The translations under genes and the position numbers were made by a program. The notes beneath the pieces were generated by a model. That model was not told the DNA's origin, did not search any database, and saw only the letters and a list, made by a program, of their open reading frames with translations. A stretch of DNA of 52,805 nt from a virus (lineage: Duplodnaviria > Caudoviricetes). The stretch lies in IMG/VR virus record IMGVR_UViG_3300034375_013195, positions 1 to 52,805 of that record; one strand, written 5' to 3'. The stretch's first letter is position 1, and the number at the start of each line of letters is the position of its first letter. Below are positions 1 to 52,805 of this stretch, piece by piece.

Positions 1-156
1 GTTGAATAGCAAAATATCATCATGAATAATTTCTTCATGATCATCCCATCCTTGGTCATCTGCTGGATGGATAGAGGGGTTTGCCTTTTGATTTATTATT
101 GATAAGCCAATAAAGTGTAATGTTCTATGGGTTTCTGTTTCGGTGAAATTTTTCAT
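1..156 (-). CDS. Hypothetical protein, cut by the window edge; second copy of 32540..32779
   Basis: Reads MKNFTETETHRTLHFIGLS, versus MKNFTETEVKRTLHFIGLS in the other copy. Confidence 0.85.
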   Translation of the reverse strand, partial: MKNFTETETHRTLHFIGLSIINQKANPSIHPADDQGWDDHEEIIHDDILLFN

Positions 157-190
157 GATTTTTAGTTTGTAGTGTTATTAAAATAGGAAG
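1..190 (+). repeat. Direct repeat, copy 1 (copy 2 at 32624-32813)
   Basis: 185/190 identical by eye. The only differences are ATGGGT (127-132) versus TTTTAC (32750-32755). Confidence 0.95.
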
Positions 191-191
191 G

Positions 192-851
192 TTAAAAAAG
201 CATCTGTTGTTTTATCCTTGTTTTAAATCTCTTTTTTGCGGCTAAAAAATATTCTTCATCTATTTCATAGCCTGTTAAATTTCGTTTTAACTCATGACAA
301 GCAATAGCAATGCTGCCACTACCTAAATGCGTATCAAGTATATTATCCCCTTCATTAGTGTAGTTTTCCAAAAGCCATCTATAAAGCGCGACGGGTTTTT
401 GTGTTGGGTGAATCCTTGTTTCTTTGTTTTTCATGTTCTGTTGAAGCATCCCATTCCATCTCCATTTAAAAAGCTTTGCAGCTCCTTTTTTGCTACACCA
501 CGCGCTTTCACAATCTGCAAAGTCTCCGGAATTATCTTTATCCCAGACAATGTATGAAGGGCAAATATTTAGATAAGATATGAAGTAATTCCAGCCCCAA
601 ATAATCTGATTTTTTGATACCCTTTTCAATTCATCAAAATAGGCTCTTTCGGGAATTTGGTTATCCCAATTTTTAACGGTGTATTTATCAGCTGCAGCAA
701 GATTCGACCTCGAAGCAAAGTTTTTAGAACTTTCGCCAATTCCATAAGGTGGATCAACTATTGCCCAATCAAATGAATTATCTTTCATTCCTTTCATGGC
801 CTCTAAGCTATCCCCATGAATTAAATTTATATCTGCTCTATTACTATTCAT
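192..851 (-). CDS. DNA methyltransferase, N6-adenine/N4-cytosine, beta class
   Basis: Catalytic DPPY motif, HPTQKP motif, then SAM-binding DTHLGSGS. Confidence 0.93.
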   Translation of the reverse strand: MNSNRADINLIHGDSLEAMKGMKDNSFDWAIVDPPYGIGESSKNFASRSNLAAADKYTVKNWDNQIPERAYFDELKRVSKNQIIWGWNYFISYLNICPSYIVWDKDNSGDFADCESAWCSKKGAAKLFKWRWNGMLQQNMKNKETRIHPTQKPVALYRWLLENYTNEGDNILDTHLGSGSIAIACHELKRNLTGYEIDEEYFLAAKKRFKTRIKQQMLF

Positions 852-1014
852 CTGTTTTGTTATGGTTTATGGGAAGCTGTTTCCAGCCTTCAGAATCATC
901 AGGATGAAGAACCCGATCTGCTGAACCTTTAGAAATTACAATTGATTTGCCCAGAATATGAAGAAGCATTTTTGCTTCTTCAGGGCTGATTGTTAGTTGA
1001 TTCATTTTTGCCAT
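844..1014 (-). pseudogene. 56-aa truncated homologue of 32540..32779
   Basis: Manual translation EEAKMLLHILGKSIVISKGSADRVLHPDDSEGW aligns with TEVKRTLHFIGLSIINQKANPSIHPADDQGW, then runs into the methylase leader. Confidence 0.6.
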
Positions 1015-1041
1015 CTGTTTTATTATTAGAGTACCTTAAAT

Positions 1042-1851
1042 TTACTTTCTTTTTGATTCTCCCAGGATTGCAATCTTGTTGAACATTTGCTTACATCTAT
1101 CAGCAAGCATTGTTGAATAATTCTCCCTTAAATCATCAAAATCTGCAAGGTTTGTTGTTATGTGGGTTTTCATCCCATTCTTCAGCAAAAGCCTGTATCT
1201 TCCCAGAATTACAAGCTGCATTACATTAATGACTGTTCCAAAGTTGTTTACAGGGCCTGTAAGCAATTCTTCCCCCAATCCATCAAAGCCCTTAATAATT
1301 GGCTTCTCAGATCTGCCCAACCCCTGCTTCTTCTGATAGAAACTTTTTGTTGTATGTTGGGCAATTATTTCTTCTTCTGTCTGATCCTTTAGCTTTGTAA
1401 ACTTTCTATAATTTTCAGTTACAGCATCACAAGAAAAAACCCTGAACCTTTGCTGCTCCAATTCTGGGAAATGCCTTGTTATTTCAGAGAGTATTTCAAG
1501 CAGAAGGCTTTTTCCTGTTCCTACATTTCCGCAAAGCATCAACCCTTTTCTAAGGGAGGCCCCTGGAATTGGGGAAGAACTTCTTTCAAACAGGGGGTTT
1601 TTAAATAAATACAATGCTAATTCTGGGAGAATCCAATTATTAACTGAATCCCATTCATAGAATGAATATTTAACTTCAAAAAGGTTCTGAAAGAACTGCT
1701 GCTGAAGCCCTGCAAGTTCCTCCCATTCTTTTTCAGATTTACCACCCGTTTGAATATCGTTCTTCAGATTTTGCTGTTGAATTGTCCGTTCCTTTTTTAG
1801 CTGCTGAATATAGCTTTGAAGGGCCTGCTGTTCTGTTTTTTGCTGTTTCAT
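1042..1851 (-). CDS. DnaC-like P-loop ATPase (helicase loader)
   Basis: Walker A GNVGTGKS, THITTN and DR..QMFN motifs; lies directly downstream of the initiator. Confidence 0.85.
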   Translation of the reverse strand: MKQQKTEQQALQSYIQQLKKERTIQQQNLKNDIQTGGKSEKEWEELAGLQQQFFQNLFEVKYSFYEWDSVNNWILPELALYLFKNPLFERSSSPIPGASLRKGLMLCGNVGTGKSLLLEILSEITRHFPELEQQRFRVFSCDAVTENYRKFTKLKDQTEEEIIAQHTTKSFYQKKQGLGRSEKPIIKGFDGLGEELLTGPVNNFGTVINVMQLVILGRYRLLLKNGMKTHITTNLADFDDLRENYSTMLADRCKQMFNKIAILGESKRK

Positions 1852-2563
1852 TTTGCTTTCTATTTACTGTTGTATTCAGGTAAGAATCAAAGCCTGCCTG
1901 AAGTGCTACTTCTGAAGGGCTGTATTCCTCCCTGATAGCTTTATTAATGAAGGCAATTTGCAACTCTTTAACATCAACCCCAACTGCCTGGGCTTTCTGT
2001 TGCCATTGATGAACCCTGATTGAATTATTCTCAATAATCTTCTGAAGATATTCTTCTTGAATTGCTGCAAGCGTATCTTCATTTTTTTCCTTTTCTATAC
2101 TTTCCTTTTCTATACTTTCCTTTGTTGCATTCTCGCTGCGAGAATTGGCATTCTCTCTGCGATAATTGCCCCTTAACCCTGTATTCTCGCTTCGATATTT
2201 CCGTTTTTGCCTGCTTCTGTCTTTCTCCCTCTTTTCAAACATTGGCTTCAATCTTTCCTTCAATGAAAGGCTAAAGATGAATACTTCATTCCTTTGAAGC
2301 AGCCCCAGAAGTATGCAATAAGTCCATATTTCAGAAAGAAGCTGGGGTTCAAGTCCAAAATCCCCAGCAACAAGGGTTGCTTCTTGTTCATTGAATTCAA
2401 TTCTGGTTCCTGGAGAAGCTGAAAGAAGTTCAAGGGTTTTGAAAAAAACAGCATATCCTGTTAAACCGTACTTGTTTTCAAGGGCCTTGATTTTCCTGTT
2501 GTTTCTTGCCTGGCAATCATGGCTGAACCAATCAGCCCCTTCTTTTTTGGGTCTACCTGCCAT
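1739..2563 (-). CDS. Replication initiator (DUF4373/Lin1244-like)
   Basis: N-terminus MAGRPKKEGADWFSHD..RNNRKIKAL..YGLTGY; internal iterons; paired with a loader gene. Confidence 0.85.
   Translation of the reverse strand: MAGRPKKEGADWFSHDCQARNNRKIKALENKYGLTGYAVFFKTLELLSASPGTRIEFNEQEATLVAGDFGLEPQLLSEIWTYCILLGLLQRNEVFIFSLSLKERLKPMFEKREKDRSRQKRKYRSENTGLRGNYRRENANSRSENATKESIEKESIEKEKNEDTLAAIQEEYLQKIIENNSIRVHQWQQKAQAVGVDVKELQIAFINKAIREEYSPSEVALQAGFDSYLNTTVNRKQNETAKNRTAGPSKLYSAAKKGTDNSTAKSEERYSNGW
2129..2200. repeat. Three 18-bp iterons, probable replication origin
   Basis: ATTCTCGCTGCGAGAATT (2129), ATTCTCTCTGCGATAATT (2150) and ATTCTCGCTTCGATATTT (2183) inside the initiator gene, beside a TTTCCTTTTCTATAC tandem repeat. 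Confidence 0.7.
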
Positions 2564-2584
2564 TTCGTAACATTTTTTTAGTTG

Positions 2585-2613
2585 AAAAACCCTGGGGGCC
2601 TCAGGCCCCCAGG
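2585..2613 (-). terminator. Intrinsic terminator
   Basis: CCTGGGGGCC-TCA-GGCCCCCAGG hairpin followed by a T-run on the minus strand. Confidence 0.65.
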
Positions 2614-2629
2614 CAACAAAAGCGAAGGA

Positions 2630-3511
2630 CTAACTGAAAAAATATTTCATTCCCTTCTGAATAAGATCTTCTGAAACTTTCCCGTAAAATTTCGGGCTGC
2701 ATTTTGTATATCTATTCCCCCACATCATAACATTCTGAAAGGGGGCATTCTCTGCTTCTGTCTTATATCGTTGATTAAGCCCAAAGGAAAAGCTTTTGAA
2801 GGCATCAGGCCCCCCTTTCTTTTCCGTAAAAGAAACCTTTGCTGAACTGCAATAAACAGCAGAAATTCCTGAGGCTGTTTCTTCAACCCAATATTCACCT
2901 GGGAAGATGGACTGAACCCCAGGAACAAAAGCCTGGGTAAGTTCCTGAATCTTTTCATCAGATAAGACTTCAAAATAAAGTTCTTCCTTTGTTCCTGGGG
3001 GATCAAAGGACAAATCAGAAATCAGCCTTTCAACCATATCTTCAGAAAGATCTATTTCCTTGTAAAATACAAAACAATTTTCAAGGGCCTCCACCAATTC
3101 AGCCCTGGGAATATCTACCAATTCAGCCCAATTCCTTTCTTCTTTTACAAGGGAATCATAACAGGCCAAAATTTCAACAGCTTTAGGGCTCTGATCCTTC
3201 CAAAGGGCATTGAAAAAATATTGAGTAGAAGTAAGCCCCTTAATTTTCTTTGCTGCTGCATCAAGTCTTTTCCTTACAGCAGCAGCCCTTGTTCTGATAT
3301 GAAGCCCCAGGCTTCTCAATTCAAGGGGCAGATAAGGGAAGGGGCAGGCAACCTTGCCTTCAAATTCTGGCAAGATATGGGGGTTGCTCCATATCTTACA
3401 GTATTTTATTTTTTCATCCTTGCAATGAATTTCAAACCGTTTTCTTCCCTTTGAATAAACCTGAATGCTTCTCCCTGGGGAAGGTTCATATTTCCAATGT
3501 AATACCTTCAT
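2630..3511 (-). CDS. Hypothetical protein
   Basis: 293-aa ORF within the early operon. Confidence 0.75.
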   Translation of the reverse strand: MKVLHWKYEPSPGRSIQVYSKGRKRFEIHCKDEKIKYCKIWSNPHILPEFEGKVACPFPYLPLELRSLGLHIRTRAAAVRKRLDAAAKKIKGLTSTQYFFNALWKDQSPKAVEILACYDSLVKEERNWAELVDIPRAELVEALENCFVFYKEIDLSEDMVERLISDLSFDPPGTKEELYFEVLSDEKIQELTQAFVPGVQSIFPGEYWVEETASGISAVYCSSAKVSFTEKKGGPDAFKSFSFGLNQRYKTEAENAPFQNVMMWGNRYTKCSPKFYGKVSEDLIQKGMKYFFS

Positions 3512-3541
3512 TTTGATTTTGTTGGATTACTAAGGTAATAA

Positions 3542-3784
3542 TTAATTCTTAATTAAAGCAAGTTCAACCAATTCAAACAGCCTTGAAAAAAGCTCTGAAA
3601 AGTAAACTTCTGTTACAAATTCAAAATCTGAATCTGCCTTCCTGAACCCTACTTTGTAATAATATGCCCTTCCTTCCAGGTTGTAAGCCTCTGAGAAGCT
3701 TACAACCTGGGAAAGGTTGATTCCCCTTTTTTGAAGAATCGTTTTCAGCAGGATCTTCAACTTATCACCTTTCATAAAGATCAT
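3542..3784 (-). CDS. Hypothetical protein
   Basis: ORF within the operon. Confidence 0.6.
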   Translation of the reverse strand: MIFMKGDKLKILLKTILQKRGINLSQVVSFSEAYNLEGRAYYYKVGFRKADSDFEFVTEVYFSELFSRLFELVELALIKN

Positions 3785-4190
3785 AAATTGAAAAATCTGC
3801 CTCCACTATTTCAGAAGATCCTGAAGAATTATTGAACTTTCTAAGGCTTATGCAGAAAGTTTTAAAACCCTGCTTGTATAAGTTGAATATAAGCTTCTTC
3901 AGGCCCCTTTCAGGGTCTATTCCTGAAATATGAAGATAAGGATCATGAAGGCCTTTCATTAGGCCCCCAGGCTTGAAGATGGAGGCTTCTGGGATGAATT
4001 GCAGCAGTTCTTCTTCTTCAAACTGCTTTCCAGGATAATTTAAATTATCAAGGGCCTGATTAATACCCAGAATCCTGCATTCAAATCCTTCTTGCACTTC
4101 CTGAAATTTATTCAGATCAAAAAGGGAATGAATTGGTTTTGTTGAAATTTGGTCTGGGCTCAACAAGATAAGTTCTTTTGATTTGTTCAT
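3765..4190 (-). CDS. Hypothetical protein
   Basis: ORF with an AAAGCAAAATG start context. Confidence 0.7.
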   Translation of the reverse strand: MNKSKELILLSPDQISTKPIHSLFDLNKFQEVQEGFECRILGINQALDNLNYPGKQFEEEELLQFIPEASIFKPGGLMKGLHDPYLHISGIDPERGLKKLIFNLYKQGFKTFCISLRKFNNSSGSSEIVEADFSIYDLYER

Positions 4191-4217
4191 TTTGCTTTCT
4201 GTTAAATGATGGAAAAA

Positions 4218-4943
4218 TTATTTATTCTTCAATTCCTTATTCTGCAAAAATTTAGGCATTGCAAGCCTTGCCTTTTGCTTCTTAACTGAATTCAAGAAGA
4301 AAGAAACCTGATGAAGCTGGGGATATTTATCCCAAATCTTCTGAAGCTCTGAATCCTTCTGGGTTGCTTCAATGCTTTCTTTGATCTGAAGGGCCTCTGC
4401 TTCTGTTATACCAAATTTCTTGAAGGGATCTTCTTGAAGGGGCTGTTTCCCTTTTTGAACCGTCTGTTGCTGGGGCTGCTTCTTTGAAGCCTGGGGAGGC
4501 TGCTGGGGGGCTTCCTGCTGTTCCTGTTGGGGAAATTCCGTACTTATACAGAAAACAGTTTCTATTGCCTGAGCAATTGCAATTGAAGTTGCTGCCTTAG
4601 GCCCAAAATCCCCTGCATGATTCTTTGCAATGCTGTGATCTGAACAAACTGTTCCTTCATCACATGAAAACTTAACCCTGATTGTTGTAAGGGTTCTCCA
4701 ATTCAATTTTTGAAGGCCTGTTTTCTTGTCTTGGGTTGTATAAGTAGTTTCAGAAAGGGAAAGGCTTTCTGTTGACATAACAACCCCAAAAGATGCTAAT
4801 TCTGGTTGAAGATGGTTTTTCAGATCATCAATTGAACGGTAACTTGAACCGTAAGAACCTGAATTGCTCCTTGTTTTGGCAATTGCCCCAATATTCTGGG
4901 AAATATCTGAAAGCCTGCTGTAAATACTAATTGAATTGTTCAT
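4218..4943 (-). CDS. ERF-family single-strand annealing protein
   Basis: IGAIAK...YRSIDDL...LQPEL...GVV N-terminal domain, D.GPKAATSIA motif, Q-rich linker. Confidence 0.7.
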   Translation of the reverse strand: MNNSISIYSRLSDISQNIGAIAKTRSNSGSYGSSYRSIDDLKNHLQPELASFGVVMSTESLSLSETTYTTQDKKTGLQKLNWRTLTTIRVKFSCDEGTVCSDHSIAKNHAGDFGPKAATSIAIAQAIETVFCISTEFPQQEQQEAPQQPPQASKKQPQQQTVQKGKQPLQEDPFKKFGITEAEALQIKESIEATQKDSELQKIWDKYPQLHQVSFFLNSVKKQKARLAMPKFLQNKELKNK

Positions 4944-4956
4944 TTTGCTTTTCTTT

Positions 4957-5373
4957 TTAGAATCCTACATTATTGATTTCTTCCTGCCCTTCAGCATTGA
5001 AGGGGTTGTTCTGAAAATATGTTTCCAAGTGCCGTTTCACTGTCTTTCTATGCAAGCCCGTAATTCTTGAAATTAGGGAATAATTAGGGGGGGAATTGGG
5101 ATCAATATTCTGTTCATAAGCTTCAATTACAGCTTTGTAATTATCCAAAGCTTCCTGATTTTTGAACTGAAGCTGCTGAGGCTTTGAAGGGGCTGCTGAA
5201 GCCTGGGGCTTCTGATCCAACATTTGAAGGTATCTTCTTACACAAAGCTTAATTGCCTGAGTTTGAGAAGTAACAGCTTCCCCTTCAACTCTCATTCTTG
5301 CAAGCAGAATTACAGGAAGATCGGCTTCCTGCCCCTGCCAAACAACATTAGTAAATCTTTGATCTTTTGACAT
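4957..5373 (-). CDS. Putative DNA-binding protein with C-terminal HTH
   Basis: NYSLISRITGLHRKTVKRHL helix-turn-helix pattern. Confidence 0.6.
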   Translation of the reverse strand: MSKDQRFTNVVWQGQEADLPVILLARMRVEGEAVTSQTQAIKLCVRRYLQMLDQKPQASAAPSKPQQLQFKNQEALDNYKAVIEAYEQNIDPNSPPNYSLISRITGLHRKTVKRHLETYFQNNPFNAEGQEEINNVGF

Positions 5374-5375
5374 AT

Positions 5376-5795
5376 TTATTTTGAATTAATTAAATGATAT
5401 TCAACAGTTTTGAAGTGATCTTTTTCAAGGAAGATTCCTGATTGTTCCAGGCAGAGCCCTGAAGCCTGTATCTTCCAATTCCTGAAGAATTCAGGCCAAA
5501 GGTATTCCTGAAAATTTTTCTTAGATGTTACCCCCCAAACCTTTGTAAATTCCAACTTATCAAGGCCCTGATTAGCCTTAAACATTCCTTCCTTATCATC
5601 AAAGGCCTTTGAGCAATAGTAAGCAGTAAGAAGATTCATAAATCTTTCTTTGTGATGCTTTTCAATGATTGAAATGTGCTTGCATTCCAGCTTGTAATTG
5701 GTGAACCCATTGAAGCCAATGTATAAAACAGGGGGGGTTCTCATAATTCCTATATAAATCTGCATAATACGTTCATTTTGTTTTTCTATGTGCAA
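5376..5795 (-). CDS. Hypothetical protein (start uncertain)
   Basis: First ORF of the early operon. Confidence 0.6.
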   Translation of the reverse strand: MHIEKQNERIMQIYIGIMRTPPVLYIGFNGFTNYKLECKHISIIEKHHKERFMNLLTAYYCSKAFDDKEGMFKANQGLDKLEFTKVWGVTSKKNFQEYLWPEFFRNWKIQASGLCLEQSGIFLEKDHFKTVEYHLINSK

Positions 5796-5832
5796 GATCT
5801 TAATTAATTATTAATTAATCAAGTGATTGCAC

Positions 5833-5917
5833 AAAAAAAAAGGTTGCCTGTTAAAGCAACCCAGAAAAGCAAAATGAACGAACAAGGCATCTATACAGCA
5901 GAAAGCCTTGATTTTTC
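5833..5917 (-). ncRNA. Candidate trans-acting antisense small RNA
   Basis: Upstream TATATTTG box, a 5' hairpin (CAAGGC..GCCTTG), an unpaired UUCGUUCAUUUUGCUUUUCU stretch, then a terminator GGGTTGC..GCAACC with a T-run. Confidence 0.55.
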
Positions 5918-5923
5918 GTTTGT

Positions 5924-5931
5924 CAAATATA
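5924..5931 (-). promoter_or_regulatory. Bacteroidota sigma-A -7 element
   Basis: TATATTTG matches the TAnnTTTG consensus; a TTTG lies upstream at 5950-5947 with shorter than usual spacing. Confidence 0.5.
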
Positions 5932-5938
5932 CGGTTTT

Positions 5939-7423
5939 TTATGTGTCAAATTGAATGCAATTTAAATCAAGGTTGTTGCCTGTTGTTATTCCAATAATGG
6001 AGAATTCCCCGTCAGATGCTTTTATCCTGTAACGATATGTTGAGCCGTTTGCAAAATCTGTTACCCCCCCATAAGTATCATATTGAGGCCGAGCCCCAGC
6101 AGGAAAATAAAAAGGAACATTTGAAGTTCCTGCTGTTCTTCTTACAAGCCCCTTACAATATAGCCTGCCCCCTGAATTAATTCTGTATTGAGCATTTTCA
6201 ACAGAATCAGAAAACAAAGATTCAAGGGTAATATCTGTATAAGATCCAGGATCAAAGCCTGAACCCCCAGCCTGATTTTCAAGCAGGGTTGTTTGCTTGA
6301 AGTTCAAGAATGAATCATCCATTATTGAAACGCTTCCTGAAATATCCCCCTGCTCAGACATCAATTCAACATAATCTGTATCAAGCAATTCCCCTTCCCA
6401 ATGAAAAAAAGCTGTTGATGTTTTTGAATTGCCATTGTTTCTTGAATATCCCCCAAAGGTTTGCCCTTCAGCTTTCAAGGCTGTTCCTGATCCGTTCTTT
6501 TGAAGCCAAAGGTTCAGGTTTATCCTTTGGCCTGAAGGGTTGTTGTAATTGATAGCAGCAAATATTTCATACCTTCCCCCCTTGCCTGTTGCAGGGCCTA
6601 TCCTTGAAGGGTTCGTTCCTGTTGAATGATTAACCCCCAAATCAATTCTAACTTGATTCTGCCATTCAACAGCAATTGCTGTTGAAGCGTTCGGGTTCTG
6701 GGTATTGCCTGAAGTTGTCAATCGGGCCCCGTTCGGGTTTGCTGCAAGGGGAATCTGAACTGCATTGTTCCAGCTTCCCGAAGCCTTTCCCGAATAAAAG
6801 ATTCGGTTCGTTTCGTCAACGTAGTGGTCCCCGTCAACCCCGTCAGAAACATCATCTGGGGGCCCTGATCCGCTTAATACAGTATTTCCGTCAGATCCGT
6901 TTGTTCCGTTTGACCCTGCTGGGCCCTGGTCCCCCTTGCTGGCTAATAAATCCCAATAGGTTGCATTCGGGGGCTGTTGGTTAATATGACTTGACTTTGC
7001 CACATAAGCAGATCCAGCGTCTTCAACAGCGTCAAATTGGTTGTAATTTGTTGCACCTGACCATACGCCCGTCCAAATAATTCCTGTGCCTGCTGGGCCC
7101 TGGGGCCCAGAATCTGCAAACAAATCCCAGAAGGCTGAACCTGGGGGATTCAAAGAAGGGGGCTGATTGTTTGAAGGGGCTGTTGCAATCCATGCTTTTA
7201 AATCATGATGAACCCCATCATTTTGCACATAATTTGTGCCTGAATCCCAAGCCCCCTTCCATGCAAGCCCTGAAGGCCCTGCATCCCCCTTAGGGCCTGC
7301 ATCTGTTATATTCATAATAACAGCCTCAGGATCTTCAATATTAATTGTTACTTCATCAGAATCTTCAATAATAATCTGAAGTTCTTCTTCATCAACAACA
7401 ATAATTGTTTCAAATGTAGACAT
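5939..7423 (-). CDS. Tail fibre with collagen-like repeats and two carbohydrate-binding-like modules
   Basis: GPxG triplets; two W.G.W...TNY...D.V...A(W/Y).A repeats. Confidence 0.8.
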   Translation of the reverse strand: MSTFETIIVVDEEELQIIIEDSDEVTINIEDPEAVIMNITDAGPKGDAGPSGLAWKGAWDSGTNYVQNDGVHHDLKAWIATAPSNNQPPSLNPPGSAFWDLFADSGPQGPAGTGIIWTGVWSGATNYNQFDAVEDAGSAYVAKSSHINQQPPNATYWDLLASKGDQGPAGSNGTNGSDGNTVLSGSGPPDDVSDGVDGDHYVDETNRIFYSGKASGSWNNAVQIPLAANPNGARLTTSGNTQNPNASTAIAVEWQNQVRIDLGVNHSTGTNPSRIGPATGKGGRYEIFAAINYNNPSGQRINLNLWLQKNGSGTALKAEGQTFGGYSRNNGNSKTSTAFFHWEGELLDTDYVELMSEQGDISGSVSIMDDSFLNFKQTTLLENQAGGSGFDPGSYTDITLESLFSDSVENAQYRINSGGRLYCKGLVRRTAGTSNVPFYFPAGARPQYDTYGGVTDFANGSTYRYRIKASDGEFSIIGITTGNNLDLNCIQFDT

Positions 7424-7435
7424 TAATTCAAGGGA

Positions 7436-7792
7436 TTATCTTGCTGAATCAGCAATTACAGTTATTCTTCCTGTTACGTAGGTTCTTATTCTGCCATCAG
7501 GCAAGGTATATTGAATATCAAAGAAGTATTCACCTGGGGAAACATTGGCTGTTTGAACCCCAGGAATTGCCAAATCAACAACAATTGTTCCCAGGGTTGA
7601 AACGTCTGGGGAAGGGGTTGCCTGAAGCAAAGCAACAGTATCTTCAGTATCTGCCTTCATCTGAAACAGAATTGAAGTTCCTGTATAATCATAAGAAGGA
7701 TCTGAATTATTATTCGTAGTGAATTTTTTTATAAAATCATCCCCCCTAAAGATTCCGTAATTTCTTGAAGTTTGGTATGTTATTGTTGACAT
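7436..7792 (-). CDS. BppU-N-like baseplate/fibre adaptor
   Basis: RGDDF...YFFDIQ...RTYVTGRITV pattern; lies upstream of the fibre gene. Confidence 0.65.
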   Translation of the reverse strand: MSTITYQTSRNYGIFRGDDFIKKFTTNNNSDPSYDYTGTSILFQMKADTEDTVALLQATPSPDVSTLGTIVVDLAIPGVQTANVSPGEYFFDIQYTLPDGRIRTYVTGRITVIADSAR

Positions 7793-7796
7793 AATT

Positions 7797-8267
7797 TTAC
7801 TTTGTATTCATTACCTGAGAAGAAGTAAAAAAGAACCCATTGCCTGAAGGGGGCATTTGCAACCATTCTAAAACAACATAGCCCCCCCCTTTCTTTCTGT
7901 ATCTGTTTTTAAACTTAGGATAATCAACAACAGGTTTTTTCTTGAATTCCTCCCATGCCTGCCTTGTAGCCTCCACATCTTCAGGATGAACAAAGGAAAG
8001 AAAATGAGAAGCCTTCAGTTCTTCCTGCTCCCAGCCTAAAACCTCTGTAAAATAGGGATTAACCAGAAGAAACCTTCCTTCAGGGGAAAGAATTACATTC
8101 AGGCAGAAATCTTGCCTGATGAACATTTGAAAAAGGGATTCTGCAAAAACAATGCTTTTTAATCTTTCAATTGATCCTGTTGAATCCATTTCTGCAATGA
8201 TGTTTGCAATCTCCTTATTAAGTCTTTGCAAGGGGCCTAATTTAAAAACGCTAAAAAACCTTTTCAT
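7797..8267 (-). CDS. Stand-alone PAS-domain protein
   Basis: GRFLLVNPYFTEVLGW..EEL....FLSFVHPED..NRYRKKGGGYVVLEW, a PAS_3-type signature. Confidence 0.85.
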   Translation of the reverse strand: MKRFFSVFKLGPLQRLNKEIANIIAEMDSTGSIERLKSIVFAESLFQMFIRQDFCLNVILSPEGRFLLVNPYFTEVLGWEQEELKASHFLSFVHPEDVEATRQAWEEFKKKPVVDYPKFKNRYRKKGGGYVVLEWLQMPPSGNGFFFTSSQVMNTK

Positions 8268-8596
8268 TCCTTAATATGATCTAAAATCTTGTTCAACTTA
8301 TCTTCAAGGGCTGTTTCCTTTGAAGCATAATCCTTGAAGAAAGCTTTAACTTCAAAAATGAATTCTTTTATATCTGTTCTAAGGCCCTTATCTTCTTCAT
8401 GTGTGAACAACATTTTAGTCATTAGTTCAGTGACCTTCTGAAGAAGAACAGCCCTTTCTGCCTGCTCTTTTACAAGCCTGAGCCAAAGGGCAGCAACTGC
8501 TGCAATTAAAACAGCAACAAGAAGCCCGTAAGCATAAGCATTGAAAGGACTTGCCTTCAATGCCTGTTCTGATATTTGTAACAGCTCTAGATTCAT
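8264..8596 (-). CDS. Holin-like membrane protein (one TM plus coiled coil)
   Basis: Hydrophobic AYGLLVAVLIAAVAALWL segment; position after the head genes. Confidence 0.5.
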   Translation of the reverse strand: MNLELLQISEQALKASPFNAYAYGLLVAVLIAAVAALWLRLVKEQAERAVLLQKVTELMTKMLFTHEEDKGLRTDIKEFIFEVKAFFKDYASKETALEDKLNKILDHIKE

Positions 8597-8608
8597 AAGA
8601 TCAAGAAA

Positions 8609-9079
8609 TTACGTTTTTCTTGATTGTGCAATTTTTGAACCTAACTTCCTGAAATTTCCTCTGCTGTTATAAAGGGGGAAAGATTGTTTGTTTTCCTCTA
8701 CATATTTGATGAACTTTTCAAGATAGGCAAGGCCTAAAGATCTATTATCCCCAGCTTTCTGGGAAAGTTCCTTCAGAGAAACGGGGGAAGAATATTCATT
8801 TTCCTTTTTTACAAACCCTAATTTTGTTGTGTGGTTTTGACCATTAAGAATATGCCTTGCAAAAGCATAATAAGAAACAGCAGGCTTCAACAGATCAAGG
8901 GCTGCTGCATTGTCACCTGATGCAGGGTTTGCATCAAGATCTGCAAGAAAGGCTTCCCCAATTTGGGGCCTTATATCAGCAAATTCTGCTTCCCTGATCC
9001 TGTTTGTAAGATCTGCTTCCCTGTAATTCTGGGGAATTTCAATATACTGCCTTATATCTTCAACAGTTGTTGTTGCCAT
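8609..9079 (-). CDS. Head-tail connector (DUF6712-like)
   Basis: EAEFADIRPQIGE and LKPAVSYYAFAR motifs; follows the portal. Confidence 0.7.
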   Translation of the reverse strand: MATTTVEDIRQYIEIPQNYREADLTNRIREAEFADIRPQIGEAFLADLDANPASGDNAAALDLLKPAVSYYAFARHILNGQNHTTKLGFVKKENEYSSPVSLKELSQKAGDNRSLGLAYLEKFIKYVEENKQSFPLYNSRGNFRKLGSKIAQSRKT

Positions 9080-9088
9080 TTGATTGAA

Positions 9089-10249
9089 TTATTCTTCAGG
9101 ATCTGAAGCCTGTGTTGTTTGTTCGTTCTCTGCTCCAAATCTCAAAGGAATTACCTTGTAATTCCCTGAGGCTGAAAGCCTGATTCCTGGGGCAGTATGT
9201 TTATCTATATCTGCAAGAATAGATTCAAAATCAGCCCTTTCTTCTTGTGTGTGGGTATTATACAAGCTGAAGGCTGTTGCAATCTCATTTGCTGAACCCA
9301 ATTTCCCAGGAACAAGAACCCCCTTCAGGGCAGGGGTTTGCCCAAATTTCTGCATGATAGCAGCCTTAGCATCTTCCCTTGTTTGTTTCAGCCTACCATC
9401 AAAATTTTGCTGCTCGTATTTCTCAAAGAAGGGTTTTGTTTCATCATCAACCCCAAACAGCAGAAGAACAGAATTTGCATCTTCTGTTCCTTGAAACTTT
9501 GAAACTTCATTCCTAATTGCATTTTCTTCTTCTTCAGTTTCCTGTTCTGGGAATCCCAGGATTGAAGAAGGAACAAAATTATTATCAGCAGAGTTTGCAG
9601 CAAAGGCAGCAGAAGAAGCATCTGCCCTTACATCATCAATAACAGCATCAATTGTTGATGTAACATAGGTATTGAAGCCTTCTTCTGTCCAATAAAGGGC
9701 CTGCCCCCTGTATTTTTCAAGGCCCCCAGCAAGCTCAATTTGGGCAGCAACAGCTTCAGGATCAGGATTAAAACAATCAACAACCTGGGGGGCTGTTTTT
9801 TCATTCTTATGAAGCCTTCTCATTTCCCAATCAGACCAAATATGTATTTTTGAAACAAGGCCTGCTGAATCCTTAGGACCCAATCTTGCATACTTCCAGG
9901 GAATAAATGAAATGCTTGCAATTTCAAGCAAAGCATTATAATTGAAATGAAGGCAGAACCCCCTGTTCAAGGCAATTGATCTTGTAATCTGTCTTTTTAT
10001 CTGAATGAACTTTTGCCCCTGGGAATTTACTTTTCTTTCATCAATTGAAGCATCTTCAAAGCCTTCCCCCCTTATGAATTTTGCCTTTGTAGCAACGCAA
10101 GAATCAGCCATTGGGGAGGCCCCTGCAAAAAGCTCCATTCTTTGAGGGTAGAGATTATCAGTATCAAAGGATTGAATCTTGAACCCCCAATCCTCAAAAA
10201 TATTTACCCTTCTTTTTGGGGTTCTTATTGTATGTGCCTTAATAGCCAT
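9089..10249 (-). CDS. Portal protein
   Basis: FDTDNLYPQ...SP...CV..KAKFIRGEG and GKLGSANE motifs of Bacteroidota phage portals. Confidence 0.8.
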   Translation of the reverse strand: MAIKAHTIRTPKRRVNIFEDWGFKIQSFDTDNLYPQRMELFAGASPMADSCVATKAKFIRGEGFEDASIDERKVNSQGQKFIQIKRQITRSIALNRGFCLHFNYNALLEIASISFIPWKYARLGPKDSAGLVSKIHIWSDWEMRRLHKNEKTAPQVVDCFNPDPEAVAAQIELAGGLEKYRGQALYWTEEGFNTYVTSTIDAVIDDVRADASSAAFAANSADNNFVPSSILGFPEQETEEEENAIRNEVSKFQGTEDANSVLLLFGVDDETKPFFEKYEQQNFDGRLKQTREDAKAAIMQKFGQTPALKGVLVPGKLGSANEIATAFSLYNTHTQEERADFESILADIDKHTAPGIRLSASGNYKVIPLRFGAENEQTTQASDPEE

Positions 10250-10258
10250 CTGAGGGAA

Positions 10259-10876
10259 TTATTTTTTCTTTGCTGCCTTTCTTGTTGGGGTAGGGGTTTT
10301 TGAAGCCTGGGGAGGCTGCTGGGGATCTTCTGAGGAAGCTTCAGGCTGTTCTGCCTGGGGCTGTTGCTTTTTCTTGTTCAGATTTGCAATCATGCCTTCA
10401 ACATCTTCTTTAGAAAGCTGAGTCCTTAGGCCCCAAAAGATAAGATCTTCTTTTTTTATACCCATTTCAAAAGCCATTTCAAAAGCCATTGGGGTAAGTT
10501 CAAAATTCTGAAGAACCTTTGCAGAATGATTAATCCATTCTTCAGCAACCTGATCTGTTAAATTATCATTATTGAACCTTACAGGCCCATTTTGTGCTTT
10601 CCAATTGAAGCCCCTGGTTCCCTTCAGCTTGAAGATTCTGTTTGTTTGTTCGTTCATAACTTCCTTTTTAGTGAAAATTGAAATGATTTCTTCTCTGCTA
10701 AATTTACGAAAATTTCGAAAAGCATCACTTAAACAGATAATGCAATCAGTATCAAGGGGCTTTCCTGTTTGCTTGAAGTGAAATATATTCAGAACGTGCT
10801 TAAAGGAAGGGGCTTCAGAAAGTTCCCTTGCAGTTACTTTCTGAAGCCCCTCAATTGCCTTATGTAAGGCTTCCAT
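10259..10876 (-). CDS. Hypothetical protein in the structural operon
   Basis: CxxC motif (DCIIC) and NNDNLTDQVA; located between the tail tube and portal genes. Confidence 0.7.
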   Translation of the reverse strand: MEALHKAIEGLQKVTARELSEAPSFKHVLNIFHFKQTGKPLDTDCIICLSDAFRNFRKFSREEIISIFTKKEVMNEQTNRIFKLKGTRGFNWKAQNGPVRFNNDNLTDQVAEEWINHSAKVLQNFELTPMAFEMAFEMGIKKEDLIFWGLRTQLSKEDVEGMIANLNKKKQQPQAEQPEASSEDPQQPPQASKTPTPTRKAAKKK

Positions 10877-11442
10877 TACAGCAAGGCTTCAACTTCAGCA
10901 GTTGTTGTTGCATAATCAGTATTCAAGTACTGACGAGGAAGCTTAGGTTCAGCAGGCAAATTATCAGGGGTTCTCAGAACCCCATTGAAGAGGCCGTTGC
11001 TTTCAACATCGTTCAATATACGGGTAAGTTCTTCAAGCCTCAGCCCAACATCCCAACCATAAATTTCATATTTATCCCCTAAGGTTTCTGTTACGATAAC
11101 AAACAACCCATTTGCAAGCTTTTCAAGCTCATTCTTTGTTGCTTGGTCGATCTTGAAGGCCCTGAAGCCTACCTGATGGCTGTAACGAGAAACAGAACCC
11201 TGCCTTACAAGGGAATGTTCTGGGGCAATGCTTTGATTTTGCCCTGTAATTACAAAGGCTGTTTTTGTTGCCTTCAGAGCAAGGGAAGTTACCATTCCAG
11301 CAGCATCAGTTGTTGACGCTGTTTTATCAACATCTGCTTTGTTGATGATGAAGATTCGATCAGCAGAGCCCCCAACAGGGATATTGGCGCAATCAATTTG
11401 AACGCTTGCTGCCATTTCCCCGCAAATAGTTGTATAAGACAT
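10876..11442 (-). CDS. Major tail tube / structural protein
   Basis: C....DC...PVGG...IFIIN start and YEIYGWDVGL motif; homologous in position to 43984..44529. Confidence 0.75.
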   Translation of the reverse strand: MSYTTICGEMAASVQIDCANIPVGGSADRIFIINKADVDKTASTTDAAGMVTSLALKATKTAFVITGQNQSIAPEHSLVRQGSVSRYSHQVGFRAFKIDQATKNELEKLANGLFVIVTETLGDKYEIYGWDVGLRLEELTRILNDVESNGLFNGVLRTPDNLPAEPKLPRQYLNTDYATTTAEVEALL

Positions 11443-11490
11443 ATCTTAATTTTTTTGAAGATTTTGATGAATTAATTGCTAATTATTGGC

Positions 11491-11700
11491 TTAGCCTGTT
11501 ACCCTGTTGAAGTTTCCTTCCCCAAAATGTTTAATTGCTGTTGATTCCCTGAAGAACCATTCTTTCTTTGACTTGCTGACAAAAGCAACAGCCCCAGGAT
11601 TTGCCTTCAGGAATGCAAACATTCCTGCAAAAGCCTTATCAGATCTTGAAGGCCCTGCCTGTTTTGGGGTTGCTGTTTTTGGGGTTGTTCCTTTTTTCAT
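11491..11700 (-). CDS. Small hypothetical protein
   Basis: ORF between the capsid and tail tube genes. Confidence 0.65.
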   Translation of the reverse strand: MKKGTTPKTATPKQAGPSRSDKAFAGMFAFLKANPGAVAFVSKSKKEWFFRESTAIKHFGEGNFNRVTG

Positions 11701-11752
11701 TGCTTATTGAGTTTAAGAAGGGTAGGGGCAGAGCCCCTGGACCTTCTAGTTA

Positions 11753-12682
11753 TTATGCGTTATAAGCAACAACTTCTTCCCCCCATGAAAATTGAACGCC
11801 TCCCTTGAAGGCCATCTTCATGAATTCCATTTCAGAATTGGCAGCAAGCTTGCCTGCCTTAATCTGATTGAAATCATTTCTGAATTTGATCGCAAAATGA
11901 AGATTTGATGACATATCAGCAGAAGCAACGCAAGCAAGAATTTTATCTTTTGGAACGCCTGCTGTTGGAACAAGCTGCTTGCCTCTGAACAATCGGGGAG
12001 GCTCCTGCCAATCTTCAGAACCTTTATTTGCTTTGTTTCGCTGTGCGGTTCCGTACAAATACCAATCTTCAATGCTGCAAAAAATCTTCCAATCAGGGGA
12101 AGCTTTTACCCTTGCAGGGGCTGCATCAAATACCCTGCCCAATTCCCCTACAATGTTTGCATCTGTCAAAACAACAGGGGTTGCAACATCAATTACAGAA
12201 GCATCTGCTGAAGCAACTTTGAAGATACCATCAAAGTACTCAAGGGGATCTGAAGAAAGGGCTGTATCACCTTGCCAAATGATATTCTCAAGCTGCTCCC
12301 CATGAATTCTTAGGAATTCAGACATAATTGCCATCTGAACAGATTGGGGCAATTCCTGAAAAACAAAGGCAGAACCTTCAGGCTGAAAAGGCCTCCAAAA
12401 AGAAGCAAAAGATTCAGGATCATATTCTGCGTAAAGCATATATCCCCCCGTAATAATTGCAGCCTCATCGAAGGTAAGGGTTCCTGAATCCCCTGTTACA
12501 GGGGAAGGCTTGTAAGGCTGAACAAGGTTTGTTGCCTTAATTCTGGGAATGCTGATTTTTGAATTTACCCCTGAATGTACTCTTATGTGACCGTTTTCAA
12601 CAGTCGGATTTCCCAGGGTCATCAGGGTAACAATGGTTTCAAGAAATTCACCACCGTAAGAGCTGGTTACTGAAGCAGCCAT
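11753..12682 (-). CDS. Major capsid protein
   Basis: SYGGE start, IWQGDT and FDG motifs, GVQFSWGEEVV end; follows the prohead protease. Confidence 0.85.
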   Translation of the reverse strand: MAASVTSSYGGEFLETIVTLMTLGNPTVENGHIRVHSGVNSKISIPRIKATNLVQPYKPSPVTGDSGTLTFDEAAIITGGYMLYAEYDPESFASFWRPFQPEGSAFVFQELPQSVQMAIMSEFLRIHGEQLENIIWQGDTALSSDPLEYFDGIFKVASADASVIDVATPVVLTDANIVGELGRVFDAAPARVKASPDWKIFCSIEDWYLYGTAQRNKANKGSEDWQEPPRLFRGKQLVPTAGVPKDKILACVASADMSSNLHFAIKFRNDFNQIKAGKLAANSEMEFMKMAFKGGVQFSWGEEVVAYNA

Positions 12683-12750
12683 ATTTTTTTTGTTTCGTTA
12701 AAAGATTGATTGAAAAATTGTCAATTTGATTTATTCAAAGAAGGTTGCAA

Positions 12751-13842
12751 TCAGGCCCCCAACAGTTTCTTCTGTCGTTGCTTTGCTGCCTCCCTGATTC
12801 TTCTCATTTCTTCATTCATATTCTTAAAAACAGGGGCAGGGGCTGCTTTTACAGTTTCCGTTCTGCCTGCTTTGTTCTGAATGTTGCTCCCAGGGTGCTT
12901 GAAACCATTTGAAACCTGATTCCTTGCTTGATTATCTGTTTGCTGCTGAAACAGATCAACCATTGCCAAAACAGAAACCTGAAGTTCTTCAAGATTCTGC
13001 ATCATTACTTGCTGCTGATTCTGAAGATTCTGAATCTGAGCTTCCTGATTTGGCTGCTTTTGTTCCAGGCTTTCAATTCTGCCTGCCTTCATTTGAATCA
13101 GCAGGCCTGATTGGGTTTCATGCTGTCCATCTTCCAGGGCCTGCCCTTCAACGGTTACAGAATCCCCAACTGCAATTTCTTCCCCAGCAGTTTGAACTTC
13201 TGCTGTTGTTCCGTTGACTAAGTTCAAAGCAAGGGCTTCAGGTTGAACAGGCTTCAGCCCCATTTTTGCCTTGAATTCTGATAAGAAATTCTTTTTCATG
13301 TTTTTTGAATATTTGTTTACTACTTCAACAAACCTTAATACATCAGTAACAAAACCAAGTTCAAAGGCATCATCTGCTGAAAGGATTACTGGATTATTCA
13401 TCATGAAAGCAACATCTTCTTCAGGAAGGCCTGTAAGGTTCTGGTAAACCTTATTCAGTTCTTCCTGCTTGCGCTGAAGGAAGTCTGCTGTTTTTCTGAG
13501 TTCTTCAGCATCCCCTGAAGTTGCCTCAACAAAAGGATTGTGAATGAAGTAATCAGTTAATTCAGCAATCTTTCTTTCAGTTGCTGCTGAGAAAATCAAG
13601 GTTGTAACAGATCCAATAAAACCTGATCCAAATCCTTCAATTCCCTTTCCCGTTGCCCTCTTATATTCTTGAAGTTCTTCAAAAATAGTTACCCCCTGAA
13701 ACAGGTTGCCCCCTGGGGAATCGTAGACATTAAGCAGAAGAACAGAATCAGGATCAGCTTTTGCTGCCTGAATGATAGGAACAACCCCCTGGGCTGTTGT
13801 GTCAATTCCTATTTCCCCAAAAATGTTGATATTGTAATTCAT
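12751..13842 (-). CDS. ClpP-like prohead protease with scaffold extension
   Basis: DSPGG, GSVTT, FIHNP and A.ELGFV motifs. Confidence 0.85.
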   Translation of the reverse strand: MNYNINIFGEIGIDTTAQGVVPIIQAAKADPDSVLLLNVYDSPGGNLFQGVTIFEELQEYKRATGKGIEGFGSGFIGSVTTLIFSAATERKIAELTDYFIHNPFVEATSGDAEELRKTADFLQRKQEELNKVYQNLTGLPEEDVAFMMNNPVILSADDAFELGFVTDVLRFVEVVNKYSKNMKKNFLSEFKAKMGLKPVQPEALALNLVNGTTAEVQTAGEEIAVGDSVTVEGQALEDGQHETQSGLLIQMKAGRIESLEQKQPNQEAQIQNLQNQQQVMMQNLEELQVSVLAMVDLFQQQTDNQARNQVSNGFKHPGSNIQNKAGRTETVKAAPAPVFKNMNEEMRRIREAAKQRQKKLLGA

Positions 13843-13950
13843 GCCTCAGCAATTTATAAACTGCTGATGCTTAATATTTTCAGCTTAATCTGTAATTAAG
13901 CTTGATTAATTACTTTTTAATTATGTAATTGCTGATTAAAGAAAAGTAAA

Positions 13951-14296
13951 ATGAAACCCCTATTCCCCCCCCAAAAAAACAGCATCCATTCCCCAGGCTG
14001 TTGAAAAGTACATTGCAGGGTATAATCTTGAATTATACCCTGCTTACCCTAAGGGGAAAATAATGCTTGTTGAAACAACCCCTTCAGGGTTTCCTTTGCC
14101 CCCAGGGGCCTGCTTCATTATCTCAGGCCTGAAAGATCATGTTGCAATAAGATCTGCTTACAATCCCAGCTTCAGCCCTGTTCAATTCTACATTAACAGA
14201 ATGAAGGCAGTTAATATTGAAGAATCAACCTGGGCTTTCAGCAGAAGGATCATTGAAGAAATATACAAGCCAATAATTAGAAGCAATAATCAATGA
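13951..14296 (+). CDS. Hypothetical protein whose likely start (13951) is out of frame across a C8A7 run
   Basis: The frame of 14063..14296 is open from 13955. The ATG at 13951 has an A-rich leader but is one base out of frame. Confidence 0.5.
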
Positions 14297-14541
14297 TAAT
14301 TCATAGATTTTTAACCTGGGGCCTTTGTAGGTATGCAGATGCTGTTTCAGTTCTGGGATCTTATATCAGAACCCAGGGGAGAATTATTCAGGCAATCATT
14401 TCAATGAATCCTGCTAAGGCTGTTGAAGCCTTCTCTGATTTTGCTGCTGTTAATAAGGCCCTGAAAGGAATGGGAATTGATACAGAAACCCCCATTCCTG
14501 AGGAAGAAGGCCCCCAGGCATCTGATAAATTATTCTTTTGA
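14293..14541 (+). CDS. Hypothetical protein
   Basis: ATGA overlap with the upstream ORF. Confidence 0.65.
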   Translation: MIIHRFLTWGLCRYADAVSVLGSYIRTQGRIIQAIISMNPAKAVEAFSDFAAVNKALKGMGIDTETPIPEEEGPQASDKLFF

Positions 14542-14602
14542 ACAGCAGGCAAATAATAATGCTATTTAACATAATGTAAATTATGAGAAAAAGTAAATTC
14601 CA

Positions 14603-14869
14603 ATGATAACAGTAAAACAAATTCAAGCTATCATCAAAGAAAATAATCTTCCTGAAGATGCAATCTTTGAATTTAAGATCAGGGAAGGAATCTCTTACTT
14701 GTATGTAAAAACCCCAAATGGATTAATGAATTACCCTGGGTTCAAAAGCTTTAAGGAAATACTTTCAGAGAAGCTTGCACAGGAAGAAGATCTTAATCCT
14801 TACGAAGCAGCAGCATCTGCTTTTGCTGCTCAATTTGGCGTATTTGGAACCTACAACCCTACCCCATGA
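14603..14869 (+). CDS. Hypothetical protein
   Basis: ORF in the plus-strand cluster. Confidence 0.65.
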   Translation: MITVKQIQAIIKENNLPEDAIFEFKIREGISYLYVKTPNGLMNYPGFKSFKEILSEKLAQEEDLNPYEAAASAFAAQFGVFGTYNPTP

Positions 14870-15024
14870 AAGACAAAAAGAACAACCCCTTAGAAGAACA
14901 GGGATCAGATCCTTATGAATTGACAGAATTCAAACTTGTTTCAGCCTTTGATGATTCATCCCCAATTTAAGACCCTTCTTAAATCAAAGCTGAAGAAACC
15001 TTCCAGAAGATCAGGGAGGCAAAC

Positions 15025-15054
15025 AAAAAAAGGCAGGAATGATTCCTGCCTTTC
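15025..15054. terminator. Terminator between convergent operons
   Basis: AAGGCAGGAA-TGA-TTCCTGCCTT hairpin flanked by A and T runs. Confidence 0.7.
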
Positions 15055-15082
15055 GCCTTACTTTCTATTCAATCTTAAAGAA

Positions 15083-15364
15083 CTATTTTCTTAATCTTCT
15101 TTTAAACCTTTCAAATCTTCCTTTCATCAGCTTCTGATTCCCCCTAAAGTAATCAACCCCAACAGGCCCCAAGTTAAAACCCCAGCAAAGCCCAAAGGAA
15201 TTCATTTGTTCATATTCAGGATGCTTCTTATCAAAGAATACAACTTCAATAATTCTTCCCATGAAATTAATAAGAACTTCAATCTTCCTTGAAGGGTCAA
15301 TCTTTGAAGGCCTTGAATTAGTTATTATTAGGCCCCCTAAAAAAGAATTGTAATAATTTTTCAT
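15083..15364 (-). CDS. Hypothetical protein
   Basis: Start placed at MKNYY, preceded by AAAAGCAAA. Confidence 0.6.
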   Translation of the reverse strand: MKNYYNSFLGGLIITNSRPSKIDPSRKIEVLINFMGRIIEVVFFDKKHPEYEQMNSFGLCWGFNLGPVGVDYFRGNQKLMKGRFERFKRRLRK

Positions 15365-15403
15365 TTTGCTTTTTTTTGTATTGGGCAGCAAGTTAATTAC
15401 TTT

Positions 15404-15658
15404 TTAATTAACTTCCAAAAATTCAGCTTCAAAAAACTTCTTTGCATCATAAATTGAAGTGATTGATTTAAGCCCAAAATCTTCTGCTGCAAACTCTGCT
15501 GCTGTTGTTTTGGGTTGCCCTTCTTCAATGTAATCCAAATATTTTTGATAATAACAATATCTATCAACAACAGAAACAGGAATAATTCCTGCCTTCAGCA
15601 GCAAGGCAAAATCTGCCCTGTTCATTGCCTTTTTTAATATTTGGAATGCTGTAATCAT
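15404..15658 (-). CDS. Small HTH-like protein
   Basis: KTTAAEFAAEDFGLKSITSIY; ATGA overlap with the tape measure gene. Confidence 0.6.
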   Translation of the reverse strand: MITAFQILKKAMNRADFALLLKAGIIPVSVVDRYCYYQKYLDYIEEGQPKTTAAEFAAEDFGLKSITSIYDAKKFFEAEFLEVN

Positions 15659-18600
15659 AACGCTGCATCGTTTTCAACCTGAACAACAAAGGCAGTTTCT
15701 TCAATAATATCCTGAACCGAAACAACAAACCTTGCAGAAGCAAGGGCTTCAGAGATATTATCAACTTCTGTTCCTGAATCAACTTGAATAGGAACAGAAG
15801 TTGAACCCGAAACAGCCCCAGCAAAGCCCCCATCAGCAAAGGGAATTACTGTTGAATCAACAGGGGCTGCTGAATCTTTTATCTGTTCAATAGTCTTAAT
15901 TATTTTCTGGGCTTCAGGATCTGTAAGAAGGGCCCCAGGAATAACATAAGAATCTGAAAGGGGGGCAATTGTAGGGGAAGAAACAATTCCCTCAGGCATG
16001 GAGGCCTGAACAGTTGCTTCCTTCAAAGATTCAATAATTGTTCTTGCTTCAGGATCAGCAGCAAGCAGGGAATCAATGAAGAAGGATTCTCTTTCTACTG
16101 ATGAAGCATCCCTTAAAGCAAAGGATTCACTTTCATTACCTTCTATTCCCTGGGGGAATCTTGGGGAATTTCTTGCTGTTGCCTTCTCTACTGATGAAGC
16201 ATCCCTTGAAGCAAAGGCAGCAAAGGAAAGTTCTGCAACCCTTGAATCTGTTACAGCAGTAACTTCCCTTGAAATGTTTTCAATGCTTTCTGAGGCCTGC
16301 TGAAGGCTTGTAAGGGCCTCTGAAGATTCCCTGCCTTCCATGCCTTCAACAGCCTGTTTTGTAAGCTGTATTGATTCCTGAAGGCCCTGAAGGATTTGAA
16401 GCCTTGTTGAATCCATATCCTGAACCTGAAGTTGCTGCTGAAGGGATCTTTCAACCTTCAGAAGCCTCTGATAAACCTTGTTTACCCTGGGGCTTGAAAT
16501 AGGAATTGAACTTGCTGCTGGGGCTGTAAGGCCCCCTGATTCAAAGGCCCTTACCTTCTTCTTCCTCATTTCTTCAAGCTGCCCAACCAATTCAGCCCCT
16601 TCAGGGCTCTTTAATACAGGGGCAGGAACAACATATTCAGGGCCTTTTTCCCCAATCAGGGCAAAAGTTGGGGCATTCTCTTTGCCCCCATCAGCAAAGC
16701 TTTTTTTCTTTCTTACAGATCTTCCTTCATAAGTCAAGGAAGCAGGCTTGATTTCCCCCTTCTCATTAATTACAAGGGGGCTTCCTTCTTCATCTGTAAG
16801 GCCCCCCAGGTTGAAGCCTGCAATTTCTGCAAGAAGGGTTCCTGCCTGAAGGGTATAAGCAGCAATGGTTGCGGCTTGATATACTGCCCCAGCAATAGGA
16901 TTTTTAATTGAAATCTTTGCCCCTGCTGTAATTGCGCTTGAAATTTGGCTTCTTAGGTTAATCCCAACTTCTGCTGCTGCTGCAACCTTCTGAACAGCAA
17001 TTGCTGCCCTCCCTGCTGCTGATTGTTCCCCAAAGGCTTCAATAATCCCCTGGGTTGAATTCTGAACAGCCCTTAACCCTATTTGTGTTAATCTTGCCCT
17101 TTCTTGTTCAAGCTTCTTTGATTCATCAATTCTTGCCTTATCTGATGCAAATTCTTCATCTTTTGCTTCCTTCCTGATGGCAATAAGTTCAAGTTCTACT
17201 TCAAGGGCCTCAGAAGATCCTTCTTCAAGATCTGCAAGCTTAAGTTCAAGGATCTGTTTCCTTGTTTCCCTGATCTGATTTTCAACTTCTGTTGCCCTCT
17301 GAACCCTTTCTTCAGCAGTAAGATCTTCAGCAAGCTCAATTTCTGCCCTTTCCTTTTCAAGGAACAACTTCTGCTGCTCCAATCTTTCAGTAAGGTATTC
17401 CTTTTGCTGGGTAAGTCTTTCATTATTGTCTTTTGCAAGTTGTTCAAGGTCAATTGCTGCTGAAGAAATCTCTGAGAAGCTTACATTCTGAACAGCATCA
17501 ACTTCAATTTTTTTTGTTGCCTTGCCTCCCCCCTGCTGCTCTGAATCAAAGCCTTCATTGAAGGCCTTTCCCAGGTTTTTGCCTGCTTCCTTATATTTGG
17601 CTTCAGCCTCTGAAACTTCATCTGCTCCCAGGCTTATCAGCCCAACCTTCTCCCTTTTTACTGTATTCCTGAAGGCATTGCCCCAGCTTTCTGCAATTTC
17701 TTTTCCTGCCTCAGCAGCCCTTTGCCTTCTTTCATCGGCCCCTTCCTTTATTATATCAGGAATGCTTCTGAATTCCCCCTTTAATACTGCCCCTACAACT
17801 TTCCCAATATCCTTGAATATGCTGAAGAAGTTCTGAATGATGGCTGAAAGGCCTGTAAAAACAGTTTTCCCAATAGCCCCCAAAGCTTCAAATGCCCCCC
17901 TTACAAGGGCTGATTCATTGTATAAATCAATAAAGTAATTAATCAGGGAAACAACCCCTGAAATTATCTTTTCAAGGCCATCAGCAGCGAATTCCAAAGC
18001 TGAAGCCTTCAGTTCTTTGAATGTGTTTGAACTTCCTTCAAAAAGCTGAAGGAATTGGGTATTAATCCTTTCAGTTGCTTCTGCTATTCTGAGATTTGCA
18101 GAAGCAGCCCCCCCAGCATTTTCAACAAGTTCATCAAGATTCAGATTAATATTCTGAAGGCTTGTAAGGTAATTCAGCCCAGCTTCCTCCCCAGGCCCCC
18201 CAAATATATCTGCAATTGCAGTTCCTACTTCTGAAGATAAGGGGGGAAGCTCTGAAAGCTTTGAAGATACCTTTTGAACAACTTCAAAAGCTGTTGTTGA
18301 ACCTTCTTCAAGGCTTTTTTGAATCTCAGAAGATGAAAGGCCAATTCCTTCAAGGGCATCAATTGTTGCTGGGGTAAATTCCCTAATTCTGAACAAGGAT
18401 TCCTGAATTACATCAATTCCTTTGTCAGAAAAAACCCCTGTCTTTGGCTGCTGGGCAATTAAGGCTGCTGCCTGATCTGCTGAAAGCCCAATTTCTTGAA
18501 GCCTTGAAGGATATTCCTTATACAATTCAAGAAGCTCCCCTGCTGCATCCCCCCCTGCTGCAAAGGTTTTTCTTATTATATCCCCTGCTGCTGATTGGGA

Positions 18601-19584
18601 TTCAATTGCATCTTCCCCAGCCTTCTCATAAGCCTTAAAAAGGGCTGTTGTTGCCTCTGATATTTCCCCAGCTTCCTGATTGAAAGCAGAGGCTGTTGCA
18701 GTTGTTGTTGCTGTCAGTTCTGTAAGGGCCTGCCCCTGTTCCCCTGAAAATTGCCTTACCTTCTCCCTTGTCTTATCAAGTTCAAGCCCGTAATTAGCAA
18801 CAGCAGCCCCAGCAGCAGCAATTCCTGCAACCCCAACAACAGCAAGCCCCCCTGCCCCCAGGGCTTTGAGTTGCCTGAAGGTATCTTTGAGCCCAGAAAG
18901 GGAGGAAGTAAACCTGCCAACAGGCCCAGGCATTTCATTGAAAGCCTGAACAATAGAATTTTTATAATTGCCTACGTTGCGGCTAAAAACCTGAATTCCC
19001 TGTTCTGCCTCATTGAGTTCATCAGTAATATCATTGATCTTCTTTTCTAAAAGATCAAAATCTTCCTGAGTGCCATCAATGCTTATTCTGAATTCAGACC
19101 ATTGCTTTTTAAGCCTTGAAAGTTCAACCCTTTGTTCTGATATGCTGCCAGGAACAGCCTGAAGTTCTTTTTGGGTAAGGTTGATTTCAGATCTGAGGCC
19201 CTTCAGATTGGATTCTGCAAGCTGAAGTTCTTCTGAATACTTATCAGCAGAAGCCCTTGCTTCTTTTTGCTTATCTGTAAGCTGGGCATATTCAGCAACA
19301 AGCCTTCCAATTTCCTGCCTGTTGCTTGCTTCATCCTTCCTTAATTGTGTAATTGCTGCCTTCAGCTTTGCTTTCTGGGCAATCAATTCCCTTTCAGCCT
19401 TCAGGGATTCCTGAAGCTGCTTCTTTGCAACCTTCCTTGCTTCTGTAAGCTTCTCCCTTGTCTGAATAAGCTGTTGCAGCCTCTTTTGCGATGCCTGGGA
19501 TCTTACAGCAACATCAGCATCATCAACAACAATTTCAAATATTAATTTTTCATTTTCCATCTTACACAATCTTTGTAAGAACAA
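15655..19584 (-). CDS. Tail tape measure protein
   Basis: 1309 aa, coiled coils, RNVGNY motif, KEYPS/FSDKGID/DIFGGPGE minor-tail domain, FADGG-type C-terminus. The true start is probably MENEK at 19560. Confidence 0.92.
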   Translation of the reverse strand: MFLQRLCKMENEKLIFEIVVDDADVAVRSQASQKRLQQLIQTREKLTEARKVAKKQLQESLKAERELIAQKAKLKAAITQLRKDEASNRQEIGRLVAEYAQLTDKQKEARASADKYSEELQLAESNLKGLRSEINLTQKELQAVPGSISEQRVELSRLKKQWSEFRISIDGTQEDFDLLEKKINDITDELNEAEQGIQVFSRNVGNYKNSIVQAFNEMPGPVGRFTSSLSGLKDTFRQLKALGAGGLAVVGVAGIAAAGAAVANYGLELDKTREKVRQFSGEQGQALTELTATTTATASAFNQEAGEISEATTALFKAYEKAGEDAIESQSAAGDIIRKTFAAGGDAAGELLELYKEYPSRLQEIGLSADQAAALIAQQPKTGVFSDKGIDVIQESLFRIREFTPATIDALEGIGLSSSEIQKSLEEGSTTAFEVVQKVSSKLSELPPLSSEVGTAIADIFGGPGEEAGLNYLTSLQNINLNLDELVENAGGAASANLRIAEATERINTQFLQLFEGSSNTFKELKASALEFAADGLEKIISGVVSLINYFIDLYNESALVRGAFEALGAIGKTVFTGLSAIIQNFFSIFKDIGKVVGAVLKGEFRSIPDIIKEGADERRQRAAEAGKEIAESWGNAFRNTVKREKVGLISLGADEVSEAEAKYKEAGKNLGKAFNEGFDSEQQGGGKATKKIEVDAVQNVSFSEISSAAIDLEQLAKDNNERLTQQKEYLTERLEQQKLFLEKERAEIELAEDLTAEERVQRATEVENQIRETRKQILELKLADLEEGSSEALEVELELIAIRKEAKDEEFASDKARIDESKKLEQERARLTQIGLRAVQNSTQGIIEAFGEQSAAGRAAIAVQKVAAAAEVGINLRSQISSAITAGAKISIKNPIAGAVYQAATIAAYTLQAGTLLAEIAGFNLGGLTDEEGSPLVINEKGEIKPASLTYEGRSVRKKKSFADGGKENAPTFALIGEKGPEYVVPAPVLKSPEGAELVGQLEEMRKKKVRAFESGGLTAPAASSIPISSPRVNKVYQRLLKVERSLQQQLQVQDMDSTRLQILQGLQESIQLTKQAVEGMEGRESSEALTSLQQASESIENISREVTAVTDSRVAELSFAAFASRDASSVEKATARNSPRFPQGIEGNESESFALRDASSVERESFFIDSLLAADPEARTIIESLKEATVQASMPEGIVSSPTIAPLSDSYVIPGALLTDPEAQKIIKTIEQIKDSAAPVDSTVIPFADGGFAGAVSGSTSVPIQVDSGTEVDNISEALASARFVVSVQDIIEETAFVVQVENDAAL

Positions 19585-21586
19585 CCCTTGTAAAATCCTT
19601 TGCTCTAAATTGTTTTATCTGCTTGATTACCCAATAAAATCCCTGTAAATAAATAGGAACAATATCTTCAGCAGTTTTCTGATATTGCTCAATAACCTGG
19701 GAAACATCTGCTGCTGTAAGCTTCAGGTAAACTTCAATTTCAACAAAGTCTGAAAGGCTTTCCTTCAGTTCTTTCCAATATCGGGCTTCAAGGTCATTAT
19801 CCCAGGCAAGGCCCCCATTTGTAGCAGATGCAGATTCAAGGGCAAAATTAGCAACATAAGGGGTAATTACAGGGCCTGTTGCCCCCCCTGAAGGGGCATC
19901 TGTTAAAGTTATGCTGAAGCCTACATCTAAGGGATCAAGGATCAGCAGCCTGGGTTCCAATTCAACAGGCTTCAAATCTTCATCATATTTATCCAAAAAA
20001 GCGGAAACTTTGCCAGAAATAAGCCTTGATTCAGTTGCTGCAAAAACATTTGATGCAATATCCCCTGATTTATCAAGGGCTTCATTTTCAAGGGAGAAGG
20101 AACCATTCCCCAGGCCCTTCAAAACAGTTTCATCTTCAACCCATTCAAACCTTGATTCTTGAAAGAAGCCTGAAGGCCTTGTTTCCTTGCTGATATACCA
20201 AAAAGGTTGCCCTTCCTTTCTTACAAGCTTTGAATTCCAATCTATTGCCTGCCCCTTCCTTTTTACAATCTCTGAAAAAGGTTTCATTGTCCATCTTTTA
20301 CTAATAGGATCTGCAACAATATAAGAAGCTGTAATTGTTCCCAGGGTTCTCAGGAATTCAGATTGCTTGATTTCAGGAAGCTGATTTGCTACATCAACCC
20401 AACCTTCAGGGAAGATTTCTTCTTCAACTGATTGGGTATAAAACAAAGCATCTTCAATTGTTGCATCAACTTCAACTTCATCCCCTAAGGCAAGGGATTC
20501 AATTGCTGAAACAAAAGCAACCTGAATATCTTCCCCTTGAGAAGCCTGAACTTCAACTTCAATTTTATAGGTTCCCAAAGGCAGGGAGGCCCCTACCCCT
20601 ATCTGTTCTGAAGCTATTATTGCCCCATCTTTCAAGATGGCAATATAATGAACTGCTGAAGGGGGGTCTGCTGGGGGATTGTCAACAATTGAATAAGAAA
20701 AAGAAGCAACCCTGAATTCTGCATGATACAAGATCTTTGAAGCATTCGGTTCCTCAAAACCTGATGCAGAATAATTTGGGTTGCTTGTTGCCTCTGAAGC
20801 AATATCAATTGCTTGAATTTCATTGACATTTTCAAGGCTTCCTGAAGTATTTTCATAATCGAAATTTACAACAGTAATTATTCCCCCTGAATTTGCCCTG
20901 AAGGTATGTTCTTCAATGTAAGCTTCTCCATTCTTGAAAAGCTTATTAGTAAAAGGAATTATAAGATTTGTGAAAAAGGAATCAGCCCAGGCATTTGCTG
21001 CTGTATCAATTTGAAACCCCTGATCCTGAAGCATTAGGTTCAGCAAGTCATAAGCATACCATGAAGGGAACATAAAGTTATAATTCCATTCCCCCCCAGC
21101 AGCCAAAACAAGCTTGTAATTAATTGCAGCATAAAGGGGGGCATTATCCCCAGCAGCAGAAGCTGAATATTCTTCAACTTCTTCCATGTTCCAAAAATGA
21201 TTAAAGGCAGCAAGGCCTGAGATCTGAGGAAGCTTCAGGGTTTTTAGGACCTTAAATAAGGCTGATTCCCCAGAAAAAACAGTTGCTTGAATTTCATCTG
21301 TAATATCTTCAATCCTGAGAACCCCAGAAGGCACAATCTGAAAGCCTTGAATTTCATAAGAGCAAGGAAGAAGCTTGTAACAGGATTTTTCTTCTGAAGC
21401 AATTGCTTCAGGGTTCCCCAGCTTTTGAAGGTTCTGGGGGGTTGCTGGGATCTTCAGCTTACTTGAATAGTTAGATCTTTGAACAGTAACATCTGAAATA
21501 TCAATTCCATTGATTGTATATCCCCCAGGCTTCTGGGGATCAAGATCTATTTCAAAGCCATTTACAAACAATCTATCTTGCATCAA
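19562..21586 (-). CDS. Tail tip / hub protein
   Basis: RSNYS..LKIPATPQN and NQLPEIKQSEFL motifs; position in the tail module. Confidence 0.75.
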   Translation of the reverse strand: MMQDRLFVNGFEIDLDPQKPGGYTINGIDISDVTVQRSNYSSKLKIPATPQNLQKLGNPEAIASEEKSCYKLLPCSYEIQGFQIVPSGVLRIEDITDEIQATVFSGESALFKVLKTLKLPQISGLAAFNHFWNMEEVEEYSASAAGDNAPLYAAINYKLVLAAGGEWNYNFMFPSWYAYDLLNLMLQDQGFQIDTAANAWADSFFTNLIIPFTNKLFKNGEAYIEEHTFRANSGGIITVVNFDYENTSGSLENVNEIQAIDIASEATSNPNYSASGFEEPNASKILYHAEFRVASFSYSIVDNPPADPPSAVHYIAILKDGAIIASEQIGVGASLPLGTYKIEVEVQASQGEDIQVAFVSAIESLALGDEVEVDATIEDALFYTQSVEEEIFPEGWVDVANQLPEIKQSEFLRTLGTITASYIVADPISKRWTMKPFSEIVKRKGQAIDWNSKLVRKEGQPFWYISKETRPSGFFQESRFEWVEDETVLKGLGNGSFSLENEALDKSGDIASNVFAATESRLISGKVSAFLDKYDEDLKPVELEPRLLILDPLDVGFSITLTDAPSGGATGPVITPYVANFALESASATNGGLAWDNDLEARYWKELKESLSDFVEIEVYLKLTAADVSQVIEQYQKTAEDIVPIYLQGFYWVIKQIKQFRAKDFTRVVLTKIV

Positions 21587-22038
21587 ATGAACGGTTTTGG
21601 GGGTCTTTCAAAAGTAAGGGTAAAATCTGCAATAGGATGAAATTCAGCAACCTGAGATTCAACCCCTGTAATTATAATTTCAACATATTTGAAGCCCCCT
21701 GTATATCCTGAATCCTGGGTAATTTCCCAAACCTTTTCAGCGTGAATAAGGTAATTCAAAGCTTTTACTTCTTGATTTTCAAGGCCCTTTGCTGATACCT
21801 GAACAACCTCCTTGAATGAGCCCCTTGTTTTGGCGTAAATATTTGAAGCATCTTCATAATAATCAATTCCCTTCTTAAATACCTGGGGCTTCTCTGCTGC
21901 TGGGGTAAGAATAATTTCCCTGGGGAATACCCAGGAATCAAATCCCCCTTTTGAATTCTTCCATCTTATACAAACAGGGTTGCAGTTCTCAGGAAGCCTT
22001 GTATAAGATATTTCAATTTGATTGATGACTTCAGACAT
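21583..22038 (-). CDS. Distal-tail-like protein, C-terminal domain
   Basis: IRWKNSKGGFDSWVF motif. Confidence 0.65.
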   Translation of the reverse strand: MSEVINQIEISYTRLPENCNPVCIRWKNSKGGFDSWVFPREIILTPAAEKPQVFKKGIDYYEDASNIYAKTRGSFKEVVQVSAKGLENQEVKALNYLIHAEKVWEITQDSGYTGGFKYVEIIITGVESQVAEFHPIADFTLTFERPPKPFI

Positions 22039-22049
22039 AATTCAAAATA

Positions 22050-23783
22050 TTAAGAGCCTCCACCCCCTGTTGTATAATTGACTGTTACCCCATTACCTGA
22101 AAGGCCTGCAAGGGCAGCAGTTACTGAAGGATTAATCAGATTGGGGCCTGCATTACTGCCATTAATATGAATTACCCTTCCTGTATATCCTGAACCAATC
22201 ATCCTATTCAGATCAATGATATAAGCATTAACTTCAGATTGATTCATTCCATTATCTGAAAGATCAATTACTGCTGAATTCTGATCTGCAATATTTGGAA
22301 AGGCTGTTGCAAGGTTGATATAGCCCAGGCTATTATTGGAAAGATCAAAGCTTGAAAAGGAATTTTGGTTGTTATTGGGGAATTGAACAGCCCCTGTTCC
22401 CAGGTTGCAATTGGAAAGGTTCAGGATTCCCTGAAGGCTTGTCCATTTGCTAATATTTACAGCAGCAAGGGTTCCATTCCCTGAAAGGTCTAATTCTGTT
22501 ACTGTTCTATCATTCCCCCCTTCAAAGGTTGTAATCTGATTATTTGAAAGCCTGTAAATAGGACAATTTACAAGGTTGCTTGCATCAAATCTTCCTGAAA
22601 TAACATCATCAACAAAATCAATTGCTGTAATTACAGAAGGATCAAGGTTAACAATTTCAACAGTTTGTTCTGTTCCATCAAGGCCATTTCCTGAAGTGCT
22701 TATTGAATTACCATTCATTATTGAGAGATCTTCAAAAAACCAGGTTGCAATTCCTGAAGAAGTGCTTATTGCAGGGTCAAAGGTTCCTGAAATAGGGTCA
22801 TAAGAAGTAAGGAAAGAAAAGGTTGAAGATCCTGTAATTGCAAACAGAATTGAATCTGTATTCTGCTGCTTTCCTGAGGGAAAAACAGGAACCTTAATAA
22901 CCTCAGTAAGATCTGAAACAGAAATTGCAATATCTGATGAATTCAATTCTGTTTTATTAATATCATATTCTTCCCCAGAAGCAAACAGATTATCAATCAA
23001 CCCATTAGGTACATACATGAAAGAAAGGCTGAAAGGCCATCCTTCAAAGATCCTGGGCTTCTCAAAGTCTGTAAGGAAGGCCCCCTGCTGAAGGCCTGGG
23101 GTTGCCCCTGCAAAGCCCAATTCTTCCCCCATATTTGCCCCCCTAATTCTGAAGATAGGATCAGCAGCAACAGCAAAGAAGTTATTTGAATTGATTCTTA
23201 CAGGGCTTGTTGTTGTTGTAAGGTATGTTTCCCCAATCTTAAAGTAAAAGGGAACCATTACAGCAAGATCATTTGCAGAATCCGCAAAATCAAAGCTTTC
23301 AACAAGCTCAAAATCTCTGAGAAAAGCAGAAGCATCAAATCTTATTACCCCTTTTGAATCAGGGGATCTTGATTCTGCTGCTATCTTTGAATCATCTCTT
23401 GCAGACAAATATTCAATATCTGCTTCATAATTATAATAAACTTCAACAAGGTTGATAAACTGTTCTGAAGGGGTAATTGCCACATAAGGAAGATCAAGAA
23501 CAACAACTGTATAAGTTGTTACTGTTGCAGATAAGATTTCAACATTGCCTTCAACAACTGTTGAAGATTGAACAGCTTTAAAGTAAACCTTTTGCCCTGC
23601 CTGAAAAAGGCTTGTATCTGTTGTTGCAATTCTTATCTCAATATTGCCCCCATTATTAGCATAATTAGTTGTATCAAAATCTTTTCTTTGAAAGGTGAAA
23701 ATCATGGGGGCAAGGGCTGAATTATGCCTGCTTATTGCGGTTCCTGTAAGCAGGGCAGCAGGGGTTGAAAGTTCTTGTATCAT
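22050..23783 (-). CDS. Tail protein with C-terminal leucine-rich repeats
   Basis: Phage tail-like N-terminus (PDSKGVIRFDAS, FLTDFEKP); repeats LSNNQI, LDLSGN, LNLSNCNL, FDLSNNSL and IDLSDN. Confidence 0.75.
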   Translation of the reverse strand: MIQELSTPAALLTGTAISRHNSALAPMIFTFQRKDFDTTNYANNGGNIEIRIATTDTSLFQAGQKVYFKAVQSSTVVEGNVEILSATVTTYTVVVLDLPYVAITPSEQFINLVEVYYNYEADIEYLSARDDSKIAAESRSPDSKGVIRFDASAFLRDFELVESFDFADSANDLAVMVPFYFKIGETYLTTTTSPVRINSNNFFAVAADPIFRIRGANMGEELGFAGATPGLQQGAFLTDFEKPRIFEGWPFSLSFMYVPNGLIDNLFASGEEYDINKTELNSSDIAISVSDLTEVIKVPVFPSGKQQNTDSILFAITGSSTFSFLTSYDPISGTFDPAISTSSGIATWFFEDLSIMNGNSISTSGNGLDGTEQTVEIVNLDPSVITAIDFVDDVISGRFDASNLVNCPIYRLSNNQITTFEGGNDRTVTELDLSGNGTLAAVNISKWTSLQGILNLSNCNLGTGAVQFPNNNQNSFSSFDLSNNSLGYINLATAFPNIADQNSAVIDLSDNGMNQSEVNAYIIDLNRMIGSGYTGRVIHINGSNAGPNLINPSVTAALAGLSGNGVTVNYTTGGGGS

Positions 23784-24265
23784 GATAATCTTAATCCTTT
23801 TACAAATTCTGATTTCCAGGCCAAAGCAGCCCTTCTTGCAACTTCTGGTTTGTATTTCTTAATCATTTCATTGATGCTTTCCTGCAAGCCTACCTTCTGG
23901 GCTTCTCCCTTGAATAACAGGGTTCCTTCTTCATGAATCTTCCTTGAAATCAAGTAAGCAAGGGAATCCTTTGTTATATCAACAGGGATAATAGCTTTAT
24001 CATCAATCCAGGCCCTGATCCTATCTCTGAGGCTGATTCCCTGGGAGGCCCCTTCAGCCTTTGAAGGCCCTCTGCCATATTCTTGAAAAAAGAAATACCC
24101 TGCCCCATACAATCTAAAACCTTTTCCCCCAGGTAGGTATTCAATCCTAAGGGATTCAGCAGAAGCCCCTGAAGCCTTGATTCCTCTGCTTTTTTGCCTT
24201 TGAATAATCTTTTCCTGAAGATCTTCAGCCCAGGCTTTGAAGGTTTGTTGCTGATTCATGGGCAA
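23780..24265 (-). CDS. Neck / tail-completion protein (HK97 gp10-like)
   Basis: ASG.SAESL, EYGRGP and LAYLISRKIHEEGT motifs. Confidence 0.7.
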   Translation of the reverse strand: MPMNQQQTFKAWAEDLQEKIIQRQKSRGIKASGASAESLRIEYLPGGKGFRLYGAGYFFFQEYGRGPSKAEGASQGISLRDRIRAWIDDKAIIPVDITKDSLAYLISRKIHEEGTLLFKGEAQKVGLQESINEMIKKYKPEVARRAALAWKSEFVKGLRLS

Positions 24266-24693
24266 ACTGTTTTCCTGTAACTAAACAGCTTTGCTTCAAG
24301 ATAATAGCCATCTGTTACAGCATCAAAATTGTTTCCAACAGGCAGCAACTTGAATTGAATATCAGTGAACTTTTTCAGCCTCATTGAAAGCTTCTTTTCA
24401 AGCCTTGCAATAAATTCTTCAATCAATACTTCAAGGGCCTCCACTATTGGCAATTTCTCTGCTTCTGAATCCCCCAGGAAGTTTGAATTCTGAACAAAAA
24501 CCATTTGAATGAAGTGTTCAGTTTCAATTTCCCCAACCTGATTTTTCTTCTTTGTCATCAGAATGGGAAGCAGGCAGATTGCAGGCCATGTTTCAACATT
24601 ATCAAGATCAATATTCAGTTCATACTTCTCAGCATAAGAAAAAGTATTTGCTTTTGATAATTCGCTGCAAGCTGATTCAATTATTGATTTCAT
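24256..24693 (-). CDS. Putative tail terminator
   Basis: WPAICL motif, size and position. Confidence 0.55.
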   Translation of the reverse strand: MKSIIESACSELSKANTFSYAEKYELNIDLDNVETWPAICLLPILMTKKKNQVGEIETEHFIQMVFVQNSNFLGDSEAEKLPIVEALEVLIEEFIARLEKKLSMRLKKFTDIQFKLLPVGNNFDAVTDGYYLEAKLFSYRKTVCP

Positions 24694-24989
24694 TTTCTGT
24701 TTTTAAGTGAATCTTTCCATTCATTGAACTTCAATTCCTTATACTTTGCTTCAAATTCGTTTCTTCTCTGATTGAAGATTGCTTTCATGAAAACAACATC
24801 AATTGAAAGATTGAAGATTTCATCCCATTTAGTAACATCATTTTTGGCTAAATCATCAACAAGATTGATAATACCAAAAACTTTTAGCTTATCAGCCCCA
24901 GCCGCCTCAGCAATGGAATCCTTCTTTTTGTTTGTGTTGTATGCTTTAAGCCAATTTGTAAAAGCCTCAGAAACATTGACAAAAAAAAA
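24690..24989 (-). CDS. -1 frameshift extension of the tail assembly chaperone (gpGT-like)
   Basis: After the T9 run at 24981-24989 the -1 frame is open (FFVNVSEAF...FGIINLVDDLAKNDVTKWDEIF...NRK) and ends in an ATGA overlap with the next gene. Confidence 0.8.
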   Translation of the reverse strand, partial: FFFVNVSEAFTNWLKAYNTNKKKDSIAEAAGADKLKVFGIINLVDDLAKNDVTKWDEIFNLSIDVVFMKAIFNQRRNEFEAKYKELKFNEWKDSLKNRK

Positions 24990-25552
24990 CGCGCCAAAGG
25001 AATGCCTTCAGTTGCAGGAAGCTCCTTAATTGCTGGGATCAGATCCTTACTTGCTTCTTCATCAAAAATATCTTCATCAAAATCAGGCTGAACAAATATT
25101 GCAATAACCTCTGAAGCATAAGGAAGTAATTCTGCAAGCTTTCCTTCCTTCAAAAGATCCTGATCTGCCCAGGCCTTGAACTTCTGATTCATCGCTTCAA
25201 CTTGTGCAAGGCCATACTGCCCAGGCTTCTGCTTAATCTTAATCTTCTTCCCCTTCAATTCAATTTCCTTAGGGGGAGGAAGCTTCAGGAAGTTGGGGTT
25301 TTTTTCTGAATCATCCCAGAATCTTTGAACGATCTGAAGAACAGGGGCTGCTTCATCTAATGAAACCCCTTGCCAGAAGCCCAATTCTATGCCTGTTACC
25401 CCTGAAAGCAGTTGCCTGGGGTTCAGGGGGCCTTGAAGCATGAAGCCCTTCAGAGCTTCAAAAGAGCCCGTTGAAAGTTCCTCCCAGGTTTCAGGAACAG
25501 TAAACTTAATTGCAGCCTTTGTTTTCTTAGATCTAATTTTCAAATCTTTCAT
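24884..25552 (-). CDS. Tail assembly chaperone (gpG-like)
   Basis: VPETWEELS start; slippery T9 run near the end. Confidence 0.75.
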   Translation of the reverse strand: MKDLKIRSKKTKAAIKFTVPETWEELSTGSFEALKGFMLQGPLNPRQLLSGVTGIELGFWQGVSLDEAAPVLQIVQRFWDDSEKNPNFLKLPPPKEIELKGKKIKIKQKPGQYGLAQVEAMNQKFKAWADQDLLKEGKLAELLPYASEVIAIFVQPDFDEDIFDEEASKDLIPAIKELPATEGIPLARFFLSMFLRLLQIGLKHTTQTKRRIPLLRRLGLIS

Positions 25553-25557
25553 TTTGC

Positions 25558-26952
25558 TTATGTTGCTTTTGCTTTTATTCTGCCTGATGGCTTCAATTCA
25601 AAATACATTCGCATGTGAAAGGCATCAGATATATCAGGTGATCTTCCCAAAATCAGCTTCAACTGTTCCTTCCCAATCACTTGCTTCCTTTTGTCTGTTC
25701 CTGGGTATTTCTCCCTGATATTCCCAATTTCCTCCTTAGCATCTGCAAGAAGGCCTTCATCATTACAAGGCCAATATACCAAATTTTGTCTTATTTTTTC
25801 TGCCAGCAGATAGCAACATTGGGTTTTTAAATTGGCATAAAATTTATTTGCAGGAATGTTTTTCCCCTGGGGGGTTTCGACTGTTCCCAAAGCAGCCCCC
25901 CCATTAACAAAGGCCTGAACTTTCAGGGAATCAACAGGCCCTGCCCCTACCCCATCTGAGTCAACAACAACCCTTCTTCTAGGTATATTGAACTTATTCA
26001 TTAAGAACTTCAGCCTTCTTGAAAATTCATCTAAGGGGGCCTTCTTAATCTTTTCAAGATGGATTACCTGAAGGCCCTGCCAAACAACTATTATTGAAGC
26101 ATCCCTGCCAAATCTTGCAACATCTGCTGAAATGTATCTTGTTGCCTTTGAATATTTAACTTCAAGAAATTCATTTGTAAACATATCAGAAAGGGCTTCC
26201 TGATCTACAATTGCAGAAGGATCTGAAGCATAATCCCAGGAACCGTTTACCCTTCTTTCATATTCTGTTGGATTGACTGTTCTTAGCTGTTCAAGGTTTT
26301 CAAGATATGCCTTAGGCACAAAAGGATTATCAGTAATTTTAGCAGGAATATACAACCAATCTTCAGGAAGCCTTCCCTTCAAATATCTTTCATAAATCAA
26401 GGATCTTACCCAATTATTTGCTGGGTTCAAGGTGCAAATTATCAAAGGTTTGGGCTGCTCTGCATTCTCCCCAGGTATAAAATAAGATCCAACCCTTTCA
26501 ATACATTTTGAAAAACCTTGAAGGGAAAGTTCTTCAATCTGATCTAAGAAGAAGTAATTCACTTCTAAACCATCAAATCTTTGGAGCTCCTTATCCTTAT
26601 CAATATTTTCCCCAAAGAAGAAAGCTTCAGAATCAAGCTCTGCCCCATATTGTTTACAATCTGCCTTCCAAACATACCTTGAAGCATTAATCAGCTTCAT
26701 GAAGTTAGAAGGAAAAACCTTTTTACAGGTAGGAAGGGTATTATCAACAAGCCTTTTGAAGTTTGCCCTTACAATTGCAAGCCTGCTGCCTGGGTATCTT
26801 CTTAGAAGAATTGTCTTAACTGCAAGCCCGTTGAAAGACTTGCCCCCCCTGATTGCACCCCCGTAAAATATTATTTTATACTTACCTGAAAGGGCTGCTT
26901 CAAGCAGTTCAATTGCCTTAGGGAAATTTGACCAATCAACAACATTTGCCAT
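25558..26952 (-). CDS. terL: Terminase large subunit
   Basis: Walker A GGAIRGGKS, TLNP motif, nuclease motifs ADVARFGRD and RSPDISDA. Confidence 0.95.
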   Translation of the reverse strand: MANVVDWSNFPKAIELLEAALSGKYKIIFYGGAIRGGKSFNGLAVKTILLRRYPGSRLAIVRANFKRLVDNTLPTCKKVFPSNFMKLINASRYVWKADCKQYGAELDSEAFFFGENIDKDKELQRFDGLEVNYFFLDQIEELSLQGFSKCIERVGSYFIPGENAEQPKPLIICTLNPANNWVRSLIYERYLKGRLPEDWLYIPAKITDNPFVPKAYLENLEQLRTVNPTEYERRVNGSWDYASDPSAIVDQEALSDMFTNEFLEVKYSKATRYISADVARFGRDASIIVVWQGLQVIHLEKIKKAPLDEFSRRLKFLMNKFNIPRRRVVVDSDGVGAGPVDSLKVQAFVNGGAALGTVETPQGKNIPANKFYANLKTQCCYLLAEKIRQNLVYWPCNDEGLLADAKEEIGNIREKYPGTDKRKQVIGKEQLKLILGRSPDISDAFHMRMYFELKPSGRIKAKAT

Positions 26953-26955
26953 TGC

Positions 26956-27390
26956 TTAGAAGCTTAATTCAAGGCCCCCAGGAAGCTTAAAGGTTTGCCT
27001 TTCAAGCTGCTCCCCATTACTATCTATTTTTTCAATTACTGTTGCAGGCCTTCCTTCAGCCCTATCATAAATTTCTTTGATTGCTGAGAAGGCTGTTTTT
27101 GGGTCATCTCCTAAGGCCATCATTACAAGCCTTAGATTAATTGCTTCCTGAAGTCTTACCTTTTTCCCGTTGAATCTGTCTGGGAAGATCTGCTGAAGCC
27201 TTCTCAATACAGCATTAGTTGAAGCATCAATTTCTTCAGCAAGTACTGCCCTTAATATTGTTTTCAGGTTCTTAGAACCTGGGGGCCTACCTGCTGGGTT
27301 GCCTGATTCCCCAGGTTTGAATTGGGTTTCTTCTGGGGGCCTTTTGTAACCTACCTTTTTTTTCTTCTTGTTTTCTTCTTTGCTTTTCAT
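26956..27390 (-). CDS. terS: Terminase small subunit (DUF5681-like)
   Basis: QFKPGESGNPAGRP and DRAEGRP motifs; directly upstream of terL. Confidence 0.85.
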   Translation of the reverse strand: MKSKEENKKKKKVGYKRPPEETQFKPGESGNPAGRPPGSKNLKTILRAVLAEEIDASTNAVLRRLQQIFPDRFNGKKVRLQEAINLRLVMMALGDDPKTAFSAIKEIYDRAEGRPATVIEKIDSNGEQLERQTFKLPGGLELSF

Positions 27391-27448
27391 TAGAAACTAA
27401 TTATAATTTAATCCCTGTTTTATCCCTGTAAAATACACAATAAAAAAC

Positions 27449-27480
27449 AAAAAACCCCAGGCCTTGAAGCTGGGGTTTTC
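27449..27480 (-). terminator. Intrinsic terminator
   Basis: AAAACCCCAG...CTGGGGTTTT hairpin. Confidence 0.65.
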
Positions 27481-27513
27481 ACTCACTACCTTAACAATAT
27501 ACACCTAACAAGC

Positions 27514-27777
27514 CTATTCAGAAGGCCCCTTTTCTACTACCTTTATTTTTTTTGAAGCCCAAATTGAAGCAAAGGTTGCCCCAATAGAAAGCAAGATTGT
27601 AATCACATAAGCAGGGCTTCCCCAGGTAAACAAAGAACTTGCAATTGCAATTCCTGCCCCAATAAAGAAAAACCCCATCAGGCCCCAGGCAAACATTAGA
27701 GCAGCAGAGCCATATTCAGCAATCAAATCCCAAAGGGATTTTTCATCATTAAGATTCTTGAATTGTTGTTCGTTCAT
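27514..27777 (-). CDS. Two-TM membrane protein
   Basis: Two hydrophobic helices and a charged tail. Confidence 0.7.
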   Translation of the reverse strand: MNEQQFKNLNDEKSLWDLIAEYGSAALMFAWGLMGFFFIGAGIAIASSLFTWGSPAYVITILLSIGATFASIWASKKIKVVEKGPSE

Positions 27778-27793
27778 AATCTGTTGATTTGTA

Positions 27794-28249
27794 TTAAAAA
27801 TGCAATAATAATTCCAAATTTAAAACAATGTTAGGAATTAATTCATTTGGTTCTGTTTGTATCATCCAATAAGCAACCCCAACAATTCCTGCTGCCTTAA
27901 TCAGAATATTCATCTGCCAGCTACCCCCCAACCTATCAAAAGGGCTGTTGTTATCTTGCAAGCTGGGATCTTGCCAAAGCTGAGGCTTCCCAGCATAAAC
28001 AGGAAGCAGAATATCAAAGGAAGCCCAGAATATAAAGTTTTGAAAAAGGAATACCCTTGTTACCTCTGATAGATAACAAGGGCCTTGTTCCTTTAATGTT
28101 ACGTAAAATGCAGAAAATAAAAAGAATATGAAAAGCCTGATGATTGCCCAAGCTGTTTTTTCTTGTTTGCTTATCCAATCCCCTGCCTTCCATTTCTCCC
28201 CATGAATGAAAACTTGCAGAATCAAAAAAAATAATATGGGGAATATCAT
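27794..28249 (-). CDS. Multi-pass membrane protein
   Basis: About four hydrophobic segments. Confidence 0.7.
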   Translation of the reverse strand: MIFPILFFLILQVFIHGEKWKAGDWISKQEKTAWAIIRLFIFFLFSAFYVTLKEQGPCYLSEVTRVFLFQNFIFWASFDILLPVYAGKPQLWQDPSLQDNNSPFDRLGGSWQMNILIKAAGIVGVAYWMIQTEPNELIPNIVLNLELLLHF

Positions 28250-28260
28250 GCTGGGGAATG

Positions 28261-28452
28261 TTAGTTCAAGGAAGGGATCAGAGCCCCAATCTTTCCTGCT
28301 GTCAATCCCTGCTGAAATACTTGCTTGTAGGAATCAGCAAGAATTAAAATCATCTGAGCTTGTTCAGGATTGCAATTAACAGGCAAGCCCAGAACCTTCC
28401 TTGCTAGTTCCTTGAATTCTGGAATTATATTTGCTGAATTAATTGCTTGCAT
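28261..28452 (-). CDS. Hypothetical protein
   Basis: 63-aa ORF. Confidence 0.55.
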   Translation of the reverse strand: MQAINSANIIPEFKELARKVLGLPVNCNPEQAQMILILADSYKQVFQQGLTAGKIGALIPSLN

Positions 28453-28513
28453 TGTCTATAAATTACGGTTCAATATAGCATTAAACGAATTAAAATTCAA
28501 TTAGTTTTAAATT

Positions 28514-28550
28514 AAAAAGGCTTCCCCTTGAGAGTTGGGGAAGCCTTTTT
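28514..28550. terminator. Bidirectional intrinsic terminator
   Basis: AAAAAGGCTTCCCC-N9-GGGGAAGCCTTTTT. Confidence 0.8.
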
Positions 28551-28579
28551 CAACCTCTAATTTCTTTTTTCATGAATTG

Positions 28580-28759
28580 CTAATTTAGCAGAATTTTCCT
28601 TTGTCCGCAAGGGCAAAGGCCTCCCTGAACCTGATTCCTTACATGAATTGTTTTTTTGCATCCATACCTTGAACATAAAACAGGAACAGGGGCCTGGGGC
28701 TTCAGAATATTAACTGAAGGAAGATTGATTGTTCGTTCTTTGCTTTTCTGGGTTGCCAT
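28580..28759 (-). CDS. 59-aa Zn-ribbon-like protein (not in the ORF track)
   Basis: MATQKSKERT...CSRYGC...CPCG; starts 2 nt after the stop of the T9SS gene. Confidence 0.6.
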   Translation of the reverse strand: MATQKSKERTINLPSVNILKPQAPVPVLCSRYGCKKTIHVRNQVQGGLCPCGQRKILLN

Positions 28760-28761
28760 GA

Positions 28762-29940
28762 TTAGAGCTTAATGAAATGTTTAGTTGTATAAATGAAATC
28801 AAGCCCCTTTAGCCTGAGGACAAAAACCCCAGAAGGCAAAGATGAAAGATCAACCTTATTTGCCCCCCTATTGCTACCAACAGCAACAACAGCCCCTTTC
28901 ATGTTTATAACTTCAAAGGCCTCCACTTCAAAAGGGGCTTCAAAGTATAATTGGCTTCCTGCTGGATTGGGATATAAAAGAACCTGATCTGCCTGGGGGC
29001 CTGCAAGCCTGGGGGCAGATGGCTGAACAGTAATAAAGAAATCCTGAAGCTTTCCTGCACAATTCCCAGCATAAGGAATTACACGAATTTTAGCAGTAAG
29101 ATCTGATCCTGAAGAATTGCTTGCAATGAATGATAAATTCCCAAGCCCTATTTCAGGCCCAATTCCTATTTCAGGATTATTGAAGGAAGCATGATCTGCC
29201 CAAATTATGAAGCTTGTTTCAGGGTCGGGGCTGCTGAAGGCAATGCTTACTGCATCCCCTGCTGTTACTGTATCATTAGGGATTGAATCCAATGATACAA
29301 AAGGGGCTGTTGAAAATACTTCTTCCAATGTATCAGAACAAGATTGAAAGCCTTCATTGATTCCTATTATTTGATAATTGTTTGAACCTGGGGAAGGGGC
29401 ATCAATGAAATAGGAAACAGGATTGCCTTTTGTGGCCTCCACATTCCCCAGGCAATTGCCATTTCTTGAAAATAGATAATTATCAGCAACCTTTCTTGAA
29501 TCTGAAAGGCCTGAAGCAAGATCAAAGGAAGCCCCTGAACAAAAGGTTCCTGAAGGGAATGTTGCAGAAATGTTTGGGCTCTTTCTTACTCTTACTTTTA
29601 CCTTCCTTGCAGGGCCTGCTGTTCCATCAAATTGAGCAACCCAATAAAAGGAAGTAGAAGGGGAAGCCATTGAAGGCAAAACAGGCTGCTCCCCTGTTCC
29701 GTTGAAAAGGGCTCCTTTGCTGCCTGAGTTATCTTCATACCAAACAAGGGAATTCCCTGGGATAAATGCAGAGTTCATTTCAACAACTTCATTCATATCT
29801 GCTGGGGCTGTTTCCCCTTGACAATAAAATATACTGATCTGATTGCAGGAATTACAATTCTGGGGCACAAGTTTTGGATTTGCAGCAAAGGCAATCAAGC
29901 CCCAGGCAAAAACCGACATAAAGAGAAAAAGGTTTTTCAT
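28762..29940 (-). CDS. Secreted Ig/PKD-like protein with a T9SS type A sorting domain
   Basis: Signal peptide; Ig-like WY..FYWVAQ..R.V.V; PKD-like domain; C-terminus LYPNPA...INMKG...DLSSLPSGVFVLRL...FIKL. Confidence 0.88.
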   Translation of the reverse strand: MKNLFLFMSVFAWGLIAFAANPKLVPQNCNSCNQISIFYCQGETAPADMNEVVEMNSAFIPGNSLVWYEDNSGSKGALFNGTGEQPVLPSMASPSTSFYWVAQFDGTAGPARKVKVRVRKSPNISATFPSGTFCSGASFDLASGLSDSRKVADNYLFSRNGNCLGNVEATKGNPVSYFIDAPSPGSNNYQIIGINEGFQSCSDTLEEVFSTAPFVSLDSIPNDTVTAGDAVSIAFSSPDPETSFIIWADHASFNNPEIGIGPEIGLGNLSFIASNSSGSDLTAKIRVIPYAGNCAGKLQDFFITVQPSAPRLAGPQADQVLLYPNPAGSQLYFEAPFEVEAFEVINMKGAVVAVGSNRGANKVDLSSLPSGVFVLRLKGLDFIYTTKHFIKL

Positions 29941-29961
29941 GATTATTTATTCATTAATTAA

Positions 29962-30147
29962 TTACAGATTATTTTTTGAAGGGCTGCTTTTAGATTCCTG
30001 ATCTGCCAAAACAAGCAGGGCCTGCCCTACCCCTTCCAACAGCAGCAGGGCCTTCCTTATTGCCTCTGCATATTCAAGATCAGAAGCAACATCAAAATCA
30101 ATTACTATTCCCTTGTATAAGGGGGCAGGGTTCTTTTCTAAGGGCAT
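29962..30147 (-). CDS. Hypothetical protein
   Basis: Small ORF within the operon. Confidence 0.55.
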   Translation of the reverse strand: MPLEKNPAPLYKGIVIDFDVASDLEYAEAIRKALLLLEGVGQALLVLADQESKSSPSKNNL

Positions 30148-30320
30148 ATTTTTGAACCGTTATAAGGACTAACAAAACATACTTCAATTATTCCTGAGGC
30201 CATCAGCAGCCCCAGAACAACAACAAAAACAAAAAAGGCAATAAGATACATTCCCAGCCCCTTGAAAGGGATCTTTGAAAATAGATGTTTAAACATATTG
30301 TTTAACCTTTTTACGAACAT
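30138..30320 (-). CDS. Small single-TM protein
   Basis: Hydrophobic segment; start uncertain. Confidence 0.5.
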   Translation of the reverse strand: MFVKRLNNMFKHLFSKIPFKGLGMYLIAFFVFVVVLGLLMASGIIEVCFVSPYNGSKICP

Positions 30321-31482
30321 TCTTAACTGTTCCCTGTGAAATATTGTAATCTTTTGAAAGGGTTGTAATTGAAGCCCCTTTCAGATAATCCTGAACAACC
30401 CCCTTATAAGTTTGAAAATAAGTAAGATCTTTTGCCTGCTGAGGGTTCTGGGTATCTATTCCAGCAACAAGATCAGAAAAAGAAATTACCTGGGCTGCTG
30501 CTGGGGCAGGGGTTTGCCTGGGCATATTTTTTGCCCGAGGGCCTGGGGCATTTTGCCCTGTTTTTTCATTTTCAAGAAGATCTTTTGCCTGGGTAGGGGA
30601 GGGGATTGCCCCAAGCTTTATTTCAAGAAAAGTATAATACAGATATTGCCTTCTTGAAAAGATCAGTATTAAAATCATTGCCTCAACTATTGAAGAAAAT
30701 ATCAAAGCAATAGTTGAATAATAATCTGTATCAATTGAAGCTGCTGCCTGAAGTTTTGAATTGTCTGTTCTTGCATTCTGCTTATCAAGTGCCTTCAAAT
30801 CAATCAGCTTATCAATTCGCTTTTCTTTTGTTGCAATGGTTTTTCTTGTAATCCAGGATCTTTCATATTTACCCCCAGAAAAAACCAAATTAGCAGGATC
30901 TTTTTTCAGGGCTTCAATATTCTTTTTTTCCTGTTTTATCAGTTCATCATAACCCCCAGCAATAGAAGCTTCATCTTTTAGGGCCTCAGGATCAACGGAT
31001 GAACGCATTTCAGCAAGATCAACTGCCCCGTTAACTGAAGAACCTATTGAAACCCCCATTAATACCACTATAAAGAACATTGGTCCAATTAATACCTTCC
31101 TTGATTTTAGGAAGGTATCAGAAAAAACATTTCCTAATGCAACCTTCCCTGCTTCCACTATTACAAGAATTGATGCTGTTATAAGCATTCCAGCAATAAG
31201 CAGGAAGATCTGAGCATTTGAGCTAAAATCTATTTCTTCAAGGGGAATTCCTGAAATCATCTTCAACACGTAGCCAAAAACAAACAGCCCTGCAAAGGCA
31301 ATGCTTAAAACATGGAGAAGATGAAGGGAAGCATTACTGATTGAATAAAGGGGCTTTCTTTGCTCAGCATAAGTCTTTTCCTTGAATTCATTGAAAGACT
31401 TATCAACAACAATCTGAAGCCTTTCCTGCTTCAGAGCCCCTTTCAGGGGCTTTTTACGGGGGGTTAATTTTTTTTTCTTCAT
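30289..31482 (-). CDS. Membrane protein with four TMs, a coiled coil and a C-terminal HTH
   Basis: TM helices; GASITTLSKDYNISQGTVKNVRK. Confidence 0.75.
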   Translation of the reverse strand: MKKKKLTPRKKPLKGALKQERLQIVVDKSFNEFKEKTYAEQRKPLYSISNASLHLLHVLSIAFAGLFVFGYVLKMISGIPLEEIDFSSNAQIFLLIAGMLITASILVIVEAGKVALGNVFSDTFLKSRKVLIGPMFFIVVLMGVSIGSSVNGAVDLAEMRSSVDPEALKDEASIAGGYDELIKQEKKNIEALKKDPANLVFSGGKYERSWITRKTIATKEKRIDKLIDLKALDKQNARTDNSKLQAAASIDTDYYSTIALIFSSIVEAMILILIFSRRQYLYYTFLEIKLGAIPSPTQAKDLLENEKTGQNAPGPRAKNMPRQTPAPAAAQVISFSDLVAGIDTQNPQQAKDLTYFQTYKGVVQDYLKGASITTLSKDYNISQGTVKNVRKKVKQYV

Positions 31483-31663
31483 TTGTTTTTCCTTTAGATA
31501 AAAATATTACCTGGGAAGGTAAATTAATTAGCTTTTCATTAAAAAGCAATCAAATGTAATTAACTAATAAAGAAAAAGCCTGGGGCAGGCCTTTCAGCAT
31601 ACCCCAGGCAAGAAAATCAAATAGGATATAACAAGTTTCTTCCAACCTGTTATGCTTAAAAAT

Positions 31664-32137
31664 TTAAGGCTTATGCAATTTAAAAAAATTGAAGGCTGTT
31701 TCAAATACCATCTTATAACCTTGTTTCAAATACAGCTTGCTTCCTGAATATCTTATCAGATAGGCAATTGCAAAAAATGAAGCAAGTTCAAAATCTCTGA
31801 ATATTGCCCTGAGTTCTGGGAAGGGTTCCCCAGGCAATTTTTCAATAACAAGTTCAGATGCAGCAGGCCCCATTCCTGAAACGATTCTGAAGGAAACTGA
31901 ATACTTATCAAAAACCCCCTTTGAATCAAGAACCTGAATTGCTGCCTTCCTCAATTCCTGAATTTCATGAAAATCCCCTGAAGAAGGGATCTTCCCCCCA
32001 AGCCTGAAGAAAGGATAAATTGTTTTTTCCTTCCCCCTGTTTCTCTGCATCCCAATATCATCTGCAATAAATTCATTAAGAATATTGATTGCAGTTTTTA
32101 CTTCCTGGGGGTTGCCCCCTGTTCCTAGTGGCTTCAT
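31664..32137 (-). CDS. Hypothetical protein
   Basis: 157-aa ORF. Confidence 0.7.
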   Translation of the reverse strand: MKPLGTGGNPQEVKTAINILNEFIADDIGMQRNRGKEKTIYPFFRLGGKIPSSGDFHEIQELRKAAIQVLDSKGVFDKYSVSFRIVSGMGPAASELVIEKLPGEPFPELRAIFRDFELASFFAIAYLIRYSGSKLYLKQGYKMVFETAFNFFKLHKP

Positions 32138-32250
32138 TTTGCAGCCCTGCTTCTTCTTCTTGAATTTGCTGCAAGCTTTGATCTTCTAAGGGCCTTCAGG
32201 CTTCTGCCTTTCTTCTTGCCCCTTCTTCTTTTTTTGTTACTTATTGGCAT
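32134..32250 (-). CDS. 38-aa Arg/Lys-rich peptide (not in the ORF track)
   Basis: MPISNKKRRRGKKKGRSLKALRRSKLAANSRRRSRAAK; ATGA overlap with the next gene. Confidence 0.6.
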   Translation of the reverse strand: MPISNKKRRRGKKKGRSLKALRRSKLAANSRRRSRAAK

Positions 32251-32299
32251 AATTTTAAAAATTAAAATGAATGATAAGGTTTTGATTTTTGAGCAAGCG

Positions 32300-32506
32300 T
32301 TAAATAAAATCTTCTAAATCCTTTGTTACCTGGAAAAGTAGCTGCCTTTTACCATCAATCATCTTCCTTTCATTTGCGGCCTCTTCTGCATCATTGTAAA
32401 TGGATAGTTCGCCCCTTCTTATTTTTCGGATTTCTTCTGTCAAATCATTGATTTGTTTATCAAATTCTTGAACCCTCTTTTGGTATTTTTCAATTAGTTT
32501 TTCCAT
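32300..32506 (-). CDS. Coiled-coil hypothetical protein
   Basis: ORF with an A-rich leader. Confidence 0.7.
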   Translation of the reverse strand: MEKLIEKYQKRVQEFDKQINDLTEEIRKIRRGELSIYNDAEEAANERKMIDGKRQLLFQVTKDLEDFI

Positions 32507-32539
32507 GATTTCCGTTTTGTTTTAATTGGTTGGCAAGGT

Positions 32540-32779
32540 TTAAGCCTTTGTTCTTTTTACCACCCCTCCCCAAAATTTTTCAAACTCATAAAATGGAGGA
32601 AGGTTTTTTGTGGTCGCTATTTTGTTGAATAGCAAAATATCATCATGAATAATTTCTTCATGATCATCCCATCCTTGGTCATCTGCTGGATGGATAGAGG
32701 GGTTTGCCTTTTGATTTATTATTGATAAGCCAATAAAGTGTAATGTTCTTTTTACTTCTGTTTCGGTGAAATTTTTCAT
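32540..32779 (-). CDS. Hypothetical protein
   Basis: Duplicated at 1..156; homologue at 844..1014. Confidence 0.8.
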   Translation of the reverse strand: MKNFTETEVKRTLHFIGLSIINQKANPSIHPADDQGWDDHEEIIHDDILLFNKIATTKNLPPFYEFEKFWGGVVKRTKA

Positions 32780-32813
32780 GATTTTTAGTTTGTAGTGTTA
32801 TTAAAATAGGAAG
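32624..32813 (+). repeat. Direct repeat, copy 2
   Basis: Matches bases 1-190. Confidence 0.95.
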
Positions 32814-32816
32814 CCC

Positions 32817-33002
32817 TTACGAGCTTTTAGTTTCTAAATATCTTTTTATTGCTTGCTGAATAACTGCGATAGCATTGATGCCATGTGCGTAGCTACCATC
32901 ACCCTTTTTGTAGTTGATGAAACAATGAAGCTGCATATCTTCCAGCCTGACTATTTCAACCTTATTTTGCTCACAGAAATTTGTAATTTCTTTTAGTGTC
33001 AT
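32817..33002 (-). CDS. Hypothetical protein
   Basis: Start placed at MTLKE, after the leader AAAAACAGAACA. Confidence 0.65.
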   Translation of the reverse strand: MTLKEITNFCEQNKVEIVRLEDMQLHCFINYKKGDGSYAHGINAIAVIQQAIKRYLETKSS

Positions 33003-33021
33003 TGTTCTGTTTTTAGGAAGG

Positions 33022-33936
33022 TTAAAAAATAGAAAGTTGCTGATTGTCGTATTCTGTTGAATCCTGGCGAAATATCTCGTTTTCGGTTTCGCTTTTTTCT
33101 GATAGGTCATTTATGCCACAAAACCCGTTGCAATCAATTAGCGGCTTTGGGGGCTTATTAATCCCCTTCATATCAAACAGGCATTTGTGATTTGGATAAT
33201 TTGGATTAGGAAGTAAAAACACATTCCACATACCTGACTGCTTTGCCGCTTTTGATTGGTCTTTATTTATGGTAACTGGCTTCCCTTTTAGTTCAGATAT
33301 TTTATGCTCAATAATCCCCATTATTAAGTAACCCCAAGGATTGATTTTAGAGAATAAATACCAATAGGAAAGTCCACCTTGAACACAACCTGTCTGCAAA
33401 CAATTATTGTTGTGTAAACCTAATTTATAGGCTACGGGAATTTCTATTCCTGCATCCTCAACAAACTTTATGCAATCGGGCTTATCGTACCCGTACATCA
33501 AAAGAGGGTAAATAGCTTTCGCGTCTGGATAATTCAGAGACATTCCCGAAGCTCGATTAAATTCTTTTTTACCAAATTCATACCCAAATACCTGGTAATC
33601 ATAATTGTTTTCTTTCTGCCATTGCTTGCGAACGGCCCGTTTTAATTCACTAGAACAAATAGCGCCAAAGGCAAAATTCATTCCTTGGAATTTATACCAG
33701 ACATCAACAATGCTATCATATTTGGGGTTCCAAATCCTTTCGATTTTTACCCCATACCATTTTTCGCAATCTTTCAGAAATCTGTAAGTATCTTTATGTT
33801 CGTTTTTTGTGTCAATCATTATTACACGAACATTCTCTTTGCCAAATAGCTTGATTGCTAAATAGCAAGCAACCGCTGATGTAATACCACCAGACCACCA
33901 ACAAACAACAACCGTTTTATTTATACATTTAGTCAT
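33022..33936 (-). CDS. PAPS-reductase-family (PP-loop) protein
   Basis: WWSGGITSA, CSSELKR, HNNC...GCVQGG and CNGFC motifs. Confidence 0.85.
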   Translation of the reverse strand: MTKCINKTVVVCWWSGGITSAVACYLAIKLFGKENVRVIMIDTKNEHKDTYRFLKDCEKWYGVKIERIWNPKYDSIVDVWYKFQGMNFAFGAICSSELKRAVRKQWQKENNYDYQVFGYEFGKKEFNRASGMSLNYPDAKAIYPLLMYGYDKPDCIKFVEDAGIEIPVAYKLGLHNNNCLQTGCVQGGLSYWYLFSKINPWGYLIMGIIEHKISELKGKPVTINKDQSKAAKQSGMWNVFLLPNPNYPNHKCLFDMKGINKPPKPLIDCNGFCGINDLSEKSETENEIFRQDSTEYDNQQLSIF

Positions 33937-33970
33937 AGTGTGTTACTTTTAGTCAAGGTTATTATTTGAG

Positions 33971-34192
33971 TTATTCATTTTCAAATACTAACATTTTCTC
34001 AAATGGATTAGGTAGCTCGCTTATCTCCGAATTATCGGCAGCGTCACGAAGTTGGCAGGGGATCCCAAAATCTTTGTCAGTAAGGATAAACCCCATACCA
34101 TCATGCCCAATTTCAAGGCCAATATCCTCTAAAAAATCTTCAAGCTTTTTAAGTTTCTTCGCTAGTGTGTGCGTTGGTAGTAGTCTTTTCAT
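33971..34192 (-). CDS. Hypothetical protein
   Basis: ORF with an A-rich leader. Confidence 0.65.
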   Translation of the reverse strand: MKRLLPTHTLAKKLKKLEDFLEDIGLEIGHDGMGFILTDKDFGIPCQLRDAADNSEISELPNPFEKMLVFENE

Positions 34193-34224
34193 AGTGTTTT
34201 GTTTTAATTCCTAATGCAAGGTTG

Positions 34225-34250
34225 AAAAAGGGCGGATTACATACCGCCCT
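34225..34250 (-). terminator. Intrinsic terminator
   Basis: AGGGCGG-N8-CCGCCCT followed by a T-run on the minus strand. Confidence 0.7.
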
Positions 34251-34335
34251 CATTCCTTTCTGAATTTTCCGGTGCTGCCTGCACTCGGTTGAACTTAATT
34301 TTGAAAGAACGTTGTATCTTTAGGGTAGCCTATTC

Positions 34336-34692
34336 TCAGACAGCTACCGCCTTCTTAGCATCTTCCAGGGCGCTGATATGGGCCTCGAAAAAGGCGCAAG
34401 CTTCCTCGGCTTCCTCAAAGCATATAGCAAATTTACCCATATCCATTAGGCCGCTGTGGGGCTGTATCTTCACGCATTTGAAATCGTGAGATCCGTACAC
34501 GCCCTGTGTCATTTCATAATGACCGATTACGATTCGGTCATAATAATCGTCCGTCCAGTCAACGGACACGCCAGATCGCTTTGCTTTCTGCTCGACACCA
34601 TCTACCACTTCCCACAGGAGGCGGTTTTCATGTCGGCTTTCTGCTTCGGGATCTCTGTCATCGTATCGGGGGTCGTTGCTGTAATATACCAT
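34336..34692 (-). CDS. Hypothetical protein
   Basis: 118-aa ORF. Confidence 0.65.
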   Translation of the reverse strand: MVYYSNDPRYDDRDPEAESRHENRLLWEVVDGVEQKAKRSGVSVDWTDDYYDRIVIGHYEMTQGVYGSHDFKCVKIQPHSGLMDMGKFAICFEEAEEACAFFEAHISALEDAKKAVAV

Positions 34693-34790
34693 ACTATTGC
34701 TTAATGTTTAACTTACCTGCAAATAAATACATTTTGCCCATTTTTGCAAATTTTTATTAAACTTTTGCAAATTTCGTGCAATAAAAAAGC

Positions 34791-35276
34791 CTAGCGTAAT
34801 GCCAAGCTTAGCTTGCTATATCGTTTATCTAGCTTCTGTGTGACTCTCAGTAGTACCTTGTCCCTCTGCGGCCTTCTCTGGATGCGTTTAGGCTCTTTCT
34901 TGCGCCTAACTGTCCCGTCCTGGTATATCCATAGCAGCCCAGCATACTTAGGACATTCTGAGGGCTGTATGAGGCCCGCAGGACAGGCGTAGTAGAAAAA
35001 GTTAGCCGGGTACTTACCCCTCTTTATCATTCGGTGCTTACGCTTCCGAATATCCCTAGCAAAATCGCCCCGGCTAATCTTAACCTCTACATCAATAACG
35101 TTCTTTACCTTTATGCTAAAAATATCAACCTCAACCCCTCGCACGATATACACATTTGGTATAACTGCCCAGTGGCCCTGACCTCTCAAATATTTACAAA
35201 CTATCTCTGTAACTCGCTTGGTGTCGAGTTCCACCCTTCGAGGTGTTCCAAATAGTCGGTAGATATATCCAAACAT
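34791..35276 (-). CDS. MmcB-like PD-(D/E)xK nuclease
   Basis: EVD...EVKISRGDF..D...FYYACP.GLI...P.YAGL pattern. Confidence 0.8.
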   Translation of the reverse strand: MFGYIYRLFGTPRRVELDTKRVTEIVCKYLRGQGHWAVIPNVYIVRGVEVDIFSIKVKNVIDVEVKISRGDFARDIRKRKHRMIKRGKYPANFFYYACPAGLIQPSECPKYAGLLWIYQDGTVRRKKEPKRIQRRPQRDKVLLRVTQKLDKRYSKLSLALR

Positions 35277-35515
35277 GGCTCAGGGAATTGGCTTTTTATT
35301 TCTTCGATGTGTTGTTGGTACATTTCTTCGAGGTCATCTATTAGTTCGTAAATGGCTTCGGCCTTCGCTTGCAGTATCATCTTTCCTTTCTTGTTCTTGT
35401 GTTCGGCTGCATACTCTGTAAAAGCATTCGCCCGGTCTAGCATCCGGCTTTTCATGCCGCCCCACACTCTCCCCTTCCCCTCAATTAAGAGACGGCTTAA
35501 TATCTGGTTTATCAT
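35201..35515 (-). CDS. Hypothetical protein
   Basis: ORF within the operon. Confidence 0.55.
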   Translation of the reverse strand: MINQILSRLLIEGKGRVWGGMKSRMLDRANAFTEYAAEHKNKKGKMILQAKAEAIYELIDDLEEMYQQHIEEIKSQFPEPCLDISTDYLEHLEGWNSTPSELQR

Positions 35516-36017
35516 ATTTATCCTTGAAGTAATAAGCGAAATTTTTAGGCTTACTTAGATCTTGCTCCTCGCCAGGATCGCCCACGCTTTTTAGTTTCTC
35601 ATTCTCCCACAAAAACACCTCAATATCACCCTTTGCCTCTGGGCCATAGATTAGCCCGAAAAGATCTAGTAAGAAGGCTTCGTAATGGTCATTTAGATTA
35701 ATTATGTCAATACCATAATCATATAGGTCATTCCAATCCCTATTAACTGTTAGTAATCTCCATCTTTTAAAGAAGCTTTCCCATTCATCAACAAAGCGAT
35801 TATTTCTTTGTCTAATATCTAGCTTCGCCCAAGTTTCTGGCTGAAATAATACACCCATAACCATCGCACCAAATAGGCTTAGTAATCGCTTGCTTTCTGT
35901 TAGCACCCCTGTTATATCCAGTCCAAGTCTACGGATGGCTATTTGCTGCATTTGACCATCGTTAAAATCATCAAGGGCTGACCATATAGGGCAATGTATT
36001 TCTTCGTGCTGTGCCAT
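35481..36017 (-). CDS. Hypothetical protein
   Basis: 178-aa ORF. Confidence 0.7.
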   Translation of the reverse strand: MAQHEEIHCPIWSALDDFNDGQMQQIAIRRLGLDITGVLTESKRLLSLFGAMVMGVLFQPETWAKLDIRQRNNRFVDEWESFFKRWRLLTVNRDWNDLYDYGIDIINLNDHYEAFLLDLFGLIYGPEAKGDIEVFLWENEKLKSVGDPGEEQDLSKPKNFAYYFKDKYDKPDIKPSLN

Positions 36018-36088
36018 ACGTAAAAATACGTAAAATTATCTGTTTTGCAAATTTTACAAATAATGTTGCAAATATTATGCAAAAGATA

Positions 36089-36120
36089 AAGCCGCTGTAC
36101 CAATTAAGGCGCAGCGGCTT
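36089..36120 (-). terminator. Probable terminator
   Basis: AAGCCGCTG...CAGCGGCTT hairpin after the tail-fibre gene. Confidence 0.55.
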
Positions 36121-36221
36121 ATTCCCTCTGTTTTAGGCAAGCGTTACTTCACTACCTTTTTCCAGGTTCCTTCTGATGAATCAATGTAGATATAGGTTCC
36201 TCTCGGCAGCGCTTTGATATT

Positions 36222-36833
36222 TCATGATCTATAAAAAATATTGATGTAAAGTATATCATCCACCGCAGGAGTTACACCGCTTGGTGGATAGTATTGAATT
36301 GTACCGTCAGTGTTTATCTTAATCGTGGCAATATGGTAAGTGCCAGCGCTATCGTCATAGTAGCTGATAGGCTTAATAACCGCCCCCGAAGGTCTTCGAG
36401 CTGGTGGTATAGGGTCGATATCAACGATCGTATTGCCGGTATACCCTGTCGAATTAGTTAGCGCTTGACTAATTAACATTAACTCCCCATCAAAAAAGTA
36501 GACAATAGCCGCAGCGCTCCAATCTGCCGAGCTGTCAAACGTCCCGGCGATGAAATTCACATTAGATCCGCTTATCGCATCATCGACGTACTTCTTGGTA
36601 GCCGCATCGTAATTACTGGTCGGTGTTGCAAGTCCTGTAATCTTATTACTTCCTGCTGCTAGGCTAGTAGTCATTGGGTTAGTAACCCCGCCCCCTGTCC
36701 ACTCCGTGATAGTCCCATCATTGTCATACCATATTTTAGGGGGGGTTACATTCATCTGCCATGCGTATGTACACCCTGAAGGGATGCTTACTGGCTTCCT
36801 GTCTACCTTATATATTTTCTCGTATTCTGCCAT
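36222..36833 (-). CDS. Short tail fibre-like protein, paralogue 1
   Basis: KITGLATPTSNYDAATKKYVD fibre motif; shares its N-terminus with 38559..39182. Confidence 0.75.
   Translation of the reverse strand: MAEYEKIYKVDRKPVSIPSGCTYAWQMNVTPPKIWYDNDGTITEWTGGGVTNPMTTSLAAGSNKITGLATPTSNYDAATKKYVDDAISGSNVNFIAGTFDSSADWSAAAIVYFFDGELMLISQALTNSTGYTGNTIVDIDPIPPARRPSGAVIKPISYYDDSAGTYHIATIKINTDGTIQYYPPSGVTPAVDDILYINIFYRS
36686..36833 (+). repeat. 148-bp direct repeat, copy 1 (copy 2 at 39032-39179)
   Basis: 144/148 identical; encodes MAEYEKIYKV...EWTGGG. Confidence 0.95.
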
Positions 36834-37013
36834 TTCTCTTACTCATTATGTTTTATTCTTAACTTATTTGTCGTCATAGTCTGGCGTGACTCCGCTTGGT
36901 GTCCAGTTAATTTCATGATTAGCCCTGATATAGCCTTATACATCTTTTTTGTCACCTCTTCCTGAGATGATGTGATAAATACCAGATACTCTCCTACCTT
37001 GATCTGATTCATG

Positions 37014-38111
37014 CTAAAATATGGAGGTTTTAGCGGTAAAGGTGTCTGCCGTTGGCTGTGCTTCTTCGCTTCCTACGGTGTAGAATGTTGATGGGGAGTT
37101 TTGGTTATTGTAATCAGTAACAATATAGTCGTCGCTTAATAATGCGTCAAAAACCCGAAACTCATCAAGTTTAATATCCGCATACCTCGGATTCCCATTC
37201 GCACCATCCCTGCCTTTAAACATTGAGTTAGTAAAAGAGGTTATTCCGTGTGTGTAGCCTACTGTACCACTGCTCACCCCATCCTTATAACATTCCAAGG
37301 TTGAAGTGTCATCATGTTTTAATACAATATGATGCCAATTTGTATCCGTAATAGTTGGTCCTAACGGCACGTTCCTCCAGCCCCCCGAATAGCAATTAAA
37401 AACTAACTCTGCATTGCTGCCAGAAGACCCGTTATCCAACATCATAGACCATTGTTGTTTGTCTCCCCCGGCACTATTCCTTTTTGAAAAAATAAATTCG
37501 GCAGAAGACAGTGTGCTACTATTATTCCTTTTTAACCAAAAGCTAAAAGTAAAGTCTCCCGTCAGGTTGTTAAGAACACTAACGTCTGTGCCTGAATTGA
37601 AGTAATCATTTGTCCCATCAAAATCAGAGCCATTGCCAGATAATGCCCCCTCAACACTTGTTGGGCCAGTCCTGGTCAAGCTTATGCCATTGGATGACGA
37701 ATCTACAATATTTCCGCTTGTTTCTTCATGATGCCACGCTCCAATCACATTATCAGTCCACACATTTTCGCTTCCATAGGTATCTGTTGCAGCATAAGCA
37801 CTAGCACTAGGATTACCGTAGTAAATCTTAAAACTTGTGTCAGAACTAGATGATAAGAAATTAGCCTTAAAATGTAGCTCCCCCGTTTTGGCGCTTGTGT
37901 CAATCGCTACTATCTCAAAAGCACATTCTGTAGTCCCGTCTGCCCTGGTAATCCTGATGTCTGCCCCTGCACTATCTACATTTGTGAAGAAGCTTTCAGG
38001 CATCTCAGATAGATCTACATAAACAGGGAAGTCAGATACATCTCCATTTACTTGAGTATTATCTACTGTGATCTCTACCCTATAGTCCCAGTCTGTGTCA
38101 TACCAACTCAT
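37014..38111 (-). CDS. DUF2341 plus LamG/concanavalin-like protein
   Basis: WY..W.YRVEITVD...DFPVYV...DIR N-terminus; DFTFSFW, WHHIV and LDEFRVFD LamG motifs. Confidence 0.85.
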   Translation of the reverse strand: MSWYDTDWDYRVEITVDNTQVNGDVSDFPVYVDLSEMPESFFTNVDSAGADIRITRADGTTECAFEIVAIDTSAKTGELHFKANFLSSSSDTSFKIYYGNPSASAYAATDTYGSENVWTDNVIGAWHHEETSGNIVDSSSNGISLTRTGPTSVEGALSGNGSDFDGTNDYFNSGTDVSVLNNLTGDFTFSFWLKRNNSSTLSSAEFIFSKRNSAGGDKQQWSMMLDNGSSGSNAELVFNCYSGGWRNVPLGPTITDTNWHHIVLKHDDTSTLECYKDGVSSGTVGYTHGITSFTNSMFKGRDGANGNPRYADIKLDEFRVFDALLSDDYIVTDYNNQNSPSTFYTVGSEEAQPTADTFTAKTSIF

Positions 38112-38554
38112 TAGACATAGTCTTTAATCTGCCATGTGCTTCCAGCAAGCTGAATGTATTTTTTTATTGATTCCTTATTCGCTCCTGCATTCTGATAGAC
38201 AGTAACCAAGGCAAACTGTACCTGCTCATCTACTTCATCAATTTTGTATTTTGTATATCCTGCAAGCTTGAGTTGTTGTTCTACTTGCTGCTCAAATACT
38301 TCAGGAATCTCTGATTCCTTCCATGCAGATTCATTTTGCTGCCCAGGTCGCAGAATGAATACTTTTATTGTGCTTTTACTTGTCCTTCTTCGTAGCCTGA
38401 TAAGGAGATTAATCTGCCAGGTCTGAAAATTTACATTTACCTCACTGAGAGGGTCAGTAAGGTTTTTAGATAGGTTTTCTACTCTTTCGGTAGTAAGTCG
38501 AGTTACTCCTGCGAGTGTGTCTATTTCTGTGAGAATATCTTGAAAAGTTGCCAT
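38111..38554 (-). CDS. Hypothetical protein
   Basis: 147-aa ORF. Confidence 0.7.
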   Translation of the reverse strand: MATFQDILTEIDTLAGVTRLTTERVENLSKNLTDPLSEVNVNFQTWQINLLIRLRRRTSKSTIKVFILRPGQQNESAWKESEIPEVFEQQVEQQLKLAGYTKYKIDEVDEQVQFALVTVYQNAGANKESIKKYIQLAGSTWQIKDYV

Positions 38555-38558
38555 ATTT

Positions 38559-39182
38559 TTATTCGAAAATTAAGTTAACTATTAAGCCCTTTGGGGTTGT
38601 GGTAAAAGTTGAAGCACCTATCTGTAGCTCTAGTCTATCATTTGTGACTACATCATCTGCCGCTGTATTGATTGAGCCTGTAGATGAGTCTATTCCTCCT
38701 GCTGCTATAGTCAAGTTTGCAGAGAGCATATTTGCGGTGTCTGTTCTATTGTATAGCATCGCGTTGGTGCTGTCTCCTGCTCCTGCTACATCATGATGGT
38801 ACGTGATTTCTATCAAATCCATGCCTGTAAAAAGGGAAGGAATAGGCCCTATTTTGTAATCAGTAGAGACAGTGATGTCTGTTGCTGCATCAACAAGTCT
38901 CACCATCAACCCTTTTTGTTTGGTGATAGCAGGCAGTTCTGCAACGGGAACAAGTGCCGATCCATCTAGGGAAGCATATCCAGATGCTGCGCTTTTTTCA
39001 GATAGAAGCTGATATGTGCCTGGTGCAACTCCCCCGCCCCCTGTCCACTCCGTGATAGTCCCATCATTGTCATACCATATCTTAGGAGGGGTTACATTCA
39101 TCTGCCATGCGTATGTACACCCTGAAGGGATGCTCGCTGGCTTCCTGTCTACCTTATATATTTTCTCGTATTCTGCCATCAA
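38559..39182 (-). CDS. Short tail fibre-like protein, paralogue 2
   Basis: EK.AASGYASLD...VP..ELP fibre motif; shared N-terminus. Confidence 0.75.
   Translation of the reverse strand: MMAEYEKIYKVDRKPASIPSGCTYAWQMNVTPPKIWYDNDGTITEWTGGGGVAPGTYQLLSEKSAASGYASLDGSALVPVAELPAITKQKGLMVRLVDAATDITVSTDYKIGPIPSLFTGMDLIEITYHHDVAGAGDSTNAMLYNRTDTANMLSANLTIAAGGIDSSTGSINTAADDVVTNDRLELQIGASTFTTTPKGLIVNLIFE
39032..39179 (+). repeat. 148-bp direct repeat, copy 2
   Basis: Matches 36686-36833. Confidence 0.95.
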
Positions 39183-39937
39183 TTAAGTACTTTTTGAGGT
39201 GTGTCCGGTAATTTTCGGTATGTATCGTAGTTATAATCAAAGTCTACTGCCGCTGGGCACGGATCAATCTTGATAGTAAGGAAAAACGGAAGCTCCGCTA
39301 AATTGTCTCCCCAAAAGCCATACCTAGGGGTAGTGGTTAATTCCCTATCTACAATCTTTGTCTTTAGCCAGTTTTGGCGCTCAATGGTATATCCTTCTGC
39401 TTGCATCCAGCGATCAGAATACCAGCCCCATGCAGAGAACCCGCCGCCATCATCATATCGGGAATAAACAAACTGGGCCAGCTCATTGGTTAGCTCCGTG
39501 AGTAGCTGCCTGAGATCCGCTCCTATTTGCTCGAAAGTCCTTTGCTCGGAAATGTCGGTTACCTCGCTTGTCTTTTGCGGCATTAAGTCTGTAAGGTAGA
39601 AAGCCAGGTTTACCGTATGGCCTTCTGTCGGCTGGAATAGATTGGTAATATTGTCTCGGTTTTCGATAACCTTTAGGGCTGGATAGTCAAAGTTTAGGGC
39701 AGAATCCTTAGATCCGTTTAGCTCCCATCTGCGGGAGTAGAAATAGGCTTTATCTTTGTACCGTGAATCTTTGTCTAGGTTCGGTGTATTTTGCCCAGCC
39801 TTTGGCGATATTACTGCAAATGTGTTTATGCGCTTGTGCCGGTAATATACGCCATCCGTGACCGTTTCGGGCCAAGCTTTAATGATCCTTGCAAGTATCT
39901 GGTAAAAGTCTATTGTGTTGGTTAGCGTTCCTGCCAT
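39179..39937 (-). CDS. Putative tail terminator / structural protein
   Basis: DYPAL motif; located downstream of the chaperone. Confidence 0.5.
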   Translation of the reverse strand: MAGTLTNTIDFYQILARIIKAWPETVTDGVYYRHKRINTFAVISPKAGQNTPNLDKDSRYKDKAYFYSRRWELNGSKDSALNFDYPALKVIENRDNITNLFQPTEGHTVNLAFYLTDLMPQKTSEVTDISEQRTFEQIGADLRQLLTELTNELAQFVYSRYDDGGGFSAWGWYSDRWMQAEGYTIERQNWLKTKIVDRELTTTPRYGFWGDNLAELPFFLTIKIDPCPAAVDFDYNYDTYRKLPDTPQKVLN

Positions 39938-40063
39938 CGCCTCATAAATCTATAACTGCGAACTATATCATTGATGGCTACTGCAAAGATAAAGCCAAAT
40001 ATAATAGCGAATGATATTATTTGTATATCGAATGCTAACGGGTATAGTTTCCAATGGATCATT

Positions 40064-40358
40064 TTATCCTCTTCCTAAATCAGTTGTTTCTGCCAGCCAG
40101 GTAAGCGCTTCCAAGAAGTTGGCCCTATATGCTGACTCTATGGGTGTCAATCCCTCCTGGTTAAATACCCCTCCCTCTGCGATGTGATGAACTATTGAAT
40201 ACCATCCCCACCGCTTCCACTTAGCCTCGAACTCCTTCTTTCTTCTGGCATAGTCTTCCAATGCTGTGCCAGTCAAGCCGCTGGGCTTGCTTGCATTAAA
40301 GAGGACAGCGATAAGGGGATGCTCTGTGATAAAGCCTTTAAGCCTGTTGAAAAAAAAA
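40064..40358 (-). CDS. -1 frameshift extension of the tail chaperone
   Basis: From the T9 run at 40350-40358 the -1 frame (FNRLKGFITEHP...) continues into 40064..40276 (KRWGWY). Confidence 0.8.
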
Positions 40359-41085
40359 CCACGTCCAAAGCTATGTCCATTGGTATATCCTCAAAAAGCT
40401 CCTGCCGCTCCCATTGCCATTGCAAATAAGCAGGGCCATCAACGGGGGGCTTCTCCACCTTTCCGCCCTTCAATACCTCGCGGCTGAGTGCCGCTAATAC
40501 CCCAACGTTGATATTGTACTCGTTGGCCCTGTTTTCTGTATGGTTCTCCCAGCTGTGTTCTATCTGTAAAGCGTTGATCGCATCCCTAACCGTCATATCC
40601 GCCCCCGGCATTTCCTGTCCTGCTATTGACTTCGAAACGAAAGCTTTGAACTTGCGCCCCTTATGCTCAAAGTATTCTCTCTCCTGTGGCTGGTAGCCAT
40701 ATACGGTATTAATCGTAAGCAGGAAAAGGGAAAGAAGGCTATCCACGCCTTCGGGTTCTTTTGGGCTACCTAGCGGCATTTCTAGCAAGTCATCTAGTCT
40801 CGCATTATTAACAAATGTTAATGATAGCTTAGCAAATAGCACATAGCTTTCCGCCCATTGCTCGGAAGTCCATTCCTTTTGTAGTTCTACCCTCTCGGCT
40901 TCATCCTTGGCATTGTGAAAGGCTTTGAACCAATCAGGCATCTTATCCAACCTCTGGAAATAGGAACCCCATCGCTTCAGTGTAATCTCTGATGGGTGAG
41001 TTAGTACATGGGCTTTGACCGTTTCAACCTCGGTCGTACCGTTGTCTAGCTCCGTTGATATGTCGATAGCGAAATCTAAAGGCAT
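40273..41085 (-). CDS. Tail assembly chaperone
   Basis: PSEITL start motif; DIPMDIALDVVFF slippery end. Confidence 0.75.
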   Translation of the reverse strand: MPLDFAIDISTELDNGTTEVETVKAHVLTHPSEITLKRWGSYFQRLDKMPDWFKAFHNAKDEAERVELQKEWTSEQWAESYVLFAKLSLTFVNNARLDDLLEMPLGSPKEPEGVDSLLSLFLLTINTVYGYQPQEREYFEHKGRKFKAFVSKSIAGQEMPGADMTVRDAINALQIEHSWENHTENRANEYNINVGVLAALSREVLKGGKVEKPPVDGPAYLQWQWERQELFEDIPMDIALDVVFFSTGLKALSQSIPLSLSSLMQASPAA

Positions 41086-41433
41086 TTACTTGGCCTCAGC
41101 AATCAGTCTCTCCAATGTCTCTACCTTCATCGTCTTACGTACCTTCAGCCCCATCGCTTTGGCTTCAGCATAGAGCTTTTCCTGTGGTGTCTGTACGGGT
41201 TCCTTCACAATCTCATGAATAGCTTCCTTCAATCTATCTTTCGCAGCCTGTGGACTGGCCATAAATTCCTTGGCGCGAGCTTGGTGTAACCTTGTTCCGG
41301 CCCTTTTGATGTCTCCTGCGATAACTGCCCAGTTTGGATGAATGTCATTCTGGTACATCCATATACCGATATGTGCCTCCTTCATCAAGTCAAAAAGCTC
41401 GTTTTTGTTTCTCAGTCGTTCCGTATCTGTCAT
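41086..41433 (-). CDS. Hypothetical protein with a Rho-N-like tail
   Basis: LYAEAKAMGLKV..TMK.ETL; start placed at MTDTE. Confidence 0.55.
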   Translation of the reverse strand: MTDTERLRNKNELFDLMKEAHIGIWMYQNDIHPNWAVIAGDIKRAGTRLHQARAKEFMASPQAAKDRLKEAIHEIVKEPVQTPQEKLYAEAKAMGLKVRKTMKVETLERLIAEAK

Positions 41434-41551
41434 GTCGGATAAAAATATTAGTAAAAATATACAATCGTGTGCAAACATTGTGCTAAAAATAGGCAAAAGG
41501 CCCAAAGACAGCATTTTTTTTGCGTTTACCCTACTAAATTAATTAGCGGGG

Positions 41552-42778
41552 ATGGACACAGCGGTGATCGACAGACGTATAAACTCCTTTTATAATATCC
41601 AGAACAAGGGCGAGGACACAGCAGTAATCGACCTTATCGGTGTTATAAATGACTTCTGGACAGGCGATAACTCGAAAGAGGTTTTTCTGGCCCAGCTCAA
41701 AGGCATTAAAGCCTCCAACATTACAGTAAACATTTCTAGCCCTGGGGGCGACTCTGCCGATGCGATGGCGATATATGATGCTCTGAAGGGTCACCCTGCC
41801 AGAGTTACAGCGCGCCTCTCTGGCTTGGTGGCTTCAGCCGCTACTACCGTAGCCTGTGGCGCTGATGTAGTAGAGGCAAGTCCTACCTGTATTTACATGA
41901 TCCATAATCACTGGATTTTTACAGCTGGGAATAAGAAGGAAATGGAAAAAACCATGAAGGCGTTAGACACCTTCGATAAGGTCGCGGCTGGTATCTACAA
42001 GAAAAGAACGGGACAGAGGCTAGACACCATCAAGCGAATGATGGATGAGGAAACCTACATGACAGCACAGGAAGCAAAAGACTTTGGCTTTGTAGATAAG
42101 ATCATAGAGGGTATCACTTTCGAGAACCAAGTAACGCTTGAAGATCTCGAAGTAAGGAACTACATGAGTAGTACCCTAAACTGTGCTAAGCTACCGCCAG
42201 TCGCAGCAGGGGAAGCCCCCGAAATACCAATCAATAGTCAAACTGATAATAATATCATGGATAATCTTAACACAGAGCAGCAGGGCGCTTTTGTCCGCTT
42301 TGTCAATAGCCTTATCGGCAAGAAAAACGACGAAGCAGAAATCGCGGAAACGCCCCAAGCAGAAACCAACGAACTTGAAGCCCTTCGCAATGAAGTGGCA
42401 GACCTGAAACAGCAACTTTCAGAAGCTAAGAACACTGAGACCTTCGATGTCCAGGCTTTTGCTAATTCTATCGCTAATGCCATCAACGGCAAAGTTGAAG
42501 AGGTAGCCAAGGAGGTGGTAAACGAAGCGACCGAGGCTGTAAAAAACGAAGTAACCGAGCTTAAAGCAGAGGTGGAAAAAGTAGCCGACAAGGTTAACAA
42601 CAGCACCGAAGTAGAAGCCCTCACCGAAAAGGTGGAAGAAGTAGCCAAAGCAGTCAACAAAACAAAGACGCTCGAAGCGCAGCCTGAGACTCCGACCAAT
42701 AATGGTGAAGGGTTGGAGAAGGTAGTCGCGCCCGAAAATACCTGGCTTCACACTGTCAAAAATTTCTCCAAGAACTAA
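41552..42778 (+). CDS. ClpP-like prohead protease with scaffold extension
   Basis: SSPGG, ASAAT, MIHN and ETYMTAQEA..FGFVD motifs; acidic coiled-coil tail. Confidence 0.9.
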   Translation: MDTAVIDRRINSFYNIQNKGEDTAVIDLIGVINDFWTGDNSKEVFLAQLKGIKASNITVNISSPGGDSADAMAIYDALKGHPARVTARLSGLVASAATTVACGADVVEASPTCIYMIHNHWIFTAGNKKEMEKTMKALDTFDKVAAGIYKKRTGQRLDTIKRMMDEETYMTAQEAKDFGFVDKIIEGITFENQVTLEDLEVRNYMSSTLNCAKLPPVAAGEAPEIPINSQTDNNIMDNLNTEQQGAFVRFVNSLIGKKNDEAEIAETPQAETNELEALRNEVADLKQQLSEAKNTETFDVQAFANSIANAINGKVEEVAKEVVNEATEAVKNEVTELKAEVEKVADKVNNSTEVEALTEKVEEVAKAVNKTKTLEAQPETPTNNGEGLEKVVAPENTWLHTVKNFSKN

Positions 42779-42795
42779 TAATAAAAAATAGCAAG

Positions 42796-43938
42796 ATGGG
42801 AATGGTAAATACTGGTGGAACGCTTAACGCAGGATACCAATTAGAGGAAAGCAGGGAATTGCTATTGAAGCCGGTTTTCGAGTCAGAGAATGTTCTGGCC
42901 CAGGCTGCAAATGCCCTCAATATTAACGTGTATGATGTATCGTATGGCGTTAAGAACAAAAAGAAATTTAAGCGTATCGGCAAAATGGGGCCGATCGCCA
43001 AAGCAAGAACGAACTGTTCCACATGGGATCCTGTGGTTATCCAGTCAATGGTCGATGACGAGTTTACTGTACACGCTTTTGAGGTGGAAGGGGAGCTTTG
43101 TGCTGACGAGTTTACTGGCATCTGGGAAAACATCCGAGGCGCAGGAAACAACATGAACAGCACAGAAGGCGATCTTGCAAATCAGTTGGAGCAAGCTTTA
43201 ATTACCCGCGTTCGCGGTGCGCTCAAAGATGATATCTTCCGTCAGGTATGGTTCTCAGAAACAACTTTTACTACCACTTACGCTACTGGGCTTTCACAGC
43301 TTGATATGCGTACTCGCGGAGTCCTGGAAACGCAGATGGCCCAGTTTGATGGCCTGTGGGAGCAGATTGAGGACGGTGTAACCGCTACCAATATCGCTTA
43401 TGTGGACAGCTACGATGGCGCTACTCGCTATGCTACCAGCGCAAATATCTCCTCATGGTTCGAAGCTATGCTCGACGCAGCAAGCAACGAACTGCGTCAC
43501 TTCGTTAACCAGGGACAGGCTGTATTCTTAGTACAGCGTGCATTCCTTAAAGCATACCGCCAGTATTTACAGGGATTGGGTACTGAGATGTCTAACCGCT
43601 TCATCGTTGAAGGTAACGGACAGCCGCTTCGTACAGTCCTGTTTTATGATGGCATTCCGGTGATAGAAGTCCCTGAGTGGGATGACTTTGATTCAATGTT
43701 GCCTATTTCCGGCAAAGCAAAAGAGCGCGGCCTGTTGGTAGCCCTCGAAAATTTGCAGATCGGTACTGATGCTGATAGCTCCGCTTCTACTGGAAACGGT
43801 CGCGGCTTGGTTATCTACCAAAACCCTGAGCCAAGCGCGAAAGGTCGCGTTGAGATGTATAGCGCCTACCGTATAGGTTGTGGTGTTGCTTATGACAATC
43901 TGATTGTAGCGTCTTACAACGGTACAGTACTGCCATAA
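42796..43938 (+). CDS. Major capsid protein
   Basis: Follows the protease; 380 aa; WFSET, FDGLW and YDGIPV motifs. Confidence 0.8.
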   Translation: MGMVNTGGTLNAGYQLEESRELLLKPVFESENVLAQAANALNINVYDVSYGVKNKKKFKRIGKMGPIAKARTNCSTWDPVVIQSMVDDEFTVHAFEVEGELCADEFTGIWENIRGAGNNMNSTEGDLANQLEQALITRVRGALKDDIFRQVWFSETTFTTTYATGLSQLDMRTRGVLETQMAQFDGLWEQIEDGVTATNIAYVDSYDGATRYATSANISSWFEAMLDAASNELRHFVNQGQAVFLVQRAFLKAYRQYLQGLGTEMSNRFIVEGNGQPLRTVLFYDGIPVIEVPEWDDFDSMLPISGKAKERGLLVALENLQIGTDADSSASTGNGRGLVIYQNPEPSAKGRVEMYSAYRIGCGVAYDNLIVASYNGTVLP

Positions 43939-43983
43939 TGAACCCCCAAGACAATTTTATTAACCTAATATCAAGATAAAAAA

Positions 43984-44529
43984 ATGGCTTTTTTACCAGC
44001 TTGTTTACCCGCAGCCGTATCTCTGGCATCTTGCCCAGATGGTAGTCCGGGGGTAGCTAATATCTACTACTGCCAGAAGTCTGATATCTCTGCCGTTACC
44101 GTTACTAGCGGTGACATCACAGGGTTCACCATGACAACAGGCAAAATTTTCTACGAAATCCAGTGCGATGACCAGGTTTCTACTCTCGTTGAGGAAAGCG
44201 CAGATATTCGCTACGCTTCCAAAATTACGCAGACGTTGACAGCGCAGATTCCTGGCCTATCTTCTTCCATTCAGCAGCAGCTTCTGAGCATCAAAAATTG
44301 CTGTGAGTTGGTTCTGGTTCTGAAGTTCAATAACGGTATCTATAAAGTGATGGGCTACGATGTAGACTACGCAGCCGATACCGCGACCTATAAGAACTGC
44401 CAGGTAAACGTCCTCGGATGGGATTCAAAGGCGACACAGGACGACGACTACGCGACATTCAACTTAGGTACTACCTGTACCACTACCGGACTCGCTCCGA
44501 TCTTTACGGGTACGTTGACCTTATCATAA
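43984..44529 (+). CDS. Major tail tube / structural protein
   Basis: C......C..G.PGV..IY start; position in the operon. Confidence 0.7.
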   Translation: MAFLPACLPAAVSLASCPDGSPGVANIYYCQKSDISAVTVTSGDITGFTMTTGKIFYEIQCDDQVSTLVEESADIRYASKITQTLTAQIPGLSSSIQQQLLSIKNCCELVLVLKFNNGIYKVMGYDVDYAADTATYKNCQVNVLGWDSKATQDDDYATFNLGTTCTTTGLAPIFTGTLTLS

Positions 44530-44542
44530 TTTTTAGCTGACT

Positions 44543-44869
44543 ATGGCTAAAAGAAAGAACGAGGAAGGAGTATTTAACCGTACTTCTTCCCCTTCCAAAA
44601 ACCAGGACGCTGAGCGTAAAGCGCCAGCAAAAAAGGTGAGTAGGAAGCAGCAGTTTGAGGTGGTCGGGACTCCGGGCCGAAACTTCGCAATCGGTGGACG
44701 ATATTTCAACACTAGTAGCGAGGATTGGTACAGCCCTGGGGGCCGCAAGTATGCCGGAATTGCCAACAGCCAGGAGCTTCTACAATGGATCTTCGACTGG
44801 GGGCCGTTAGGCGCAACATGGGTAAAAGCACCCGAAGGCCACGAAGCACCCTGGGCTAAGTTCATCTAA
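44543..44869 (+). CDS. Hypothetical protein
   Basis: ORF within the operon. Confidence 0.65.
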   Translation: MAKRKNEEGVFNRTSSPSKNQDAERKAPAKKVSRKQQFEVVGTPGRNFAIGGRYFNTSSEDWYSPGGRKYAGIANSQELLQWIFDWGPLGATWVKAPEGHEAPWAKFI

Positions 44870-44886
44870 AAAAAAAGGTATCTGCT

Positions 44887-46206
44887 ATGTCTAACCTGGA
44901 TTGTACCGATTGTGCGAAGATTACCGCAAAGACGCTATCGAATATCGGCAGCGGGTATGGCACTAACTGTTTAGCGGTTGGTGATGTTTGCAATCCAATC
45001 CAAGATGAACTAACGCCCTCGGAGAATGAAGCCCGTAGCAGTTGGTACGGTGGTTTGCACATCGTTCCCTATATGGGCGAAAACCATACAGCGCTGAAGC
45101 TATTCAACCGCCTAAGCACGCTTAGCCCTACGCAGGGCGCTTGCATTCAGTCGATAAAAGACTATGCTTTAGGTGGTGAAATGGTTGTTAAGCGCCGAAA
45201 GCGTGACGGCTTTGCCAATACACGCGAAATACAGGAGGTCAGCCCACAGGAGGCTAACACGTTCATTGATTTTCTCGAAAGCTTTACCAGCGGAAGGGAG
45301 CTTTATGCCTTGTCAAATCAGTCATATAACAACCTTCAGGAAAACGGTAATGCTTGGATTCAGGTAATCTTTACGGAAACTGCGGGTGTGCGAAGCGTTG
45401 AGCTAAGGGGCTATGACCAGCTTAATGTGCGATATAAGTATAGTAAGCTAGGTGAGGCCCGAATGGCCTATGTTTCGGATGAGTGGAACACTACCTATCT
45501 AGCAGCAAATCCGGCAAGGCTATTACCTGTCTACCCTTATATCGGTGATATGGGGGAAGGAGTATTTACTACCCTCATTCATGAAGCCAACCTTACCACC
45601 TCCAGGAATTGGTACGGAGTGCCCTTCTCCATTAATTCTATCTATTTTCAATGGCTAGAAGTGATGCGCGGGGATTACACCCAAAAGGAGTACGGAAACG
45701 GATTTACAGGAAAGCACTTTGTAGAGGTTGAGGGTGATGTCGACAGCTCAGACTATGCAGACGTAGCCGCAAGCTTTAAACGCGTTTTTTCCCGGAAGGG
45801 CGAAGCCAATAGCGTAGTATTGAGGCAAAGGGCCGAAAGTCAGGAAAAAGCTTTTATCCATAGCTTTAAGCCCAATACAGACGAAAAATTTCAGAAGTAT
45901 GTAGCTGAAGATTGCGAGGCCCAGATAGTGAAGTCTCACAACTGGGATGGTTCTCTCATGGGACAATCGAAGGCGGGAACGCTCGGTAATACTCAGGAGC
46001 TAAACAGGCTGTACAGATGGAAATATCAGACGGTCGTTAAGCCCTGGCAGAACCGGACTCTAGCGCCCATCAATTTGGCAGTAATGCTTGCAGCTGAATA
46101 CATGGGGCAACCAGAGATGCAGCAGTACAGCATAGGCTTCACCAATCCAATGGCTGAGCTATTGGAGCAGGAAGCAGAAGCGCAAAGCAGGGAGGGCGTG
46201 GCATGA
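44887..46206 (+). CDS. Portal protein
   Basis: SPTQGACI, GNAWI, WYGVP and GTLGN motifs. Confidence 0.8.
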   Translation: MSNLDCTDCAKITAKTLSNIGSGYGTNCLAVGDVCNPIQDELTPSENEARSSWYGGLHIVPYMGENHTALKLFNRLSTLSPTQGACIQSIKDYALGGEMVVKRRKRDGFANTREIQEVSPQEANTFIDFLESFTSGRELYALSNQSYNNLQENGNAWIQVIFTETAGVRSVELRGYDQLNVRYKYSKLGEARMAYVSDEWNTTYLAANPARLLPVYPYIGDMGEGVFTTLIHEANLTTSRNWYGVPFSINSIYFQWLEVMRGDYTQKEYGNGFTGKHFVEVEGDVDSSDYADVAASFKRVFSRKGEANSVVLRQRAESQEKAFIHSFKPNTDEKFQKYVAEDCEAQIVKSHNWDGSLMGQSKAGTLGNTQELNRLYRWKYQTVVKPWQNRTLAPINLAVMLAAEYMGQPEMQQYSIGFTNPMAELLEQEAEAQSREGVA

Positions 46207-46844
46207 GTAGCTTGATAAATGCATACGAAGTGCGATACTTCAGTCCTGCCGGGCCTAACTATGATGTCAACCTATTCAATAGGCTGATTAATACCCGCGA
46301 AAGGTATGTTGCCAACAAGTGCTTGGGTTGGACTTTCTATGACAAGCTGGTAACTGATGTGATAAGCTATGCCGGGACTGATTGGAGCAATGCCGCCACC
46401 TACTCAACGGGTGACGATGTTAACAACAACAGCAACGGACTCGTTTATACCGCCCTGCAAAACGTGCCAGCGGCCACCCCTTTGAGTGATACCAACTACT
46501 GGGAGCAATCGAAGAAGTTCAACACAACGGCTTACAATAACCTTTGGAATGGTGGCCTACGTGATTACCTGGCAATAAGCGTCTACCGTGCTTCGCTTGC
46601 GATGTCAACCTTTAGGGGTGAGTCTCAGGGCGTACTTCGTGGTAGTGATCTGACAGTAACAAAGGAGGAATTGAGCTATACCGTAAGTGCTGCGAAGGAA
46701 GCGGAAACGGAGGCATACAGCAACCTGGTAGACTACCTGAAGCGAAATGCTACTGCCCTTAGTTGGGCTAGCTGCGATGATGATGCTGACTGTGAGGCAT
46801 TGAGGACTAAAAATTTAGGTTTCATGTTCTATGCAGACGACTAA
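46203..46844 (+). CDS. Head-tail connector with an inserted carbohydrate-binding-like module
   Basis: LG.TFY..L and LRDYLA motifs flank WSNAATYSTGD.V...VYTAL...YW. Confidence 0.65.
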   Translation: MSSLINAYEVRYFSPAGPNYDVNLFNRLINTRERYVANKCLGWTFYDKLVTDVISYAGTDWSNAATYSTGDDVNNNSNGLVYTALQNVPAATPLSDTNYWEQSKKFNTTAYNNLWNGGLRDYLAISVYRASLAMSTFRGESQGVLRGSDLTVTKEELSYTVSAAKEAETEAYSNLVDYLKRNATALSWASCDDDADCEALRTKNLGFMFYADD

Positions 46845-47094
46845 ACTACTACTAGCAAAGGCCGGAAGCAGGGCGCTGAAGATGGTGTCCGATGGCTTCG
46901 ACTTTGAGCAAGTGAGCGAAGAGAAAGCCCAAGAACGGCTAGCGATTTGTAAGGACTGCAAGCATTTACAAGGCGATCAATGCGGTGTATGTGGATGTGA
47001 GGTAGAGTTTAAGGTAACATTGAAAACTAATCCTGTATTGACAGTATTTAAAGCAAAGAAAAAAGAAAATAAATGCCCTAAGGGGTTTTGGTAA
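46831..47094 (+). CDS. Cys-rich zinc-binding protein (DUF6171-like)
   Basis: RLAICKDC..CGVCGC..CPKGFW. Confidence 0.75.
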   Translation: MQTTKLLLAKAGSRALKMVSDGFDFEQVSEEKAQERLAICKDCKHLQGDQCGVCGCEVEFKVTLKTNPVLTVFKAKKKENKCPKGFW

Positions 47095-47112
47095 TATTAA
47101 TAATTAGAAATC

Positions 47113-47577
47113 ATGATTGTAGCAAATTTAGCAGCTGGAAACAGCAACCCCGGAAACGCAATCAAAATCGTTTCGGGTATCAATGACGATAGCGGCACAG
47201 TGGATACCTCTACTGATGTAAAAAGCTATACAATGACTCACGACGTATCAACAAAAGGCAGCTTTACAGGCGTTAGCCTGGCCGGAACTGTTTATCACTT
47301 CGACCCTGTATTGGATGGTGACGATACAGCCAAATTGACAGCAGCCATCGAGGGCGCTATCCTGGACGCTGGATTCACTTACGATAACGGTGATGTTCGA
47401 GTAAGCAAGTCCAGTAATGAAGTTACTATTCAAGCCTATCCGTCATCTTTGGTATTTACTGAAATGAAAGGGGCGACAAGCGATACCAGCTTCACCGCAG
47501 CCAACTCTAAAAAGATCAATGTGATCTATGACGAGTTCAACAAGAAAGGATACACCCAGTCGGCAGCGGCTATTTAA
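47113..47577 (+). CDS. Putative virion structural protein
   Basis: S/T/G/A-rich, beta-type composition. Confidence 0.6.
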   Translation: MIVANLAAGNSNPGNAIKIVSGINDDSGTVDTSTDVKSYTMTHDVSTKGSFTGVSLAGTVYHFDPVLDGDDTAKLTAAIEGAILDAGFTYDNGDVRVSKSSNEVTIQAYPSSLVFTEMKGATSDTSFTAANSKKINVIYDEFNKKGYTQSAAAI

Positions 47578-47656
47578 GGTAATCTTCCTAGTTCATTTCA
47601 TAGTAGAATCTCCAAGGGGGTAGGGTGTATTCTCTACTCCCTAATTTTTTGACAAT

Positions 47657-48862
47657 ATGCCAAGCTATTATTTTTGGGAAAGTGGGAATGTAGGCCCGGT
47701 CAACTTCGAGACAGGGCTTACTGAATCTGTTAACCAGGTAGGGCACGGCTTTACCTTGCCCTCGTTTGGGTTTATTCCTGTCTATGACAATGCCGGAACA
47801 TGGACAAAGGCGATAGGCTCCGCCAGTTCTACCTATCAAGATGCTGTCATTATAGAGGTGACTGATATAGATAACTTTGTCATCCAGCGCCAAGGGTATG
47901 TAAATATTGCCAATCACGGCCTAGCAGTAGGCCGCGATTACTACCTTTCGGATGATGACGCTGGGGAGATCTCGCAAGTGCCTACCACTAATCTGGTAAA
48001 GTGCGTAGCTCCTGTAAATGATAACTACCTTTTTATCTACAATGTAGGCAACCCTTACTTGGTTAATGGGCTGCAAATGGATAGCACGACTGGGCAGGGA
48101 AAGTTGGGAGGTACTCTTATAGAAAATACGCTAATAAACGGGAACTCGTCATATAGTATGCTATATGCTTTGCTTTCGTCTTTTGTTATTTCATCTGCCG
48201 ATAATATTATAATAAGGGCTACAAATTCATCACCAGGTACTGCTTTTTTTGGAGCAAATACAGAAGTAACACTATCAGGCGGAACAAAGGTATTGATAGT
48301 TACTCCTGCCGTAACCGGTGCTACCGCCAGCATAAACGATGTCCTCACACTAACCAATGCCACTACCGGAGAATGTGAATGGAGCGCACCAACGGGCAGT
48401 AGTAGCCCATTAACTACAAAAGGTGATTTATTTGGATTCAGTACAGTAGATGCTAGGCTTCCAGTAGGGACAAATAACCAAGTATTAACAGCTGACAGTA
48501 CTCAGTCCCTCGGTATAAAGTGGGCCGATATATCAAGCTTTAGCGGTGGCACTTATGGCGCATCATCATCCTATCATACCAACCTTACCGGAACAACAGA
48601 CAGTAGAAAAGATGATGCTGACCAAATTTATGTAAAGGGGAGCGTAACGGCAACGGCTTCTATCTCCGCTGGTACTACGCTTTTTCAGCTTTCCGAAACT
48701 CCTAGCAGCACGATGCATTTCCCGATGATTTACCTATTCGGAGGGTCTAGCAAAATAGCCATCGTCGGAAGCTGCGACAGCTCCGGAAATGTATCTATTA
48801 GCGCGGGGCTTTCAAATACAGACGTAGTGCCTTTTGATGGGGCTAACTTTTACGGAGGATAA
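47657..48862 (+). CDS. Fibre / decoration protein
   Basis: GL.VG.DYYLS and LTTKGDL...RLPVGTNNQVLTADS..GIKW motifs. Confidence 0.75.
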   Translation: MPSYYFWESGNVGPVNFETGLTESVNQVGHGFTLPSFGFIPVYDNAGTWTKAIGSASSTYQDAVIIEVTDIDNFVIQRQGYVNIANHGLAVGRDYYLSDDDAGEISQVPTTNLVKCVAPVNDNYLFIYNVGNPYLVNGLQMDSTTGQGKLGGTLIENTLINGNSSYSMLYALLSSFVISSADNIIIRATNSSPGTAFFGANTEVTLSGGTKVLIVTPAVTGATASINDVLTLTNATTGECEWSAPTGSSSPLTTKGDLFGFSTVDARLPVGTNNQVLTADSTQSLGIKWADISSFSGGTYGASSSYHTNLTGTTDSRKDDADQIYVKGSVTATASISAGTTLFQLSETPSSTMHFPMIYLFGGSSKIAIVGSCDSSGNVSISAGLSNTDVVPFDGANFYGG

Positions 48863-48917
48863 AAAGAAATAAAACCATTGTTCAAAATTTTGCAAACGGT
48901 ATAATTTTAGCAGAAAA

Positions 48918-49205
48918 ATGACAAACGACCAGATATTGAGCGCATTTAACGAAAGCGTAAAGGAAATTAAGAGAGATATAGCAGAAGTGAGCGAGAAGTT
49001 AACCAGGGTTAACACTATCCTGGAAGGTGCTGGTGATGGTGGTATTATAGGCGACCTGAAGCGCGTCGAGCGTAAGGTAGATAAATTAGAGTCTGAGTTC
49101 AGGGAAGATATTGACACGTTGAAGCGGAGAATGTGGCAGTTAGTCGGTGGCATTTCTGTTGTTACCTTTCTAGCTGGGTTCCTGCTTCCCAAAATTTTGG
49201 GATAA
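48918..49205 (+). CDS. XhlA/holin-like protein (coiled coil plus C-terminal TM)
   Basis: Coiled coil followed by a terminal hydrophobic helix. Confidence 0.55.
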   Translation: MTNDQILSAFNESVKEIKRDIAEVSEKLTRVNTILEGAGDGGIIGDLKRVERKVDKLESEFREDIDTLKRRMWQLVGGISVVTFLAGFLLPKILG

Positions 49206-49206
49206 T

Positions 49207-50100
49207 ATGAACGAATATAGACCTCGATGGGGTGATGAGTGGAGAGGGATAATAGACCAGGTGCGAAAGCTCGGCCCTGATCGCGTACAGCTGATGTTAG
49301 AAGAAATGCAGACGCATAACTTCGCACCCAAAGAACCGATATATAGGGAGGAATACACGGTAACAGAGGGAAGAAAGAGGGGATTGATATTGCCGTGTGT
49401 TCATGCTCCCTTCCATAATGTCAGGCAGATGGATGCCAACCTAAAATTAATCCGGTATATAAAGCCGGATTTTGTTGTTATTATGGGTGACTTCCTAGAT
49501 GCCTTTTCGGTGTCGTCGCATAATCGCGGTCAATGGGAAATCCCTGGGCTTACCTTGCAGCAGGAATACGATGAATCAAATGTAGTTTTAGACGTTCTGG
49601 ATCAAGCTATGGGCGACTGTGAGAAGGTCTACTTGGAAGGCAACCACGAAGAACGTATTAGACGCTTCAAGAAGCCCGTAGACAACGCTAAATTAGGCGG
49701 TGCTATAATAGACTACCATCAAGGGCTAAGACTCGCTGAGAGGGGCTATATCAGCCTCGCACCATACCGGGAAGCCAGGTGCTTCATTGGCGATCTTTGT
49801 ATCATTCATGGCGTTTATTGGGGTGTCCATGCAGCCGCCAAACACCTGAAGGAATTAAACCAGAATGTAGCCTTTTGCCATACCCACCGCTGGCAGCAGT
49901 TTAGCAACGGCAGAAGCACAGCATATAATATCGGGTGGGGTGGAGATCCCGAAGCGAAGGTATTCAGATATAAAGCATGGTGGGAGCGCAAGACCTGGGT
50001 AAACGGCTGCGCTGTCATCGACCAGCACGAAAATGCAATGACCACCGTTACGCCCTTGCGCTACGATGGTCAATACTTTTTTGAGGGGAGGGGCTTTTAG
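49207..50100 (+). CDS. Calcineurin-like metallophosphoesterase
   Basis: CVH.P, GDFLD, GNHE, HG and HTH motifs. Confidence 0.88.
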   Translation: MNEYRPRWGDEWRGIIDQVRKLGPDRVQLMLEEMQTHNFAPKEPIYREEYTVTEGRKRGLILPCVHAPFHNVRQMDANLKLIRYIKPDFVVIMGDFLDAFSVSSHNRGQWEIPGLTLQQEYDESNVVLDVLDQAMGDCEKVYLEGNHEERIRRFKKPVDNAKLGGAIIDYHQGLRLAERGYISLAPYREARCFIGDLCIIHGVYWGVHAAAKHLKELNQNVAFCHTHRWQQFSNGRSTAYNIGWGGDPEAKVFRYKAWWERKTWVNGCAVIDQHENAMTTVTPLRYDGQYFFEGRGF

Positions 50101-50101
50101 C

Positions 50102-50725
50102 CTACTCCGGAAACAATACCTCCTGTCCTGTTGTTATACTTTCAGGCATCTGATATAGGGCTTCGGTATTCGCACGTATTTTACGGTTTTCGAGGTATCG
50201 CGTCACCTTCCCCCATCCCTTATAATCCTCAATAAGATGGCGAAGCTCGTTTGCATTGAGTGGGAGCCTATCAAAGTATTCGATAGCCTGGTCGGCAGTC
50301 ATAGCCAGAGGCATATACACCGTTTGTCCGTTTCTCTCCATGCGGATTTTTACATCTCTAATCTCAGTATCTATTGCGGGGATAATCGGCTCATTGTGGC
50401 TCATAATCGGCTCATGGTAGCCCTTTTGTAGCTCATGTAGGTATGTGCTTTCCCGGTACTCCCTCCGAGCGTAAAGGGCGCTAACCGCAAGCAATACAGC
50501 AAGGATAAGAAAGCCTATGCTGATGGTAGTCGTCAGGTGTAGCCCTGATTCTGTCAGATTGAAATATCCCTCATGGCTAGGAGTTGTCTGCCAGTTAATC
50601 CAGCGTATTACTACCCAGTATCCAGCCGCAGCTGGGATAAACAGGAATACCAGGATGATCCATGCCTTTGCCTTTTCCGCTTTGTTGGCTTCGCGGTCTG
50701 CGATGCTCATAATTCTTTCAATCAT
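50102..50725 (-). CDS. Two-TM membrane protein
   Basis: Two hydrophobic helices. Confidence 0.7.
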   Translation of the reverse strand: MIERIMSIADREANKAEKAKAWIILVFLFIPAAAGYWVVIRWINWQTTPSHEGYFNLTESGLHLTTTISIGFLILAVLLAVSALYARREYRESTYLHELQKGYHEPIMSHNEPIIPAIDTEIRDVKIRMERNGQTVYMPLAMTADQAIEYFDRLPLNANELRHLIEDYKGWGKVTRYLENRKIRANTEALYQMPESITTGQEVLFPE

Positions 50726-50806
50726 AGCGCCCTCCTTTTATTTGGCGCTTACAGGCTTTGTTAGTAGCTTGTTCGCGCTGTTTGTTATCTCCAATAGCAA
50801 TATAGC

Positions 50807-50846
50807 AAAAACCCTGCACTTTTTGAAGGTGTAGGGTTTTGTTTTT
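50807..50846 (-). terminator. Probable terminator
   Basis: AAAACCCTGCAC...GTGTAGGGTTTT hairpin. Confidence 0.6.
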
Positions 50847-50868
50847 AAAGGACTTGTATTCGAGGGGT

Positions 50869-52263
50869 TTAAAACAGCCTTAGTTGTGATTCTTGTTTAT
50901 TGCTTGATTGTAAACGGGCTTTCTTATTTTTCTCAAACCACTTTTTTAGCCTGTCTAGTTCTGATATGTCAATGCACTCAGTTTCCCCGCCAAAAGATTT
51001 TTTTGGTTGGTATCGTTTAAGGTTTGGGATTCTGAAAGCTTCTTTTTCTAGGTTGTAAATATGTTTTGCTGTACCCGCTATTTTGGAAATTAGCGTGTAT
51101 TCATAAGGAAGGGTGGCAGAGCCAGAAAACCGCATATTTACATTATAGAATGTCCTGCCTACTTTCAGGAAAGATTCGCCATCTCCATCACATAAGATAA
51201 GGTACAGCTTAAATCCAGTAAAATATTTTGACTTTTTTGACGCATGCCTCCATGCCGTAAGCGTCCACCCGCTATTTTTACACCCTGAACATCCCCTCCC
51301 CTGCAAATGACTCCCAGGTGTCTGATAAAACGGGCCGTGAAACTTACATTTTATTAGAACCTTTATACGCGAGCTCTCCCATTCGGTGCCAGAATAATCA
51401 TACCTGTCTCCATGAATAATTTTTGCTTTATTTATGAAGTCATTAGTAGAGACCGTGCCCGAACAAGCGGGACACCCGCTCCCTCTTAGATGGCTATTTG
51501 GGACTTGCTTAAACACTCCGTGTTTTTTGCAAATAATAGAAACTTTGCTTTGCGCTTTTATGTATCTTACTATTGAGTAATCATATATGTCCCCATGTAC
51601 AGACCTAGCATTTCCCACAAAAACATCTTTTGGTATACGGTTCTTCTCTGCCATCGAAATATCGCCGCACTTCGGGCACCCCTTCCCCTGTAAATGACAG
51701 CTGGGCCTTTGGTTAAATACCCCGTGTTTTTTGCAAATTATTAAAACTTTAGTGCTGTTATTTTTGTATTTGACTTTAGAATAATCATACCTATCTCTAT
51801 GTATTTTTTTTGCTCTGGCCGTAAACCCAGATTTAGATAGCCGTCTTTTTGATGCCGTCGAAATACCACCGCACTTCGGACACCCTTGGCCCTGTAAATG
51901 GTGTGCAGGCATCTGAAGGAACAAGCCATGAACATCACAAAGTATTGAAATTTTTATATTTGATTTTTTATAGTCTACTTCTGAATAGTTGTATTTTCCC
52001 CTGTGTATCAATGATGCTTTTTCTATAAATGAGCCTGTTGTATATGTTTTTATTATTGCCCTCCTTTTTGATCCGCACGCCCTGCATCCACGTCCGCGTA
52101 AATGATCCTGCGGCAACTGCCTAAACACACCATGTTCCTTGCAAACTATATCAACCTTAATAATCGCCTTCTTATACTCAACCCTCGAATAATCATACCT
52201 ATCCCCGTGAACCCTTCTGGCCCTTTCAATAAATAGTGCGGTTTTATCCCTTTTCATGGCCAT
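50869..52263 (-). CDS. Free-standing homing endonuclease with five DUF723-type zinc repeats
   Basis: Five H...YDYS...C..HG.F.Q.P..HL.G.GC..C repeats; GIY-YIG-like C-terminus LY...LKVGRT...RF...E. Confidence 0.85.
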   Translation of the reverse strand: MAMKRDKTALFIERARRVHGDRYDYSRVEYKKAIIKVDIVCKEHGVFRQLPQDHLRGRGCRACGSKRRAIIKTYTTGSFIEKASLIHRGKYNYSEVDYKKSNIKISILCDVHGLFLQMPAHHLQGQGCPKCGGISTASKRRLSKSGFTARAKKIHRDRYDYSKVKYKNNSTKVLIICKKHGVFNQRPSCHLQGKGCPKCGDISMAEKNRIPKDVFVGNARSVHGDIYDYSIVRYIKAQSKVSIICKKHGVFKQVPNSHLRGSGCPACSGTVSTNDFINKAKIIHGDRYDYSGTEWESSRIKVLIKCKFHGPFYQTPGSHLQGRGCSGCKNSGWTLTAWRHASKKSKYFTGFKLYLILCDGDGESFLKVGRTFYNVNMRFSGSATLPYEYTLISKIAGTAKHIYNLEKEAFRIPNLKRYQPKKSFGGETECIDISELDRLKKWFEKNKKARLQSSNKQESQLRLF

Positions 52264-52803
52264 TCAATCCTTTTTATCTCCTTTATACTTCAAATAAAAT
52301 TGTTCAATCTTTCTAGCCGTTTCCAGCGTTTCCCAGTACACCCGTTTTAGCTCTTGCATACTGATGTCAATATCGAAAAGCTGAGGCGCTTCGTTAGCTA
52401 CCGTCAGGGCTTCGCCTAATTGCGGGTTTCCTGCGCGTCTAATGAAGTTAACCTGTGCTTTGCTTGGTGTTATACCTGTCTCCTGTCGCAGCGCCAGGGC
52501 GTAGATATGGAGCTGGGAGTAATGGCCTGAAGTGTACTGCGCTTCCTTACCCTCGCCTCCTGTCTTGTAGTCGATGATGTGGGAGAGATCCGCCAAGTTG
52601 CTGTCAATGAATCCAAGCACATAAAAGCCATAACTTGGATAGTGCAGCCTTACCTCTCGCTCAAATTCATCCAGCCTAACGCATTGCTTCAGTACCGACT
52701 GTTCAACTGGTGTGAACTGGTTGAACTGGTTACGCTCCAAAGCCTCTCCTACCTTACTTCCAAACTCGGTGTACTCATTCCCCTCGAAAGGCTTATCCAG
52801 GAT
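52264..52803 (-). CDS. RecB/Cas4-like PD-(D/E)xK exonuclease, 5' end outside the window
   Basis: GFID, IIDYKTG and QLHIYA motifs; the frame is open to the window edge. Confidence 0.85.
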   Translation of the reverse strand: MLDKPFEGNEYTEFGSKVGEALERNQFNQFTPVEQSVLKQCVRLDEFEREVRLHYPSYGFYVLGFIDSNLADLSHIIDYKTGGEGKEAQYTSGHYSQLHIYALALRQETGITPSKAQVNFIRRAGNPQLGEALTVANEAPQLFDIDISMQELKRVYWETLETARKIEQFYLKYKGDKKD

Positions 52804-52805
52804 AT

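What the first reader, a model, noticed from the sequence alone, without database searches (positions are those of the whole stretch)
5833..5931. Candidate multi-target antisense small RNA against the phage's own start regions
Seen: a self-contained minus-strand unit with a TATATTTG -7 box, a 5' hairpin, an unpaired UUCGUUCAUUUUGCUUUUCU stretch and a terminator. The unpaired stretch is perfectly complementary across the AUG of several genes: ERF (17 nt, 4938-4954), the 4190 gene (14 nt), the DnaC-like loader (13 nt), the 15364 gene (14 nt) and the tail chaperone (12 nt). It also pairs 18+10 nt, with a 2-nt bulge, to the first codons of the Zn-ribbon ORF 23 kb away (28729-28756). Inference: one RNA could silence replication and recombination genes by covering a shared AAAGCAAAAUG initiation motif. 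That could stand in for a CI-like repressor, which I cannot identify in this genome.
Basis: partly seen in the sequence, partly recalled or inferred. Interest (0 to 1): 0.85.

Follow-up and report, generated by a model that had tools for sequence, protein, structure and literature searches.

The report
Anti-start-site RNA at phage late/early junction
Between the tail-fibre gene and the early genes of a Bacteroidota phage sits a terminator-bearing RNA element whose free stretch mirrors the phage's shared start-codon motif; it most likely folds back on the next gene's start, and a wider role as a silencing small RNA is possible but untested.

Summary
On the minus strand, 5931..5833 carries a TATATTTG box, a 5' hairpin, an unpaired U-rich stretch and a 9-bp terminator with a U9 tail. 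All the claimed complementarities exist: 17, 14, 14, 13 and 12 nt, plus 18+10 nt.

- **Shared motif explains the matches.** The plus strand at 5863-5879 is a copy of a 12-17-nt start-site motif (AGAAAGCAAAATGAA-like) that five long genes share. Family members match each other as well as they match this site.
- **A cis partner was missed.** The copy is one arm of a ~130-nt interrupted palindrome. The other arm (5770-5787) is the start region of the adjacent first early gene. A read-through RNA folds to -54.6 kcal/mol, z -6.2, with the "seed" paired 17/18 in cis.
- **No expression or comparative evidence.** No RNA run, usable relative or Rfam family was found.

My best reading (0.38) is a late-operon terminator or leader with a cis fold-back that masks the first early start. 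Trans silencing by a short RNA is a live rival (0.22). A stand-in for a CI repressor is unsupported. Interest is moderate.

The parts
5924..5931 (-). TATATTTG, a match to the Bacteroidota sigma-ABfr -7 consensus TAnnTTTG. It sits 7 nt after the tail-fibre stop codon. It is a possible promoter for a transcript starting near 5917.
   Evidence: It is one of only 2 intergenic minus-strand matches in phage A; the other is at 31551-31558. The motif is not enriched overall (40 found against 55.8 expected). The consensus is taken from passages of PMC7366714.
5883..5910 (-). 5' hairpin: a 6-bp outer stem plus a 4-bp inner stem.
   Evidence: -10.2 kcal/mol, z -2.69.
5863..5882 (-). Unpaired U-rich stretch UUCGUUCAUUUUGCUUUUCU. 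It is the reverse complement of the shared start-site motif, and is the 'seed' or anti-start-site sequence.
   Evidence: P unpaired about 1.0 for 5875..5863 in the 85-nt RNA.
5833..5862 (-). Intrinsic terminator: a 9-bp stem with a 4-nt loop at 5862..5841, then a U run to 5833. It is unidirectional, because on the plus strand an A run precedes the stem.
5789..5833 (-). Second hairpin, an AT-rich palindrome. It includes the 9+1+9 perfect palindrome at 5800-5818 and the GTGCAA/TTGCAC flanks. It may be an operator or an RNA stem.
   Evidence: (repeat I1).
5770..5787 (-). Copy of the start-site motif AGAAAAACAAAATGAACG at the head of the early gene block. It is the cis partner of the seed (17 of 18 pairs, one C.A mismatch). 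Its ATG at 5777 opens only an 8-codon ORF (5777..5751), which overlaps the ATG at 5765 of the first early ORF.
   Evidence: (repeat I2).
5376..5795 (-). First early ORF: 139 aa from TTG at 5795, or 129 aa from ATG at 5765. It is an orphan protein.
5939..7423 (-). Tail-fibre gene, the last gene of the structural block. Its transcript would end at the terminator.
   Evidence: phrog_5073, E 3.7e-27.
5874..5954 (+). Plus-strand 26-codon mini-ORF behind the inverted motif copy. This is the rival reading.
4938..4954 (-). ERF start region, with a 17-nt exact complement to the seed.
4185..4198 (-). Start region of the 141-aa gene (ATG at 4190), 14 nt.
1847..1859 (-). Start region of the DnaC-like loader gene (ATG at 1851), 13 nt.
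15360..15373 (-). Start region of the 93-aa gene (ATG at 15364), 14 nt.
25548..25559 (-). Start region of the 222-aa gene after the large terminase (ATG at 25552), 12 nt.
28729..28756 (-). An 18+10-nt complement with a 2-nt gap, at codons 2-10 of the 59-codon Zn-ribbon-like ORF 28759..28580. In sense it reads like the start motif with the AT of its ATG missing.

Best explanation
The locus is the regulatory junction between the long rightward-to-leftward structural (late) block, which ends with the tail-fibre gene, and the recombination and replication (early) block of a roughly 32.6-kb Bacteroidota phage.

Shown by sequence and folding:
- an intrinsic terminator sits 77 nt after the tail-fibre stop;
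- just upstream of it lies an inverted copy of the phage's shared start-site motif;
- that copy is one arm of an interrupted palindrome whose other arm is the start region of the first early gene.

Inferred mechanism. Any minus-strand RNA that contains 5882..5863 and reads through the terminator folds back, so the anti-start stretch pairs with 5787..5770. That RNA could be late-operon read-through or a transcript from the TATATTTG box. The fold also masks parts of the neighbouring start candidates (TTG 5795, ATG 5777, ATG 5765). This blocks ribosome entry at the first early gene and creates a long duplex that could also be a cleavage site. The terminator and the fold-back together insulate, or attenuate, the early block.

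The terminated short RNA of about 85 nt, if it is made, has the same stretch free. It could additionally act in trans on the other genes that use the same start motif. That is a possible extension and is not needed to explain the sequence.
For: - Terminator and unpaired stretch.
- Read-through RNA 5917..5740: MFE -54.6 kcal/mol against -30.6 +/- 3.9 for shuffles, z -6.21, 0 of 200 shuffles as good. In the MFE structure the seed pairs 17/18 with 5770-5787, enclosing the terminator hairpin and a second hairpin. The inverted repeats I1 and I2 were found independently.
- In that RNA the seed's mean P(unpaired) drops to 0.16, from 0.80 in the short RNA.
- The minus-strand RNA of 5750-5900 is 7.3 kcal/mol more stable than the plus-strand RNA, through G.U pairs.
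- The family nature of the motif explains the trans matches without further assumption.
- Genome layout: all structural and early genes are on one strand and the locus lies at their boundary. The 190-nt repeat shows that phage A is a unit of about 32.6 kb.
- A Bacteroidota host is supported by three results:
  - starts are A-rich and lack a Shine-Dalgarno sequence;
  - one protein carries a T9SS sorting domain;
  - of 100 phage records matching the portal protein, 98 are named Bacteroides, Parabacteroides or Tenacibaculum phages.
- In that phylum initiation depends on unstructured A-rich start regions (PMC6847099, abstract and section 15). A fold-back should therefore be effective.
Against: - A U9 terminator lies between the two arms, so most seed-bearing transcripts should end before the partner is made. 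The cis pairing can act only on the read-through fraction.
- The palindrome could be a DNA-level feature (an operator, an origin or an inverted duplication) with no RNA role. The central mismatch is C.A in the minus RNA but G.U in the plus RNA.
- The cis model does not explain the 28-nt match at 28729-28756.
- The ATG of the cis motif copy opens only an 8-codon ORF, so what is being controlled is unclear.
- There are no RNA data and no informative relatives. The one relative seen (run X20) is about 97.8% identical over 5726-5956, which is no more conserved than the rest of the genome.
Confidence: 0.38

Rival explanations
1. An independent minus-strand small RNA of about 85 nt, running from the TATATTTG box to the terminator, acts in trans. 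It covers the AUG of several phage mRNAs that carry the shared start motif (ERF, the 4190 gene, the DnaC-like loader, the 15364 and 25552 genes and the first early gene) and also the 28759 ORF, and so represses their translation.
For: - The shape matches canonical Bacteroides intergenic sRNAs: a -7 box, a short transcript and a Rho-independent terminator (passages of PMC7366714).
- The promoter box lies before the terminator, which yields a short transcript.
- The seed is free only in the short RNA: mean P(unpaired) is 0.80, against 0.26 in the late-mRNA 3' end and 0.16 in the read-through RNA.
- Exact matches far exceed shuffles.
- This plus-strand site is the only place in the window outside a gene start that shares 12 nt or more with 3 or more gene starts.
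- The 18+10-nt match to 28729-28756 gives -35.1 kcal/mol, which 0 of 300 shuffles reach. It is not explained by the motif alone.
- Bacteroides sRNAs (GibS, FopS) do repress by pairing at start regions (passages of PMC11697453).
Against: - The targets are not independent. Any inverted copy of the family motif would give the same list.
- With a 27-nt seed and wider windows, the number of start regions bound at -15 kcal/mol or lower (18 of 74) is like that for shuffled seeds (mean 15.3), because U-rich RNA pairs with any A-rich start.
- The -7 box is not above chance, and the upstream TTTG is 15 nt away. The spacing of 19-21 nt that I take as the expectation is recalled, not from a call.
- The target set mixes early and structural genes, with no obvious logic.
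- The 59-codon target ORF is only 40 codons in a near-identical variant.
Confidence: 0.22
2. There is no riboregulation. The terminator simply ends the late operon. The inverted motif copy and the palindrome are DNA-level features, either an inverted duplication of the early-gene start cassette or an operator or origin-like palindrome. The matches to other starts are by-products of the shared motif.
For: - The arms align as DNA: TAATTAAT..TTGCACA..AGAAAA(G/A)CAAAATGAACG. A 28-nt insert (A run plus terminator hairpin) sits in one arm (and direct reading).
- A perfect 9+1+9 palindrome sits at the centre, as in an operator.
- Further partial copies of the same cassette exist, which suggests that gene-start cassettes have been copied around:
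  - 28729-28756, lacking the AT of the ATG;
  - ATGAACGAACAA at 27777 and at 10657;
  - a plus-strand copy at 13940-13956.
- The -7 box is not statistically supported.
Against: - The extent of the complementarity is unusual for an operator: about 58 predicted pairs over 149 nt, z -6.2.
- The extra stability on the minus strand fits an RNA role.
- The placement of the anti-start stretch exactly in the single-stranded gap between two hairpins of a terminator-ended unit would be a coincidence.
Confidence: 0.28
3. The plus strand is the functional one. The motif at 5863-5879 is an ordinary start site for a 26-codon plus-strand gene (5874..5954), transcribed divergently from the early block.
For: - The site is a perfect member of the start-motif family, with A at -3 and -6.
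- Another plus-strand copy at 13940-13956 heads a 17-codon ORF upstream of real plus-strand genes.
- The palindrome would give symmetric divergent starts.
Against: - No plus-strand TANNTTTG box lies between 1811 and 8819.
- In the plus-strand fold the AUG and the following codons sit in a 13-bp stem.
- Positions -12 and -13 are C rather than the favoured A (PMC6847099 section 15).
- The ORF runs antisense into the tail-fibre gene and no plus-strand gene follows.
- In the X20 relative, an extra T in the 5935-5940 run shifts its frame after about codon 21.
Confidence: 0.07

Closest known systems
c4 antisense RNA of phages P1 and P7 (immI operon)
   Same: In both cases a small antisense RNA is encoded upstream of its target, on the same strand and in the same transcription unit. 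It pairs with the ribosome-entry region of the next gene (icd/ant in P1). The description of P1 comes from passages of PMC8198154 and partly from recall. The layout here is the same: a seed, then 75 nt, then the start region of the next gene.
   Different: - c4 uses two short complementary blocks and is cut out of the precursor (recalled). Here there is one 17/18 block, and a terminator between the RNA and its target.
- The downstream gene here is an orphan, not a known antirepressor.
- No sequence or Rfam similarity was found.
- The host phylum differs.
Fold-back inhibition of read-through transcripts (IS10 transposase; recalled, no paper read here)
   Same: An upstream sequence present only in transcripts that come from outside pairs with the start region and blocks translation. 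This insulates the gene from external transcription.
   Different: - Here the element lies in a phage, at a late/early operon boundary.
- It is combined with an intrinsic terminator.
- The host has no Shine-Dalgarno pairing.
- The pairing is only predicted.
GibS and FopS sRNAs of Bacteroides
   Same: These are Bacteroidota sRNAs with sigma-ABfr promoters and terminators. They repress several mRNAs by pairing next to the start codon, and a copy occurs in a Bacteroides phage (passages of PMC11697453; PMC7366714).
   Different: - No homology was tested directly against FopS or GibS sequences, and nothing reached the Rfam thresholds.
- The targets here would be the phage's own genes, through a phage-specific start motif, not susC-like host genes.
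Short terminated leader RNAs of lambdoid late promoters (lambda 6S RNA from pR'-tR')
   Same: A promoter is followed within about 100-200 nt by a strong terminator, ahead of a gene block. The result is an abundant short RNA, with read-through needed for the genes behind it. The 6S RNA is mentioned in PMC12197685, section 4; the rest is recalled.
   Different: - No Q-like antiterminator was identified.
- The block behind the terminator is early (recombination and replication), not late.
- The short RNA here carries an anti-start-site sequence.
P22 sar and lambda OOP antisense RNAs
   Same: These are phage antisense RNAs that block translation or destabilise a regulatory mRNA (PMC12197685, section 4).
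   Different: They are cis-antisense, transcribed from the opposite strand of their single target. Here the RNA is on the same strand as all its candidate targets.

Membership tests
Canonical Bacteroidota intergenic sRNA (own TSS plus Rho-independent terminator; criteria in PMC7366714) | A sigma-ABfr -7 box (TAnnTTTG) a few nt upstream of the 5' end | tested here: inconclusive
   TATATTTG is present at 5931..5924. The motif is not enriched (40 found against 55.8 expected), and the upstream TTTG is 15 nt away.
Canonical Bacteroidota intergenic sRNA (own TSS plus Rho-independent terminator; criteria in PMC7366714) | Intrinsic terminator at the 3' end | tested here: met
   A 9-bp stem, a 4-nt loop and a U9 run.
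Canonical Bacteroidota intergenic sRNA (own TSS plus Rho-independent terminator; criteria in PMC7366714) | A detected transcript with a mapped 5' end | not testable with these tools
   No RNA holder was listed among the 24 runs, and only DNA contigs could be laid.
Trans-acting multi-target base-pairing sRNA | An accessible seed complementary to several mRNAs, above a composition-matched null | tested here: inconclusive
   The seed is accessible. Exact matches and 21-nt duplex energies beat shuffles. The 27-nt seed does not, and all start-region matches reduce to one shared motif.
Trans-acting multi-target base-pairing sRNA | Seed and targets conserved or co-varying in relatives | not testable with these tools
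   No usable relatives were found. The X20 relative was seen only as a count of differences.
Cis fold-back / anti-start-site leader (P1 c4-like or IS10-like layout) | A complementary sequence upstream on the same strand as the start region it masks | tested here: met
   5880..5863 pairs with 5770..5787, 17 of 18, within a fold of z -6.2.
Cis fold-back / anti-start-site leader (P1 c4-like or IS10-like layout) | Transcripts that contain both arms exist, and translation depends on the pairing | not testable with these tools
   This needs RNA data and reporter assays.
Any Rfam family | A score at or above the family's gathering threshold | tested here: not met
   There were 0 matches in the whole window. 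In 5650-6050 at E up to 10 there were 19 weak matches, the best 22.6 bits against a cut-off of 55.
CI-like repressor substitute (lysogeny maintenance) | A temperate life style (integrase or prophage state), with lytic genes as the only targets | tested here: not met
   None of the 50 ORFs scanned against Pfam hit an integrase or repressor family. The candidate targets include genes in the structural block (15364, 25552).

The most novel reading that the evidence does not exclude
A Bacteroidota phage encodes an 'anti-start-site' riboregulator. It would be a short terminated RNA whose free 13-20 nt are the exact antisense of a phage-specific start-codon cassette (AGAAAAGCAAAAUGAAC) used by a subset of the phage's genes. 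One RNA would then switch off the translation of recombination, replication and some structural genes together, in trans. It would also switch off the first early gene in cis. This would be a sequence-addressed translational master switch in a host that lacks Shine-Dalgarno pairing.
Probability: 0.13. Interest if true: 0.8.

Novelty: new member of a known kind. Interest (0 to 1): 0.42.

Why it matters
Regulatory RNAs of Bacteroidota phages are almost unstudied. In this phylum start-site choice depends on unstructured A-rich leaders rather than Shine-Dalgarno pairing, so masking a start region by RNA pairing should be especially effective.

If the fold-back or the short RNA is real, it would show how a one-strand, roughly 32-kb phage separates late from early expression without a recognisable repressor. 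It would also explain why several of the phage's genes keep an identical 12-17-nt start cassette.

If it is only a terminator next to a palindrome, the shared start cassette still remains as an unexplained, testable feature.

Tried and rejected
Searches for relatives, which would have allowed a covariation test, all failed.
- blastn of 4900-6500 against phages: no match.
- Protein-guided locus searches:
  - the 139-aa protein and ERF in viral contigs: none;
  - ERF in metagenome contigs: 147 pattern hits, none related;
  - the portal protein in viral contigs: one relative at 25% identity, L007, not examined further;
  - the large terminase in genome contigs: none.
- Exact-pattern scans:
  - the 18-mer in viral contigs: 4 loci, all unrelated contexts;
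  - the two-arm pattern with a 70-100-nt gap: 1 locus, inside a 609-aa ORF;
  - the 20-mer in metagenome contigs: 13 loci, all unrelated.
- The 139-aa protein is an orphan (1 cluster), and its 4 cluster members are 99-100% identical.

Expression: no RNA holder was listed among the 24 runs. The four runs laid (X9, X10, X17, X20) are DNA contigs. The table of differences was cut (497 rows not shown), so the positions of the 5 substitutions in 5726-5956 of the X20 relative are unknown.

Supplementary files of the papers were not opened. They may hold FopS or GibS sequences and promoter tables that bear on the comparison.

Ideas considered and dropped:
- An invertase-type crossover between the inverted copies at 5856-5885 and 28729-28756. 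They lie 23 kb apart and no recombinase was found.
- The motif as a promoter. The family copies sit 5-40 nt after the preceding stop codon inside operons, which is where a translation signal sits.
- Pairing of AGAAAG with the 16S rRNA 3' tail. This was not tested.
Full report
**What the window is.** The window is a whole IMG/VR virus record of 52,805 bases.
- Bases 1-190 repeat at 32624-32813 with 97.4% identity.
- The remainder has a higher G+C content and a second head protease.
- In phage A almost all genes lie on the minus strand.
- Read along that strand, a packaging and structural block comes first: large terminase, tape measure, head protease, capsid-like protein, portal and tail fibre.
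- A recombination and replication block follows directly: an orphan 139-aa ORF, a 138-aa ORF, ERF, Lin1244-like and DnaC-like proteins and a methylase.
- The finding lies in the 143-nt gap between the two blocks.
- The host is very probably a member of the Bacteroidota:
  - gene starts lack Shine-Dalgarno sequences and are A-rich;
  - one protein carries a T9SS sorting domain (PF18962, E 4.1e-7);
  - of the 100 phage records that match the portal protein, 82 are Bacteroides phages, 15 Parabacteroides, 1 Tenacibaculum and 2 unnamed.

**Check of the observation.**
- The minus strand has TATATTTG at 5931..5924.
- The 85-nt RNA 5917..5833 folds into a 5' hairpin (5910..5883), an unpaired stretch (5882..5863) and a 9-bp terminator stem (5862..5841) with a U run. 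Its MFE is -24.1 kcal/mol, z -3.49.
- The core AUUUUGCUUUUCU is unpaired with probability about 1.0.
- The exact complementarities are 17 nt (ERF), 14 nt (4190 gene), 14 nt (15364 gene), 13 nt (DnaC-like gene at 1851), 12 nt (25552 gene) and 18+10 nt at 28729-28756.
- They exceed chance by exact-match counts. Five of 74 starts share 12 nt or more, and 0 of 2000 shuffles reach that. The 17-mer with up to 3 mismatches occurs 11 times against 0.74 expected.
- They also exceed chance by duplex energy for the 21-nt stretch.

Two results temper this.
- With a 27-nt seed and wider windows, shuffled U-rich seeds bind as many A-rich starts as the real one: 18 starts against a mean of 15.3 at -15 kcal/mol or lower. 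Only the 28759 site stands out.
- The TANNTTTG box is not enriched: 40 found against 55.8 expected.

The label 'tail chaperone' for the 12-nt target could not be verified.

**What the complementarity really is.** AAGCAAAATG occurs five times on the minus strand, each time at a gene start, and once on the plus strand, at this locus. The starts of the 1851, 4190, 4943, 15364 and 25552 genes share a 12-17-nt cassette, consensus about AGAAAGCAAAATGAA.
- The similarity does not extend beyond about -12 to +6.
- The genes are internal to operons, 5-40 nt after the previous stop codon. The cassette is therefore a translation signal.
- It has A at -3 and -6, and in ERF also at -12 and -13. These are the positive determinants reported for Flavobacterium johnsoniae (PMC6847099, abstract and section 15).
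- Family members share 12-16 nt with one another, and the locus copy shares 12-17 nt with them.

The list of targets is therefore one observation and not five: the plus strand at 5863-5879 is an inverted copy of the family cassette. A scan of both strands of the window shows that this is the only place outside a gene start that shares 12 nt or more with three or more starts.

A further family copy, AGAAAAACAAAATGAACG, lies on the minus strand at 5787..5770. That is 75 nt downstream of the seed, at the head of the early block.
- It is 17/18 complementary to the seed.
- The two copies are the outer arms (repeat I2) of an interrupted palindrome. Its inner arms (repeat I1, 5781-5810 and 5812-5841) contain a perfect 9+1+9 palindrome at 5800-5818 and GTGCAA/TTGCAC flanks.
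- Aligned as DNA, the two arms differ by a 28-nt insert in the right arm, which is the A run plus the terminator hairpin.
- A read-through RNA 5917..5740 folds to -54.6 kcal/mol. Shuffles give -30.6 +/- 3.9, so z is -6.21 and 0 of 200 shuffles are as good. In this fold the seed is paired to 5770-5787, and the TTG at 5795 and part of the ATG at 5765 are also in stems.
- In that RNA the seed's mean probability of being unpaired falls to 0.16.
- The minus-strand RNA is 7.3 kcal/mol more stable than the plus-strand RNA over 5750-5900, thanks to G.U pairs. The central mismatch, however, favours the plus strand.
- The ATG of the cis copy (5777) opens only an 8-codon ORF, which overlaps the ATG at 5765 of the first early ORF.

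**The 28-nt match.** The site at 28729-28756 lies at codons 2-10 of a 59-codon ORF that directly follows a T9SS-domain gene. In sense it reads GCAACCCAGAAAAGCAAA-GAACGAACAA. That is the locus sequence, including 7 nt of the terminator stem, with the AT of the ATG missing.
- It cannot be chance (self-BLAST E 3.7e-4 within the window; -35.1 kcal/mol).
- It is either a real pairing target or a further, decayed copy of the same start cassette. ATGAACGAACAA also recurs at the 27777 start and at 10657.
- In a near-identical variant the ORF is only 40 codons long, so its coding status is doubtful.

**Weighing the models.** Four models remain.
- **Cis junction element (0.38).** The terminator ends the late block. 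Any transcript that passes it carries the anti-start stretch, which folds back on the first early start. This explains the terminator, the palindrome, the fold statistics and, as by-products, the trans matches. It does not explain the 28-nt match, and it acts only on read-through RNA.
- **Trans-acting sRNA (0.22).** In its favour:
  - the promoter-before-terminator order;
  - the canonical sRNA shape in this phylum (PMC7366714 passages);
  - the seed being free only in the short RNA;
  - the 28-nt match;
  - precedents of start-region-targeting sRNAs in Bacteroides (PMC11697453 passages).

  The targets are not independent, the -7 box is statistically weak and expression is unknown.
- **DNA-level palindrome or duplication next to an ordinary terminator (0.28).** This cannot be excluded.
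- **Plus-strand mini-ORF (0.07).** Evidence against it:
  - no plus-strand -7 box nearby;
  - the AUG buried in a 13-bp stem;
  - C at -12 and -13;
  - a frame change in the X20 relative.

The idea of a stand-in for CI has no support. None of the 50 ORFs scanned against Pfam hit an integrase or repressor family, and the candidate targets include genes of the structural block.

**Comparison with known systems.** The layout resembles several known systems.
- P1/P7 c4: an antisense RNA upstream of, and co-transcribed with, the start region it masks (PMC8198154 passages; details recalled).
- Fold-back inhibition of read-through transcripts in IS10 (recalled).
- Short terminated leader RNAs such as lambda 6S (PMC12197685, section 4).

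It is not a member of any Rfam family, and no homology to those RNAs was found or claimed. If it is real, it is a new member of a known kind, a start-site-masking RNA, in a phage group and host phylum where none has been described. My searches for such a description listed none. That covers only the held library, and supplements were closed.

**Limits.**
- No relatives with usable variation were reachable.
- The single relative (run X20) shows 5 substitutions and 2 single-base run-length changes in 5726-5956. That is about as conserved as the rest of the genome, and its tail-fibre C-terminus is swapped just upstream at 5956-6183.
- No RNA run was listed.

Noticed in passing
window 1-190 and 32624-32813: A direct repeat of 190 nt at 97.4% identity. 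Phage A is therefore a unit of about 32.6 kb. The remaining 20 kb has higher G+C (0.43-0.48) and a second head protease (Clp, 41552..42778). It is either a second phage or a chimeric join.
   Followed up: partly
window 13940-13956 (+), ORF 13951-14004: A second plus-strand copy of the start cassette (AGAAAAGTAAAATGAAA) heads a 17-codon ORF. It lies in the divergent gap between the head-protease gene and the plus-strand cluster at 14063-14869.
   Followed up: partly
window 5800-5818: A perfect 9+1+9 AT-rich palindrome (TTAATTAAT-T-ATTAATTAA), flanked by GTGCAA/TTGCAC, sits just downstream of the terminator. It is operator-like. A similar TTAATTAA-rich palindrome lies at 5375-5404.
   Followed up: partly
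window 5751-5777 (-): The 8-codon ORF MNVLCRFI starts at the strong start cassette and overlaps the ATG at 5765 of the first early ORF in another frame. It is a possible leader peptide or decoy start.
   Followed up: no
window 5956-6183: In the roughly 95%-identical relative in run X20, the C-terminal part of the tail-fibre gene is replaced by 238 unrelated letters. The swap ends about 20 nt upstream of the locus, so this looks like a host-range cassette exchange at the junction.
   Followed up: no
window 7797-8267 (-): A phage-encoded 156-aa protein with a PAS fold (PF08447, E 1.1e-11) lies between the portal and tail-fibre genes.
   Followed up: no
window 28762-29940 (-): A 392-aa protein with a T9SS C-terminal sorting domain (PF18962). 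It is a moron-like secreted protein and a marker of the host phylum.
   Followed up: partly
window 36686-36833 and 39032-39179: A 148-nt direct repeat at 97.3% identity gives two genes of the second phage the same N-terminus.
   Followed up: no
window 28580-28759 (-): The 59-codon Zn-ribbon-like ORF is only 40 codons long in a near-identical variant (P0010). Its coding status is therefore doubtful.
   Followed up: partly
whole window: TANNTTTG is under-represented: 40 found against 55.8 expected, and 98 of 100 shuffles have at least 40. This could reflect avoidance of spurious host promoters.
   Followed up: no
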